In this document: positions 1 to 51,922 of the stretch, one piece after another
How positions within the stretch are numbered: position 1 is the stretch's first letter
Layout of the letters: the number at the start of each line of letters is the position of its first letter
Assembly (NCBI RefSeq): GCF_039654945.1
Contig: NW_027361798.1
Coordinates: forward strand, 3,360,079 to 3,412,000
Direction: 5' to 3'
DNA from: Dendrobates tinctorius
Taxonomy: Eukaryota
DNA: 51,922 nucleotides
Made by a program: the position numbers and the translations under genes
Notes under the pieces: model-generated
Databases searched by the model: none
Told to the model about the DNA's origin: nothing
The model's input: only the letters and a program-made list of their open reading frames with translations

Positions 1-74
1 ATTAGATTTTAGAAGTCGGTCCATTTTATTCCGACTCCACCAAAATGAGCACCGACTCCGACTCCACAGCCCTG
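1..74. mobile_element. Terminal fragment of a hAT-like MITE (end reads CAGGGCTGTGGAGTCGGAGTCGG on the minus strand)
   Basis: CAG-starting terminus with iterated GAGTCG subterminal motifs; the other end lies outside the window. Confidence 0.5.
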
Positions 75-919
75 GTGGGAGGACAGGTCTAGTAACGGAT
101 GGAGGACGGATGGGAGGCTGCAGTGAGGCCGCCATTCTCCTGTTTCAGATCCCCATACAGTAGATGACTTCGCTCCGCGGCTCTGGTCCATGGTGGAACC
201 TGATCTGTACGAGTCATTGAAGGAGACGTAGAGCGGATGGGCCTGTGTGTGGACCTCGCCCTCCGGAGATCGGTTGGCTCCAGCTCCGTCCGGAGACTTC
301 TGCCCTTGTCCTCGAGCTCTACATCCGAGTCCTGAGCGTCTGAGGCTTCAGCCATCGCAGTGAGAGGCCTCTGGGATCAATGCTGCATTAACCCCTTAGG
401 GACCCGGCCAGGGCCGGACTAAGACTAAAATTCAGCCCTGGCATTTGAAGTTACACAGGCCCACTAGTCACATGGTGACTATATAATATCTTTGTACGCT
501 TGTAGTTTACAAAAAGGGGGAGGAGATTAACACGACTATATAACATGTAGTCACAGCTGTGCCCAGTATTTCAGCTCAGTCCTATTTATTGCTTTTAGGT
601 ACAGTACTCCTCCCAAATCTCTGTCCCCTTTTGTATGCATGATTACAGAATTCCTGGCAGAACTGCTCTCTATTGGGCAACCAGACCCCCTGGTCATAGC
701 CGCCCCTATCATACCTCCCAACTTTTGAAGAAGGGAGAGATGGACAAAGACTGCGGCACGCTGCGCGCGCCGCTGCAAATTTTGGCCACGCCCAGCCACA
801 CCCATTTCACAATTAGTCACACCCATGTCCACACCTAATCGCACCCATTTAGCACTGCTGATCACACTGACTGGTACTGAGGGCACAGTGGCTGGCATTA
901 TGGGCACACTGACTGGCAC

Positions 920-1265
920 TAAAGAAGAGAGAAAACAGAGAGAGAGATAAAAAAGAAAACAGAGAGAACGAGAAAGAAAGGAGAAAGAAAGAACATAGAG
1001 AGAAAGAAAGAACAGTGAGAGACAGAGAAAGAACAGAGAGAGAAAGAAAGAGGGGAAAGAAAGAACAGAGAGAGACAGAGAAAGAACAGAGAGAAAGAAA
1101 GAAGTAAAGAAAAGAAAGAAAGAACAGAGAAAGAGAGGGAAGAAAAAGAAAGAAAGAGGGTAAGAAAGAACAGAGAGAGAAAAAAGAAAGAACAGAGAGA
1201 GAAAGAAAATGAGGGAAAGACAGAACAGAGAATGAAAGAACAGAGAAAGAAAGAAATAAAGAAAG
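920..1265. repeat. AG-rich low-complexity polypurine tract
   Basis: Degenerate GAGAGAAAGAAAGAACA iterations. Confidence 0.9.
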
Positions 1266-1587
1266 ATTCTACAAAGATACTATAGCAGCCTGGCTCCCAT
1301 TGTAGTGCCCACCTGAGCCTCCCAGTGCAGGACATATCATGATCCGCTCACATGGCCGGCATCCCCGATTCCAAGGCGATCCTGCTGTCTGCGCTGTCGG
1401 AGGAGGACACGGTGATGGATCTGAAGCATTCCTGGTTCTGTCACAATCTCCTCAAGAAATTATCTCATTTCCGGCCAGCTTCCAGCACATCACTTCAGGT
1501 GGAACGTCATGTGTGTGTTTTAAAATGCTCCTCGGGGCTCCGCCGTGTACTCCTGTGTCCGTGGGAAAAGCCCGCTTTGTATGCTTT

Positions 1588-2975
1588 GTACACACTTGGC
1601 TCCGCTCCGTACACACCCGGCTCCGCTTCGTATACCCCATACACACGCGGCTCCGCTCCGTACACCTCGTACACACACCCGGCTCCACTCCGTACACCTC
1701 GTACACACACGGCTCCTCTCCGTACACCTCGTACACGCGCGGCTCCACTCCGTACACCTCGTACACGCGCGGCTCCACTCCGTACACCTCGTACACGCGG
1801 GGCTCCTCTCCGTCCACACACACGGCTCCGCTCCGTACACCTCGTACACACCCGGCTCCGCTCCGTACACACCCGGCTCCGCTCCGTACACACCCAGCTC
1901 CGCTCCGTATACCCCGTACACGCGCGGCTCCGCTCCGTACACCCCGTACACGCGCGGCTCCTCTCCGTACACCCCGTACACGCGCGGCTCCTCTCCGTAC
2001 ACCCCGTACACGCGCGGCTCCTCTCCGTACACCCCGTACACGCGCGGCTCCTCTCCGTACACCCCGTACACGCCCGGCTCCTCTCCGTACACCCCGTACA
2101 CGCCCGGCTCTTCTCCGTACACCCCGTACACGCCCGGCTCCACTCCGTACACCTCGTACACGCGCGGCTCCTCTCCGTACACCTCGTACACGCGCGGCTC
2201 CTCTCCGTACACCTCGTACACGCGCGGCTCCTCTCCGTACACCTCGTACACGCGCGGCTCCTCTCCGTACACCTCGTACACGCGCGGCTCCTCTCCGTAC
2301 ACCTCGTACACGCCCGGCTCCTCTCCGTACACGCCCGGCTCCTCTCCGTACACGCGCGGCTCCTCTCCGTACACGCGCGGCTCCTCTCCGTACACCCCGT
2401 ACACGCGCGGCTCCTCTCCGTACACCCCGTACACGCGCGGCTCCTCTCCGTACACCTCGTACACGCGCGGCTCCGCTCCGTACACCTCGTACACGCGCGG
2501 CTCCTCTCCGTACACCTCGTACACGCGCGGCTCCTCTCCGAACACCTCGTACACACCCGGCTCCGCTCCGTATACCCCATACACACACGGCTCCTCTCCG
2601 TACACCTCATACACACACGGCTCCATTCCGTACACCTCGTACACACACGGCTCCTCTCCGTACACCTCGTACACACACGGCTCCATTCCGTACACCTCGT
2701 ACACACGGCTCCGCTCCGTACACCTCGTACACATGGCTCCGCTCCGTACACCTCGCACACACACGGCTCCGCTCCGTACACCTCGTACACACACGGCTCC
2801 GCTCCGTACACCTTGTACACACACGGCTCCGCTCCGTACACCTCGCACACACACGGCTCCGCTCCGTACACCTCGTACACACACGGCTCCGCTCCGTACA
2901 CCTTGTACACACACGGCTCCGCTCCGTACACCTCGCACACACACGGCTCCGCTCCGTACACCTCATACACACAGC
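1588..2975. repeat. CpG-rich 30-bp minisatellite (CGCGCGGCTCCTCTCCGTACACCTCGTACA) with 20-bp and 28-bp variants
   Basis: Directly visible period-30 tandem array; explains the open frames on both strands. Confidence 0.95.
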
Positions 2976-2996
2976 TCTGCTACATCCACACTGTAA

Positions 2997-3352
2997 GGCT
3001 GTGTGCACACGCTGCGGATTAGGTGTAAAATCCGCAGGTGAAACCACAGGTCAAAAGACCTGCGGTTTTACCTGCGGATTGCTCTGCGGTTTTGCCCTGC
3101 GGTTTTTCATCTCCTCAATGGAGGAGATGGCAAACCGCAGGGGAATCCGCAGAAAGAATTGACATGTCAATTCTTTCTGCGGATTGAAAACCGCAGATAA
3201 TCCGGGCGGAAAATTCCGCACAGTCTGCACTGCGGTTTTTGATTCCCATAGGGAATCATTGTACTGTACACTGCAGCTGAAACTGCTGCGGGTCCGCAGC
3301 GGCCAAAACCGCTGCGGAACCGCAGCAAAATCCGCAGCGTGTGCACACAGCC
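2997..3352. mobile_element. PIF/Harbinger-type MITE
   Basis: TIR GGCTGTGTGCACACGCTGCGGAT at both ends; TAA TSD at 2994-2996 and 3353-3355; many internal CCGCA/TGCGG motifs. Confidence 0.9.
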
Positions 3353-3443
3353 TAAATCCTGACCCCACACATACTTACCTCAACCAGCACCATGACAACA
3401 GCAAAGCAGAGTCTTGCAGACGGTAGAGGCAAGGCTGAGCGCA

Positions 3444-3568
3444 CAGGACCTGTGATGAGGTCACAGGAGGGGCGGAGTCAGGGGTGACATGATCGGGGGT
3501 CTGGACAAAGGCTCCTGATCATGTGACCCCCTGACTCCTCCCCTCCTGTGACCTCATCACAGGTCCTG
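3444..3568. repeat. Imperfect inverted repeat inside the hAT element
   Basis: CAGGACCTGTGATGAGGTCACAGGAGGGG ... CCCCTCCTGTGACCTCATCACAGGTCCTG. Confidence 0.8.
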
Positions 3569-3908
3569 CGAACAGAGCGAGCAGGCAAGCGAGTGCGACG
3601 CTGTGAGTGGCTGCGGGGGGGAGTCTCATCTCATGCTAAGGCGAGGATGGGGGGCGTGGCGGCTTATCTCCCTGCAGTGCGGGAGGAACTTGAAACTATG
3701 GGCCGGCGGCAGGAGCAACAGTGGCCGCAGCAGCTGGCAAGCGGCCAGATGATCGGGCGCTGCCGCCAGCGGCCCACGTGACAGCGGCCCAGCGGGAAAA
3801 TGCCCGGTTGGTTATATTGCCAATCCGGGCCTGGACCCGGCGCTTTTCCTCCCCTTCTTCCCAGAGCCGTAATGTTTCCTTTTCCACATTGCTGAATGTT
3901 TGTGGGAA

Positions 3909-6225
3909 GAATCATAGAATCATAGAGTTGGAAGGGACCTCCTGGGCCATCTGGTCCAACCTCCTGCTCAAAGCAGGATTCGCTAAATCATCCCAGTCAG
4001 ATGTCTGTCCAGCCTCTGTTTGAAGACTTCCATTGAAGGAGAACTCACCACTTCTCGTGGCAGCCTGTTCCATTCATTGATCACTCTAACTGTCAAAAAG
4101 TTTTTTCTAATATCTAATCTGTGTCTCCTCCTATTCAGTTTCATCCCATTGCTTCTAGTCTTTCCTTGTGCAAATGAGAATAAAGTTGATCCTTCTACAA
4201 TGTGACAGCCCTTTAGATATTTGTAGACAGCTATTAAGTCTCCTCTCAGTCTTCTCTTTTGCAAACTAAACATTCCCAAATCCTGCAACCTTTCCTCATA
4301 AGACAGGGTTTGCAGACCGGTCACCATTCTGGTTGCTCTTTTCTGAACTTGCTCCAGTTTGTTGATGTCTTTTTTAAAATGTGGTGCCCAAAACTGGACA
4401 CAATATTCCAGATGAGGTCGGACCAAAGAGGAGTAGAGGGAAATAATGACTTCACGTGATCTAGACTGTATGCTTCTGTTAATACATCCTAGAATTGCAT
4501 TTGCCTTTTTTGCTGCTGCATCACACTGTTGACTCATATTCAGTCTGTGATCTATTAGTATACCCAAGTCTTTTTCACATGTGCTGTTGCTTAGCCCTAT
4601 TCCTCCCATTCTGTATATGCTTTTTTCATTTTTATTGCCCAGATGTAGTACTTTGCATTTCTCCCTGTTAAAAACCATTCTGTTAGTTGCTGCCCACTTC
4701 TCCAGTTTATTTAAATCTTTTTGAATCCTCTCTCTCTCTTCTCTAGTATTAGCTATCCCTCCTAGCTTTGTGTCATCAGCAAATTTAATCAGTTTACCCT
4801 CAATTCCTTCATCTAAATCGTTGATAAAGATGTTGAACAATACAGGGCCCAGGACAGAGCCCTGTGGTACCCCACTTGAGACATTCTTCCAACTGGATGT
4901 GCAGCCATTTACGACCACTCTTTGGGTCCGATCACTAAGCCAGTTATGAATCCACCTAACAGTTGCCTTGTCCATTCCATACTTAGTCATTTTTTCAATA
5001 AGGATTTTATGAGAGACTTTGTCAAATGCTTTGCTGAAGTCAAGATATACTATATCTACAGCATTTCCTTGATCCACCCAATCAGTGATACCGTCATAGA
5101 AGGAAATTAAGTTAGTCTGACATGACTTATTAGTTACAAACCCATGCTGACTCTGTTTAATCACTTCATTCTTATCCAGGTACTGACATACATGTTGTTT
5201 AATAATTTGTTCAAAGATCTTTCCTGGTATAGAAGTCAGACTCACCGGCCTATAGTTGCCTGGGTCCACCTTCTTCCCCTTTTTGAAGATAGGAACAACA
5301 TTTGCTCTTCTCCAGTCTTCTGGCACTTCTCCTGTTCTCCAAGAATTTTCAAAGATTATGGAGAGGGGTTCAAAAATTTCTTCTGCTATCTCCTTCAGTA
5401 CTCTGGGGTGTAATTCATCTGGACCTGGAGACTTGAATTCATTTAGGTTAGCTAAGTGTTTCCTTACTATCTTTCTGTTTATAGATATCCTGGATTCTTC
5501 TATTCCCTTAATAGGACAGTGAATAACAGTTGATGTTACATTTCCTTTCTCAGAGAAAACAGATGCAAAATAGGAATTTAAAAGTTCAGCCTTCTCAACA
5601 TCCTGTCTTACCATTTCATCATTTTCATCCTGTAAAAATCCTATAGCATCTTTGACTTTTCTTTTACTTTTGACATATCCCCAAAATCCTTTATTATTGC
5701 TTTTGATATCTCTTGCAAGCCTCAATTCATTTTCAGCTTTAGTTAATCTGATTTGTGCCCTGCAGGTTCTGCAGACAGCATTATATTCTTCTTTAGATAT
5801 GCCTCCCTCTTTCCATTTTATAAACATTTTTTTCTTCCTTTTTAGCATGTGCTTAAGTTCTGTGTTCATCCATCCTGGTTTCCTTAAATGCTTCCTATTC
5901 TTCCCTCTTTTCGGAATTGTTAACAACTGTGCTTTGAGAATTTCATTTTTCAAGATTTCCCATCCTTCCTGGACATTTTTGTCTTTAAGGATATCCAGCC
6001 ATTGGATCCTTCCAATTCTCGTTCTGAATCCCTTAAAATCTGCCTTTCTGAAATCTAACCTTGACGTCTGAGTCTTCACAGGTCTTCCGCCTCTAGTTAT
6101 CCAAAATTCTAAAATAGCATGGTCGCTACCTCCTAGGGTCCCAGCCACTTTTACCTCCTCAACCATTTCCTCCCTGTTTATAAGGATTAGATCCAAGGTA
6201 GCAGTTCCCCTTGTTTTCTCCCCTA
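3909..6225 (-). mobile_element. CR1 LINE copy 1, 5'-truncated; ORF2 open from the end of the endonuclease through the reverse transcriptase (3983-6196)
   Basis: [29 protein letters not shown] and FADD motifs; (ATTCTATG)n 3' tail typical of CR1. Confidence 0.97.
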
Positions 6226-6737
6226 AGAGAAGAAGGAAGAGTTGTAGATTTTACTCCATTCACTGAATTTCCATGTGATCTTGTGTTTGAGCGCGCTCTC
6301 GGGGGGTGCAGCGCTCCCCCCGCTCTGTGGAGGAGATCAGGGATGCCCGTGTCGCCGATCACTGTCCTGATGGCCAGGATTTTATTTATTTTTTTACACT
6401 TAATATTAAAAGCAGCAAAACAGGAACTGAATCCGTCCAATCAGCAAGAAAATAACAGACTCCGCGCTGCAGAGGAGGACTCAAGGAACGTGGCGGTGAT
6501 GGAGTACGAATATGTAATATATGGTATATTCAGCAATACATGGGATTATACAGTGCTCTGTGGGAGCAGTGGGGGTGACGTCACAGCGTTTATTCTCTTC
6601 CAGACATATTTTCAGCAGGAGACGTAGACTATTGTTCATAGGAGTCTGATCGTTGACTCTTGAATTGATATTTGTGAATTGTTGAATGGCTGCTGCTTAC
6701 CTCATATCAGCTCCCGTACGTGTTATTGTGTTGCTAT

Positions 6738-7140
6738 TAGAGACGAGCGACTTTCGCAAATGTCCGGTCGAACGAAATCGGCCGATTATCGCGAAAAGTT
6801 GAAGGTCGACTGAAACACGAAACCCAATGCAAGTCAATGGGGAACCAAGGTCGGCAGTGAGAGGAGGACAGGAAACACACCTACAGTGCTCATTTGAATG
6901 CCAAAAGCATCAATTCTTCTTACTTAAGCTTGTCAACCTTAATTAACTTCATAATACAAGTTACGCACTGAAAAATGGGGGTTATTTGGCTAAAGTTGTG
7001 GGGGGGGACGGCTGGCTGCAGGTTTTCATGTGCCCTGGGCGAAAGAGCGCCCCTTTAACACATACCACAACTCATCATGCTCCGATACGGCAGAGAAATA
7101 GCGGTATAGTACAATGAAAAATACTTCACTTTTTACATCT
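6738..7140 (-). mobile_element. Terminal region of a hAT element (TIR TAGAGACGAGCGA), same family as the end at 20152
   Basis: Matches the TIR TAGAGTTGAGCGA at 20140-20152; similar CGA-rich subterminal motifs; right boundary approximate. Confidence 0.6.
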
Positions 7141-7271
7141 CATGACGAGGCCCATCTATTTCTCCATACAGAATCATTGGTCCCATATAATGTTTGAAAC
7201 AGTATATGATGAGCTCCACATAATGCTACAGTATATGTTGGTCCCCATGGATGAAGCTCCACTGTCTTATG

Positions 7272-7780
7272 CAGCGTCGGACTGGCCCACCGGAGAATTC
7301 TCCGGTGGGCCCTGGCATCTGGTGGGCCCTGGCACCTGCTGGCATACAGGGCCAGCAGTTGCCTAGGACCCCTGCTGCTCCAGGGGCCCCCAGCCAGTGG
7401 TGTGTCGCACACCATGCAGCTGCTATGGGGGCCCCTGCCAGCGGAGCAGCAGCGGGTGTCAGGAGGCAGGAGCCCCTGTCCCCGCTGCTAAAGAGAAATG
7501 AATATTCACTGCGAAGCAGTGAATATCATTTCAGGTCTCCACCCCCAGAGGCCCCGCCCCCCACACCCCCAGAGGCCCCGCCCCCAGCCCAGTAAGCCGC
7601 TCTGCATCAGGGCCGGCGCCGCCCTCAGTCCTCTCTGCTCCTGACTCACAGCCAGTGCGCGATGACGTCACTACATCGCGCACCCGCTGTGTGTCTGGCA
7701 GAGGGGACAGCTCCTGACACTGAAGCCGGGATCAGCGTGGGAGCGAGGAGGAGAGGTGAGTATTGTCGTTTTTTTTTTTT
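7272..7780. mobile_element. Left part of a hAT-like MITE (starts CAGCGTCGGACTGG) containing a perfect 28-bp palindrome at 7284-7311
   Basis: CAG terminus resembling that at 409; GGCCCACCGGAGAATTCTCCGGTGGGCC; no partner end found. Confidence 0.5.
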
Positions 7781-8119
7781 ATATATCTCTCTCGCTCTAT
7801 CTGTCTCTCTCTATCTATCTATCTCTATATCTCTATATATCTCTCTCTATCTTTATATCTATCTTTCTATCTCTACATCTATCTCTATATCTCTATATCT
7901 TTCTATATATATCTCTATATCTATTATCTCTATATTTATTATCTATCTATCTTTATCTATATATATATCTCCATCTAATATCTATATCTATCTATCTCTA
8001 TACCTATCTATATCTTTTCTCTGTATCTATCTATCTCTATATCTATATCTCTCACTATCTATCGCTCTATCTCTATATCTATCTCTATATCTATCTTTAT
8101 ATCTATATCTATATATCTA
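7781..8119. repeat. (TATC/TA/TC)n compound microsatellite
   Basis: Directly visible. Confidence 0.95.
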
Positions 8120-8194
8120 CAGTCATGGCCAAAAGTATTGACACCCCTGCAATTCTGTCAGATAATACTCAGTTTCTTCCTGAAAATGATTGCA
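8120..8194. mobile_element. Truncated Tc1/mariner-like terminal inverted repeat
   Basis: TA followed by CAGTCATGGCCAAAAGTATTGACACCCCT, a typical Tc1-like end, inserted at a TA in the microsatellite. Confidence 0.65.
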
Positions 8195-8203
8195 GGAAGA
8201 GCA

Positions 8204-10575
8204 ATGTTTACTTTACATCAGCACAATTTTGGAACCAAAATTTTTTTTTGTTAGGAAGTTAAAAGGGTTAAAAGTTGACCAGCGATTTCTCATTTTTGCA
8301 ACACCATTTTATTTTTAGGACCACATCACATTTGAAGCCACTTTGAGGGGTCTATATGATAGAAAATACCCAAAAGTGACACCATTCTAAAAACTGCACC
8401 CCTCAAGGTGCTCAAAACCACATTCAAGAAATTCATTAACTCTTCAGGTGCGTCACAGGATTTTTTTGAATTTTTTAAAAAAATGAACATTTAACTTTTT
8501 TTTATTTTACCAAGGGTAACAGGAGAAATTGGACTGGAAAAGTTATTGTGCAGTTTGTCCTGAGTACGCCGATACCTGATATGTGGGGGGAAACCACTGT
8601 TTCGGCGCATGGCAGAGCTCAGAATGGAAGGAGCGCCGTTTGACTTTTTCAATGCAAAATTGGCTGGAATTCAGATCGGACGTCATGTCACGTTTGGAGA
8701 GCCCCTGATGTGCCTAAACAGTGGAAACCCCCCACAAGTGACCCCATTTTGGAAACTAGACCCCCCAAGGAACTTATCTAGATATGTGGTGAGAACTTTG
8801 AACCAACAAGTGCTTCACAGAAGTTTATAACGCCCGGGCGTGAAAATCAAAAAAAAATTTTTCCACAAAAATTATATTTTTGCCCCCATTTTTTTTATTT
8901 TCCTAAGGGTAACAGGAGAAATAGGACCCCAAAAGTTGTTTTGCAATTTGTCCTGAGTACACTGATACCCCATATGTCCCCGACATATGTGGGGGGGAAC
9001 CACTGTTTGGGCGCATGGCAGAGCTTGGAAGGGAAGGAGGACCGATTACTTTTTCAACGCAGAATTGGCTGCAATTGAGATCAGACGCCATGTTGCATTT
9101 GGAGAGCCCCTGATGTGCGCAAATAGTGGAAACCCCCAATTCTAACTCCAACCCTAACCCCAACACACCCCTAACCCTAATCTCAGCCCTAACCCTAATG
9201 GGAAAATGGAAATAAATACTTTTTTTTTTAATTTTATTATTTTTCCCTAACTAAGGGGGTGATAACGGGGGGTTTGATTTACTATTTATGGCGGTTTTAT
9301 GTTTGGCGGTTGTGGCACACTAAAAGACACTTTTTATTGTAAAAATAGTTTTTGCATCACCACATATTGAGAGCTATAATTTTTCCGTATTTTGACCCAC
9401 AGAGTCATGTGAGGTCTTATTTTTTGCGTGACGTTTTTATTGGTGCCATTTTCGGGCGCGTGACATCTTTTGTTCATTCTGCGTCCCAAAAATCGGAATA
9501 AAAAGTGAACAAAAACCAGCATTTCATGAATTTCTTTTGGGGGGTGCGTTTACACTGTTCCGCGTTTGGTAAAATTGATAAAGCGGTTTTATTCTTCGGG
9601 TCGGTACGATTACAGCGATACCTCTTTTATGTCTTTTTTTATGTTTTGTCGGTTTTATGCAATGAAAACTATTTTATATAGAAAATAATTATTTTTGCAT
9701 CACTTTATTATGCGAGCTATAACTTTTTTGTTCATTCTCTGATGATGCTGTGTAGCGGCTCGTTTTTTGTGGGACAAAATGACGTTTTCAGCGGTACCAT
9801 GGATAGTTATATGCGTCTTTTTGTTCGCGCATTATTGCACTTTTTGTTCGGTGGTATGATAATAAATCATTATTTTTTGCTTTGTTTTTTATTTTTTAAG
9901 GGGTTCGCTAAAGGGGTTAACTAATGGGACATTTTTATAGGGTGGGTCATTACGGACGCCGCGATACCAAATATGTGTACTTTTAGTTTTTTTTTTTATT
10001 TCCAAAAAATGAATTTATTAGGGAATATATTTTTTTTATTTATTTAGCGATTTTTTAAAAATTATTTTTACACTTTTTTTTAAACTTTATCACATAGTCC
10101 CAGGTGGGACATCAGCGATCTGTCACAGGCACTGCTGCAGACATCCTCATGCCGGCGCTTTGCAGGCACTGAGGAAGCCAACTCCCTGCAGGACCCCGAA
10201 GGTCTCCATCGCCATCTTGGATTCGGGGACCTGCAGGGATGGAGCCCCCCGCAGCAGCGCTGCACATTGCGCTGTGGTGGGGGGCTCAGGGAAGCACGGA
10301 GGGAGCCCCCTCCCTGCTGATGCTTTCCTTTAACCCCCGGTACACCGCGATTGTGTTTGATCGCGGTGTGCAAGGGGTTAACGTGTCGGGGGTGGTCCGT
10401 GACCGCCCCTGACACATTGTGCCGGGTGTCAGCTGTGATAATCAGCTGACACCCAGCCTCGATCAGCGGCGCTCACCACGTGGGCGCCGCTGATCGCTGT
10501 GACGTACTATCCCGTCCCTGGGTATTAAGTCCCAGGGCACATGGAGGGGATAGTACGTCACATGACAGAAAGGGG
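8204..10575. mobile_element. Right part of a non-autonomous piggyBac-like (TTAA) element with an internal direct repeat (about 8511-8735 and 8904-9138) and degenerate CCCTAA repeats (about 9142-9198)
   Basis: Ends AAAGGGG followed by TTAA (10576-10579); subterminal inverted repeat GACGTACTATCCC...GGGATAGTACGTC; left end missing. Confidence 0.7.
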
Positions 10576-10579
10576 TTAA

Positions 10580-11585
10580 TTAACCCAGGCATGGTATGTG
10601 AAAAGAGCTCCATGGAGTAATCTGAAGTGTGTGCTTCCACATCCTTCACTTTTGGTGTGGGTGAAGGACACAAGGAAAGGGGTTGCTCCTGACCAGAAGC
10701 CTGCAGTTACGACTCAGTGCTTGCATTTTTTACAACTTCAGAAGAGGAGGCGATAGAGCTGGAGGCTGTTTCAGCAATGTAAGCCACAAACAGTTCCTGA
10801 TACTCCGGCTTTAAAAGCAGTCTACCTACTCCCAGAAAAGGGAGCCTTACACCATGACGCTGGCTCAACACCTCCTGCCTTAGCTGCTATTGTGTTTTTG
10901 GCACTACCAGCAGATGCACCACCACCACCATCAGTACCAGGTGGCCCTGCACACCCACGTCCTCTTTCACCATACTTCCTCATGTTTTTTTTAAAATGGA
11001 CCCAAAATACCAGCAGATATATGGTACTGTATCATAAGCGTACAGCTCTATACAGTCTATGGATAACAGTAAATCTCTGTATATATTTCATGAGGCATAC
11101 ACAGACGCTCACAGGCTCAGTATGGATTACACAATAAAATAACAAGTTGAAAAAGGGTACAGTATCACCAGATAAAAGGTATATATAGTATAGTGTAAAC
11201 ATTCTGATTCTCCGTATACATTTCAGGAGGCAGACACAAACGCCCAGTATGGATTACACAAGAATATGAAAAGCTGTAAATGAGTAATGTAACACAAGCG
11301 TACAGCTGTATACAGTGTTGGGGTAATCTTAAAGTTCCAAATATATTGCCGGAGTAACAGACAGACATTTACAGGCTCATTATGGATTACACCAGAATCT
11401 AAATAGCTAAAAAGGTTACTGTATCAGAAGCGTTCTGCTGTATACAGTGTTGGCCAAATTGAAAATATCGGTATATATTTCCGGAGTCACCCTCAGACGC
11501 TCACTCAGTTTGGTTTTGACCATAATAAAAAATGTTGTAAAAAAGTTCCTGGATAACAAGATAGCAAGTATATATTTTTTAGGGT
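10580..11585 (-). mobile_element. hAT copy A: degenerate 5' part of the transposase plus upstream region
   Basis: 10580-10983 is homologous to 16890-17317 (peptide HTSDYSMELFSHTMPGL versus HTTDYSMELFSHTMPGL). Confidence 0.8.
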
Positions 11586-11589
11586 ACAA

Positions 11590-11787
11590 TTTTTGACAGT
11601 TAGAGTGATCAATGAGTGGAACAAGCTGCCACGAGAAGTGGTGAGTTCTCCTTCAATGGAAGTCTTCAAACAGAGGCTGGACAGACATCTGACTGGGATG
11701 ATTTAGCGAATCCTGCTTTGAGCAGGGGGATGGACCAGATGGCCCAGGAGGTCCCTTCCAACTCTACGATTCTATGATTCTATGATT
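11590..11787 (+). mobile_element. CR1 3'-end fragment at the junction between two hAT copies
   Basis: Near-identical to 18830-19015; ATTCTATG tail. Confidence 0.93.
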
Positions 11788-12472
11788 AGCCAATATTAGG
11801 TCAAGGTTCTCCTGTGGCATGATGTTTTGTAATTTGCCTTTATAGCGTGGATCCAGGAAGCTGGCCAACCAGTAGTCGTCATCGTTCATTATTTTGGCAA
11901 TGCGGGGGTCCCTTTTTAGGATCCGCAAGGCATAATCTGACATGTGGGCCAATGTTCCCGGTGTCAATGATGCACTGCGAGTGCTGGGTGGAGGAGCACT
12001 TTCTGGCAAATCCACATCCCTCCAGTCACGCACAAACCCTGTACCAGACCTTGCAACGCCAACATTTTCACTTGCCCCATGAGATGCATCCTCCTCCCCT
12101 AAGTAATCATCCCCATCATCATCCTCCTCCTCCTCTTCTTCCTCCACCTCGTCCAGGAGAGGTCCCTGAGCAGACAATGGCTGAATGTCATCAAGGATTC
12201 CCTCCACCTCTTCCTCCTCGTCTACATTGGCTGCAGACGCCTGCTCCTTAACCCTCCGTCAGGCGCAATAGATCTGACAGGCACACAGTAATTAGTTTCA
12301 CTTCTCTCTCCTTGCCCACTTATCAGAAAACCCCACCCCTCCTAGTTATCTCCTGACTCTACAGGCTCTGTGAAACCTGATATCACAGTGACTCAGCAGA
12401 CCTTCTAGTGAGCAGATATCAACACTTTGGCTTCTCAGGCACATTGCGCCTGATTTCAACACAAATTAAAAG

Positions 12473-12634
12473 GTTAGTATTTTCTTTTTTTATTCATCAC
12501 GATTGTGTATTTAGCTTGTTTTATGAAGGATTAATGCTAAGTTAGTGTACATAAGTACTGTTTTCTTAGACAAAAGGAGGGTGGCTTCTAAGGCACATTG
12601 CGCCCTAACACATACTCTTTCTCTCTTGCTTCAG
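12473..12634 (+). other. Putative 5'-UTR intron of the piggyBac transposase
   Basis: AG/GTTAGT donor, CCCTAAC branch point (12603-12609), polypyrimidine tract, CAG acceptor 13 nt before the ATG. Confidence 0.55.
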
Positions 12635-12647
12635 ATTTTCTGCTGCA

Positions 12648-14441
12648 ATGGCCAGAAAACAGTATGATTCATCTAAACCCCTTCATTTAGAAGAAATGAA
12701 GATTTTTTTGTTAGAAGATGATGAGGAAGAACCAGCAGTAACTGAGGATTTAGAGGAATCTAGTGACATTTCATCTGAAGATGAGGTAGCAGAATGTAAC
12801 ACTGATTCTGGAACAGAGCAGGATGGTGATGACACTGATACAGAGGAAACAGACACAGATCTAGCTTATTATTTGGGCAAAGATAAAAATACAAAGTGGA
12901 ACAAAAAGGCACCCAAGAACAAACAGCGCAGAGAATCCCACAATATTATTACACACCTTCCTGGAGTTATTGGAAGTGCTAGAAAAGCTAAAACTGCAGT
13001 GGAATGTTGGAGTAATCTAATTACAGATAGCATGTTGGAAACTATTGTTCGGTTCACTAACCAGTATATTGACACAATCAAAGAGCAATTCTCCAGAGAG
13101 AGGGACATCAAAAACACTGATGTGATTGAACTCAAGGCATTTATTGGCTTGTTATACCTAGCTGGTGCTTTCAGAGCAAATAGGCAAAGTTTGGAGGAGC
13201 TGTGGGGGACAGACGGTGATGGCATCGAAAAATTCAGCCTTGTGATGAATCTGAAACGATTCAAAGTCCTGATCCGTTGCCTCCGTTTCGATGATCGAAG
13301 TACCCGGACAGAACGAAAAGGTTATGACCGGCTTGCACCAATTCGGGACATATTTCAACAATTTATTATGAATTGTCAAAAAAGCTATTGCCCGGGGCAA
13401 AACCTCACTATTGATGAGATGCTTCCAGGTTTCCGTGGAAGATGTGGTTTTCGGCAATATATACCATCAAAGCCAAACAAATATGGAATTAAAATTTTTG
13501 CCATGGTTGATGCAAGGATGATGTACACTATGAACATGGAAGTTTATTGTGGAAGACAGCCACCAGGTCCTTTCAATGTGAGCAACAAGCCTAGTGATGT
13601 GGTAAAGAGAATTGCTGAGCCAATGTTTGGATCTGGTCGAAATATCACTGCTGACAACTGGTTTACTGACTTTGATCTGATTGATTTTTTAAAAACGAAA
13701 AAGCTGTCATATGTGGGAACTGTTAGAAAAAACAAAAGGCAGTTGCCGCCTGATTTTCTATATACAAAAGGCAAACAACAGTATAGCACTATGTTTGGGT
13801 TCAGTAATGGAAAGATTTTAGTTTCTTACATCCCACGCGAGAGGAAAAATGTGATTTTGGTCTCTTCATTACATAATGATTACACCATTGATCCAGAGTC
13901 TGGGGAGCTAAGGAAACCAGAAATCATAACTTTTTATAATTTGACCAAAAGCGGCGTTGACACTGCTGACCAAATGTGTGGCAATTTCAATGTAAGTCGA
14001 AATACCAAACGCTGGCCGATGGTAATCTTCTTTACAATGCTGAATGTGGGTGGCATCAACTCACAAGTAATTTACCTCAGTAATGAACTTAAACAAATGC
14101 GCAGAAGAATGTACCTAAAACAATTGGCTAATGAACTGGTGAGTGGAGAGCTAAGCCTAAGAAGTACAAAGACGGTTGGAATGCCCCTTGCCCTGCAACA
14201 CCGGTTGAAGAGATATCGTCCCAAGGACGTTCCAGAACAAACACCGACTCTACCACCTTCTAAAAGACGCAGTTGTACTACCTGCTCATTTGTATCTGGT
14301 TTCAGAAGGCTTTCTAAATATGACTGCAAAATATGTAAAGAATCAATCTGCCTTTCCCATGCAACTTTCGTCTGCCAGCCTTGCTTTTCTAAGTGTACCT
14401 GTGCTGCTTCTGCTGCAATTGAAACCACTGAAGATGAGTAG
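12648..14441 (+). CDS. piggyBac transposase, intact, 597 aa
   Basis: Acidic N-terminus; DDD triad in TIDEM, TADNWFT and GVDTADQ; FRGRC..YIPSKPNKYGIK block; C-terminal Cys/His-rich domain. Confidence 0.96.
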   Translation: MARKQYDSSKPLHLEEMKIFLLEDDEEEPAVTEDLEESSDISSEDEVAECNTDSGTEQDGDDTDTEETDTDLAYYLGKDKNTKWNKKAPKNKQRRESHNIITHLPGVIGSARKAKTAVECWSNLITDSMLETIVRFTNQYIDTIKEQFSRERDIKNTDVIELKAFIGLLYLAGAFRANRQSLEELWGTDGDGIEKFSLVMNLKRFKVLIRCLRFDDRSTRTERKGYDRLAPIRDIFQQFIMNCQKSYCPGQNLTIDEMLPGFRGRCGFRQYIPSKPNKYGIKIFAMVDARMMYTMNMEVYCGRQPPGPFNVSNKPSDVVKRIAEPMFGSGRNITADNWFTDFDLIDFLKTKKLSYVGTVRKNKRQLPPDFLYTKGKQQYSTMFGFSNGKILVSYIPRERKNVILVSSLHNDYTIDPESGELRKPEIITFYNLTKSGVDTADQMCGNFNVSRNTKRWPMVIFFTMLNVGGINSQVIYLSNELKQMRRRMYLKQLANELVSGELSLRSTKTVGMPLALQHRLKRYRPKDVPEQTPTLPPSKRRSCTTCSFVSGFRRLSKYDCKICKESICLSHATFVCQPCFSKCTCAASAAIETTEDE

Positions 14442-17400
14442 AAAATAATTAAGTAACATCTAAGTGCAATATCCTTTAAGTTTTTTTCCATAATTTTATA
14501 TTTAAGCAATAGTTAAGTAAAGATAACTGGAGCCTATTTGGCGGTACTACCGAAAAGTGGTACTTTTAGTTTTAATAAGTTTATGGTTAATAAATGGGTT
14601 TTTTTTGCATCTGATTTGGTGTAATCTCTTTTAATACATTCCTATGAAGGTCACTGACTACTTCTATAGTCCTGAAATTGAAATATGTAGCTACTATAGG
14701 TGGTTTTCTGACCTGTGCTTGTCAGGCACATTGCGCATGAACTGAGGAGAATCTATATTGCGCCTGACGGAGGGTTAAGGTGCGTCAAAGTTTGCATGAG
14801 CAGACGCATAAGTGGGATGCTCATGCTTAGGATGGCGTCGTCTGCGCTTACCAGCCGTGTGCATTCCTCAAAACACTGAAGGACTTTACAGAGGTCATTC
14901 AGCTTCGACCACTGCACGCCTGTCAACTCCATGTCTGCTCTCAAAGTGCCTGGCCGTGTATCCTCCCACAAATGCATTATGGCCTGCCTCTGCTCGCACA
15001 GCCGCTCCACCATGTGCAGGGTGGAGTTCCACCTTGTTGCAATGTCGATAATGAGGCGGTGGTTGGGAAGGTGGAGCAATCGCTGCAGCTTCTGCATACG
15101 AACGGAGTGTACAGGCGACCGGCGGATGTGCGCGCACAGTCTTCGCACCTTATGGAGCAGGGCTGTTAACTCCGGATAATTAGTGAGGAAGCACTGCACC
15201 ACCAGGTTCAAGGTGTGAGCCAAGCAAGGTATGTGGCTGAGTTTTGAAAGGGCTATGGCTGCCACAAAATTACGGCCGTTATCACTAACTACCTTGCCTG
15301 CCTCAAGATGTATACTGCCCAGCCATGACTCAGTTTGTCGCTTCAAGTACTCGGCCAGCACCTCGGCGGTGTGTCTGTCGCCCAAACACATCATCTGCAA
15401 CACAGCCTGCTGACGCTTTCCACTAGCTGCTCGATAGGGGGACACATCGTGTGCAACAGTGGCAGCTGCAGATGGAGTGCTTGTACGACTGCGCTCTGTG
15501 GACGAGCTTTCGCTTCTGGAGGAGGAGGAGGAAGAGGAGGAGGGTCGAACGCCTACAGCCAACTGTTTCCTATACCGTGGGCTAGGCAGCACTGTCCCAC
15601 CACCGCTATCCCCTGTGGACCCTGCATCCACCACATTAACCCAGTGCGCAGTGATGGACACGTAACGGCCCTGGCCATGCCGACTGGACCATGCATCAGT
15701 TGTGAGGTGCACCTTTCCGCTCATTGACTGCTTGAGTGCATGGACAATGCGGTCTTTCACATGATGGTGGAGGGCTGGGATAGCTTTGCGAGAGAAGAAG
15801 TGGCGACTGGGTAGGTCATAGCGTGGTACTGCATAGGCCATGAGTTCGCGGAAAGCTATGCTTTCCACCAACCGAAAGGGCATCATCTCAAACGAGATTA
15901 GTTTGGCAATGTGGGCGTTCAAACCCAGTGTACGCGGATGAGAGACTGAGTACTTTCTTGACCTACTCATAGTGTCTGGGAGGGTGAGCTGGACTTGAGA
16001 GCTGCATATGGTGGAAGTAGCGGTGGACAGGGCGGACTGAGAGAGGGTTGATGATGGTGATGGAGTTGGTGTTCTTTCTGATGGCCTAGAATCAGTCTTT
16101 CGTTGATATAACAGTGGGATTCCCTGACTGCTGTGGTCTTGCAACGACACCTCAACATTTGCTGCTGTGCTAACCGGTGGGCTTACAGTGGGGGAAACAA
16201 TGTAGCGTTGCTGACTACCTTCGTTGTGATCAGTTGCACATGGGGCACTTGAGGTTTGGTGTTGTGTCCACACTTGCAAGTGCATGCTGGTTAAGTGTCT
16301 AAGCATGCAACTGATATTCAAATTTTTCAGATTTTTCCCTCGGCTAAAGGTCTTTGCGCACTTCTTACAGATAACCTTGGCCTGATCATGAGGATTTTGT
16401 TCAAAAAAGTGCCACACTGCACTCTTCCTACTTTGGCAGACATTTTGCGGCCTAGCACGCTGTGATCTTTTGACCCTCTGGACAAGCTGTCCAGCAACTC
16501 TTTTGATGTTTGGAACCTGTCTTTGGAGTGCTCCGGGCCTGCCAGATAACAGCTGTGGCGATGTCGATGTCTGCTGTGGATGCTCCTCATCTGAGCTATT
16601 GGAAGCAGCACCCTCTTCCCCCAATGGATGCCAATCTGGGTCAACAACTGGGTCATCCATCACCTCCTCTTCTATGTCATGTGCACCTTCCTCTGTGTCA
16701 CCGTGTATGGTGGTATAGTGTGCGGGAAGGGGCACCTGAGTCTCATCATGGTCAGAATCTGGCTCTGCACACTGCGAGGACAATGTAGTGCTCTGAGTGA
16801 ATGTACCAGCAGAATCATCCATCAGCGGCTGTGCATCAGTGCACTCCATGTCAGATTCATCTTGGCCTGGGTAATTCACCATTTCACTTGATAATCCAGG
16901 CATGGTATGTGAAAACAGCTCCATGGAGTAATCAGTAGTATGGCCTGCGTCATCCTTCAATCTTGGTTGGGGTGAAGGACACAAGGAAAGGTGTGGTTCA
17001 TGAACATGAGCCTCCAATGACGACTCAGTGCTTTTACTTTTTACAACTGAAGAAGAGGAGGCGATAGAGCTGGAGGCTGAGTCAGCAATGTAAGACAAAA
17101 CTTTTTCCTGATGCTCTGGCTTTAAAAGCGGTTTGCCAACTCTTAGAAAACTAAGCGTTCGAGGCCTTATGTAGCCAGACGATGACGCAGGGTCAGCACC
17201 TCCTGCATTCGGTCCTATTTTGCTCTTGCCACTACCATCAGATCCACCACCAACACCATCATTACCAGCTGCCAACCCCCGCCCAATTCCACGGCCTCTT
17301 CCACCAGCCTTCCTCATTTTTGGTAGAAATGTAGACAAAATCCAACAAACTATATAGTAATGTAAAACAAGGTAAAAGGTGTCTATAGGACAGGGGAGAT

Positions 17401-17632
17401 TTTGAATTTCTGCAGACACTTGTGGACACTGGACACTTTTGGATTGTGTGAGGCCCACTGATATCTGAGCGCTATGTGACAGGCTCGATGGCACAGCTGT
17501 GACAAAAGTGACTAGAGGATAAGGGAGATTGGATTGCTTTTAAAAAAGCAGTTTGCGGAGCAGTGGGTAAACAGCAATGCAGGAATGTCAGGAAGCCTTA
17601 GAAGGCAGCCCAACAACCAACACCACTGATAC

Positions 17633-19015
17633 TGTTCCTATCTTCAAAAAGGGGAAGAAGGTGGACCCAGGCAACTATAGGCCGGTGAGTCTGACTTCTA
17701 TACCAGGAAAGATCTTTGAACAAATTATTAAACAACATGTATGTCAATACCTGGATAAGAATGAAGTGATTAAACAGAGTCAGCATGGGTTTGTAACTAA
17801 TAAGTCATGTCAGACTAATTTAATTTCCTTCTATGATGGTATTACTGATTGGGTGGATCAAGGAAATGCTGTAGATATAGTATATCTTGACTTCAGCAAA
17901 GCATTTGACAAAGTCTCTCATACAATCCTTATTGAAAAAATGACTAAGTATGGAATGGACAAGGCAACTGTTAGGTGGATTCATAACTGGCTTAGTGATC
18001 GGACCCAAAGAGTGGTCGTAAATGGCTGCACATCCAGTTGGAAGAATGTCTCAAGTGGGGTACCACAGGGCTCTGTCCTGGGCCCTGTATTGTTCAACAT
18101 CTTTATCAACGATTTAGATGAAGGAATTGAGGGTAAACTGATTAAATTTGCTGATGACACAAAGCTAGGAGGGATAGCTAATACTAGAGAAGAGAGAGAG
18201 AGGATTCAAAAAGATTTAAATAAACTGGAGAAGTGGGCAGCAACTAACAGAATGGTTTTTAACAGGGAGAAATGCAAAGTACTACATCTGGGCAATAAAA
18301 ATGAAAAAAGCATATATAGAATGGGAGGAATAGGGCTAAGTGACAGCACATGTGAAAAAGACTTGGGTATACTAATAGATCACAGACTGAATATGAGTCA
18401 ACAGTGTGATGCAGCAGCAAAAAAGGCAAATGCAATTCTAGGATGTATTAACAGAAGCATACAGTTTAGATCACGTGAAGTAATTATTTCCCTCTACTCC
18501 TCTTTGGTCAGACCTCATCTGGAATATTGTGTCCAATTTTGGGCACCACATTTTAAAAAAGACATCAACAAACTGGAGCAAGTTCAGAAAAGAGCGACCA
18601 GAATGGTGACCGGTCTGCAAACCCTGTCTTATGAGGAAAGGTTGCAGGATTTGGGAATGTTTAGTTTGCAAAAGAGAAGACTGAGAGGAGACTTAATAGC
18701 TGTCTACAAATATCTAAAGGGCTGTCACATTGTAGAAGGATCAACTTTATTCTCATTTGCACAAGGAAAGACTAGAAGCAATGGGATGAAACTGAATGGG
18801 AGGAGACACAGATTAGATATTAGAAAAAACTTTTTGACAGTTAGAGTGATCAATGAGTGGAACAGGCTGCCACGAGAAGTGGTGAGTTCTCCTTCAATGG
18901 AAGTCTTCAAACAGAGGCTGGACAGACATCTAACTGGGATGATTTAGCGAATCCTGCTTTGAGCAGGGGGTTGGACCAGATGGCCCAGGAGGTCCCTTCC
19001 AACTCTACGATTATA
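17633..19015 (+). mobile_element. CR1 copy 2, 5'-truncated, RT frame open to 18947, inserted in the hAT-B upstream repeat
   Basis: Near-identical to copy 1; TGATAC on both sides (17627-17632, 19016-19021); uninterrupted site visible in the sister repeat at about 19681-19720. Confidence 0.96.
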
Positions 19016-19195
19016 TGATACACCACTATATAGCCTCCCCTTGCACTGCACACACAGTGACTGGTGTGTTGTGCAGGCCAAATTGCTAGCAGCAGAAGCA
19101 GTTTTTTTTTCTTCTCAGCAGGACAAAAAAAAAAAATTGGGATTGCTTTTAAAAAAGCAGTTTGCGGAGCAGTGGGTAAACAGCAATGCAGGAAT

Positions 19196-19261
19196 ACAGA
19201 AAGCAAAAAACACAAATATCCTGAACTAAAAGTAAAAAATATACTGCAAATAATGCATAAA

Positions 19262-19311
<50 letters not shown>

Positions 19312-19427
19312 GGGTATTTAGTAAACATAATTTTGATCAAAATAATGTACAAGCCATCCCGCCACGTCACGGCAACCCTTGTGGGCTTGTACATTATTTT
19401 GATCAAAATTATGTTTACTAAATACCC

Positions 19428-19489
<62 letters not shown>

Positions 19490-19641
19490 TTTATGCATTA
19501 TTTGCAGTATATTTTTTACTTTTAGTTCAGGATATTTGTGTTTTTTGCTTTCTGTTTTCTCTGGTTAATGGTCATGTGTTAAAATGCACTTACATTGTGC
19601 ATACACATTAACTTACTTGTCTCAGTTCAGATTTGTTTTTT
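19196..19641. mobile_element. 446-bp foldback insertion with (AAT)n-containing arms and a 14-bp TSD; possibly Penelope-like
   Basis: Arms 19196-19355 and 19384-19555; flanking direct repeat AGCAATGCAGGAAT at 19182-19195 and 19642-19655; family assignment is inference. Confidence 0.7.
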
Positions 19642-20152
19642 AGCAATGCAGGAATGTCAGGAAGCCTTAGAAGGCAGCCCAACAACCAACACCACTGATA
19701 CACCACTATATAGCCTCCCCTTGCACTGCACACACAGTGACTGGTGTGTTGTGCAGGCCAAATCGCTAGCAGCAAAAGCAGTTTTTTGTCTTCTTCCCTG
19801 CCTAACGCTCTCCCTACAGAATCAGCAGCAACCTCTCCCTATACTAAGATCGGCAGAAGTAAGATGGCGGTCGGCGTGCACGCCCTTTTATACCCCCTGT
19901 GACGCCCACCAAAGCAAGCCAATCACTTGCATGCCCTTCTGAAAGATGGTGGTGACCCGTGCCTATGTCATCACGTTGCCCACAGTGTCCGTGGATCCTG
20001 ATTGGCTGAAAAAGAGCGCAAAACAAACTTTTGAAACGTGACTTTGGCGCGTAAGTCGCCGACCTCGTGGCCGACCTCATCCTAGGGTCGGGTTTCGTTT
20101 CATGAAAAGTCGGCGACTTTTGAATTTTTTCGACCCGTTTCGCTCAACTCTA
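19642..20152 (-). mobile_element. hAT copy B 5' terminal region with TIR and promoter-like motifs
   Basis: TAGAGTTGAGCGA terminus on the minus strand; TATAAAAG on the minus strand near 19886-19893; AAGATGGCG YY1-like motif; CCAAT boxes. Confidence 0.8.
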
Positions 20153-23100
20153 CCGGTCACCATTCTGGTCGCTCTTTTCTGAACTTGCTCCAGTTTGTTG
20201 ATGTCTTTTTTAAAATGTGGTGCCCAAAACTGGACACAATATTCCAGATGAGGTCTGACCAAAGAGGAGTAGAGGGAAATAATGACTTCACGTGATCTAG
20301 ACTGTATGCTTCTGTTAATACATCCTAGAATTGCATTTGCCTTTTTTGCTGCTGCATCACACTGTTGACTCACATTCAGTCTGTGATCTATTAGTATACC
20401 CAAGTCTTTTTCACATGTGCTGTTGCTTAGCCCTATTCCTCCCATTTTGTATATGCTTTTTTCATTTTTATTGCCCAGATGTAGTACTTTGCATTTCTCC
20501 CTGTTAAAAACCATTCTGTTAGTCGCTGCCCACTTCTCCAGTTTATTTAAATCTTTTTGAATCCTCTCTCTCTTCTCTAGTATTAGCTATCCCTCCTAGC
20601 TTTGTGTCATCAGCAAATTTAACCAGTTTACCCTCAATTCCTTCATCTAAATCGTTGATAAAGATGTTGAACAATACAGGGCCCAGGACAAAGCCCTGTG
20701 GTACCCCACTTGAGACATTCTTCCAACTGGATGTGCAGCCATTTACGACCACTCTTTGGGTCCGATCACTAAGCCAGTTATGAATCCACCTAACAGTTGC
20801 CTTGTCCATTCCATACTTAGTCATTTTTTCAATAAGGATTGTATGAGATACTTTGTCAAATGCTTTGCTGAAGTCAAGATATACTGTATCTACAGCATTT
20901 CCTTGATCCACCCAATCAGTGATTCCGTCATAGAAGGAAATTAAGTTAGTCTGACATGACTTATTAGTTACAAACCCATGCTGACTGTTACGACGGCGGA
21001 ACACGCTTAAAAAAATATAAATAAACGTGTTCGCCGCCCGGGGTCCACCGTGCGGCAGGTGAAATAACCGCTGCTAAAATGGCAGAACACAGGGACGATA
21101 ATGTGCACAAGGTTTAACTGCACCTGGTGCACAAAAGTAGCTCTGTTGAGGTCACAGAGCTGCACATGAAAAGTAATGCAGAAGCAGGCTGTTTCACAGA
21201 CAGAGCTGCAAACAAAACAAAAATACAAAGAACGCCGAGTCTGTATCAGCTTCACAGACCATCAGCGGCACACGTGCGGTAGTCAGGGATCGGAGTAGTT
21301 CAAGACAACACTACAACCGGATAGATTTACCGTGGCAGACCGTGTGCACGGCGTCGCAACTGCGGACGCCAAAAGCGACTGCAAGCGCGAATTTAACAGG
21401 CGCAATGCAGAACGCTGGCCGCTGTAACGAATGATGCTTGAGCGCGCTGGCGCTAGCGCAATACTGGCTGTCCCAATCACTCACACAAACGTAATATCCG
21501 AGGGAAGGGGTTTCATAATAAGTCATTCTCCAGACCAAGCATCCATCACCAAGCACACAGCAGCAAGTATAGAAAATACTAGCGCATGGCATAGCGGCCA
21601 TGCGCACTTTTTATAGCGTACGGGACCTGCCGGAAATCTCCAGAGCCCCGAGCATAACCAATCAAATCAGGAGCAGGACCTGAGCACCTGACTCCTGAAC
21701 TCCAGTGAGAGCTCGTCCCGAGAGCATGCTCAGTAGCAGGGAAAAAGGACTTAGCCTCTGGAGACAAATGTGAGAATCTGGGTTGCTGCATAAGCATAGA
21801 CTGACCCAGATTCCTAACACTGACTCTGTTTAATCACTTCATTCTTATCCAGGTACTGACATACATGTTGTTTAATAATTTGTTCAAAGATCTTTCCTGG
21901 TATAGAAGTCAGACTCACCGGCCTATAGTTGCCTGGGTCCACCTTCTTCCCCTTTTTGAAGATAGGAACAACATTTGCTCTTCTCCAGTCTTCTCCTGTT
22001 CTCCAAGAATTTTCAAAGATTATGGAGAGGGGTTCAAAAATTTCTCCTGCTATCTCCTTCAGTACTCTAGGGTGTAATTCATCTGGACCTGGAGACTTGA
22101 ATTCATTTAGGTTAGCTAAGTGTTTCCTCACTATCTTTCTGTTTATAGATATCCCGGATTCTTCTATTCCCTTAATAGGAGAGTGAAGAACCGTTGATGT
22201 TACATTTACTTTCTGAGAGAAAACAGAGGCAAAATGGGAATTTAAAAGTTCGGCCTTCTCAACATCCTGTCTTACCATTTCATCATTTTCATCCTGTAAA
22301 AATCCTATAGCATCTTTGGCTTTTCTTTTACGTTTCACATATCACCAAAATCCTTTATTATTGCTTTTGACGTCTCTTGAAAGCCTCAATTCATTGTCAG
22401 CTTTAGATAATCTGATTTGTGCCCTGCAGGTTCTGCAGACAGCATTATATTCTTCTTTAGATATGCCTCCCTCTTTCCATTTTATAAACATTTCTTTCTT
22501 CCTTTTTAGCATGTGCTTAAGTTCTGTGTTCACCCATCCTGGTTTCCTTAAATGTTTCCTATTCTTCCCTCTTTTCGGAATTGTTAACAATTGTTCTTTG
22601 AGAAATTCATTTTTCAAGATTTCCCATCCTTCCTGGACATTTTTGTCTTTAAGGATATCCAGCCATTGGATCCCTCCAATTCTCTTTCTGAATCCCTTAA
22701 AATCTGCCTTTCTGAAATCTAACCTTGACGTCTGAGTCTTCACAGGTCTTCCTCCTCTAGTTATCCAAAATTCTAAAATAGCATGGTCGCTACCTCCTAG
22801 GGTCCCAGCCACTTTTACCTCCTCAACCATTTCCTCCCTGTTTATAAGGATTAGATCCAAGGTTGCAGTTCCCCTTGTTTTCTCCCCTACCTTTTGGAAG
22901 ATAAAGTTGTCAGCAAGAGAAGATAAGAATTTCCTTGACCTGTTAGTTTTGCCTGAGAGAGATTCCCAACAAATGTCTGGATAGTTGAAATCTCCCATGA
23001 CAACTATGTCATATTTTTTGGAGAACTTGGCCATTTGATGCATAAAGAGTTCATCCATATCTTCAGCTTGCACAGGCGGCCTGTAGTAAATGCCTACAAT

Positions 23101-23192
23101 GGTGTCCTTTCCATTGTTCTGTCCTTGTATTCTTACCCAAACAGTTTCCACAGAACTCCCAGTCTCTGAAGCTTCAATCTCTGTGCAGATAT
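20153..23192 (-). mobile_element. CR1 copy 3, degenerate ORF2 (part of the APE endonuclease and RT), split by a solo LTR and cut at its 3' side by hAT-B
   Basis: GIYYRPP, GDFN, SDH and FADD motifs; stop near 22342, frameshift near 20565, 9-bp deletion near 21990. Confidence 0.95.
20986..21819 (-). mobile_element. Gypsy-type solo LTR, 834 bp
   Basis: TGTTA...TAACA ends; 5-bp TSD CTGAC (20981-20985, 21820-21824); TATA box on the minus strand. Confidence 0.92.
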
Positions 23193-25495
23193 ACCAGAGG
23201 AATTTACTCACTGTTCCAAGCACTAATAGAGGATTATACCCACTATGTCATGAACTAATAGAGCATTATATTCACTGTGCTAGGAGGCACTAATAGAACT
23301 TGGCACAGTGGGTATAATCCTCTGGTATTAGTGCTTGAGACAGTGGGAACAATCTGCTATTAGTGCTTGGCACAGTCGTTATAATCCTCTATTAGTGCTT
23401 GGCACAGTGGGTATAATCCTCTATTAGTGCCTGGCACAATGGGCATAATCCTCTGGTATTAGTGCTTGGCACAGTGGGTATAATCTGCTATTAGAGGATT
23501 ATACCCACTGTGCCAAGTTCTAATAGTGCTTGGCACAGTGGGTAGAATCTGCTATTAGTGCTTGGCACAGTGGGTATAATCTGCTATTAGAGGATTATAC
23601 CCACTGTGCCAAGTTCTAATACCAGAGGATTATGCCCATTGTGCCAGGCACTAATAGAGGATTATACCCACTGTGCCAAGCACTAATAGTACATGGCACA
23701 GTCGTTATAATCCTCTATTAGTGCTTGGCACAATGGGCATAATCCTCTGGTATTAGTGCTTGACACAGTGGGTATAATCTGCTAATACCAGAGGATTATG
23801 CCCATTGTGCCAGACACTAATAGAGGATTATACCCACTGTGCCAAACACTAATAGAGGATTATAACGACTGTGCCATGTACTATTAGTGCTTCACACAGT
23901 GGGTATAATCCTCTATTAGTGCCTGGCACAATGGGCATAATCCTCTGGTATTAGTGCTTGGCACAGTGGGTATAATCTGCTATTAGAACTTGGAACAGTG
24001 GGTATAATCCTCTAATAGCAGATTATACCCACTGTGCCAAGCACTAATACCAGAGGATTATGCCCATTGTGCCAGGCACTAATAGAGGATTATACCCACT
24101 GTGCCAAGTACTAATAGCAAATTATACCCATTGTCTCAAGCACTAATACAGGATTATACACACTGTGCCAAGCACTAATAGAGGATTATGCCCACTGTGC
24201 CATGTACTAATAGTGCTTGAGACAGTGGGAACAATCTGCTAATTCCAGAGGATTATATTCAGTGCCAAGCACTAATAGAGGATTATACCCATTGAGCCAA
24301 GCACTAATAGCAGATTATACCCACTGTGCCAAGTATTAATGGCAGATTATACCCACTGTCTCAAGCACTAATAGAGGATTATACCCATTGAGCCAAGCAC
24401 TAAGAGAAGATTATACCCACTGTGCCAAGTATTAATGGCAGATTATACCCACTGTCTCAAGCACTAATTCTAGAGGATTATATACACTGTGCCAAGCACT
24501 AATAAATCATTATATTCACTATGCCAAGTACTAATAGAGGATTTTAGCCAATGTACCAAGCACTAATAGAGGATTATACCCACTATGCCAAGCACTAATA
24601 GAGGATTATACCCACTGTCTCAAGCACTAATTCCAGAGGATTATATTCACTGTGTCAAGGACTAATACCAGCGGATAATACCCGCTGTGCCAAGCACTAA
24701 TTCAGGGATATATTCACTGTGGCAAGCACTAATAGAGTATTATACCCACTGTGCTAGGAGGCACTAATAAAGGATTATACCCACTGTGCCAAGAACTAAT
24801 AGCAGATTATACCCACTGTCTCAAGCACTGATTCCAGACGATTACATTCACTGTGTCAAGCACTAACAGAGGGATATATCCACTGTGCCAAGCACTAATA
24901 GTGCCTTGCACAGTGGGTATAATCCTCTATTAGAGGATTATGCCCACTGTGCCAAGCACTATTAGTGCTTGGAGGCACAGTGGGTATAATCCCCTATTAG
25001 TGCTTGACACAGTGGGTATAATCCTCTATTAGTGCTTGGAACAGTGAGTAAAATCCTCTGGTATTAGTGCCTTGCACAGTGGGTATAATCCTCTATTAGT
25101 GCTTGGCATAGTGGGTATAATCCTCTAATACCAGAGGATTTTACTCACTATTCCAAGCACTAATAGGGGATTATACCCACTGCCTCAAGCACTAATTCCA
25201 GAGAATTATATTCACTGTGCCAAGGACTAATACCAGCGGATAATACCCGCTGTTCCAAGCACTAATTCAGGGTAATATTCACTGTGCCAAGCACTAATAG
25301 GGTATTATTATTATTCCCACTGTGCCAAGCACTAATAGAGGATTATACCCACTGTGCCAAGCACTAATAGAGGATTATACCCACTGTGCCAAGCACTAAT
25401 AGAGGATTATACCCACTATGCCAAGCACTAATAGGGGATTATACCCACTGTGCCAGGCACTAATAGAGGATTATACCCACTGTGCCAGGCACTCA
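23192..25495. repeat. 32-bp satellite (TGTGCCAAGCACTAATAGAGGATTATACCCAC; 35-bp variants) in mixed orientation
   Basis: Period 32 visible at 25321-25490; reverse-complement blocks interleaved. Confidence 0.95.
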
Positions 25496-25689
25496 TAGCT
25501 CTCCGGTCAGGTGGAGGCGTCTGACTGATGATGATCTCCCAGAGATTGAATTATTTCCAGGCCGGAATCTCACATTGTCAGTAATTTCTCGTTCCTCCAG
25601 CGGCGCTGACAGGACGAGGTTTGCGGAATTTTCTTGTTAGCATAATACAGAGAAGCGGGAAATTCACATCACCAACTGTCCTGTGCTCA

Positions 25690-25810
25690 GCCAATCAGCG
25701 AGAAAGGGGAGGGGCTGAAAATGCCAATTCAGGAAAACAAACATCTCCGGTACGCGTCATCACTGTGCAGTTCTCACTCCGGTCCGCCTAGCCTCCATAT
25801 AAAGGAGGAC
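25690..25810 (+). promoter_or_regulatory. Histone H4 promoter
   Basis: CCAAT boxes, GGTCCG H4-subtype element near 25781, TATAAA near 25798. Confidence 0.7.
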
Positions 25811-25849
25811 TCAGCGCTGACCCTTCACACTCGTCTGAAGATTTCCTGA

Positions 25850-26164
<315 letters not shown>

Positions 26165-26196
26165 TTGTATTCTCGTCTCTGTCCTGACAACCCAAA

Positions 26197-26212
26197 GGCT
26201 CTTCTCAGAGCC
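26197..26212 (+). terminator. Histone 3' stem-loop (H4)
   Basis: AAA GGCTCT TCTC AGAGCC. Confidence 0.95.
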
Positions 26213-27742
26213 GCCCACATCTCACGTGAGAGGCTGCAATTCCCGCTGGGGTCTAGCGGTCGCTGCTGGTGTGATCGCCGGGACCGGCTTGTGACGTTGC
26301 GCATTGGGGGAGACGTTCTCTCTTCTGGAGCTGATCCAGTGAGTAGTCTCAGTGTGAGGTGGGGCACAGATGATCCGGGTGTATGGGGGAATCGATCGGC
26401 CGCACAGTCACCTCCTATGATGCTGCAGTTACTACAGAGCAGAAATCCGAGTGCTGGTAATAAATGTGGTTGTGCCACGTCTCCTGCTGCTGAGATCCTG
26501 TGGGTTGTAGGATGGCTGCGAGGAGTGGAATGCGGCTGCACTGATGAATGGACGCCGGTGTGAACGCTCCTGAGCAGCGGCTCAGGATTGGGGTATCAAC
26601 AGGATACCTACATGCGATGAGAGGGGCTGTCTGTGTTTCTGCGCCACCACATGGGCAGGGAGGGACGGTGCAGGAATACAGGGTCGCTCTGCCTGTGATC
26701 AGGAGAACATCTGCCCACATCACACTTTGCACCAATCACCGGATCTAAATCCCGGAGCAAATTATCATATACAGGAATATACCCACTGTGCCAACTGCTA
26801 TAGCAGGAATTATATCCACTGAGTCACCCACTAGAGACATATATAGAGGATTATACCCACTGCTCTGTCACCAGGTCCCAACTCTACAGTAACGTCATCC
26901 GAGATGTGTGGAAAGGAATCAATGACCCCAACTATGGAACCACAGCTCTGCCCCTAGTGCCGGCGCCTCCAACAGAGACCAGGAGGAGGTCGCTGCTCTC
27001 TATGGAGCTGCCCCGGGCTCAGTGGGTCCCTGTGATCTCGGGACTCGATGTCGCAGCCCGGGCGGCTCTCTTCCTCCGGACACACTGCGGTCCTGGCTGC
27101 GGCCTCCTCTCTCGGTGCTGCCCCTGTCTTCAGCCCCTGGAGCTCGCACCGCTGTTTGCACTTTCTGATCTATTCTGGGGTTGAGCCTTGTAACAGGGTG
27201 TATGGGCGCTATATCCGGACACAGACCCCTCTGTGCACAGTACAGAGCTCGGAGTGCTGCTGTGAGATGAAGGGAAGGTAACGGCGGCGGCCGATCAGGG
27301 GAGCGATCAGCAGCTCCGGGGAGCAGGACTCTGTGCTCTGCGGGTGCAGCTGCCCCAGACCGGACGGCTCACGTCACAGCGATCTCCGCTACTAAGCAGA
27401 GGGGCCGGGAATAATCCGAAGGACAGGAAAGGGATTGAGCGGGAAATTCAAAACCATCAACGGGTCTGTGATCAGCCAATGAGAGAAGTCCGCAGGCGCG
27501 ACCAATCCCAGAGCCAGGTATGGACTCCTCCGGTTAACTCCTTAGTGACCGTGCGCTGCTCAATTCCCCCTTCTGTATGAGGCTGCATGGAAGCAGGAAC
27601 AGAACCGCTGGATCTACCGATAACGGAACCGGCCAGAATAACGGCCCTCAGACAACTGTGGACTAAGCAGCCCAGATATTACCGAACCAGGAGGAAGGAA
27701 GGAGAAATGGCAGGAAGGAGCTCATCTGTGGGAGGATTTGGT

Positions 27743-27758
27743 GGCTCTGAGAAGAGCC
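27743..27758 (-). terminator. Histone 3' stem-loop (H3 copy 1)
   Basis: GGCTCT TCTC AGAGCC ACCA followed by a GATGAGCT downstream element. Confidence 0.95.
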
Positions 27759-27787
27759 TTTGTGTTGTGGTTGGTGCTCGGGAATAT

Positions 27788-28315
<528 letters not shown>

Positions 28316-28617
28316 TTACATTAAATAGAAGCCAATAAAAACCTGATTTGTTTGACCAATTATCGTGAAGCAAACCGCGGCCTCCCGCCCTGTAACCCCG
28401 CCTCCTCCATGATGCGGCTCTCAGCAGATCGCTCTCATCTCCCGCTGTACAGAATAGAGAAATCCGGTGACGTCATCTCCAGCGCAGGAGGAGACCTGGA
28501 GCAGCCGCCACCGCACTGCCATGACCCCGTGTACACAGCGCTGTACAGTGCAGCTCCCCATTATCACCAGATCACACCCATCCTGACACTGCGCCCGGAT
28601 TATCAGCAGCTCATAAA

Positions 28618-31600
28618 CTGCAGAGGAGGCACTGATCATACAGCTCTGCAGTGAGGAGGTGGCACTGATCATACAGCTCTGCAGGGAGGAGGTGGTGGCA
28701 CTGATCATACAGCTCTGCAGGGAGGAGGTGGTGGCACTGATCATACAGCTCTGCAGGGAGGAGGTGGCACTGATCATACAGCTCTGCAGGGAGGAGGTGG
28801 CACTGATCATACAGCTCTGCAGGGAGGAGGTGGCACTGATCATACAGCTCTGCAGTGAGGAGGTGGTACTGATCATACAGCTCTGCAGGGAGGAGGTGGC
28901 ACTGATCATACAGCTCTGCAGGGAGGAGGTGGTGGCACTGATCATACAGCTCTGCAGGGAGGAGGTGGTGGCACTGATCATACAGCTCTGCAGGGAGGAG
29001 GTGGCAGTGATCATACAGCTCTGCAGGGAGGAGGTGGTAGTGATCATACAGCTCTGCAGGGAGGAGGTGGCACTGATCATTCAGCTCTGCAGGGAGGAGG
29101 TGGAGGAACTGATCATACAGCTCTGCAGCAAGGAGATGATGGCACTGATCATACAACTCTGCAGGGAGGAGGTGGTGGCACTTATCATTCAGCTCTGCAG
29201 GGAGGAGGTGGTGGCACTGATCATACAGCTCTGCAGCGAGGAGGTGATGGCACTGATCATACAGCCCTGCAGCAAGGAGATGATGGCACTGATCATATAG
29301 CCCTGCAGCAAGGAGATGATGGCACTGATCATACAGCCCTGCAGCGAGGAGATGATGGCACTGATCATACAGCCCTGCAGCGAGGAGGTGATGGCACTGA
29401 TCATACAGCCCTGCACCGAGGAGGTGGCAGTGATTATACAGCTCTGCAGGGAGGAGGTGGTGGCACTTATCATACAGCTCTGCAGGGAGGAGGTGGTAGT
29501 GATCATACAGCTCTGCAGGGAGGAGGTGGCACTGATCATTCAGCTCTGCAGGGAGGAGGTGGAGGAACTGATCATACAGCTCTGCAGCAAGGATATGATG
29601 GCACTGATCATACAACTCTGCAGGGAGGAGGTGGTGGCACTTATCATTCAGCTCTGCAGGGAGGAGGTGGTGGCACTGATCATACAGCTCTGCAGCGAGG
29701 AGGTGATGGCACTGATCATACAGCCCTGCAGCAAGGAGATGATGGCACTGATCATATAGCCCTGCAGCAAGGAGATGATGGCACTGATCATACAGCCCTG
29801 CAGCAAGGAGATGATGGCACTGATCATACAGCCCTGCAGCGAGGAGGTGATGGCACTGATCATACAGCCCTGCACCGAGGAGGTGGCAGTGATTATACAG
29901 CTCTGCAGGGAGGAGGTGGTGGCACTTATCATACAGCTCTGCAGGGAGGAGGTGGTAGTGATCATACAGCTCTGCAGGGAGGAGGTGGCACTGATCATTC
30001 AGCTCTGCAGGGAGGAGGTGGTGGCACTGATCATACAGCTCTGCAGGGAGGAGGAGGAGGCACTGATCATACAGCTCTGCAGGGAGGAGGTGGTGGCACT
30101 TATCATTCAGCTCTGCAGGGAGGAGGTGGTGGCACTGATCATACAGCTCTGCAGGGAGGAGGTGGTGGCACTTATCATTCAGCTCTGCAGGGAGGAGGAG
30201 GAGGCACTGATCATACAGCCCTGTAGGGAGGAGGTGGAGGCACTGATCATACAGCTCTGCAGGGAGGAGGTGGTGGCACTGATCATACAGCTCTGCAGGG
30301 AGGAGGAGGAGGCACTGATCATACAGCTCTGCAGGGAGGAGGTGGTGGCACTTATCATTCAGCTCTGCAGGGAGGAGGTGGTGGCACTGATCATACAGCT
30401 CTGCAGGGAGGAGGAGGAGGCACTGATCATACAGCCCTGCAGGGAGGAGGTGGAGGCACTGATCATACAGCCCTGCAGCGAGGAGGTGATGGCACTGATC
30501 ATACAGCTCTGCAGCGAGGAGGTGGCAGTGATTATACAGCTCTGCAGGGAGGTGATGGCACTGATCATACAGCTCTGCAGGGAGGAGGTGGTGACACTGA
30601 TCATACAGCTCTGCAGGGAGGAGGTGGTGGCACTGATCATACAGCTCTGCAGGGAGGAGGTGGTGGCACTGATCATACAGCTCTGCAGGGAGGAGGTGGT
30701 GGCACTGATCATACAGCTCTGCAGGGAGGAGGTGGTGGCACTGATCATACAGCTCTGCAGGGAGGAGGAGGAGGCACTGATCATACAGCTCTGCAGGGAG
30801 GAGGTGGTGGCACTTATCATTCAGCTCTGCAGGGAGGAGGTGGTGGCACTGATCATACAGCTCTGCAGGGAGGAGGAGGAGGCACTGATCATACAGCCCT
30901 GTAGGGAGGAGGTGGAGGCACTGATCATACAGCCCTGCAGGGAGGAGGTGGAGGCACTGATCATACAGCCCTGCAGCGAGGAGGTGATGGCACTGATCAT
31001 ACAGCCCTGCAGCGAGGAGGTGATGGCACTGATCATACAGCTCTGCAGCGAGGAGGTGGCAGTGATTATACAGCTCTGCAGGGAGGTGATGGCACTGATC
31101 ATACAGCTCTGCAGCGAGGAGGTGATGGCACTGATCATACAGCCCTGCAGCGAGGAGATGATGGCACTGATCATACAGCCCTGCAGCGAGGAGGTGGAGG
31201 CACTGATCATACAGCCCTGCAGCGAGGAGGTGGAGGCACTGATCATACAGCCCTGCAGCGAGGAGGTGGCAGTGATTATACAGCTCTGCAGGGAGGAGGT
31301 GGTGGCACTTATCATTCAGCTCTGCAGGGAGGAGGTGGTGGCACTGATCATACAGCCCTGCAGGGAGGAGGTGGAGGCACTGATCATACAGCTCTGCAGG
31401 GAGGAGGTGGTGGCACTGATCATACAGCTCTGCAGCGAGGAGGTGATGGCACTGATCATACAGCTCTGCAGGGAGGAGGTGGAGGCACTGATCATACAGC
31501 TCTGCAGGGAGGAGGTGGTGGCACTGATCATACAGCTCTGCAGCGAGGAGGTGATGGCACTGATCATACAGCCCTGCAGCGAGGAGGAGATGACACTGAT

Positions 31601-32122
31601 CATACAGCTCTGCAGCGAGGAGGTGGCAGTGATTATACAGCTCTGCAGGGAGGTGGCACTGATCATACAGCCCTGCAGGGAGGAGGTGGAGGCACTGATC
31701 ATACAGCTCTGCAGCGAGGAGGTGGCAGTGATCATACAGCTCTGCAGGGAGGTGATGGCACTGATCATACAGCTCTGCAGGGAGGAGGTGGTGGCACTGA
31801 TCATACAGCTCTGCAGGGAGGAGGTGATGGCACGGATCATACAGCTCTGCAGGGAGGAGGTGGTGGCTCTGATCATACAGCTCTGCAGGGAGGAGGTGGT
31901 GGCACTGATCATACAGCTCTGCAGGGAGGAGGTGGTGGCAGTGATCATACAGCTCTGCAGCGAGGAGGTGATGGCACTGATCATACAGCCCTGCAGCGAG
32001 GAGGTGGCAGTGATTATACAGCTCTGCAGGGAGGAGGTGGTGGCACTGATCATACAGCTCTGCAGGGAGGAGGTGGTGGCAGTGATCATACAGCTCTGCA
32101 GTGAGGAGGTGGTGGCTCTGAT
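28618..32122 (-). repeat. 33/36-bp tandem array (about 100 units) derived from the H1 3'-processing signal
   Basis: Minus-strand unit ATCAGTGCCACCACCTCCTCCCTGCAGAGCTGTATG is continuous with the H1 stem-loop 3' arm ATCAGAGCC-ACCAC. Confidence 0.95.
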
Positions 32123-32129
32123 AAGAGCC
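32114..32129 (-). terminator. Histone 3' stem-loop (H1)
   Basis: AAA GGCTCT TATC AGAGCC ACCAC followed by AGAGCTGTA. Confidence 0.95.
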
Positions 32130-32158
32130 TTTGTGGGATGAGGACAGGGCGGCTCCGC

Positions 32159-32794
32159 TTATTTCTTGGCCGCGGGCTTCTTGGATTTAGCCACCTTCTT
32201 AGCCGGAGTCCTGGCAGGTTTGGGTTTCGCCGCCTTCTTAGCGGGGCTCTTTGTCACCTTCTTGGGCTTCGGAGCGGCCTTCGGCTTCTTAGGGCTCTTG
32301 GCTGCTTTTTTGGCTGCAGCGGGCTTCTTGGCCTTTTTCGGGCTCTTCTTGGCCGCGGTCGGAGCCTTCTTGGGCTTCTTCGGGGATTTGGCCGCTTTCT
32401 TGGCTGCGGGTTTCTTGGCCGCAGCCGCCGGCTTTTTCTTGTCCTTCGTCTCCTGCTTCTTGTTCAGCTTGAATGACCCGGAGGCGCCGCTGCCCTTCAC
32501 CTGGAGCAGGGCGCCCTTGGTGACCAGACTCCTGACGGCCAGCTTCAGGCGGCTGTTATTCTTCTCCACATCGTACCCTCCGGCAGCCAGAGCCTTCTTC
32601 AGGGCGGCTAGAGACACCCCGCTGCGCTCCTTGGAGGCGGACACGGCTTTGACGATCAGCTCGGACACGCTGGGGCCGGAGGGCTTCTTGCTCTTCTTGG
32701 CGCTCCCTGCAGCGGATTTCTTTGGCTGCTTCTTGGACTTGGCGGCCGGTTCGGCGGGAGGAGGAGGCGCGGCGGCTGGTGCGGTCTCTGCCAT
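32159..32794 (-). CDS. H1: Linker histone H1, somatic replication-dependent type, 211 aa
   Basis: MAETAPAA start; globular domain [34 protein letters not shown]; K/A/P-rich tail with SPKK motifs. Confidence 0.98.
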
Positions 32795-32859
32795 TGTGTA
32801 ACGAAAAACTGACAGAATAATCTCCTGCAAGGAAAACACTGAGGACTGAGCGGGAGCAG

Positions 32860-32955
32860 CCTCATATATACAGTCACACTGCGCACTGATTGGCTGCCGA
32901 GCTGCGTCCTCCTAAGCTTCTATTGGCTGACACTGGACACAGGCCCCGCCCCCTG
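32860..32955 (-). promoter_or_regulatory. Histone H1 promoter
   Basis: TATATA, two CCAAT boxes and a GC box GGGGGCGGGG on the minus strand. Confidence 0.75.
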
Positions 32956-33249
32956 TCTGAGACGGGTGAAGCTCCGCTCTCCCCTTGTGCTTCCTTGCCC
33001 GGGATAAGCGCCCATTACCGGCCAGGACCGGGCAGCAGAGCCGCTGTCTCCGTGTCCTCCTCCTGCCTGACATCTCCCCCACATGTCTATAGAGGTCACT
33101 GGCGGAGGAGGCAGGAAGGAGCCGGGAGGAGCCCCGGGATCTGCCCGTAGTCCTGGAGCTGCTGAGAGGCCAGAAGGACACACAGGCGCCCATCAATCCC
33201 AGTGTGTCCAGATCTCTGTATCCAGCGCCATCGGGAGCATTGCAGAGTG

Positions 33250-33910
33250 ATCAGCGCTATATGGCAGAAGACCGCACTATATGGAGGTCGGGTTTGCTGC
33301 AAGATCCGGAGTGTATTCCGCCTTGTTCGATGCTAACAGCACCATCTGGACGGAGACAGCACTGTATGGGGGTATATGCAGCAGTCTATCCAGGAATAGA
33401 GACTTATGGAGGGCTATTAGCGCTATATGGAGGTATACAGTACTTCTTGAAGGGTATATACCAAAACATGTGTATGGATCGGTAATTGGCTGTATACAGC
33501 ACGGTGTTACAGAAGTATATGGAGATCTCCAGCATTTACAGCCAGATAGGGCGGTATACTGCATGATATTGATTTTACAGCACTATATGGAGGTATGCAG
33601 TCCCGTATGGTGATATATAGCAGTGTATGATGTGTAAACAGCAGTATATACAGCCCTATATGGAGGTGTCAGCACTATGTTGGATTCTTCACTATTCGGG
33701 GCTGTATAGCAGTATAGAGGGCGCTTACGGCACTTTATGGAGATATACATGACTATATGGAGGTAAACGGCATTATAGTGAGGGTATTCAACCTTATCTA
33801 TAGATTAGACAGATTTTTCCGGAATCCTTGCTGCAGTATATGAGTATTCAGCACTAGATGGCAGTATACAGCATATGTGGCCTCTGTAGTGCTGTATACC
33901 GCCCAGTATG
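33250..33910. repeat. Degenerate short repeat spacer (CAGCACTATATGGAGGTAT-like)
   Basis: Motif recurs many times with decay. Confidence 0.6.
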
Positions 33911-34047
33911 GAGTCAGCTGAGGATAAACGGGAATTCCACACTCCCTGGTGCTGCGGCCACTGGAGACAATCGGCGCTGGGATCTCCCAATATGTACGCC
34001 GCCTGGAGTCACTGAGAATACATCCAGTAACACCGACCATGAACCTG

Positions 34048-34118
34048 CACTAATAGAGGATTATACCCACTGTGCCAAGCACTAATACCAGAGGATTTTA
34101 CCCACTGTGCCAACCACT
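34048..34118 (+). repeat. Two units of the 32-bp satellite
   Basis: GCACTAATAGAGGATTATACCCACTGTGCCAA. Confidence 0.9.
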
Positions 34119-35507
34119 AACCCCGGCACAACGCGCATAATGCTTCAGGTAACCAAGCAAGGCTGGGATTATCGGCTCTGTGGTGGGATCGGCGCCCACA
34201 CAGAGGATCCGGCCCGGTGATTGTACAGAGACTAATGTTGAGCATTCCGATACCGCAAGTATCGGGTATCGGCCGATATTCGCGGTATCGTAATTCCGAT
34301 ACTGAGTACAGATACTTTTAGCATATCGAATACCGGAATCGGAAGTTCCCATAATGCTATCAGCCCGCTCGCTTTGATTCAGCCAATGGGAATCCTCAGA
34401 AGTGTGGGCACATCCTGTTAGGCATGTAGGCATGTTAACTATTGGCATGGCTGTGATTGGCTGCTGAAATGATGTCATGATGCACTATAAAAGCCGCTGC
34501 AGCCGCCATTTCTGGTCACTCTGCTGTGAATTCAGTTAGGGACAGGCTGCTGTTGAAGACTGTGAGGGACAGTTAGAGATAGCGATTTGCTATATTGTGC
34601 TTTACCCAGGCTACTTTTGCAATCAGTGTAGCTTTCTTTTGCCTTGCAGCGCTGTTCACAGCTGTATGCAAGGTCTGTGTGAGTGAAGCTCACGGTGTAG
34701 TGTGTTCTGCAGCCACCTCTGGTTGTAGGCCGCTCAGCGTGCGTCACTGCCTCATACTGTACATGTTTTTTTTTTTTATTGCTGCTCATTTTTCCTGATT
34801 TCTCCTATTAGTGTGGATCCATCCGTATCCATCTACATTGGTTGCAAACACTATAGGAGTAGACAGCGGAGCCTTTCTGCAGCCTGTCAGTGCTAGTGCC
34901 CAGTTCTCTGCACTGTTCACGGCTGTCTGTGAGGTCTCTGTGTGAGTGCAGCTCACGTTGTAGTGTGTTCTGCAGCCACCTCTGGTTGTAGTCCGCTCAG
35001 CGTGCGTCACTGCCTCATACATTGTCCTTTCATTGTTTTATTGCAGATCATTTTTCCTGATTTTTTTCTCCTATTAGTGTGCTTCCATCCGTATCCATCT
35101 ACATTGGTTGGTTGCAAACACTATATAGGAGTAGATAGAGGAGCCTTTCTGCTGGCTTGTGCCCTGCAGCCGCAGCCAGATTAGTATTAGCCTATTTTTT
35201 GGAGCCTCATCTTTTGCATTGTAGGTTACCTTCCTGCATTGTAATAGCTCCAAAAAGTTAGAGATACTATCACTTTTTTAAATCTTTGGTCACATTCTTT
35301 TTGTTTTTTTAAAAAAAACAAAACACGTAAATAAAGTTCACCAAACACTCCATTTGACAGTTGTGAAGGCCACATTAGCTCATATTAAAGTGTAGTCCAC
35401 ACACTTCATAAAATTAGTGTTTCTTATACCTGTTAGCAGCTGTTCAGGAATAAGCACACTAAGCCCCCCCTTTGTACTTTTCTGCCTATCTTTATCAGTC
35501 TACCAAG

Positions 35508-38500
35508 ATGAAGAAGGCAGGGAGTAAGGCACGTGGTCGTGGAGTTTCAGCAGGGAGAGGACGGGGGGATTCGGTGTCTGCTGCGGCCACCAGTGACCCG
35601 GCATCCCCCAGTTTTAGCAGGCAACAGTCCTTTATGCGCAGCTTTTTAGGACCTCGCCATACCCCACTGCTGCGGGACGAACAAACTGAAGCAGTTGTCG
35701 GATGGATGGCAGCTAATGCATTGAATTCAATGACTTCCACGTCCTCTCAGGGCCAGAGCACCGAAGAGCAACTATCTGTCTCTTCACCACCTGCCAAATT
35801 GCCCAGGCAGTCAGAGAGCCCTGGACAGGAGCCATCTCAATCTTTACTTCTGTTCTCAGAATCTGTTGGCTTGGAAAGAGGTGGCCAGCCAAGCAGCATT
35901 CTAGAGCGTGAAGAAGAGGGAGTATGCAGTGATGCGCAACTGCTTTGTCCCTCTGAATCTGAAGAGGCGGGTGGGCCAGTGCCTATGGTCAGCACACCTC
36001 AGTACGCATCAGATGATGATAAGACTCAGGTGACACTTTCTGGTGCGTACGGTGCTGGCGAGACAACCCAGGACCAGCCGGTGCTTGAAGAGGGGAGTGG
36101 AGATGATGAGGTCCTTGACCCATCATGGCGTGAGGAACAGGAAGGTGGTGGGAGCAGCTCTGAGGAAGAGATTCCCTGAACGGCCAAGACAGGAGGGAGA
36201 GGGAGGGGGCAGACTTGGTTGCCTGTAGCCTCCACTTCGGCACCCGTTAGGAGCATTCCTCTTCCAAAACCCAAAACGGGCGCTCCCAAGACTTGCAGTG
36301 CGTGGTCCTTTTTTGACACAGTTGTAGATGACATTTGCTTTGTCAAATGCAAGCTGTGTCATCAGAAAGTCAAAAGAGGGAAAAGTGTCAGCAACCTCAA
36401 TACCACAAAAATGTGGAAACATGTGCGGACCAAGCACGAGCTGGAGTTACACAGACACACTGAAGACGTAGGCCAACCTACAGCACCACCTACCACCTCT
36501 TCAGCTCATGTTGGGGCCTCTTCCTCCAGCTCACACACAGCTGGTTCGGCTTCCTCACAGGATCGCCAAGGAAGAACCTCTGGCACTGTTGTCCGGACAC
36601 CCTGTGACATTCCACCCACAGCACCACGTTCCCTGTCATCCTCACTCCCAGGCCACTCTACAGCCATCGGTCGCACAGGCATGGGAGAAAAGGCGGCCAT
36701 ACTCCGCAAACCATCCCCGAGCACAGGCTCTGAATGCTGGCATTGCCAAACTACTGGCCCTTGAAATGCTCTCATTCAGGCTGGTGGAGACTGACACCTT
36801 CCGGAACTTCATGGCATTGGCAGTCCCACAATACACTGTGCCCAGCCGCTTTGATTTCAGCAGGCGAGCCGTCACTGCCCTGCAAAAACATGTGGAGGGA
36901 AAAATAAAACATGCTCTACTAAACGCCGTCAGTAGCAAGGTCCACCTGACCACCGATGCGTGGACCAGTAACCATGGACAGGGACGATACCTTTCCCTCA
37001 CTGCCCATTGGGTCAATGTTGTGGAGCCGGGTACAGATCTGGAGAGTGGCGCTGTACGTGTTCTGCCAACTCCACGGATTGCAGGAATCCAGTCTGTACA
37101 CATAGACTCCTCATCCTACTCAAGTTCCTCTGAAACAGCGCAGCAGGAGCCTGTTACGACCGATATGAGCACAGCCGTGGCCAAACATCAACAGGCCGTA
37201 CTGAAATTAATTTCTTTGGGGAATCGAAGCCACACAGCGCAGGAGCTCTGGAATGCCATCAAGCAGGAGAGCGATGTGTGGTTTGTGCCAGCGAATCTCC
37301 AGCCAGCAGGCTGGGTAGTGTGTGACAATGGCCGAAATCTGGTGGCAGCTCTGGGCCTAGGCAACCTCACTCACATCCCATGTCTGGCACATGTGCTCAG
37401 CTTGGTCGTGCAGAGTTTTCTGAGGGACTATCCGGATCTTGATGCACTGCTGCACAAGGTCCGCATAGAGTGCGCTCACTTGCGTCGTTCCAGCACGGCA
37501 AGATCGCGCCTTGCTGCTCTGCAGCGCCAATTACGCCTTCCGGAACATCACATCATATGTGACCTACCCACCAGGTGGAATTCAACGTTACATATGTTGG
37601 AGCGGTTGTGTGAGCAGCAGGCAGCAGTCATGGAGTACCAGCTGCATCAGGCGCAAACAAGTCGCACTGTGCGCCGGTCACACTTCACCACCACTGAGTG
37701 GACCTCTATGAAGGACATCTGCTTCGTTTTGCGTGCCTTCGATGATTCCACGCGGATGGCGAGTGCAGACGATGCACTAGTCAGCATGACTGTCCCCCTT
37801 ATCTGCATGCTTCAAAAAACACTGCAAGCACAAAGGGAGGAGGTTCTGGAAGAGGTGGAGGATGAGGAGTCCCAAATGCCATCTGCTTCTGGACAGTCTG
37901 CGCTACGTGGTTCCTCACAAAGGCCTAGGCAGGGGACACTTTGTGAGGAGGATGAGGAGGAGTCGATGGAGGAGGAAGACATCTCTCCACAGGAGGGAGG
38001 TACACAAAGCTCTAATCAGTATGTACAGCGAGGGTGGGGTGATGCAGAGCAGGCAGAGATGACGACTCAAGCAGGGGACAGCGGTTCTTGGGCAGTTGGG
38101 AGTCTGCAGCACATGGTTGACTTCATGCTGCAGTACCTGAGAAACGACCGCCGCATCGCCCATATTCTCAACACAGCTGATTATTGGGTGTACACCCTCC
38201 TAGATCCTCGCTACTGGGACAACTTACAAAGCCTCACCGTTGAACTGGGAGCGTAAAATGTACCAAGACACACTGGTGCAGTCCATCATGTTCTCCATTC
38301 CAACCGACAGCACTGCTGCTAGTGCTTTACAAAGCAGCTCTGTGCATCGAGGCAGTGGAGGAAGCTCTGCACAGAGGGAGCAGAGGCAGCGCCTCAGCAT
38401 AAGGCAAGACCACTATGGCCCAAATGAGTCAAAGTTTTGAGTGCCCGCCACAAATGTCTACACCATCACAGATGGCTCCAGTCAGTAGGAGGCAACGTTT

Positions 38501-38798
38501 CCGTCAGATGGTGACAGACTACTTGTCTTGCCCTCTCAGTGTACTCCCAGACGGCTCTTCCCCTGTCAATTTTTGGATCTCTAAGCTGGATACATGGCCA
38601 GAGCTTAGCCAGTATGCATTGGAGGTGCTGGCTTGCCCTGCTGCCAGTGTATTATCGAAACGCGTCTTTAGTGCAGCAGGTGGTGTACTAACAGACCGTC
38701 GCACGCGACTATCCTTCGATAACGTTGACCGGCTTACTTTTCTGAAAATGAACAAGGCCTGGATCTCACCGGAATTTGCCAGTCCTCTTCCAGAATAA
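35508..38798 (+). pseudogene. hAT transposase pseudogene (BED, DDE and dimerization domains)
   Basis: SAWSFF..CKLC..H..H, LTTDAW, VCDNG, CLAH, TRWNST and CPAASVLSKRVFS motifs; in-frame TGA at 36177, frameshifts, catalytic E replaced by K. Confidence 0.93.
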
Positions 38799-38859
38799 AT
38801 AATTAGTTGGCAACAGTATCCAGGTCTCCTGTTGTGTTCATGTTTCTACCACCTGAACT

Positions 38860-39779
38860 GTAATCCCTGGGCTCCATCACCGCCAGTTGTTGCTCAGAAG
38901 TGCCGTCTGCACAGAGAAAAACACTCGCTCCTGTGTTAGTGGGGTTCAGCAACGCCAGCTGTCCCCTGCTTTGTGTCCAGCAATATCTCCTGCTCCCTCC
39001 GCATTCAAACTACATCAGATTTTACACTTGCTCCAAGTAGGCCTCAGCCTACTCCATGATTGACCCTGGGCTCCAACACTGCCAGTTGTTGCTCAGAAGT
39101 GCCGTCTGCACAGAGAAAAACACATGCTCCAGTGTTAGTGGGGTTCAATAACGCCAGCTGCTCCCCTGCTGTGTGTCCGGCAATATCTCCTGCTCCCTCC
39201 ACATTCAAACTACATCAGATTTTACACTTGCTCCAAGTAGGCCTCAGCCTACTCCATGATTGACCCTAGGCTCCAACACTGCCAGTTGCTGCTCAGAAGT
39301 GCCATCTGCACAGAGAAAAACACATGCTCCAGTGTTAGTGGGGTTCAGTAACGCCAGCTGCTCCCCTGCTGTGTGTCCGGCAATATCTCCTGCTCCCTCC
39401 ACATTCAAACTACATCAGATTTTACACTTGCTCCAAGTAGGCCTCAGCCTACTCCATGATTGACCCTGGGCTCCAACACTGCCATCTGCACAGAGAAAAA
39501 CACTAGTTCCTTTGTTAGTGGGGTTCAGTAACGCCAGCTGCTCCACCGGTGTGTCCGGCAAAGTCTCCTGCTGCCTCCACATTCAAACTACATCAGATAA
39601 AAAACTTGCTCCAAGTAGGCTTCAGTTTAAACCCTGATTGAACCTGTGCTCCAACACCGCCAGTTGTTGCTCAGAAGTGCCATCTGCACAGAGAAAAACA
39701 CTAGCTCCTGTGTTAGTGGGGTTCAGTAACGCCAGCTGCTCCCTTGCTGTGTGTGTGTGTCCGGCAATATCTCCTGCTC
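38860..39779. repeat. 200-bp tandem repeat, about 4.5 copies, in the hAT-C 3' region
   Basis: Near-identical ORFs offset by 200 (39060 and 39260). Confidence 0.92.
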
Positions 39780-40595
39780 TGTTGTGAGCTCGTTTTCTCG
39801 TTCACCTTTGATGTCCGATGAACTCCCTCTGCTGGTGAAAGGAGGTGGTGAAACTGATTTGGATGGGAGAAACCTGTCACCTGAGCAGGTGGATTGCGAT
39901 TGGACATCCGGAATCTATGAGTGGATATAAGGCAGCCGACACCCTGTAGGGTTGCTGGTGATTTCTCTGCTCTGAGCTCGGGCCTCCAGTTCAGTTCCTG
40001 TCTTCTAAAGCTAAGTTTTGCTCTGTTATTGTTCCATGAGATTTTGTCTGATTTGCTTAGTTTTGTGTTCTGGCAGCCCCGGCTGGGGCTCTGCTGAATT
40101 TCCATTTTTGTCCCTGATCGGTTAAATCTCTTTTGCTCTGTCTTCAGAATATATCGGAGTGCTGATTTAGGGATTTTGAAGTCTAGTGACTTCAGGGCCG
40201 TTTTTCCTATCAGACGTGTTGGGGCATTTTTGGTAGGGTTTTTGCAGATTGCAGCCAGCATCTTTTCTCTCCTTTCCTATCTAGTTAGTTGGGCCCCATC
40301 GTTTGCTCTGTCTGTGTTTGTGTTTTCATCTGTTTTCACCGACAATACATGTTGGGGGCTGTCTATTGCTTTTGGGGTCTGCTCTGGGGCAGTTTAAATT
40401 TCCCCTTTCTTTCTTTAGGCTTATTTAGCTCTCCGGCTGTGACGAGGTGTCTAGGATCACCGTAGGAACCCCCACACGGCTACTGTTGTGTGAATAGGAT
40501 CAGGGGTCTGCAATCCGTTAGCTACCAACCTCTCCGATTTTCTGGACTTGACTTCCATTTTTGTTTTTTCCTCCTCCGGTGACTCATTCATAACA
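39780..40595 (+). mobile_element. 5' LTR of a Ty3/Gypsy retrotransposon
   Basis: TGTTGTGA...TCATAACA ends; interrupts the 200-bp repeat; followed by gag. Confidence 0.85.
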
Positions 40596-41353
40596 GAATC
40601 ACCAGCCATACCGCAGATTCTAGGCTACTCAATAGCAGGAAGGAATTGTAAAAAAAAAAAAAAAGTGTCAGAATCTTTTTTTCTTTTGTATATTTTTTCC
40701 TCTTTTTCTCTTGGGCCGTAGGAGGAATTTTTTCTTGATGGAGATTAAGCAATTGTCTGATTGTATGGAGCAGTTCGCTCCTGAAGTGCGGGGAATTTCC
40801 TCCAATCTAGCTCATTCACACGCTGCTGAACCAAAGATCCCTACTCCTGATGTGTTTTTTGGGGATCGGTCTAAATTTTTGAATTTTAAGAATAATTGTA
40901 AATTATTTCTTGCCTTGAAGCCTAACTCATCGGGGAGCTCTGCACAGCAGGTTAAAATTGTCATCTCTTTGCTGCTTGGCGATCCCCAGGATTGGGCGTT
41001 TTCTTTGACACCTGATGATTCTATTCTAACTAATGTGGACGCATTTTTTCAAGCCTTGGGGTTGTTGTATGATGAACCTAATGCTATTGATCAAGCTGAA
41101 AAAGCCCTGTTGGCATTGAGCCAGGGTCAGGATTCTGCAGAGTTGTACTGTCAAAAATTCCGAAAGTGGGCAGTCCTTACTACCTGGAATGATAGTGCAT
41201 TGGCAGCTCTCTTTCAGAAGGGTTTGTCAGAAACCGTAAAAGATACTATGGTGGGATTTCCTGTTCCCTCTGGTCTTGACGATTCTATGTCATTAGCCAT
41301 TCAGGTGGATCGGCGTTTATGTGAACGTAAAATTACACGAGAAATGTTGCCAC

Positions 41354-43636
41354 TAGTGTTGAGCATTCCGATACCGCAAGTATCGGGTATCGGCCGATAC
41401 TTGCTGTATCGGAATTCCGATACCGACTTCCGATATTTTTTCAATATCGGAATTCGGCATCGGAATCGGAAGTTCAAAGTTGATTGACAGACTGACGTCA
41501 TCATGATGCGCGGTGTGTGCGCATCATGATGCGCCGTCATTTCGGGCCTTCTGGGGGTCTCTGCCGGCCTGCCGGGGGGCTGTGCCGGCCTGCCGGGGGG
41601 CTGTGTGGACTGCCCGGGGTCTCTGCCGGCCTGCCGGGGGGCTGTGCCGGCCTGCCGGTGGTCTGTGCACCCTGTGGGGGTCTGTACCGGCCTGCCGGGG
41701 GGCTGTGCCGGCCTGCCGGGGGGCTGTGCTGATGTCCGGGGGTCTGTGCAAGCATCGTCCGATGGGACTACAAGTCCCATCGGGCGATGCCTGCTACCAT
41801 GACAGTGATTGACACATTAGCCAATGATGGGACAGTAGTAGTCCCATCATCCGGCTAATGTGTTAAATGTTAAAAAAAAAAAAAATACTACATACATACT
41901 ACATGCATGCTACATACATACTACATGCTACATACATACTACATATATACTACATACATGCTACATACATACTACATGCTACATACATACTACATGCATA
42001 CTACATACATACTACATGCATACTACATACATACTACATGCATGCTACATACATACTACATATGTGTGGGAATTTCCCACACAGCAATGGCATAAAGTGA
42101 GACTAGGGACTTTTTTTTTTTTTAAGTGGCGGAGGAATACAGTGCGGAAGGATACCTACCTTCCGTCATTGGATTCCTGCAGCCCGTAGAGAACGGCAGC
42201 ATCATCTGATGCTGCCGTTCTCTACCCAAGATCGTCGTGGGACACACTCGTGGACTGCTTCGGATCGTGGGTGAGTATTTTTGTGGTTTGTTATGTTAAT
42301 ATTTATTCCGGAAAGACAATGGCTTCGGGGAACAATGTGACAAGTATTGGTAAGTATGTTACTCTATGTTATATGTACTGTATGTCTATGTATGTATTGT
42401 ATGAATGTATTGTATGTATGTAGTATATATGTGGTATGTATGTAGCATGTAGTATGTATGTAGCATGTAGTATGTAGCATGCATGTAGTATATATGTAGT
42501 ATGTATGTAGCATGTAGTATGTATGTAGTATGTATGTAGTATGTATGTAGTATGTATGTAGTATGCATGTAGTATATATGTAGTATGTATGTAGCATGTA
42601 GTATGTATGTAGCATGCATGTAGTATGTATATGGTATGTATGTAGCATGTAGTATGTATGTAGCATGCAGTATGTATGTAGTATATATGTAGTATGTATG
42701 TAGCATGCAGTATGTATGTAGTATATATGTAGTATGTATGTAGCATGTAGTATGTATGTAGTATGTATGTAGCATGCATGTAGCATGCAGTATGTATGTA
42801 GCATGCATGTAGTATATATGTAGTATGTATGTAGCATGTAGTATGTAGCATGCATGTAGTATATATGTAGTATGTAGCATGTAGTATGTATGTAGCATGC
42901 ATGTAGTATATATGTGTTATGTATGTAGCATGTAGTATGTATGTAGCATGCATGTAGTATATATGTGGTATGTATGTAGCATGCAGTATGTATGTAGCAT
43001 GCATGTAGTATATATGTAGTATGTATGTTGCATGTAGTATGAATGTAGCATGTATGTAGTATGCATGTTGTATGTATGTAGCATGTAATTTTTTTTTTTT
43101 TTTTTTTACATTTAACACATTAGCCGGATGATGGGACTACTACTGTCCCATCATTGGCTAATGTGTCAATCACTGTCATGGTAGCAGGCATCGCCCGATG
43201 GGACTTGTAGTCCCATCGGACGATGCCTGCACAGACCCCCGGAGCCTGCACAGCCCCCCGGCAGGCCGGCACAGCCCCCCGGCAGGCCGGCACAGCCCCC
43301 CGGAGCCTGCACAGCCCCCCGGCAGGCCGGCACAGCCCCCCGGCAGGCCGGCACAGCCCCCCGGAGCCTGCACAGACCACCGGCAGGCCGGCACAGACCA
43401 CCGGAGCCTGCACAGACCCCCTGGCAGGCCGGCACAGCCCCCCGAAAGGCCCGTACAGACCCCAGAGAGGCTGTACAAGGGCAGGAAAGGGTTTTTCTTA
43501 TTCCGATACCGGAAGTCCCATAGACTTGAATGGGACTTCCGGTATCGGAATCGGCGATACCGATACTTTTTTTAAAGATCGGCCGATACCATCCGATACG
43601 ATACTTTGAAGTATCGGACGGTATCGCTCAACTCTA
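41354..43636. mobile_element. Non-autonomous hAT element, 2283 bp, with long internal inverted arms, inserted in gag
   Basis: TIRs TAGTGTTGAGC / GCTCAACTCTA; exact 8-bp TSD GTTGCCAC (41346-41353, 43637-43644). Confidence 0.95.
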
Positions 43637-43805
43637 GTTGCCACCTGTTGAACAAATGTCTGAACCTATGCAATGTGATAGAGTTTTGCCTGGGGCGCAG
43701 CGTCAGGAGTTCAGAAGGCGTAATAAGCTGTGTTTTTTCTGTGGAGACGCCTCTCATAATATTTCTGTCTGCCCTAAACGAGAGAAACACTTTGCACACA
43801 CATTT

Positions 43806-44696
43806 TGTTATGGTCGGCGGAACGCAACAGATATAAAATAATAAGAGGTGCGTTCGCCGCCCGGGGTCCACCGTGCGGTAGTTGATAAGACCGCTGCTGG
43901 GCAATGGCAGATGCACCAGAAGGTGAAGTAGTGCGCACGGGTTAATGTCACCCGAACGCTAGGAGCGGCTCTGTTCAGACACAGAGTCGCTTGCCAGAAA
44001 TAAATACAAAGGTGCTGGCCCTGTTATCGTCACAGGAGTCAGCGTGTGGCGTCGCAGCCGCGAACACCAATAGCTGCTGTTAATGCAGCGCAGCGGCAAC
44101 TATAGCCGCAAGCGTCGGCGCCGAGGACCGGGCACCGACGGACGCTAGTGTAGGCGAAGGAGCATTGTGGCGTAGCTTGCCTCTACCTGGTGCTGACCTA
44201 AGAACACTCTCTGTCACCAATCGTATTATCCGAGGGAAGGGGTTTCATAATGAGTCAGCCAACAGTCCATGCATCCGTCACCATTCACACACATAGCAAG
44301 ATAAGTCTACACTAGCGCATCGCCGAGCCGCCCTGCAGGCTTTTTATAGCGATGCGCTTCCGGAACCTTCCATTAGCTTGGGAAGGACCAATCAGATCCG
44401 ACGCAGGACCTGAGCATGTGACCCCTGCTCTCCAGTGAGAGGTCAAGTTGTGGGCATGCCCAGTAGCACGGCATGAGGACTTAGCCTCAGGAGCGGTTCC
44501 CTGCAAATCAGGTTGCGCTGCCATTGCTGCACCAGAGGTGGCAGCAACATCCAGGCTGCCAGAGCGAGTCTGAGCAGCAGGCCTGGCTCACAATGTTTGC
44601 TGAGCAATACCCGGAGCGGTTGAGGAAGAATGGGAGACCGCAGGATGTCTGGCTCTGGATTCCTGCTGTGCAGTGCCAGGAATCCGACGATTAACA
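43806..44696 (-). mobile_element. Gypsy-type solo LTR, 891 bp, between gag and protease
   Basis: TGTTA...TAACA ends; TSD CATTT (43801-43805, 44697-44701); motifs shared with 20986-21819. Confidence 0.92.
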
Positions 44697-46059
44697 CATT
44701 TGCTGTGGGTGGTGTACAACTTAAATTTCTTCTGGCAATTACTCTGATCTGCTCCCTGTCCACATTTTCCGCTAAGGCTTTTGTGGATTCAGGAGCGGCT
44801 CTGAACCTGATGGACTTGGATTTTGCTAAACGTTGTGGGTTTCCTATGACACCTCTGCGGACGCCTATCCCTTTGAGGGGGATTGATGCTACTCCTTTGG
44901 CGAAGAATAAACCTCAGTTTTGGACCCAGGTGGTAATGCGGGTCGCCCCAGACCATCAAGAAAATTGCAGATTTTTGGTGTTGCATAATTTGCATGATAC
45001 CATTGTTCTGGGATTTCCCTGGTTGCAAATCCGTAATCCAGTTTTGGATTGGAAATCTGTGTCTGTGGTGAGTTGGGGTTGTCGGTGTGCTCTTGGTGAC
45101 GCTCCTGTTTTCTCCACCTCTCCCCAGTTGCATGATGTTCCTGACTATTTGGCTGATTATTATGATGTATTTAGTGAGAATGAGTCTGCGTCTTTGCCTC
45201 CTCATGGGAGTTATGACTGTGCAATTTAGCTGAGCCCTGGGTGTAAATTTCCCAAGGGTCGACTTTTCATTTTATCCGTACCCGAGCACGAGGCTATGCG
45301 ATCTTATATTAAGGAGTCGTTGGGGAAGGGTCATATTAGACCATCCTCTTCACCCTTGGGTGCTGGATTATTTTCGTGGCCAAGAAAGATGGTTCATTAA
45401 GGCCTTGTATTGATTATCGTGCCCTCAACAAAATTACTATTAAATATCAGTATCCGTTACCCCTGATTTCTGATCTATTCTCCAAAGTTAAAGGTGCTTG
45501 CTGGTTTACCAAGCTTGACCTCAGGGGGGCGTATAATCTTATTCGCATTAAGCAGGGGGATGAATGGAAGACGGCGTTTAATACTCCGGAGGGACATTTT
45601 GAGTACCTGGTGATGCCTTTTGGGCTCACTAATGCCCCTTCTGTCTTCCAGTGCTTCATGAACGATATATTCCGAGACTTTGTGGATAAATTTTTGATCA
45701 TCTATCTGGATGATATTTTGATCTTTTCCAGGGATTGGGATTCTCATGTGGAACATGTTCAGACTATGTTCCAGATTTTGAGGGAGAATTCCCTGTATGT
45801 TAAGGGATCGAAATGCCTTTTTGGTGTACAGAGGATTTCATTTTTGGGATTTATTTTGTCTCTGTCAACTATTGAAATGGACCCAGCCAAGGTACAGGCC
45901 ATTTATGATTGGGTTCAGCCCACTTCTTTGAAGGCCCTCCAGAAGTTTTTGGGTTTTGCTAATTTTTATCTTAAATTCATAGCTAATTTTTCTGGTATTG
46001 CCAAACCATTGACTGATTTGACTAAGAAGGGTGCTGAATTGGTCTCCAGAGGCTGTTTC

Positions 46060-46953
46060 TGTTAGGCGTCGGATTTCCGGCGCTGCATAGCGGGAATCCC
46101 GAGCCTTGCCTCCGAGGATCTCCCATTCCTCCCCAGCCGCAGAGGAGCTTGCTCAGCAAACTCCTCGGTCCCGGCGCCCTGTCCAGACCAGCTCCGTGGG
46201 TTTGCTTGCTGCTGCCACCCCTGGTTCAGCTTTGGTAATGCATGCTGCTCAGCAGCAAGATCCTCCAGGGACTAAGTCCTCATGTCGGGCCACTGAGCAT
46301 GCCTGTGGAGTGATCTCCCATTGGAGATCAAAGGTCATGTGCTCAGGTCCTGCTCGTGTTCGGATTGTCCCATCCGAGAAGCAAGGAGGATCACGGACGC
46401 CTGCGGCTATAAAAGGTTCGCATGGCCGCTCGGCCATGCGCTAAGATAGACTCAAATAGTTTGGTGTGTATGATGATGGATGCATGCATGGTGTCTGACT
46501 CATTACGAAACCCCTACCATTTGATATGTCTGTTGTTAGGGTTTAGAGTCTGAGTCAGCGCCTGCTAGTGGCTAGCCTGTAGGCCACAGTGCATACCGGC
46601 CGTCTGCACACTTGCACACGCCATTTATTTGATCCCTGTTGGTATCGCAGTCGCGGTGCCGGGCGCTAGCGGTCTAGAGGGACTTCAGTCCTGCTGTCTA
46701 AGGGCTGAGTCCTGTGACGTTACGCTAGCGCTTACTCTGCCGAGCTCTGTGAGCGAAAACAGGCTACGGCATCTATTATTTGCGGTGGTGCGGCTCTAAG
46801 TCATAAGAGTTCGCCTCGGTACACCTTGGGTGAGGTTAACCCCGTGTGTGCCGTTATTGCACCAGCAGTTAACACCTCTGCACGGTGGACCTTGGGCTGC
46901 GAACGCACCTAAACATCATCTTATTATTTGGTGTGTTCCGCCAGCCCTTAACA
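46060..46953 (+). mobile_element. Gypsy-type solo LTR, 894 bp, between RT and RNase H
   Basis: TGTTA...TAACA ends; TSD GTTTC (46055-46059, 46954-46958); TATAAAA near 46408. Confidence 0.92.
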
Positions 46954-48439
46954 GTTTCTTCCTTTCAGGAGCTGAAGCGAAGGTTCACTTCTGCTCCGGT
47001 TTTACGGCAACCTGATGTCTCACTCCCGTTTCAGGTAGAGGTGGACGCTTCTGAGATTGGTGCAGGAGCTGTGTTGTCCCAAAAAGATCCGGTAACATCT
47101 AAAATGTGCTTTCTTTTCCCGAAAGTTCTCCCCATCTGAACGCAACTATGATGTGCGGAATCGGGAACGGTTAGCCATGAAATGGGCATTTGAGGAGTGG
47201 AGACATTGGTTGGAGGGAGCTAAACATCAAGTCGTGGTCCTCACTGACCACAAGAATTTGATTTACCTTGAGTCGGCCAAACGCTTGAATCCTAGACAGG
47301 CTAGGTGGGCCTTGTTTTTCACACGTTTTGATTTTGTGGTCTCTTTTCTTCCGGGCACTAAGAATGTCAAGGCAGACGCCCTCTCTAGGAGTTTCTTTGC
47401 TGATTCTCCTATTGTGACCAAGCCTGTTACCATCTTAGGTGAGGGGGTAGTTCTTTCTGCCATCTCGCCCGATTTGAGACGTGCTCTGGAAGAGTTTCAG
47501 GAGGACAAACCTGAGGGTTGTCCCATTGGAAAATTGTATGTTTCTGACCAGTGCAGGAAGAGAGTGATGTCTGAAGTTCAATGCTCCGCATTGGCTGGTC
47601 ATCCAGGTATTTTTGGTCCACCTTATCTCGTGATGTCAGGAATTTTGTGCAGTCCTGTGGGACTTGCTCTCGGTCTAAACCTTGTTCTCGCTCTAGTGGG
47701 TTGTTGATGCCTTTGCCGATGCCCAGGAGGCCATGGACCCATATTTCAATGGATTTTATCTCGGATATGCCTGTCTGTCAGAGAATGACTGTTATTTGGG
47801 TGATTTGTGATAGATTCTCTAAGATGGTCCATCTTGTACCACTCCCTAAGTTGCCATCTTCCTCAGAGTTGGTGCCCTTTTTTTTGCAACAGGTGGTTCG
47901 CTTGCATGGGATTCCCGAGAACATTGTATCTGACAGGAGTTCAGTTTGTCTCTAGATTTTGGAGGACTTTTTGTTCCAAGCTGGGAATTCAGTTGTCCTT
48001 CTCCTCTGCGTTTCACCTTCAGACCAATGGGTAGACAGAGAGAACAAACCAGACTTTGGAGTCGTATTTGAGATGTTTTATTTCTGCTGATCAGGATGAT
48101 TGGGTCTCATTTTTGCCCTTGGCCGAATTTGCTTTAAATAATAGAGCTAGTTCTGCCACTTTGATGTCACCTTTTTTTTTGTAACTTTGGGTTTCATCCT
48201 CGATTCTCTTCAGGGCAGGTGGAGCCTTCTGCCTGCCCAGGTGATGACACTGTGGTGGAGAGAATGCACCAGATCTGGGACCAAGTGGTGGATAAGTTGT
48301 CTCTCTCCCAGGAAAAGGCCCAGCGGTTTTCCAACCGGCATAGGACCATTAGTCCCCGGTTTAAGGTGGGTGATATGGTTTGGTTGTCATCAAAGAATAT
48401 CTCTATGAAGGTGGCTTCTCCAGTTTAAACCTAGATAAC

Positions 48440-48497
48440 CCGATATGAGCACAGCCGTGGCCAAACGTCAACAGGCCGTACTCAAACTAATTTCTTT
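48440..48497 (+). mobile_element. Short hAT transposase fragment at a deletion junction
   Basis: Homologous but not identical to 37160-37217. Confidence 0.8.
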
Positions 48498-48517
48498 ATA
48501 ATAATTTGTAATAATTT

Positions 48518-48640
48518 ACTAATAGAGGATTATACCCACTGTGACGAACAATAATAGAGGATTATACCCATTGTGCCAAGCACTAATAGCAGAGGATTTT
48601 TACCCACTGTGCCAGGCACTAAGAGGATTATATTAACTGT
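48518..48640 (+). repeat. About four degenerate units of the 32-bp satellite
   Basis: CTAATAGAGGATTATACCCACTGTG repeats. Confidence 0.88.
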
Positions 48641-49158
48641 GCGTCGCGGTCATTGGCGGTCTGTGAGAAGCGCGATCTTCCTGTCGGATTCACCACAGAT
48701 CCATCAGGACGTGTCGCCCTTCCTGGGACTGTCAGGACAGAGCTCGTCAGTAGCCGCAGTGTTTTATGGTGAAGCGGCTTACCACTGATGCGGGGGACAG
48801 CTCGGCGCCTCCTCCTCTCCCGGGAGAAAGTTTCCCGTCACCTCCTGTATTCGCTGCACACTCTGCGGCCCATACAGACACTGCGACAAGAGCCGCTGCG
48901 GTATCATCAGGAGCAGACTGCAGTCTCTGGTGCCCGCAGCACAAGAGCCAAGATCGTGGGTACAGAGCTCTCTATACCGCCCCCGGCGCAGACACCAGTG
49001 GGGACCACCGGCCGAGATCAGCTCTGATGAGAAGATGTGGGGGATCTTAGAAGAGCCTGGATCCTACAGAATGATCTCTATATACCGCCCGGTGCAGACC
49101 CCAGTGTGACCCATCCTCCGAGATCAGCGGCGTCAGCTCTGGTGGTGAAAGGGTGGGT

Positions 49159-49174
49159 GGCTCTCAGAAGAGCC
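49159..49174 (-). terminator. Histone 3' stem-loop (H2A)
   Basis: AAA GGCTCT TCTG AGAGCC ACCCA followed by AGAGCTG. Confidence 0.93.
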
Positions 49175-49206
49175 TTTGGTTGTGTAGATGGGATGGGCGG
49201 TAGCGC

Positions 49207-50311
<1,105 letters not shown>

Positions 50312-50335
50312 GATCTGCTCCGCCATCACCACAAA

Positions 50336-50351
50336 GGCTCTTCTAAGAGCC
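50336..50351 (+). terminator. Histone 3' stem-loop (H2B)
   Basis: AAA GGCTCT TCTA AGAGCC followed by TAGAGCTG. Confidence 0.95.
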
Positions 50352-51456
50352 GCCCACCCACTCACTATAGAGCTGCTCCTCCGTGTAGGGCCGTGTCCTC
50401 CTCACAGCTGCTCCTGTGTCCTCTCCTTCCTGAGGTGTCCAGCACCGCCCGGGTCTCTGGTCACAGGATGAATAGATGCTGAGGAGGGCGATGGGCAGAG
50501 ATTCGGGGCTGGTTTCTGATCTCATTTCTGAGGTTGTTGCTTTGTGTTCCGTGAATGACAATTGTGACTCCATAATAATCCGACGCCATTAGCCTAAAGC
50601 AGAGGGCGATGAGATCAGTGGGGAAGCGCCGAGCGCTGCGGTCACATCTGCCGGAGACAGGGAGAGATTCGCGGCTGCGATCAGTCAGGGACACAGAGTG
50701 TCGGCGCCTCCAACAGAGACCAGGAGGAGGTCGCTGCTCTCTATGGAGCTGCCCCGGGCTCAGTGGGTCCCTGTGATCTCGGGACTCGATGTCGCAGCCC
50801 GGGCGGCTCTCTTCCTCCGGACACACTGCGGTCCCGGCTGCGGCCTCCTCTCTCGGTGCTGCCCCTGTCTTCAGCCCCTGGAGCTCGCACCGCTGTTTGC
50901 ACTTTCCGATCTATTCTGGGGTTGAGCCTTGTAACAGGGTGTATGGGCGCTATATCCGGACACAGACCCCTCTGTGCACAGTACAGAGCTCGGAGTGCTG
51001 CTGTGAGATGAAGGGAAGGTAACGGCGGCGGCCGATCAGGGGAGCGATCAGCAGCTCCGGGGAGCAGGACTCTGCTCTGCGGGTGCAGCTGCCCCAGACC
51101 GGACGGCTCACGTTACAGCGATCTCCGCTACTAAGCAGAGGGGCATAATCCGAAGGACAGGAATGGGATTGAGCGGGGAATTCAAAACCATCAACGGGTC
51201 TGTGATCAGCCAATGAGAAGTCCGCAGGCGCGACCAATCCCAGAGCCAGGTATTGAATCCTCTGGTTAACTCCTTAGTGACTGTGAGCTGCTCATTTCCC
51301 CCTTCTGTATATGAGGCTGCATGGAAGCAGGAACAGAACCGCTGGATCTACCGATAACGGAACCGGCCAGAATAACGGCCCTCAGACAACTGTGGACAAA
51401 GCAGCCCAGATATTACCGAACCAGGAGGAAGGAGCTCATCTGTGGGAGGATTTGGT

Positions 51457-51472
51457 GGCTCTGAGAAGAGCC
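51457..51472 (-). terminator. Histone 3' stem-loop (H3 copy 2)
   Basis: Identical to 27743-27758. Confidence 0.95.
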
Positions 51473-51501
51473 TTTGTGTTGTGGTTGGTGCTCGGGAAGA
51501 T

Positions 51502-51921
<420 letters not shown>

Positions 51922-51922
51922 A

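What the first reader, a model, noticed from the sequence alone, without database searches (positions are those of the whole stretch)
12248..14778. Intact, apparently young piggyBac: candidate active vertebrate transposase
Seen: perfect 19-bp TIRs, TTAA duplication, an uninterrupted 597-aa ORF with the full DDD triad and Cys-rich tail, and a total size of 2.5 kb. It is the only complete autonomous-looking element in the window. Known: few naturally active piggyBacs are described from vertebrates (piggyBat, Xenopus Uribo/TxpB types), and the core motifs here recall the Trichoplusia ni enzyme. Inference: recent activity, possible horizontal acquisition, and possible value as a gene-transfer tool.
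Basis: partly seen in the sequence, partly recalled or inferred. Interest (0 to 1): 0.72.

Follow-up and report, generated by a model that had tools for sequence, protein, structure and literature searches.

The report
Intact young piggyBac in poison frog
This is a complete, almost unmutated copy of a cut-and-paste "jumping gene" of the piggyBac type in a poison-frog genome; it has everything it needs to move and is a good candidate for testing, but it belongs to a well-known kind of element and no movement has been shown.

Summary
A 2,523-bp element lies between two TTAA copies (12248-12251, 14775-14778). It has perfect 19-bp inverted ends and one uninterrupted 597-codon gene for a piggyBac transposase.

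- **Enzyme:** D256, D336 and D438 match the catalytic triad of the moth enzyme, and all eight zinc ligands of the Cys-rich tail are present. It keeps 102 of 103 positions conserved in 108 relatives.
- **Insertion:** it sits inside a hAT-type transposase gene. That gene's reading frame closes exactly when the element and one TTAA are removed.
- **Family:** the host is a dendrobatid (poison) frog. Copies at least 99.5% identical occur in sequencing runs under four organism labels. Ranitomeya imitator and Dendrobates tinctorius carry annotated genes for it. Other insertion sites and an internally deleted derivative exist.
- **Non-coding parts:** the ends, three copies of a 14-bp motif and a leader-intron splice donor keep the same spacing in relatives whose enzyme is only 64-67% identical.
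- **Origin:** the nearest relatives outside frogs (a grasshopper, Hydra, marine metagenome DNA) are at most 67% identical, so recent acquisition from outside is not supported.

Mobility, insertion polymorphism and expression were not shown here. The scan has already reported another copy of what its note describes as the same family in this genome (s1-386060).

**Verdict:** a new member of a known kind, of moderate interest.

The parts
12248..12251 (.). Left copy of the TTAA target-site duplication
   Evidence: Copies of the host hAT without the insertion carry a single TTAA here (joint 12247->14775 with 4 shared letters).
12252..12270 (+). Left terminal inverted repeat, 19 bp, starting CCC
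   Evidence: Perfect inverted match to 14756-14774. Nearly the same string ends the elements in L001-L005, whose transposases are 64-67% identical.
12436..12450 (+). Subterminal motif 1 (core AGGCACATTGCGCC, a near-palindrome built from the inner half of the end repeat); proposed binding site for the Cys-rich domain
   Evidence: Three copies in the window against 0.12 expected. It lies at offset +189 from the left TTAA in the frog element and in all four relatives. Binding is inferred by analogy with the T. ni 19-bp internal repeat (PMC7351741).
12473..12634 (+). Predicted 162-nt leader (5'UTR) intron: donor AAG|GTTAGT, pyrimidine tract plus CAG acceptor 13 nt before the ATG
   Evidence: The donor string sits at offset +221 in the frog element and in L001, L002, L004 and L005. 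The acceptor fits the N-terminus MKFSAAM of the D. tinctorius gene model P0128. No spliced contig was seen, so splicing is inferred, not shown.
12590..12604 (+). Subterminal motif 2, inside the predicted leader intron
   Evidence: It lies at offset +341 to +344 in all five elements.
12648..14441 (+). Transposase gene, 597 codons plus TAG; catalytic D256, D336, D438; Cys-rich domain about residues 543-579
   Evidence: AlphaFold2 model: pLDDT 82.6, Foldseek 6x67_C E 5e-39, TM 0.82 by target, 36% identity.
14589..14594 (+). AATAAA polyadenylation signal in the 3' UTR
   Evidence: Read directly from the sequence. Function is inferred.
14723..14737 (+). Subterminal motif 3, starting 32 nt before the right end repeat
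   Evidence: The same 32-nt distance holds in L002 and L005.
14756..14774 (-). Right terminal inverted repeat, 19 bp
14775..14778 (.). Right copy of the TTAA target-site duplication
11764..12251 (-). Downstream part of the host hAT-type (zf-BED) transposase reading frame that the insertion cut
   Evidence: Removing the element and one TTAA gives one open 1,082-codon frame across the junction, against a 913-aa ORF on one side of the insertion as it stands (translated in a local script only).
14775..17494 (-). Upstream part of the same hAT-type reading frame, with a BED zinc finger
   Evidence: Pfam zf-BED E 5e-11.

Best explanation
A structurally complete, very young copy of an autonomous piggyBac DNA transposon, from a family that amplified recently in dendrobatid (poison) frogs. 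It inserted by the usual piggyBac route into a TTAA inside an older hAT transposon.

Expected mechanism, inferred from the T. ni enzyme: the 597-aa transposase is made from a leader that probably carries a 162-nt intron. Its catalytic core (D256, D336, D438) pairs and cuts the two 19-bp ends. Its C-terminal zinc domain probably binds the near-palindromic 14-bp motifs, two far inside the left end and one 18 bp inside the right end, which makes the two ends asymmetric. The element is excised and re-inserted at another TTAA, which is duplicated.

Shown here: the anatomy, the clean insertion, the integrity of coding and non-coding parts, the multi-copy near-identical family, and its family membership. 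Inferred: binding of the motifs, splicing of the leader, and competence of the enzyme. I put enzyme activity in a cell assay at about 0.6 and continued germline movement of the family today at about 0.45.
For: - **Ends:** TTAA duplication and perfect 19-bp ends, 0 expected by chance.
- **Enzyme:** Pfam DDE_Tnp_1_7 at 2e-75. T. ni piggyBac 6x67 at E 1.3e-90 with the catalytic triad aligned. Predicted fold matches 6x67 at TM 0.82. 102 of 103 columns conserved in at least 95% of 108 relatives are kept. The one exception, K376, is shared by the whole frog family.
- **This copy:** its protein equals the family majority at every site but S478, a variable column where 13 relatives also have S. It has only 2 to 5 DNA differences from contigs of four organism labels over about 2.5 kb.
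- **Insertion:** the host hAT frame closes exactly at a single TTAA, and hAT copies without the insertion exist in runs X1 and X9.
- **Family:** other flanks adjoin the left end in X1 and X17, and a 1,320-bp internal-deletion derivative is present in X1. At least 9 annotated loci lie on 5 chromosome-size records of R. imitator and one in D. tinctorius.
- **Non-coding parts:** ends, three motifs and splice donor sit at identical offsets (+189, +221, about +342; 32 nt before the right end) in relatives with 64-67% identical enzymes.
Against: - No direct sign of movement. All runs laid were assembled contigs, so allelic empty sites, somatic excision and transcript ends could not be seen.
- This particular filled junction was not seen among the listed contig pieces.
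- No spliced leader contig was seen, and the runs labelled RNA are only guesses.
- Pfam's own models did not hit the Cys-rich tail.
- Sister copies are already dead (D256G in P0126 and P0129; truncations in five others), so the family is decaying as well as young.
- Host silencing was not examined.
Confidence: 0.85

Rival explanations
1. Intact-looking but retired. The family stopped moving (host silencing or loss of a needed factor) and this copy is simply too young to have decayed. It is a fossil less than about 2 million years old, not a live element.
For: Many sister copies are damaged (D256G in P0126 and P0129; truncated models P0121-P0124, P0127, P0002). No spliced or clearly RNA-derived contig was found. 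Low-divergence repeats make up 4.76 of the 6.76 Gb strawberry poison frog genome, so youth alone is common there (PMC6278860).
Against: The ORF has no damaging change at any of 103 conserved columns. All non-coding signals are intact. The copy differs from the family sequence at 2 to 5 sites only.
Confidence: 0.4
2. The family reached the different poison-frog genera recently by horizontal transfer, between frogs or from one unsampled source, rather than by descent. That would explain near-identity across genera.
For: Contigs under four organism labels are 99.5-99.96% identical to one another over coding and non-coding parts. A D. tinctorius copy differs from the window protein at 6 of 597 residues, no more than R. 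imitator copies differ among themselves. The genus Ranitomeya alone is about 10 million years old (PMC10924724). The major dendrobatid clade D of Santos et al. dates to 29.9 million years (PMC2653552); that the two genera fall inside it, which would bound their split at about 10 to 30 million years, is my own assumption. A second frog subfamily shows about 15% divergence between R. imitator and Phyllobates.
Against: The organism labels are coded, so it is not known that they are different genera or even different species. Only proteins, not DNA, of the named species could be fetched. Selection on an active transposase keeps proteins alike. No host-gene control was possible.
Confidence: 0.3
3. 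A domesticated piggyBac-derived host gene (PGBD-like), as the database name 'piggyBac transposable element-derived protein 4-like' suggests.
For: Only the automatic names in public annotation.
Against: It has perfect ends and a target duplication, lies inside another transposon, is multi-copy at different sites, and has deletion derivatives and dead paralogues. Domesticated genes lack ends and are single-copy and syntenic (PMC5381638).
Confidence: 0.02
4. Contamination of the assembly by prey (arthropod) DNA, or an assembly chimera.
For: The closest named non-frog relatives are insects, and poison frogs eat arthropods.
Against: The element is embedded with an exact TTAA duplication in a frog hAT gene whose frame it interrupts. 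The same family is on chromosome-scale records of two frog assemblies and in 20 runs of 10 studies. The nearest insect protein is only 65% identical.
Confidence: 0.01

Closest known systems
piggyBac (IFP2) of the moth Trichoplusia ni, the type element; structures 6x67 and 6x68
   Same: TTAA target duplication. Ends beginning CCC and ending GGG. One transposase ORF of nearly the same length (597 against 594 aa). The same domain order: a disordered acidic N-terminus, DNA-binding and RNase H-like core with D-D-D, an insertion domain and a C-terminal cross-brace zinc domain. Asymmetric ends with a palindrome-like internal repeat. Scores: E 1.3e-90, TM 0.82 and 36% identity. Background from PMC7351741.
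   Different: The ends are 19 bp rather than 13 bp and have a different sequence. The internal motifs lie 165 and about 320 bp inside the left end and 18 bp inside the right end, not 3 and 31 bp. A conserved leader intron is predicted. The host is a vertebrate.
Unnamed piggyBac elements in a Tara Oceans marine metagenome (P0006; L002, L003) and in anonymous assemblies (P0005/L001, P0010/L004, P0007/L005), with annotated genes of Schistocerca nitens and Hydra vulgaris
   Same: Same clade (98-99 support). Nearly the same 19-bp ends, the same 14-bp motif at the same offsets and the same leader splice donor.
   Different: The transposases are only 64-67% identical. The rest of the non-coding DNA is unalignable. 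L002 and L003 are 2.69 kb with a longer 3' part. Their hosts are non-vertebrate or unknown.
   Same: Vertebrate hosts, young copies, the same superfamily and fold (9c0f: E 4.8e-37; TM 0.71).
   Different: Distant lineage: 23% identity to piggyBat. piggyBat activity is demonstrated (PMC11707139); none is demonstrated here.
Sister copies in the same family: R. imitator XP_069618531 and others, and D. tinctorius XP_073417112 (filed as a SERAC1 isoform)
   Same: 93-100% identical proteins.
   Different: Those copies carry private changes (7 in P0001; D256G in P0126 and P0129) or truncations. The window copy is the closest to the family majority sequence of all those seen.

Membership tests
piggyBac superfamily (autonomous piggyBac-like element) | Insertion at TTAA with duplication of TTAA | tested here: met
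   TTAA on both sides. A single TTAA in uninterrupted paralogous hAT copies. The host frame closes at one TTAA.
piggyBac superfamily (autonomous piggyBac-like element) | Terminal inverted repeats, typically beginning CCC and ending GGG | tested here: met
   Perfect 19-bp repeat starting CCCTCC.
piggyBac superfamily (autonomous piggyBac-like element) | Transposase with the DDE_Tnp_1_7 core and an intact D-D-D triad | tested here: met
   Pfam 2e-75. D256, D336 and D438 align with D268, D346 and D447 (residues per PMC7351741). These positions are conserved in 106-107 of 108 relatives.
piggyBac superfamily (autonomous piggyBac-like element) | C-terminal cysteine-rich (cross-brace zinc) domain | tested here: met
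   Aligned to T. ni residues 553-594. Eight ligands conserved. No Pfam zinc-ribbon model hit, so this rests on alignment and pattern.
piggyBac superfamily (autonomous piggyBac-like element) | Fold of the solved piggyBac transposase | tested here: met
   AlphaFold2 pLDDT 82.6. Foldseek 6x67_C E 5e-39, TM 0.82 by target.
Currently active transposon | Several near-identical copies at different sites, with deletion derivatives | tested here: met
Currently active transposon | Presence/absence polymorphism of insertions among individuals | not testable with these tools
   Only assembled contigs were available, and the empty sites seen belong to paralogous hAT copies.
Currently active transposon | Transcription of the transposase | tested here: inconclusive
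   No holder is on record as RNA. The runs marked 'RNA?' are guesses, and their contigs are unspliced and run into flanking DNA.
Currently active transposon | Excision and integration in an assay | not testable with these tools
   Needs bench work.
Domesticated PGBD-type gene | Single-copy, syntenic, without transposon ends | tested here: not met
   Ends, target duplication and multiple copies are present.

The most novel reading that the evidence does not exclude
This family is a live vertebrate piggyBac that spread within the last one or two million years across poison-frog genera by horizontal transfer. It belongs to an otherwise invertebrate and marine clade whose members share, to the nucleotide, an unusual end architecture: palindromic transposase-binding motifs placed about 165 and 320 bp inside the left end, around a conserved leader intron. 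That architecture would then be a so far undescribed way of coupling splicing or transcription of the transposase leader to end recognition.
Probability: 0.15. Interest if true: 0.65.

Novelty: new member of a known kind. Interest (0 to 1): 0.42.

Why it matters
Few vertebrate DNA transposons are still mobile. [quoted passage not shown] A native frog element with an undamaged enzyme and complete ends is a ready candidate for excision and integration assays. It could also serve as a marker of ongoing genome growth in the very large, repeat-rich poison-frog genomes (PMC6278860).

The fixed spacing of ends, motifs and leader intron across a clade with 35% protein divergence gives a concrete map of the non-coding parts that probably matter for this lineage.

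The value is limited, because thousands of piggyBac elements have been mined and many shown active (PMC13461360), and because the same family has already been reported by this scan.

Tried and rejected
- **DNA of sister copies:** fetching it for R. imitator, D. tinctorius and Schistocerca failed because the sample files are too large. Two exact look-ups found no record. A nucleotide comparison between named species, and dS against host genes, could therefore not be done.
- **Collection scans:** the end-repeat pattern gave no match in viral contigs (a possible viral carrier) or in JGI metagenome contigs.
- **Literature:** searches found no paper on a dendrobatid piggyBac. Rogers 2018 covers Mariner/Tc1 transfer only.
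- **Findings search by sequence:** blank.
- **Pfam on the Cys-rich tail alone:** no family.
- **Bacterial promoter/terminator scan of the leader:** not applicable to a frog gene, and empty.
- **Careful tree search:** it did not finish in time, so the quick tree with the site-mixture model was used.
- **Rejected readings:** domesticated gene, prey contamination, and recent acquisition from an insect (see the rival explanations).
- **Searches deliberately skipped:** the big exhaustive protein search was not used, as the word search and family scans left nothing open. The joined empty-site hAT reading (1,082 codons) was translated only in a local script and sent to no search tool; its pieces were searched by reference. 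The predicted spliced leader was not joined or searched.


Full report
**1. What is there**

The window shows TTAA at 12248-12251, then a 19-bp string starting CCCTCC. Its exact reverse complement sits at 14756-14774, followed by TTAA at 14775-14778. The 23-nt string of TTAA plus end occurs exactly twice in 51.9 kb, in inverted orientation. None was found in 100 shuffles, even allowing three mismatches. The arms part at position 20, so the repeat is 19 bp.

Between the ends lies one 597-codon ORF, 12648-14441.

**2. The protein**

- Pfam gives DDE_Tnp_1_7 at E 2e-75, covering the whole model.
- Against solved structures, the best match is the Trichoplusia ni piggyBac transposase (6x67) at E 1.3e-90 over residues 24-580. 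piggyBat (9c0f) follows at 4.8e-37.
- In that alignment D256, D336 and D438 pair with D268, D346 and D447, the catalytic triad of the moth enzyme (PMC7351741).
- By my reading of the same alignment, D441, W456, R360 and K363 pair with D450, W465, R372 and K375. D441 and W456 are unchanged in all 108 relatives; the other two columns vary between R and K.
- The tail carries C543, C546, C560, C563, C568, H571, C576 and C579. It aligns with the moth Cys-rich domain (residues 553-594), and each ligand is conserved in at least 102 of 108 relatives. Pfam's own zinc-ribbon model did not hit.
- An AlphaFold2 model built on 50 relatives has mean pLDDT 82.6. Foldseek places it on 6x67_C at E 5e-39, TM 0.82 by target and 36% identity, and on piggyBat at 23% identity.
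- Of 103 alignment columns conserved in at least 95% of 108 relatives outside the family, the window protein keeps 102. The exception, K376 for R, is shared by every member of the frog family, so it is not a lesion of this copy.

**3. The insertion**

The element lies inside a minus-strand reading frame with a BED zinc finger, a hAT-type transposase. As the sequence stands, that frame ends inside the piggyBac end. When the element and one TTAA are taken out, a single open frame of 1,082 codons runs across the junction. This joined reading was made only in a local script and was sent to no search tool.

In runs X1 and X9, contigs of other copies of this abundant hAT family join 12247 to 14775 with four shared letters, that is, a single TTAA. 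So the insertion was a clean TTAA event into an older repeat. These empty sites are paralogous. They say nothing about whether this locus is polymorphic.

**4. Host and family**

Earlier notes on this window call the genome a frog related to poison frogs. The best protein hit is 99% identical and annotated in Ranitomeya imitator. The 90% cluster holds eight R. imitator models and two isoforms of one Dendrobates tinctorius locus. With P0002, that makes nine R. imitator models, spread over five chromosome-size records. The exact window protein is not on record, so I leave the species open.

Aligned, the window protein equals the family majority everywhere but S478. That is a variable column where 13 distant relatives also have S. 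The sister copies are worse off:
- P0126 and P0129 have D256G at the catalytic site.
- P0001 has seven private changes.
- Six other models are truncated or run off into unrelated sequence.

**5. Reads**

Twenty runs from ten studies, under four coded organism labels, hold 68-95% of the element's 31-mers. All are kept as assembled contigs. Laid on 11800-15300, contigs cover the element as follows:

| Run | Organism label | Differences from the window copy |
|---|---|---|
| X1 | A | 4 plus 1 gap |
| X9 | B | 5 plus 1 gap |
| X10 | C | 6 |
| X17 | D | 11 |

- Two differences are common to all four runs: 12468, and 13751, which is synonymous (P368). These are private to the window copy.
- 14079 (S478G) and 14597/14598 are shared by three runs.
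- That leaves 2 to 5 private changes in 2,523 bp. At 1e-9 per site per year (the rate used in PMC6278860), this is of the order of one to two million years. The figure is very rough.
- The left end adjoins other flanking sequences in X1 and X17, so other insertion sites exist.
- X1 holds a derivative lacking 12897-14216, the kind of internal deletion left by interrupted gap repair after excision.
- This locus's own filled junction was not among the listed pieces.
- Depth figures are per contig and cannot give copy number. I did not test either claim.

**6. Non-coding anatomy**

A 14-bp motif, AGGCACATTGCGCC, occurs three times on the + strand: 12436-12450, 12590-12604 and 14723-14737, against 0.12 expected. 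It is a near-palindrome whose halves repeat the inner half of the end repeat.

I fetched four relatives whose transposases are 64-67% identical: L001; L002 and L003 from a Tara Oceans marine metagenome; L004; and L005. The L002/L003 right end equals the frog end over 20 nt, and the other recovered ends differ at up to four of 23 positions; L001 and L004 are contigs that stop before the right end. The internal features sit at the same offsets from the left TTAA:

| Feature | Offset |
|---|---|
| Motif 1 | +189 in all five elements |
| String AAAGGTTAGTA (a splice donor) | +221 in all five |
| Motif 2 | +341 to +344 |
| Motif 3 | starts 32 nt before the right end (frog, L002/L003 and L005) |

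The remaining non-coding DNA does not align. Such fixed spacing across 35% protein divergence shows these parts are under constraint, and the window copy has them all.

By analogy with the moth element, I infer that the motifs are the zinc domain's binding sites and that the ends are functionally asymmetric. In the moth element a dimer of Cys-rich domains binds a palindromic 19-bp internal repeat, and asymmetric ends are required (PMC7351741).

The donor at 12472/12473 and the pyrimidine tract plus CAG at 12634 predict a 162-nt leader intron. No spliced contig was seen, so splicing is inferred.

**7. Relatives and horizontal transfer**

Outside dendrobatids the best hits are 64-67% identical. 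They include Schistocerca nitens, Hydra vulgaris, beetles, a marine metagenome and many anonymous assemblies.

In a tree of 112 proteins, the window, R. imitator A and D. tinctorius form a fully supported group. It sits on a long branch in an unresolved set with the grasshopper, Hydra, a ladybird and two further dendrobatid subfamilies. With a site-mixture model, the seven dendrobatid rows come out as one group with support 32, which is neither shown nor rejected.

So the wider clade does not follow the host tree, as is usual for piggyBac. But there is no close outside donor, and one old entry followed by diversification in frogs is possible. Recent acquisition from outside is not supported.

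What remains open is spread among frog genera. The four organism labels differ from each other by only 0.04-0.3% over coding and non-coding DNA. The D. tinctorius protein is as close to the window as R. imitator copies are. Yet Ranitomeya alone is about 10 million years old (PMC10924724), and one of the four major dendrobatid clades in PMC2653552 (clade D) dates to 29.9 million years. That Ranitomeya and Dendrobates both belong to it is my own knowledge, not taken from the passages read.

Because the labels are coded and no DNA of named species could be fetched, I rate this reading at 0.3.

**8. Known or new**

No paper on a dendrobatid piggyBac was found. The family is annotated automatically as 'piggyBac transposable element-derived protein 4-like', and once as a SERAC1 isoform.

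The kind of element is thoroughly known. Surveys list piggyBac-like elements in Xenopus, bats, fish and many insects (PMC5381638). A 2025 study mined more than 13,000 elements and found 10 of 23 tested active (PMC13461360). Poison-frog genomes are known to be full of low-divergence transposons (PMC6278860). The scan itself has already reported another copy in this genome (s1-386060); by that note, the other copy has a change at an invariant residue, which this one has not.

**9. Verdict**

Recent horizontal acquisition is not supported, and mobility is untested.

It is a new member of a known kind, with interest 0.42. The most useful additions here are the clean empty-site proof, the finding that this copy is the least damaged of those on record, and the nucleotide-exact conservation of its end architecture and leader intron across a deep clade.

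Noticed in passing
window 11764-12251 and 14775-17494 (minus strand): A hAT-type transposase gene with a BED zinc finger, cut by the piggyBac. It is open for 1,082 codons once the insertion is removed. The family is very abundant and varied in all four runs laid (thousands of contigs at 90-100% likeness).
   Followed up: partly
window 11590-11780, 3908-4099, 18831-19019: A roughly 190-bp repeat, 97-98% alike in three places. Two of them lie at the ends of ORFs with a reverse-transcriptase domain (3983-6196 minus, 17577-18947 plus), so it is probably the tail of a young LINE. The copy at 11590-11780 truncates the hAT gene downstream of the piggyBac.
   Followed up: partly
window 12897-14216 (as seen in run X1): An internally deleted derivative of the element, lacking 1,320 bp with GA filled in, is present in organism A at a contig depth comparable to the full-length form.
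   Followed up: no
window 13701-13750 (runs X10 and X17): A roughly 50-nt piece of the transposase ORF appears in contigs whose loose ends look like intron ends (TTCAG before, GTAAGT behind). X10 also shows very high summed depth in a few short bins of the element. It may be an exonised fragment or an unrelated repeat; it remains unexplained.
   Followed up: no
proteins P0125 and P0128 (Dendrobates tinctorius, public annotation): Two 'SERAC1 isoforms' are in fact this transposase. P0128 joins a SERAC1 exon to the element's leader acceptor across 26 kb, a chimeric gene model caused by an intronic copy.
   Followed up: partly
proteins P0126 and P0129 (Ranitomeya imitator): Two full-length sister copies on one chromosome share D256G at the first catalytic aspartate and several other changes, so a dead copy has itself been duplicated or mobilised in trans.
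   Followed up: no
window 10473-10871 (minus strand): Short ORFs repeat N-terminal strings of the hAT protein (for example MELFSHTMPGL and SSSIASSS). A second, fragmentary copy of the same hAT family therefore lies next to the first.
   Followed up: no
window 36508-38256 (+) and 1339-3162 (both strands): A 582-codon ORF with no Pfam family. Separately, a GC-rich stretch is open in several frames on both strands, with only low-complexity (extensin or pentapeptide-like) matches.
   Followed up: no
window 12243-12251 and 14775-14783: The target site is itself nearly palindromic around TTAA (GCTCC TTAA GGTGC), which lengthens the apparent inverted repeat to 28 nt at 96%.
   Followed up: no

Follow-up and report, generated by a model that had tools for sequence, protein, structure and literature searches.

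The stretch of DNA analysed (the window; 51,922 nt of the Dendrobates tinctorius genome, contig NW_027361798.1) contains a histone H4 gene that is preceded by a minisatellite of approximately 2.3 kb. The left end of the array is formed by its junction with a 5′-truncated LINE and the right end passes into unique DNA. An initial reading of the sequence alone had placed the array about 350 bp upstream of H4, and the distance to the ATG was measured at approximately 355 bp. The nearby proteins are H4 and H3 only, of which H3 has an identical sequence in many animals. The array, its zones and its surroundings are as follows.

19428-23190, reverse strand: 5′-truncated LINE, left boundary of the array; reverse transcriptase 20543-21004, APE endonuclease 22342-23223 (Pfam)
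23192-25495, no overall strand: whole minisatellite, about 70 units, detected by TRF and a body scan of both strands
23290-24245, no overall strand: main switching zone, 10 of the 14 orientation switches, 29 units
24246-24895, forward strand: uniform run of 20 units, 96-99-bp higher-order period, zero switches
24895-25131, no overall strand: second switching zone, 4 switches (core centres 24898, 24930, 24962 and 25128)
25853-26164, forward strand: histone H4 gene, approximately 355 bp downstream of the array (ATG at 25853)
26775-26870, forward strand: degenerate micro-array of the 32-bp unit, 3 units, forward only
34050-34115, forward strand: micro-array of the 32-bp unit, 2 units, forward only
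48520-48640, forward strand: micro-array of the 32-bp unit, about 4 units, forward only

Each unit consists of a 25-nt body and a 7-nt core, CTA(A/T)TAG, which is its own reverse complement save for the middle base, and measures 32 bp, or 35 bp where an extra CCA comes after the core. TRF returned a period of 32, and scanning of both strands with a 21-nt body probe detected 69 bodies between 23200 and 25489, together with one unit carrying a 2-bp deletion at 24249, at spacings of 32, 35 or 38 bp. As in a minisatellite, one unit is repeated contiguously at a conserved period; the array is not head-to-tail throughout, however, since 48 units are in the forward and 22 in the reverse orientation. 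Any two units are approximately 80% identical, and a metagenome scan for exact matches to the consensus unit found none.

Truncation of the LINE has left only profile positions 81-225 of the endonuclease domain, and the 5′ junction of the element lies inside a core, with CTA directly followed by ATACCAGAG. On the far side of the element, neither a target-site duplication nor an array remnant was found. Derivation of the array from a repeat-bearing 5′ UTR of the flanking LINE was rejected on these grounds, the LINE being cut inside the endonuclease domain. The micro-arrays at 26775, 34050 and 48520 were compared with the main array by local BLAST (25922-25959 masked) for shared flanks, as would be seen in a transposable element or a duplicated cluster, and the flanks differ.

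Orientation switches, palindromes and flipped cassettes

The array is divided by 14 orientation switches into 15 irregular blocks, which in order contain +3, -6, +1, -2, +3, -3, +3, -4, +6, -1, +20, -1, +1, -5 and +11 units. Forward-to-reverse switches have core centres at 23293, 23523, 23686, 23884, 24210, 24898 and 24962, and reverse-to-forward switches at 23491, 23587, 23785, 24015, 24242, 24930 and 25128. Every one of them lies inside CTA[A/T]TAG or the variants CTAATAC and CTAATTC, with the 32/35-bp register kept. The sequence-only reading had listed at least 14 strand switches, confined to the core or these variants and preserving the unit register, and had noted that some inverted blocks comprise one unit; the mapped switches lie within a few bases of the places that it gave, and four single-unit blocks were found (bodies at 23497, 24216, 24904 and 24936). 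If orientation were independent for each unit, 30.2 ± 3.6 switches would be expected, so that the orientation of the array is blocky. Units of the main switching zone are nearest to the consensus (1.62 mismatches per 21-nt body), and those of the uniform part are decayed (2-5 mismatches per 21 nt). Inverted structures within the array are listed below.

23389-23495, reverse strand: paralogous block A, 105/107 identical to block B, through a core
23492-23522, forward strand: lone forward cassette in a reverse run, 24/25 reverse complement of 23988-24012 on the block B side
23782-23954, no overall strand: second palindrome, arms 23782-23855 and 23881-23954 (95%), spacer unit body 23856-23880
23876-23987, reverse strand: left arm of the youngest palindrome, three reverse units, 96% complementary to 24011-24122
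23881-23987, reverse strand: paralogous block B, counterpart of block A
23988-24010, reverse strand: single-copy spacer of the youngest palindrome, one unit body between two cores, hairpin loop
24011-24122, forward strand: right arm of the youngest palindrome, three forward units
24211-24241, reverse strand: flipped single cassette, a GTCTCAAG-type unit inverted in place between its usual neighbours
24899-24961, no overall strand: two neighbouring single-unit blocks, reverse and then forward

The best palindromes have arms matching at 96%, 95% and 93% and spacers of 23-25 nt, corresponding to one unit body, and longer palindromes centred on a core (62-106 nt) match at 84-90%, with one of 42 nt at 93%. 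Since the best palindromes centre on a whole unit, the partners in a switch are two neighbouring cores. About the axis of the youngest palindrome, successive units differ at 0, 0 and 3 of 31 positions, and the structure has the two arms, the short single-copy spacer and the flanking short inverted repeats of a fold-back inverted duplication. Inverted duplication of 23888-23980 as 24019-24110 had been recognized in the initial reading, and both segments lie within the arms as now delimited. That reading had also described the array as cruciform-prone, in keeping with the long hairpins predicted by single-strand folding of 23870-24128 (-126 kcal/mol, z = -27).

In forward runs, the GTCTCAAG-type unit comes before a TTC(C/T)AGAG-headed unit four times, and the inverted cassette at 24216 is identical at 31/31 positions to the cassette at 23334 when the two are compared within the array. 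Past the core shared by blocks A and B, the next two cassettes are in opposite orientations in the two blocks (reverse complements, 24/25 each). The segments rearranged are whole cassettes with their boundaries in cores and, as in a microinversion, a segment of tens of nucleotides (25-31-nt cassettes) has inverted repeats abutting both breakpoints. In-place flipping and inverted duplication, which had been proposed to occur side by side, are both represented.

Exclusive use of the core and number of events

Scattering of breakpoints along the unit, which the initial reading had named as one outcome that would speak against it, was not observed in the full mapping. The other self-complementary sites of the unit that were checked are CACTGTG, TATA, GTGCnnnGCAC and TAAT/ATTA, and strings diagnostic of a switch at any of them occur 0 times. 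CACTGTG is a quasi-palindrome as long as the core, GC-richer and situated 11 nt away, and is never a switch site; the 4-nt inverted matches TATA, GTGC/GCAC (3-nt loop) and TAAT/ATTA (5-nt loop) are likewise never used. Because these comparable palindromes remain unused, microhomology alone cannot explain the exclusive use of the core. Two further arrays in the window (99 and 46 units) contain perfect 6-bp palindromes and show no switch, and a palindrome within the unit is therefore insufficient for switching. V(D)J-type joining was considered, as the heptamer CACAGTG is present in the unit, and was rejected because no junction is located there.

The middle base of the core is of the left-hand type in eight junctions and of the right-hand type in six, indicating that the cut point is not fixed; exchange takes place at any position of the 3-nt arms of the core, a microhomology-sized overlap. 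The bases beside the core also differ among junctions (tails CA, TA and TT; heads AG, CA and CCAGAG), and the same tails and heads are found as ordinary unit variants away from junctions.

The reverse-to-forward junctions at 23491 and 23587 match each other and the reverse complement of the junction at 24015, and the forward-to-reverse junction at 23686 matches the reverse complement of that at 23884, in each case at 95-100%. Five of the 14 junctions thus form two near-identical families, giving 11 junction classes in all, and the other classes are mutually similar only at the baseline level. Judged from these sequences, the 14 switches do not represent 14 events, and blocks bearing junctions have been multiplied by tandem and inverted duplication. 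At least about four events are likely to have been independent, and the number of junction-forming events can be bounded at approximately 4 to 11. The history is given as bounds only because several alternative paths fit. A regular ancestral order was also sought by ‘unflipping’ whole blocks, which did not restore higher-order regularity.

Origin of the switches

We favour, with some reserve, an origin in repeated copying errors between adjacent cores, which would serve as short inverted repeats, with tandem duplication coming afterwards; this would most likely be a known process that has operated here at unusual density. Template switching at short inverted repeats, near a putative histone-locus origin, had been one of the two causes suggested by the sequence-only reading, and it is the one that best fits the core junctions, the one-unit spacers and the flipped cassettes. 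Any two cores form an inverted repeat, as the core is self-complementary apart from its middle base, and each 25-nt body would be the ‘spacer’ within such a pair of short inverted repeats. While DNA is being replicated or a break repaired, a 3′ end that has grown as far as one core could pair anew with the core next to it, either in the opposite strand or in its own, and be extended backwards. A switch back at the next core would flip a single cassette where it stands, giving a microinversion or ‘inverted-repeat spacer inversion’, and continued copying with no switch back would generate an inverted duplication with arms exactly one unit apart. Both jumps would land in cores, which is why the 32-bp register would always be kept. 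Subsequent tandem duplication, unequal exchange and flip-flop at palindrome centres may then have copied and shuffled the junctions. The sequence shows directly where every junction lies, that boundaries coincide with cassettes, that spacers measure one unit and that junctions have been copied; how the copying came about, how many events there were and whether the array is neutral are inferred. Other fold-back products are common nearby, namely a kilobase-scale LINE palindrome (17633-21970) and a satellite palindrome (41545-43463).

In yeast, template switching between short inverted repeats inverts the spacers between them (PMC8604942), and in a human-chimpanzee comparison all 59 of 59 definite microinversions measured 17-33 nt and were bordered directly at their breakpoints by inverted repeats of 3-75 nt (PMC8755829). 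The authors of the latter study doubt that two polymerase jumps fit such short repeats and prefer a break-induced variant. The arms of the frog core are only 3 nt long, which counts against the proposed mechanism.

A founder effect, in which only one or two inversions ever took place and the other switches are copies, is unlikely, and would itself place the origin in a template switch or microinversion, with later spread by unequal crossing-over, gene conversion and tandem or inverted duplication. The confinement of switches to the core would in that case be a trivial outcome, as any in-place inversion between inverted repeats ends in cores. The two near-identical junction families, the blocky orientation and the higher-order periods of 96-198 bp, which TRF found to run across switches, are consistent with such copying, and unit identity is too low to separate old copies from independent events. 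It is opposed by the baseline similarity of the 11 junction classes, by variation in the bases adjacent to the core, which unequal exchange outside the junction cannot swap, and by the cassette at 24216, which stands between its own usual neighbours. The initial reading had also entertained an enzyme that cuts or recombines at the core. Cleavage of CTA(A/T)TAG by a nuclease, transposase or recombinase, for example of the PIF/Harbinger type, with cassettes rejoined either way, would accord with the use of the core alone despite comparable palindromes in the unit and with the location of the LINE 5′ junction inside a core. PIF elements prefer a CTNAG-type palindrome. However, no such gene was found beside the array among the scanned ORFs (LINE, hAT, piggyBac and LTR-element), and Pfam analysis of 26 neighbouring ORFs returned LINE, hAT, BED, LTR-element and histone domains only, with no recombinase or nuclease for the core; nor was a longer recognition site found around the core. 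The piggyBac target TTAA is absent from the junction cores and occurs in the array only at 24336 and 24432, neither of them a junction, and piggyBac-mediated rearrangement was rejected. Junctions carry no target-site duplications or footprints, their variable middle base argues against a fixed cleavage position, and a fragment of 25-32 bp, once released, would seldom be taken up again. It is also physically implausible that DNA could loop so as to bring two sites into synapsis at a distance of 32 bp (as argued in PMC8755829), and the enzymatic explanation is accordingly regarded as very improbable.

There is equally little reason to believe that the switches arose from fold-back chimeric reads or misassembly of the repeat, in spite of the abundance of palindromes in the window. 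A fold-back artefact yields a single junction with near-identical arms, whereas the array has 14 in-register junctions, arms that differ by 4-16% with units missing or extra between them, and rare unit variants on both strands in a consistent order. Four separate runs from the source sample each contain 52-61% of the region's sampled 31-mers, a measure that is not junction-specific and argues only weakly against an artefact; 8-20% of the region's sampled words are present in the runs of other frogs. That the array is a selected structure, either a cruciform or an orientation-independent protein-binding array serving H4 promoter regulation or origin marking, also merits very little credence. 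Its proximity to H4, the small forward arrays of its unit elsewhere in the cluster and its extreme single-strand folding energy are compatible with selection, but the units of the uniform part are decayed, the blocks follow no regular arrangement and a conserved dyad is lacking, the LINE cuts one array end, and Rfam gave zero matches at the gathering threshold across the whole window. The array is an ordinary non-coding minisatellite of a histone-cluster spacer with a peculiar unit. It is without demonstrated function and probably neutral, and no role in histone expression is indicated.

A further proposal is that the core is used exclusively because of an active agent or of a stall site built into the unit, making the array a programmed or still-active hotspot, which we consider improbable. 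It is prompted by the disuse of equally good or better self-complementary sites in the unit and by the absence of switches from the neighbouring palindrome-bearing arrays. A nuclease or transposase that nicks the AT-rich quasi-palindrome might be the agent, such as one of Harbinger type (the core contains a TAA/TTA target), and stalling might occur at the GTGC-CAA-GCAC mini-hairpin adjoining the core. If this were true, the orientation pattern would differ between individuals or even between tissues.

Significance and comparison with known systems

Microinversions and short template switches are usually regarded as rare, isolated and hard to prove. Here every unit of the array is a ready-made substrate, and the products are legible as single flips, palindromes with one-unit spacers and copied junctions, so that the array could provide a natural tally of how often such events happen and which site rules they follow. 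A pointed question is why switching makes use of one 7-nt quasi-palindrome and never of another of equal length that lies 11 nt away. The array is also a warning that strand switches within short-unit arrays of long-read assemblies can be real biology.

Foldback (FB) transposons have inverted termini composed of tandem arrays of short repeats and share with the frog array the presence of short tandem repeats in both orientations. The array lacks their two-armed symmetry, target-site duplication and defined ends, and has 14 switches rather than one centre; its identity as a Foldback transposon was rejected on the basis of the 15 irregular blocks, the LINE junction at the left end and the unique DNA at the right. 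In the Hin/Gin, shufflon and FLP systems, as in the array, cassettes are found in either orientation between identical short sites with a symmetric core. The array differs in having no recombinase among the 26 neighbouring ORFs scanned, a site of only 7 nt and sites 32 bp apart, and in containing inverted duplications, which these recombinases do not make. Fold-back inverted duplications, or replication U-turns at small inverted repeats, occur in human constitutional rearrangements, cancer genomes and fission yeast. They resemble the array in that a short unique sequence separates the arms, with the short inverted repeats that primed the fold-back on either side of it, although they extend over kilobases to megabases, whereas the array has arms of 100-200 bp and a 25-nt spacer, repeatedly nested.

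Direct and inverted sub-arrays are also combined in the macro-dyads of Tribolium satellites (TfSat01 and others; bioRxiv 10.1101/2024.12.02.626372, PMC13081366) and at the strand switches of mouse and human centromeres, where, as in the array, a few conserved junction types have spread widely and the potential hairpins have short loops (9-27 nt). Tribolium units are 166 bp long and form kilobase-long sub-arrays with junctions at which monomers are truncated at six positions, in contrast to the 32-bp unit, the blocks of 1-6 units, the single junction site and the lack of truncated units in the frog array. The microinversions and template switches described by Potapova, Kondrashov & Mirkin (2022; PMC8755829), Löytynoja & Goldman (2017; PMC5453318) and Walker et al. 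(2021; PMC7954356), and in yeast (PMC8604942), share with the array a precisely copied segment with an inverted repeat abutting both breakpoints; the inverted segment of 25-31 nt falls inside the reported 17-33 nt, and flanks of 3 nt are on record. What distinguishes the array is that its inverted repeats are one periodic quasi-palindrome, providing about 70 potential sites side by side, that it contains inverted duplications besides in-place flips, and that it has gathered several events in 2.3 kb, set against a genome-wide microinversion rate in apes of approximately 2e-13 per nt per generation (PMC8755829).

Orientation of the units and surroundings of the array

The 32-bp minisatellite at 23192-25495 contains units in both orientations (TRF period 32, with higher-order periods of 96-198 bp). 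Units were placed by running a 21-nt probe, representing the non-palindromic part of the unit, against both strands, which detected 69 bodies and a further unit bearing a 2-bp deletion, at spacings of 32, 35 or 38 bp. The body is 25 nt long (AGGATTATACCCACTGTGCCAAGCA in forward sense) and is flanked by 7-nt cores that read CTAATAG in forward units and CTATTAG in reverse units, being self-complementary apart from the middle base. The 48 forward and 22 reverse units form 15 blocks, and each of the 14 switches between blocks lies within a core, either CTA(A/T)TAG or the CTAATAC and CTAATTC forms found ahead of 35-bp units. No truncated units are present in the array. This orientation-switching structure is real, and the switch positions proposed in the sequence-only reading, which had described at least 14 core-bound switches, match the mapped core centres.

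Orientation blocks and switches in the array
Blocks in order (units): +3, -6, +1, -2, +3, -3, +3, -4, +6, -1, +20, -1, +1, -5, +11
Forward-to-reverse switches, core centres: 23293, 23523, 23686, 23884, 24210, 24898, 24962
Reverse-to-forward switches, core centres: 23491, 23587, 23785, 24015, 24242, 24930, 25128

Other features of the window
1608-2970: 30-bp control array, 46 units with CGCGCG, orientation uniform
14753-17494, minus: ORF with BED zinc finger, 913 aa
17633-19311 / 19440-21970: arms of a kb-scale palindrome of the array-adjacent LINE, 97-99% complementary, centre ~19375
20543-21004 (RT) and 22342-23223 (endonuclease, profile positions 81-225 only), minus: 5'-truncated LINE adjoining the array on the left
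26775, 34050 and 48520, plus: forward-only short arrays of the 32-bp unit (probe scan)
27788-28198, minus: histone H3 gene, perfect, 136 aa
28628-32122: 36-bp control array, 99 units with TGATCA and CTGCAG, orientation uniform
38415-38798: hAT dimerisation domain
41545-43463: palindromic satellite pair, 21-bp GGCCTGCCGGGGGGCTGTGCC and 11-bp ATACTACATAC, then their reverse complements in mirror order
45376-47955: LTR-retroelement RT, RNase H and integrase series, ending just ahead of the short array at 48520
51502-51912, minus: second H3 gene

The 5' junction of the LINE with the array is core-internal (CTA joined to ATACCAGAG, window 23185-23200, ambiguous overlap of 2-3 nt), a single non-homologous joint at the same type of site as the orientation switches. 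The right end of the array is located ~355 bp upstream of the histone H4 ATG (25853). None of the three short arrays shares its flanks with the main array, and Rfam gave no match anywhere in the window. A Pfam-negative plus-strand ORF of 207 aa (27587-28210) is antisense to the first H3 gene, and no linker-histone ORF was seen immediately ahead of the 36-bp array among the subset of ORFs scanned. A 295-bp spacer segment is present in two copies (26956-27250 and 50697-50991; 99% identity), each beside a minus-strand H3 gene, and apparently results from recent duplication of part of the histone cluster unit.

Fold-back products are common near the array, as exemplified by the LINE palindrome (17633-21970) and the satellite pair (41545-43463). 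In the former, the minus-strand LINE has its 3' part repeated in inverted orientation; both arms terminate in (TAA)n (19264-19311 and 19428-19487), and the ~116 bp between these tails are themselves palindromic. The arms of the latter (41735-41885 and 43093-43243; 151 nt) are 99% complementary, and the pair is possibly a foldback-type element, or else a further fold-back duplication.

Site choice and form of the switches

The unit contains further self-complementary sites, namely a second 7-nt quasi-palindrome (CACTGTG) and the perfect palindrome TATA, together with two 4-nt inverted pairs, GTGC/GCAC with a loop of 3 nt and TAAT/ATTA with a loop of 5 nt. Strings diagnostic of switches at any of these four do not occur, the closest approximations being 4-5 mismatches off, so that one site alone among several candidates in the unit is used. 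CACTGTG has the same length and spacing as the core and is expected to pair more strongly, yet is never used. Under equal use, core-only switching would arise by chance with a probability of ~6% to <1% for ~4-8 independent junction formations; a preference for CTA(A/T)TAG beyond chance is suggestive, not decisive. A palindrome in the unit is not sufficient for switching, since both control arrays, which bear perfect 6-bp palindromes, are uniformly oriented. The sole stable element predicted in a single-stranded uniform array, which is otherwise unstructured (z = -0.75), is a GTGC-CAA-GCAC mini-hairpin ending at core base 1 (centroid structure). Speculatively, this hairpin could pause synthesis right at the core and so explain the choice of site. 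For the rearranged part a 259-nt hairpin is predicted (-126 kcal/mol, z = -27).

The best-preserved palindromes are centred on one whole unit rather than on a core.

Unit-centred palindromes
23876-23987 / 24011-24122: 96%, spacer 23 nt
23782-23855 / 23881-23954: 95%, spacer 25 nt
23389-23526 / 23552-23689: 93%, spacer 25 nt

The spacer corresponds to exactly one body with a core on either side, which argues that the switch partners are neighbouring cores. Longer core-centred palindromes (arms 62-106 nt) reach only 84-90%, near baseline, and a short one at 24930 (42 nt) reaches 93%. The reverse unit at 24216, of GTCTCAAG type, is flanked by a unit with a CCATG-TA tail and one with a TTCCAGAG head; in forward runs, units of the same type as that at 24216 are followed by a TTC(C/T)AGAG-headed unit at four places (24441, 24604, 24805 and 25169). 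Flipping the cassette in silico yields a trimer that fits those four places (score 69 vs 48 unflipped), and the cassette is probably an in-place inversion. Blocks 23389-23495 and 23881-23987 agree at 105/107 positions, through to and including a core, beyond which the next two cassettes are mutually reverse-complementary (24/25 each) with cores between them. In an alternative register the two regions are related through inversion of a two-cassette palindrome centre; in either register the boundaries are cores. The middle base of the junction core is of the left-hand type in 8/14 and of the right-hand type in 6/14; there is no fixed cut point, exchange having occurred somewhere inside the 3-nt arms.

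Number and origin of the switches

Some junctions appear in more than one copy. Those at 23491 and 23587 and, once reverse-complemented, that at 24015 are mutually 96-100% identical, and that at 23686 is 95-97% identical to the reverse complement of 23884 (19- or 35-nt flanks), with the remaining pairs at a baseline of 79-92%, giving six forward-to-reverse and five reverse-to-forward classes. Junctions are carried by direct duplicates (23452-23525 and 23548-23621, 98.6%; 23389-23495 and 23881-23987, 98.1%) and by inverted duplicates (arms 138-201 nt, 91-94%). Since any two units share only ~80% identity (6.04 mismatches per 31), old copies are indistinguishable from independent events. The bases next to the core vary by class (tails CA, TA, TT; heads AG, CA, CCAGAG) and are ordinary unit variants also found away from junctions. 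Because these bases vary among classes and are not swappable by exchange outside the junction, we infer, rather than measure, at least ~4 and at most 11 independent events, i.e., fewer than 14.

Spread of one founding inversion via unequal exchange would account for the copied junctions and the blocky orientation, and is nevertheless unlikely, as neither the variant-specific junction classes nor the cassette flipped in context at 24216 fit it. Far less probable is an enzyme that cuts or recombines at CTA(A/T)TAG, which the sequence-only reading had offered as an alternative and for which the target preference of PIF provides a ground in a Harbinger version. No associated gene is present in the 26 ORFs scanned, no footprint or fixed cleavage point is evident, the TTAA needed by the window's piggyBac is missing at junction cores, and single-unit flips by such an enzyme would be physically awkward. 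An assembly artefact is similarly improbable, given that the palindrome arms diverge by 4-16% as well as by whole units, and that rare unit variants occur on both strands in consistent order. Little credence can be given to a selected cruciform or binding array serving H4, given decaying units, an irregular layout and one end cut by a LINE.

The features of the array appear best fitted by microinversions and fold-back copying at short inverted repeats. Template switching at such repeats had already been suggested for the array, and survives here with fewer than 14 separate events and with neighbouring cores as partners. All 59 definite human-chimpanzee microinversions (17-33 nt) are flanked by breakpoint-abutting inverted repeats of 3-75 nt (Potapova, Kondrashov and Mirkin, PMC8755829). 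According to these authors, homologous recombination requires much longer repeats, and sites lying within one DNA persistence length of each other cannot be brought into synapsis by a site-specific recombinase; the mechanisms they weighed were template switching in the form of two polymerase jumps, and microhomology-mediated break-induced replication (PMC8755829). In yeast, spacers of short inverted repeats are inverted through template switching between those repeats (PMC8604942). Each 25-nt body would represent such a spacer between two cores. A jump to the neighbouring core and back would flip one cassette, and a jump without return would leave an inverted duplication spaced by one unit, unit register being preserved automatically when jumps run core to core. 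Once inverted arms had arisen, flip-flop of palindrome centres, tandem duplication and unequal exchange could shuffle and multiply junctions. The ape genome-average rate of ~2e-13 microinversions per nt per generation (PMC8755829) predicts ~0.05 events per 1e8 generations in 2.3 kb. Several events against this expectation suggest a strong local hotspot, as would be expected of a wall-to-wall substrate.

Comparison with known systems

Orientation switching inside an array is already known from Tribolium freemani TfSat01, in which direct and inverted kb-scale sub-arrays are joined through six conserved junction types, each built of monomers with differing truncation points (bioRxiv 10.1101/2024.12.02.626372), and from the strand switches reported in mouse and human centromeres. 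Unlike TfSat01, the frog array is smaller in scale (32-bp unit, blocks of 1-6 units) and denser (14 switches in 2.3 kb), and all of its junctions fall at one site without truncation. No description of a short-unit array whose cassettes flip one by one at a quasi-palindrome contained in the unit was found in a partial coverage of the literature, which is weak evidence. The array is a variant on known kinds, namely microinversion, fold-back and dyad-symmetric satellites, and its value lies chiefly in providing a natural hotspot in which to study microinversion and fold-back events.

What the first reader, a model, noticed from the sequence alone, without database searches (positions are those of the whole stretch)
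28618..32129. About 100 tandem copies of the histone 3'-processing signal directly downstream of H1: a candidate U7 snRNP binding array
Seen: on the H1 sense strand the stem-loop GGCTCTTATCAGAGCC runs into ACCAC-CTCCTCACTGC-AGAGCTGTA-TG. The segment from the loop onward (ATCAGTGCC-ACCAC-CTCCTCCCTGC-AGAGCTGTA-TG) is then repeated for 3.5 kb, ending about 300 bp before the H3 promoter on the same strand. The unit near 31865 keeps the exact stem arm ATCAGAGCC. Known: replication-dependent histone pre-mRNA is cut by CPSF73 about 5 nt after the stem-loop, guided by U7 snRNA. The U7 5' segment UACAGCUCU is the exact complement of AGAGCUGUA. Strong pairing reduces SLBP dependence, and amphibian oocyte histone loci are read through into flanking repeats and carry U7-rich bodies. 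Inference: H1 read-through RNA would present about 100 correctly spaced cleavage-site plus U7 modules without complete stem-loops. It could act as a fail-safe terminator shielding the H3 promoter, a U7 sponge or histone-locus-body scaffold, or a source of phased 33-36 nt RNAs. A frequent variant, AGGGCUGUA, still pairs through G-U. The null is neutral slippage expansion.
Basis: partly seen in the sequence, partly recalled or inferred. Interest (0 to 1): 0.9.

Follow-up and report, generated by a model that had tools for sequence, protein, structure and literature searches.

The report
Satellite grown from H1's 3'-end signal
Behind a frog histone H1 gene, the short signal that tells the cell where to cut the H1 message has been copied head-to-tail about 98 more times; the array is real, recurs in this genome and in related poison frogs, but every test possible here fits an ordinary expanding DNA repeat rather than a selected U7-binding device.

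Summary
A 36-bp repeat of 99 units, founder included, fills window 28637-32122 on the H1 strand. It starts inside the H1 3' stem-loop and ends about 300-380 bp before the H3 promoter.

Each unit carries the 3' stem arm, the ACCAC cleavage context, a C/T-rich spacer and the H1 downstream element AGAGCTGTA. That 9-mer is the exact complement of UACAGCUCU in published human and mouse U7.

The functional reading is not supported:
- The 9-mer is exact in only 62 of 99 units and is no less variable than its flanks.
- No unit is a stem-loop.
- The array shows plain unequal-crossover dynamics: a 459-bp block of 13 units duplicated with 2 differences, and length changes only in the CCN tract.

The array is not private. 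Earlier notes of this scan report the same satellite behind other H1 copies of this genome. Sequencing runs of two related coded species hold its words at very high depth. A Ranitomeya imitator H1 gene model reads into the founder and a second unit.

Array words also occur in RNA-labelled runs, but DNA carry-over cannot be excluded.

Best reading: a neutral H1-derived satellite (about 0.75) that passively carries U7-complementary sites. A U7-related role remains possible (about 0.1-0.2) and testable.

The parts
32159..32794 (-). Histone H1 coding sequence (211 aa plus stop), intact
   Evidence: ORF list. It is 88-90% identical over the full length to H1 of Phyllobates and Ranitomeya, and all listed hits carry PF00538.
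32114..32129 (-). H1 3' stem-loop GGCTCT-TATC-AGAGCC
   Evidence: Read directly. The Rfam Histone3 match at 32088-32134 scores 31.9 bits, E = 2e-6, just under the 34-bit gathering score.
32087..32122 (-). Founder unit: loop and 3' arm of the H1 stem-loop, ACCAC cleavage context, spacer, H1 HDE and TG. It differs from the array consensus at 2 positions.
   Evidence: 2 mismatches to the consensus.
32089..32097 (-). H1 histone downstream element AGAGCTGTA, complement of U7 UACAGCUCU
   Evidence: The duplex with the mouse U7 5' 20 nt is -16.2 kcal/mol, the strongest of the six histone 3' ends in the window; mouse H2a scores -16.9.
28637..32086 (-). 98 further tandem units (73 of 36 bp, 24 of 33 bp, 1 of 30 bp; 37 distinct unit types counting the founder)
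29078..29995 (-). Two copies of a 13-unit, 459-bp higher-order block (29537-29995 and 29078-29536) that differ at 2 bases
28600..28636 (-). Degenerate terminal partial unit (ATCAGTGCC, TCCTC, TGCAG ...), the distal edge of the array
28199..28599 (-). Unique spacer with the H3 promoter (CCAAT-type boxes and a TATA-like GATAAATA). There is no AATAAA or ATTAAA on this strand anywhere between the H1 stop and the H3 ATG.
27788..28198 (-). Histone H3 coding sequence, same strand as H1. Its own stem-loop is at 27743-27758.
   Evidence: Rfam Histone3 match at 27718-27763, 32.9 bits.

Best explanation
This is a satellite (minisatellite-type) array born from the H1 3' flank.

Origin (inferred): a 36-bp segment was duplicated. 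It runs from the loop of the H1 stem-loop to 2 nt past the histone downstream element. The duplication probably happened by slippage between ATCAG(A/T)GCC-like short repeats.

Growth: the array then expanded by replication slippage and unequal crossing-over. It spread among H1 copies through the concerted evolution that is usual for tandem histone clusters.

Consequence: because the duplicated segment lies directly behind the stem-loop, every unit inevitably carries the cleavage context and the U7-complementary HDE. This is a by-product of where the seed lay, not a selected design.

What is shown: the homology of the units to the H1 signal, the higher-order duplications, the 3-bp length changes, and the presence of the satellite at high abundance in independent samples and related species.

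What is inferred: the seeding mechanism, neutrality, and the spread by concerted evolution.

H1 itself keeps a complete canonical signal and should be processed normally at the founder unit. Any read-through RNA would carry many moderate U7 sites, with unknown and probably minor consequences.
For: Unit anatomy: each unit matches the canonical histone 3' end (AG(T/A)GCC, ACCAC, spacer, AGAGCTGTA).

Edges: the founder and the distal-most units share the CTCACTGC state, while the centre is homogenised to the consensus.

Repeat dynamics:
- 37 unit types occur in runs and blocks.
- Unit identity peaks at a lag of 13 units.
- A 459-bp block is duplicated with 2 differences.
- All length variants are multiples of 3 and lie inside the CCN-periodic tract.

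No excess conservation of the 9-mer:
- It is exact in 62 of 99 units.
- 12 units carry changes that break pairing.
- Diversity is 0.071 against 0.069 and 0.097 in the flanks.
- Window rank is 20 of 36.
- Fisher p = 0.71.

Abundance and spread:
- Summed word depth of array bins is about 250,000 in a DNA-like run of coded organism B, against about 100-1,800 over the H1 CDS.
- Array words are held by organisms A, B and D.
- The tail of the R. imitator model P0010 translates the stem-loop, the founder and a second unit.
- Earlier scan notes list arrays from 24 units to more than 26 kb behind other H1 copies. Such freedom in length argues against a length-dependent function.
Against: The unit consensus is shared as exact 31-mers with two related species. 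Meanwhile the H1 3' UTR just upstream differs at 5 of 13 positions in one of them. This could reflect constraint, although slow turnover of a large homogenised family explains it as well.

87 of 99 units keep nine contiguous pairs with U7 if G-U is allowed.

Predicted unit duplexes (median -14.0 kcal/mol) are not far below a strong mouse HDE (-16.9).

The H1-sense array RNA is predicted to be weakly structured, so the sites would be accessible.

Array words occur in RNA-labelled runs at depths at or above the H1 CDS.

The conservation test has little power, because variants spread by block duplication rather than as independent events.
Confidence: 0.75

Rival explanations
1. Fail-safe processing and termination array. 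H1 transcripts that escape cleavage at the founder site are bound by U7 snRNP at downstream units. CPSF73 cuts them without SLBP, which gives entry to 5'-3' degradation and releases Pol II before it runs into the H3 promoter about 300 bp beyond the array.
For: - The units keep the HDE at the founder's spacing from a CA cleavage context in most copies.
- There is no poly(A) signal on this strand between H1 and H3, so no alternative 3'-end signal exists.
- H3 follows on the same strand here, and also in Phyllobates terribilis and Ranitomeya variabilis.
- Substrates with strong U7 pairing are processed without SLBP (PMC7026596).
- A contig from an RNA-labelled run of organism D runs from the H1 CDS past the cleavage site to the end of the founder unit (record 27).
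Against: - Only 9 contiguous base pairs form. In PMC7026596 a substrate reduced to 9 bp was cut at under 5% even with its stem-loop, and SLBP independence was shown for 15 bp.
- No unit has a stem-loop.
- There is no extra conservation of the 9-mer.
- One or a few units would be enough for this role. Array length reportedly ranges from 24 units to more than 26 kb.
- The other histone genes of the window lack such arrays.
- The RNA evidence cannot be separated from DNA carry-over.
Confidence: 0.12
2. U7 sponge or histone-locus-body scaffold. Array RNA, or the locus as it is transcribed, concentrates U7 snRNP at the histone cluster. This helps nucleate or size the body, or buffers free U7.
For: - There are about 100 U7-complementary sites per array, and many arrays per genome.
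- The sense RNA is weakly structured.
- From established knowledge: amphibian oocyte histone loci carry U7-containing spheres (Cajal bodies), and newt histone clusters are read through into flanking satellite. Gall et al. 1981 and Diaz et al. 1981 are listed; their content is from my own knowledge.
- The satellite is kept in at least three related species.
Against: - There is no evidence of stable array RNA. RNA-labelled runs of organism A hold only 2-3% of the array words while holding H1 words.
- U7 bound to a downstream cleavage product is normally freed by CPSF73 5'-3' degradation (PMC7026596).
- There is no site-specific conservation.
- Other vertebrates form histone locus bodies without such arrays (established knowledge).
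Confidence: 0.06
3. DNA-level element. The G-rich strand motif GGGAGGAGGTGGTGG acts as a protein-binding, pausing or insulating tract between H1 and H3 (MAZ-like or G-quadruplex-type), independent of U7.
For: The plus strand carries five G-runs per unit. Its RNA folds more stably than shuffles (z = -2.15). The array sits between two co-oriented genes. The resemblance to MAZ pause sites is from memory only.
Against: The CCN tract is the most variable part of the unit in both sequence and length. No factor or structure was tested. Nothing here distinguishes this from neutrality.
Confidence: 0.04
4. The array is a protein-coding repeat or an assembly artefact.
For: All unit lengths are multiples of 3, and four of the six frames are open for long stretches, up to 788 aa.
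Against: - The ATG-bearing frame is broken by TGA in the 10 GCTGAATG units.
- Two database searches with array ORFs found nothing.
- The 3-bp steps lie in a CCN-periodic tract where slippage by 3 is expected.
- Independent samples and species hold the words, which rules out an artefact.
Confidence: 0.01

Closest known systems
Histone-cluster-associated satellite DNA of newts (Notophthalmus satellite 1 between histone repeats, read through on lampbrush loops)
   Same: Both are tandem repeats embedded in an amphibian histone cluster, directly downstream of histone genes. Both are potentially transcribed when 3' processing or termination fails. (Diaz et al. 1981 and Gall et al. 1981 are listed; the content is from my own knowledge. 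Read-through transcription of newt satellite 2 is stated in the abstract of PMC2114352.)
   Different: The newt monomer is about 220 bp and is not known to derive from a histone signal. Here the 36-bp monomer is itself the H1 half stem-loop plus cleavage site plus HDE. Transcription is not shown here.
Canonical replication-dependent histone 3' processing signal (stem-loop plus HDE, recognised by SLBP and U7 snRNP)
   Same: The founder unit is the working H1 signal. The units keep the 3' arm, the ACCAC-type context, the spacing and the U7-complementary core.
   Different: The units lack the 5' arm, so they have no SLBP site and give no Rfam Histone3 match. 37% have a changed 9-mer. The units are non-genic and repeated about 100 times.
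Ordinary minisatellites and satellites that arise from gene-flanking or regulatory sequence and evolve by unequal exchange
   Same: Head-to-tail units, higher-order blocks, edge units that retain older states, a length-variable internal tract, and sharing of the family among related species with local variants.
   Different: The seed happens to be a known RNA-processing signal, and the family is tied to a multicopy gene. No description of such a satellite turned up in two full-text searches.

Membership tests
Histone 3' UTR stem-loop (Rfam RF00032) | 6-bp stem, 4-nt U-rich loop and conserved flanks (CAAAGGCUCUUnUCAGAGCCACC): the H1 founder site | tested here: inconclusive
   Match at 32088-32134, 31.9 bits, E = 2e-6, full model length. 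This is 2 bits under the 34-bit gathering score. The sequence is canonical by eye.
Histone 3' UTR stem-loop (Rfam RF00032) | The same stem-loop present in each of the 98 repeated units | tested here: not met
   No unit matches, even at E up to 10. The units start in the loop and lack the 5' arm.
Histone downstream element (U7 snRNA target) | Purine-core sequence complementary to the 5' end of U7 snRNA | tested here: met
   AGAGCTGTA is the complement of UACAGCUCU in the human and mouse U7 printed in PMC7026596. It is exact in 62 of 99 units, and 87 of 99 keep pairing with G-U allowed. This species' own U7 was not available.
Histone downstream element (U7 snRNA target) | Position about 10-15 nt downstream of the cleavage site behind a stem-loop | tested here: met
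   In the founder, the core starts 17 nt after the stem. The H4, H2B and H2A genes of the window have theirs at 17-19 nt. The units keep the spacing to the ACCAC context but have no stem-loop.
Histone downstream element (U7 snRNA target) | Actual U7 snRNP binding and U7-dependent cleavage | not testable with these tools
   Needs CLIP, in vitro processing or anti-U7 oligonucleotide experiments.
SLBP-independent U7 substrates | A U7 duplex strong enough to dispense with the stem-loop and SLBP | tested here: inconclusive
   There are 9 contiguous bp. Predicted energies have a median of -14.0 kcal/mol (range -16.2 to -9.9), against -16.9 for mouse H2a. PMC7026596 shows independence for 15 bp and weak cleavage at 9 bp.
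Satellite / minisatellite DNA evolving by unequal exchange | Head-to-tail units with higher-order blocks and homogenised variants | tested here: met
   99 units, 89% matches, a 13-unit 459-bp block duplicated at 99.6% identity, and unit-type runs.
Satellite / minisatellite DNA evolving by unequal exchange | Multiple arrays per genome and sharing among related species | tested here: met
   Array bins have 100-1000 times the summed depth of the H1 CDS in a DNA-like run of organism B. Words are held by organisms A, B and D. The R. imitator gene-model tail reads into the units. Earlier notes list at least 7 other arrays in this genome; these were not re-read here.
Functionally constrained cis-element array | The functional core is less variable than neighbouring unit positions | tested here: not met
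   Diversity is 0.071 against 0.069 and 0.097. The window ranks 20 of 36. Variable sites are 4 of 9 against 15 of 27, p = 0.71. Power is low because variants spread in blocks.

The most novel reading that the evidence does not exclude
The H1-derived satellite is kept in poison-frog histone clusters because its transcripts, or the transcribed locus, recruit U7 snRNP at about 100 sites per array. In that role it would serve as a multi-site backstop for 3' cleavage and termination between H1 and H3, and/or as an RNA scaffold that concentrates U7 in the histone locus body. It would be a satellite DNA whose monomer is a working RNA-processing signal.
Probability: 0.12. Interest if true: 0.85.

Novelty: new variant of a known kind. 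Interest (0 to 1): 0.45.

Why it matters
It is a clear case of a satellite whose origin can be read base by base: its first monomer is the live 3'-processing signal of a histone H1 gene.

Because every unit carries a U7-complementary site, it offers a natural experiment. One can ask whether multiplying an RNA-processing signal has consequences for histone mRNA 3'-end formation, Pol II termination between tandem histone genes, U7 availability or histone locus body assembly.

If it is neutral, as the evidence favours, it still documents how regulatory sequence can seed a satellite that spreads through a multigene cluster and persists across related species. It also warns annotators: gene models already read into it, as the R. 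imitator H1 model does.

Tried and rejected
- Rfam at gathering thresholds found nothing in the whole window. At permissive thresholds only the H1 and H3 stem-loops appear. A string of 'ar14' bacterial sRNA matches at less than half the gathering score are chance hits to the CCUCCUCCC motif.
As the tool itself suggested, I laid the part with fewer copies, 31840-32900.
- DNA of related frogs could not be fetched. The one Logan locus obtained (L001) is a distant H1 with an ordinary unique 3' flank and no array.
- Protein searches with two open frames of the array found nothing. BLASTP of the short 3'-flank translation against the P0010 tail gave no alignment, so the match was read directly from the translations.
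- MAFFT misplaced the 3-bp gaps. I re-aligned by anchoring both unit ends.
- No paper in the held library joins the histone downstream element or U7 with a satellite or minisatellite. No frog U7 sequence text was found.
- I considered estimating transcription from depth ratios. I rejected it because the array-to-unique ratio in the DNA-like run (about 600-4000) can account for the array depth in the RNA-labelled runs through DNA carry-over.
Full report
**What is there**

On the minus strand the window carries three things in order. First is an intact histone H1 gene (CDS 32794-32159). Then comes a tandem array. Then comes histone H3 (CDS 28198-27788) on the same strand. H4 lies beyond on the plus strand.

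Tandem Repeats Finder gives 28628-32122, period 36, 99.2 copies, 89% matches. Parsing the H1-sense strand gives the following:
- a founder unit at 32122-32087;
- 98 further units ending at 28637;
- a degenerate partial unit to about 28600.

Counting the founder, 74 units are 36 bp, 24 are 33 bp and 1 is 30 bp.

The consensus at 3 or fewer mismatches matches 64 times, only inside the array and only on this strand. None is expected by chance.

The founder begins in the loop of the H1 stem-loop GGCTCT-TATC-AGAGCC (32129-32114). It runs through ACCAC, a C/T-rich spacer and AGAGCTGTA-TG. The following units read ATCAGTGCC-ACCAC-CTCCTCCCTGC-AGAGCTGTA-TG. The unit at 31873-31838 has the exact arm ATCAGAGCC.

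**Is the 9-mer really the H1 downstream element?**

Human and mouse U7 snRNA, as printed in PMC7026596, contain GUGUUACAGCUCUUUUAG, so UACAGCUCU is the exact complement of AGAGCUGUA.

Within the window, the 3' ends of H4, H2B and H2A carry AGAGGCTG, AGAGCTGC and AGAGCTGA starting 17-19 nt after their stems. This is the same offset as in H1 (17 nt). That supports both the identity of the element and a conserved U7 5' end in this animal, although its own U7 was not seen.

With the mouse U7 5' 20 nt, the H1 site gives -16.2 kcal/mol, the strongest of the six histone 3' ends in the window. The well-studied mouse H2a element gives -16.9 by the same calculation.

Rfam's Histone3 model matches only the H1 site (31.9 bits) and the H3 site (32.9 bits). 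Both are just under the 34-bit gathering score. It matches none of the 98 units. The units therefore carry half a hairpin plus the cleavage context plus the HDE, not complete processing signals.

**Variation inside the array**

The 9-mer variants are as follows.

| Variant | Units | Effect on U7 pairing |
|---|---|---|
| AGAGCTGTA | 62 | exact |
| AGGGCTGTA | 23 | kept through G-U |
| AGAGCTGAA | 10 | broken |
| AGGGCTATA | 2 | broken |
| AGAGTTGTA | 2 | kept through G-U |

Conservation of the 9-mer compared with the rest of the unit:
- Per-site diversity is 0.071 in the 9-mer, 0.069 in the arm segment ATCAGTGCC and 0.097 in TCCCTGC.
- Among all 36 circular 9-nt windows of the 36-bp units, the HDE window ranks 20th.
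- On distinct unit types, 4 of 9 sites vary against 15 of 27 elsewhere (Fisher p = 0.71).

Its power is limited because variants propagate in blocks.

Predicted U7 duplexes of the units have a median of -14.0 kcal/mol (range -16.2 to -9.9). Shuffled units average -7.2 +/- 2.1.

**Repeat dynamics**

There are 37 unit types arranged in runs and blocks. Unit identity peaks at a lag of 13 units. The 459-bp blocks 29537-29995 and 29078-29536 differ at only 2 bases.

All length changes are 3-bp steps inside the CCN-periodic tract (ACC/TCC repeats). This explains why every unit length is a multiple of three without invoking coding.

Four frames are open for long stretches. However, the ATG-bearing frame is broken by TGA in the GCTGAATG units, and searches with two array ORFs found nothing.

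The founder and the distal-most units share the CTCACTGC state, while the interior is homogenised to CTCCCTGC. This is the usual pattern of arrays evolving by unequal exchange.

**Not private to this copy**

Earlier notes of this scan report the same H1-derived 36-bp satellite at seven or more other places of this genome. Sizes range from about 24 units to more than 26 kb. Two follow-ups reached an 'ordinary repeat' verdict. I could not re-read those loci.

- Array words are held by runs of coded organisms A, B and D. Runs of the assembly sample hold 0.40-0.46 of the words, an independent sample of organism A holds 0.21, and organisms B and D hold 0.12-0.13.
- Laid on 31840-32900, a DNA-like run of organism B (X10) gives summed word depths of 200,000-256,000 on consensus-type units. 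This compares with about 80-1,800 over the H1 CDS and 58-427 upstream of it. The local CTCG-type units get only 1,300-2,400. Depths are summed over contigs and are not copy numbers. Even so, they show a very abundant, consensus-dominated family shared between species.
- The closest H1 proteins are from dendrobatid poison frogs (Phyllobates terribilis, Ranitomeya variabilis, R. imitator), at 88-90% identity over the full length.
- The R. imitator gene model P0010 runs past the H1 stop. Its tail, HKGSYKSHHLLPAELYDQC followed by PPPPPRRAV and a stop, matches two reading frames of the window's stem-loop, founder unit and second unit (HKGSYQSHHLLTAELYDHC; PPPPPCRAV then stop). So at least two units follow an H1 gene in that species.
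- H1 is followed by H3 on the same strand in P. terribilis (gap 1,042 bp) and R. variabilis (gap 883 bp), against 3,961 bp here. This is compatible with shorter arrays there, but no DNA could be fetched.

**Is it transcribed?**

This remains undecided.
- RNA-labelled runs of organisms B and D hold 5-8% of the array words. RNA-labelled runs of organism A hold only 2-3%, while one of them holds 17% of the H1-region words.
- In the laid runs, array bins reach 1,700-2,400 (X18) and 66-80 (X34). H1 CDS values are 25-880 and 0-59 respectively.
- Run X2 of organism A shows an mRNA-like profile. The H1 CDS stands at 7,000-62,000, dropping to 19-46 upstream of the expected start. Its array bins are at 117,000-142,000.
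- One contig of X34 (record 27) runs from the H1 CDS across the stem-loop to the last base of the founder unit.
- However, the array-to-unique depth ratio in the DNA-like run is 600-4,000. A small DNA carry-over would therefore give these array depths. The control bins upstream of H1 are empty or near the detection limit in the RNA runs, and contigs carry no strand.

**Mechanistic plausibility of the U7 reading**

The general premises are sound. U7 base-pairs with the HDE, and substrates with strong U7 duplexes are cut without SLBP (PMC7026596).

In the same paper, though, SLBP independence is demonstrated for a 15-bp duplex. A substrate left with 9 uninterrupted pairs was cut at under 5% even with its stem-loop. 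The units offer 9 contiguous pairs.

The sense RNA is predicted to be poorly structured (z = +0.96), so the sites would be accessible.

No AATAAA or ATTAAA lies on this strand between H1 and H3. Read-through RNA would meet no other 3'-end signal before the H3 gene.

These points keep the terminator and sponge ideas alive but do not support them over the null.

**Conclusion**

The best explanation (about 0.75) is a neutral satellite. It was seeded by duplication of the 36 bp directly behind and including half of the H1 stem-loop. It was expanded and homogenised by slippage and unequal exchange, spread among H1 copies by concerted evolution of the histone cluster, and is shared by related poison frogs. 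Carrying the HDE is an automatic result of where the seed lay.

A U7-dependent backstop terminator (about 0.12), a U7 or histone-locus-body scaffold (about 0.06) and a DNA-level pausing or insulating tract (about 0.04) remain possible.

I found no description of a satellite made of the histone processing signal in the held literature. The nearest known case is the newt histone-cluster satellite that is read through on lampbrush loops, whose monomer is unrelated to the signal.

I rate it a new variant of a known kind, of moderate interest. Its origin is unusually legible and the functional question is directly testable. This scan had already found the same satellite on other DNA of this genome.

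Noticed in passing
window 51502-51912 (-): The second H3 copy reads [10 protein letters not shown], that is Glu instead of Lys at H3 position 4. It is otherwise identical to the H3 at 27788-28198 and has the same 3' flank. It could be a variant copy, a decaying copy or a base error.
   Followed up: no
window 49174 (-), 50336 (+), 26197 (+): The H2A, H2B and H4 3' ends have canonical stem-loops and AGAGCTG-type downstream elements 17-19 nt after the stem. None is followed by a tandem array.
   Followed up: partly
window 28637-32122 (-): Rfam's alphaproteobacterial sRNA model ar14 gives 16 sub-threshold matches along the array (17-26 bits against a gathering score of 58.8). These are chance matches to the CCUCCUCCC motif and a trap for automatic annotation.
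   Followed up: yes
P0010 (Ranitomeya imitator CAJ0937837.1): This public H1 gene model reads through the stop into the stem-loop and two satellite units, which gives it a spurious C-terminal tail. P0003 (R. variabilis) has a different tail, implying an H1 paralogue with another 3' flank (GGAGAAGCTGCA-type element) and no array.
   Followed up: partly
window 23299-25499 and 48520-48622: A 32-bp satellite (CTAATAGAGGATTATACCCACTGTGCCAAGCA) with about 45 copies and orientation switches; a short second patch lies near 48.5 kb. It was already noted by the first stage (s1-369570).
   Followed up: no
window 12648-14441 (+): An uninterrupted 597-aa piggyBac-like transposase ORF. It was already noted by the first stage (s1-369606). 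Several CR1/L2-like reverse-transcriptase ORFs (3983-6196, 17577-18947) and hAT-like ORFs (14753-17494, 36508-38256) fill the space between histone genes.
   Followed up: no
window 41545-43471: A large palindrome-like arrangement. 21-bp GC-rich arrays at 41545-41749 and 43225-43463 lie in opposite orientation. They flank 11-bp (ATACTACATAC)n arrays that are also in opposite orientation (41885-42062 and 42379-43087).
   Followed up: no
window 1608-2970: A 30-bp tandem array, about 47 copies at 89% matches (CGTACACGCGCGGCTCCTCTCCGTACACCT), with 21-bp sub-variants. All frames are open, which produces long spurious ORFs.
   Followed up: no
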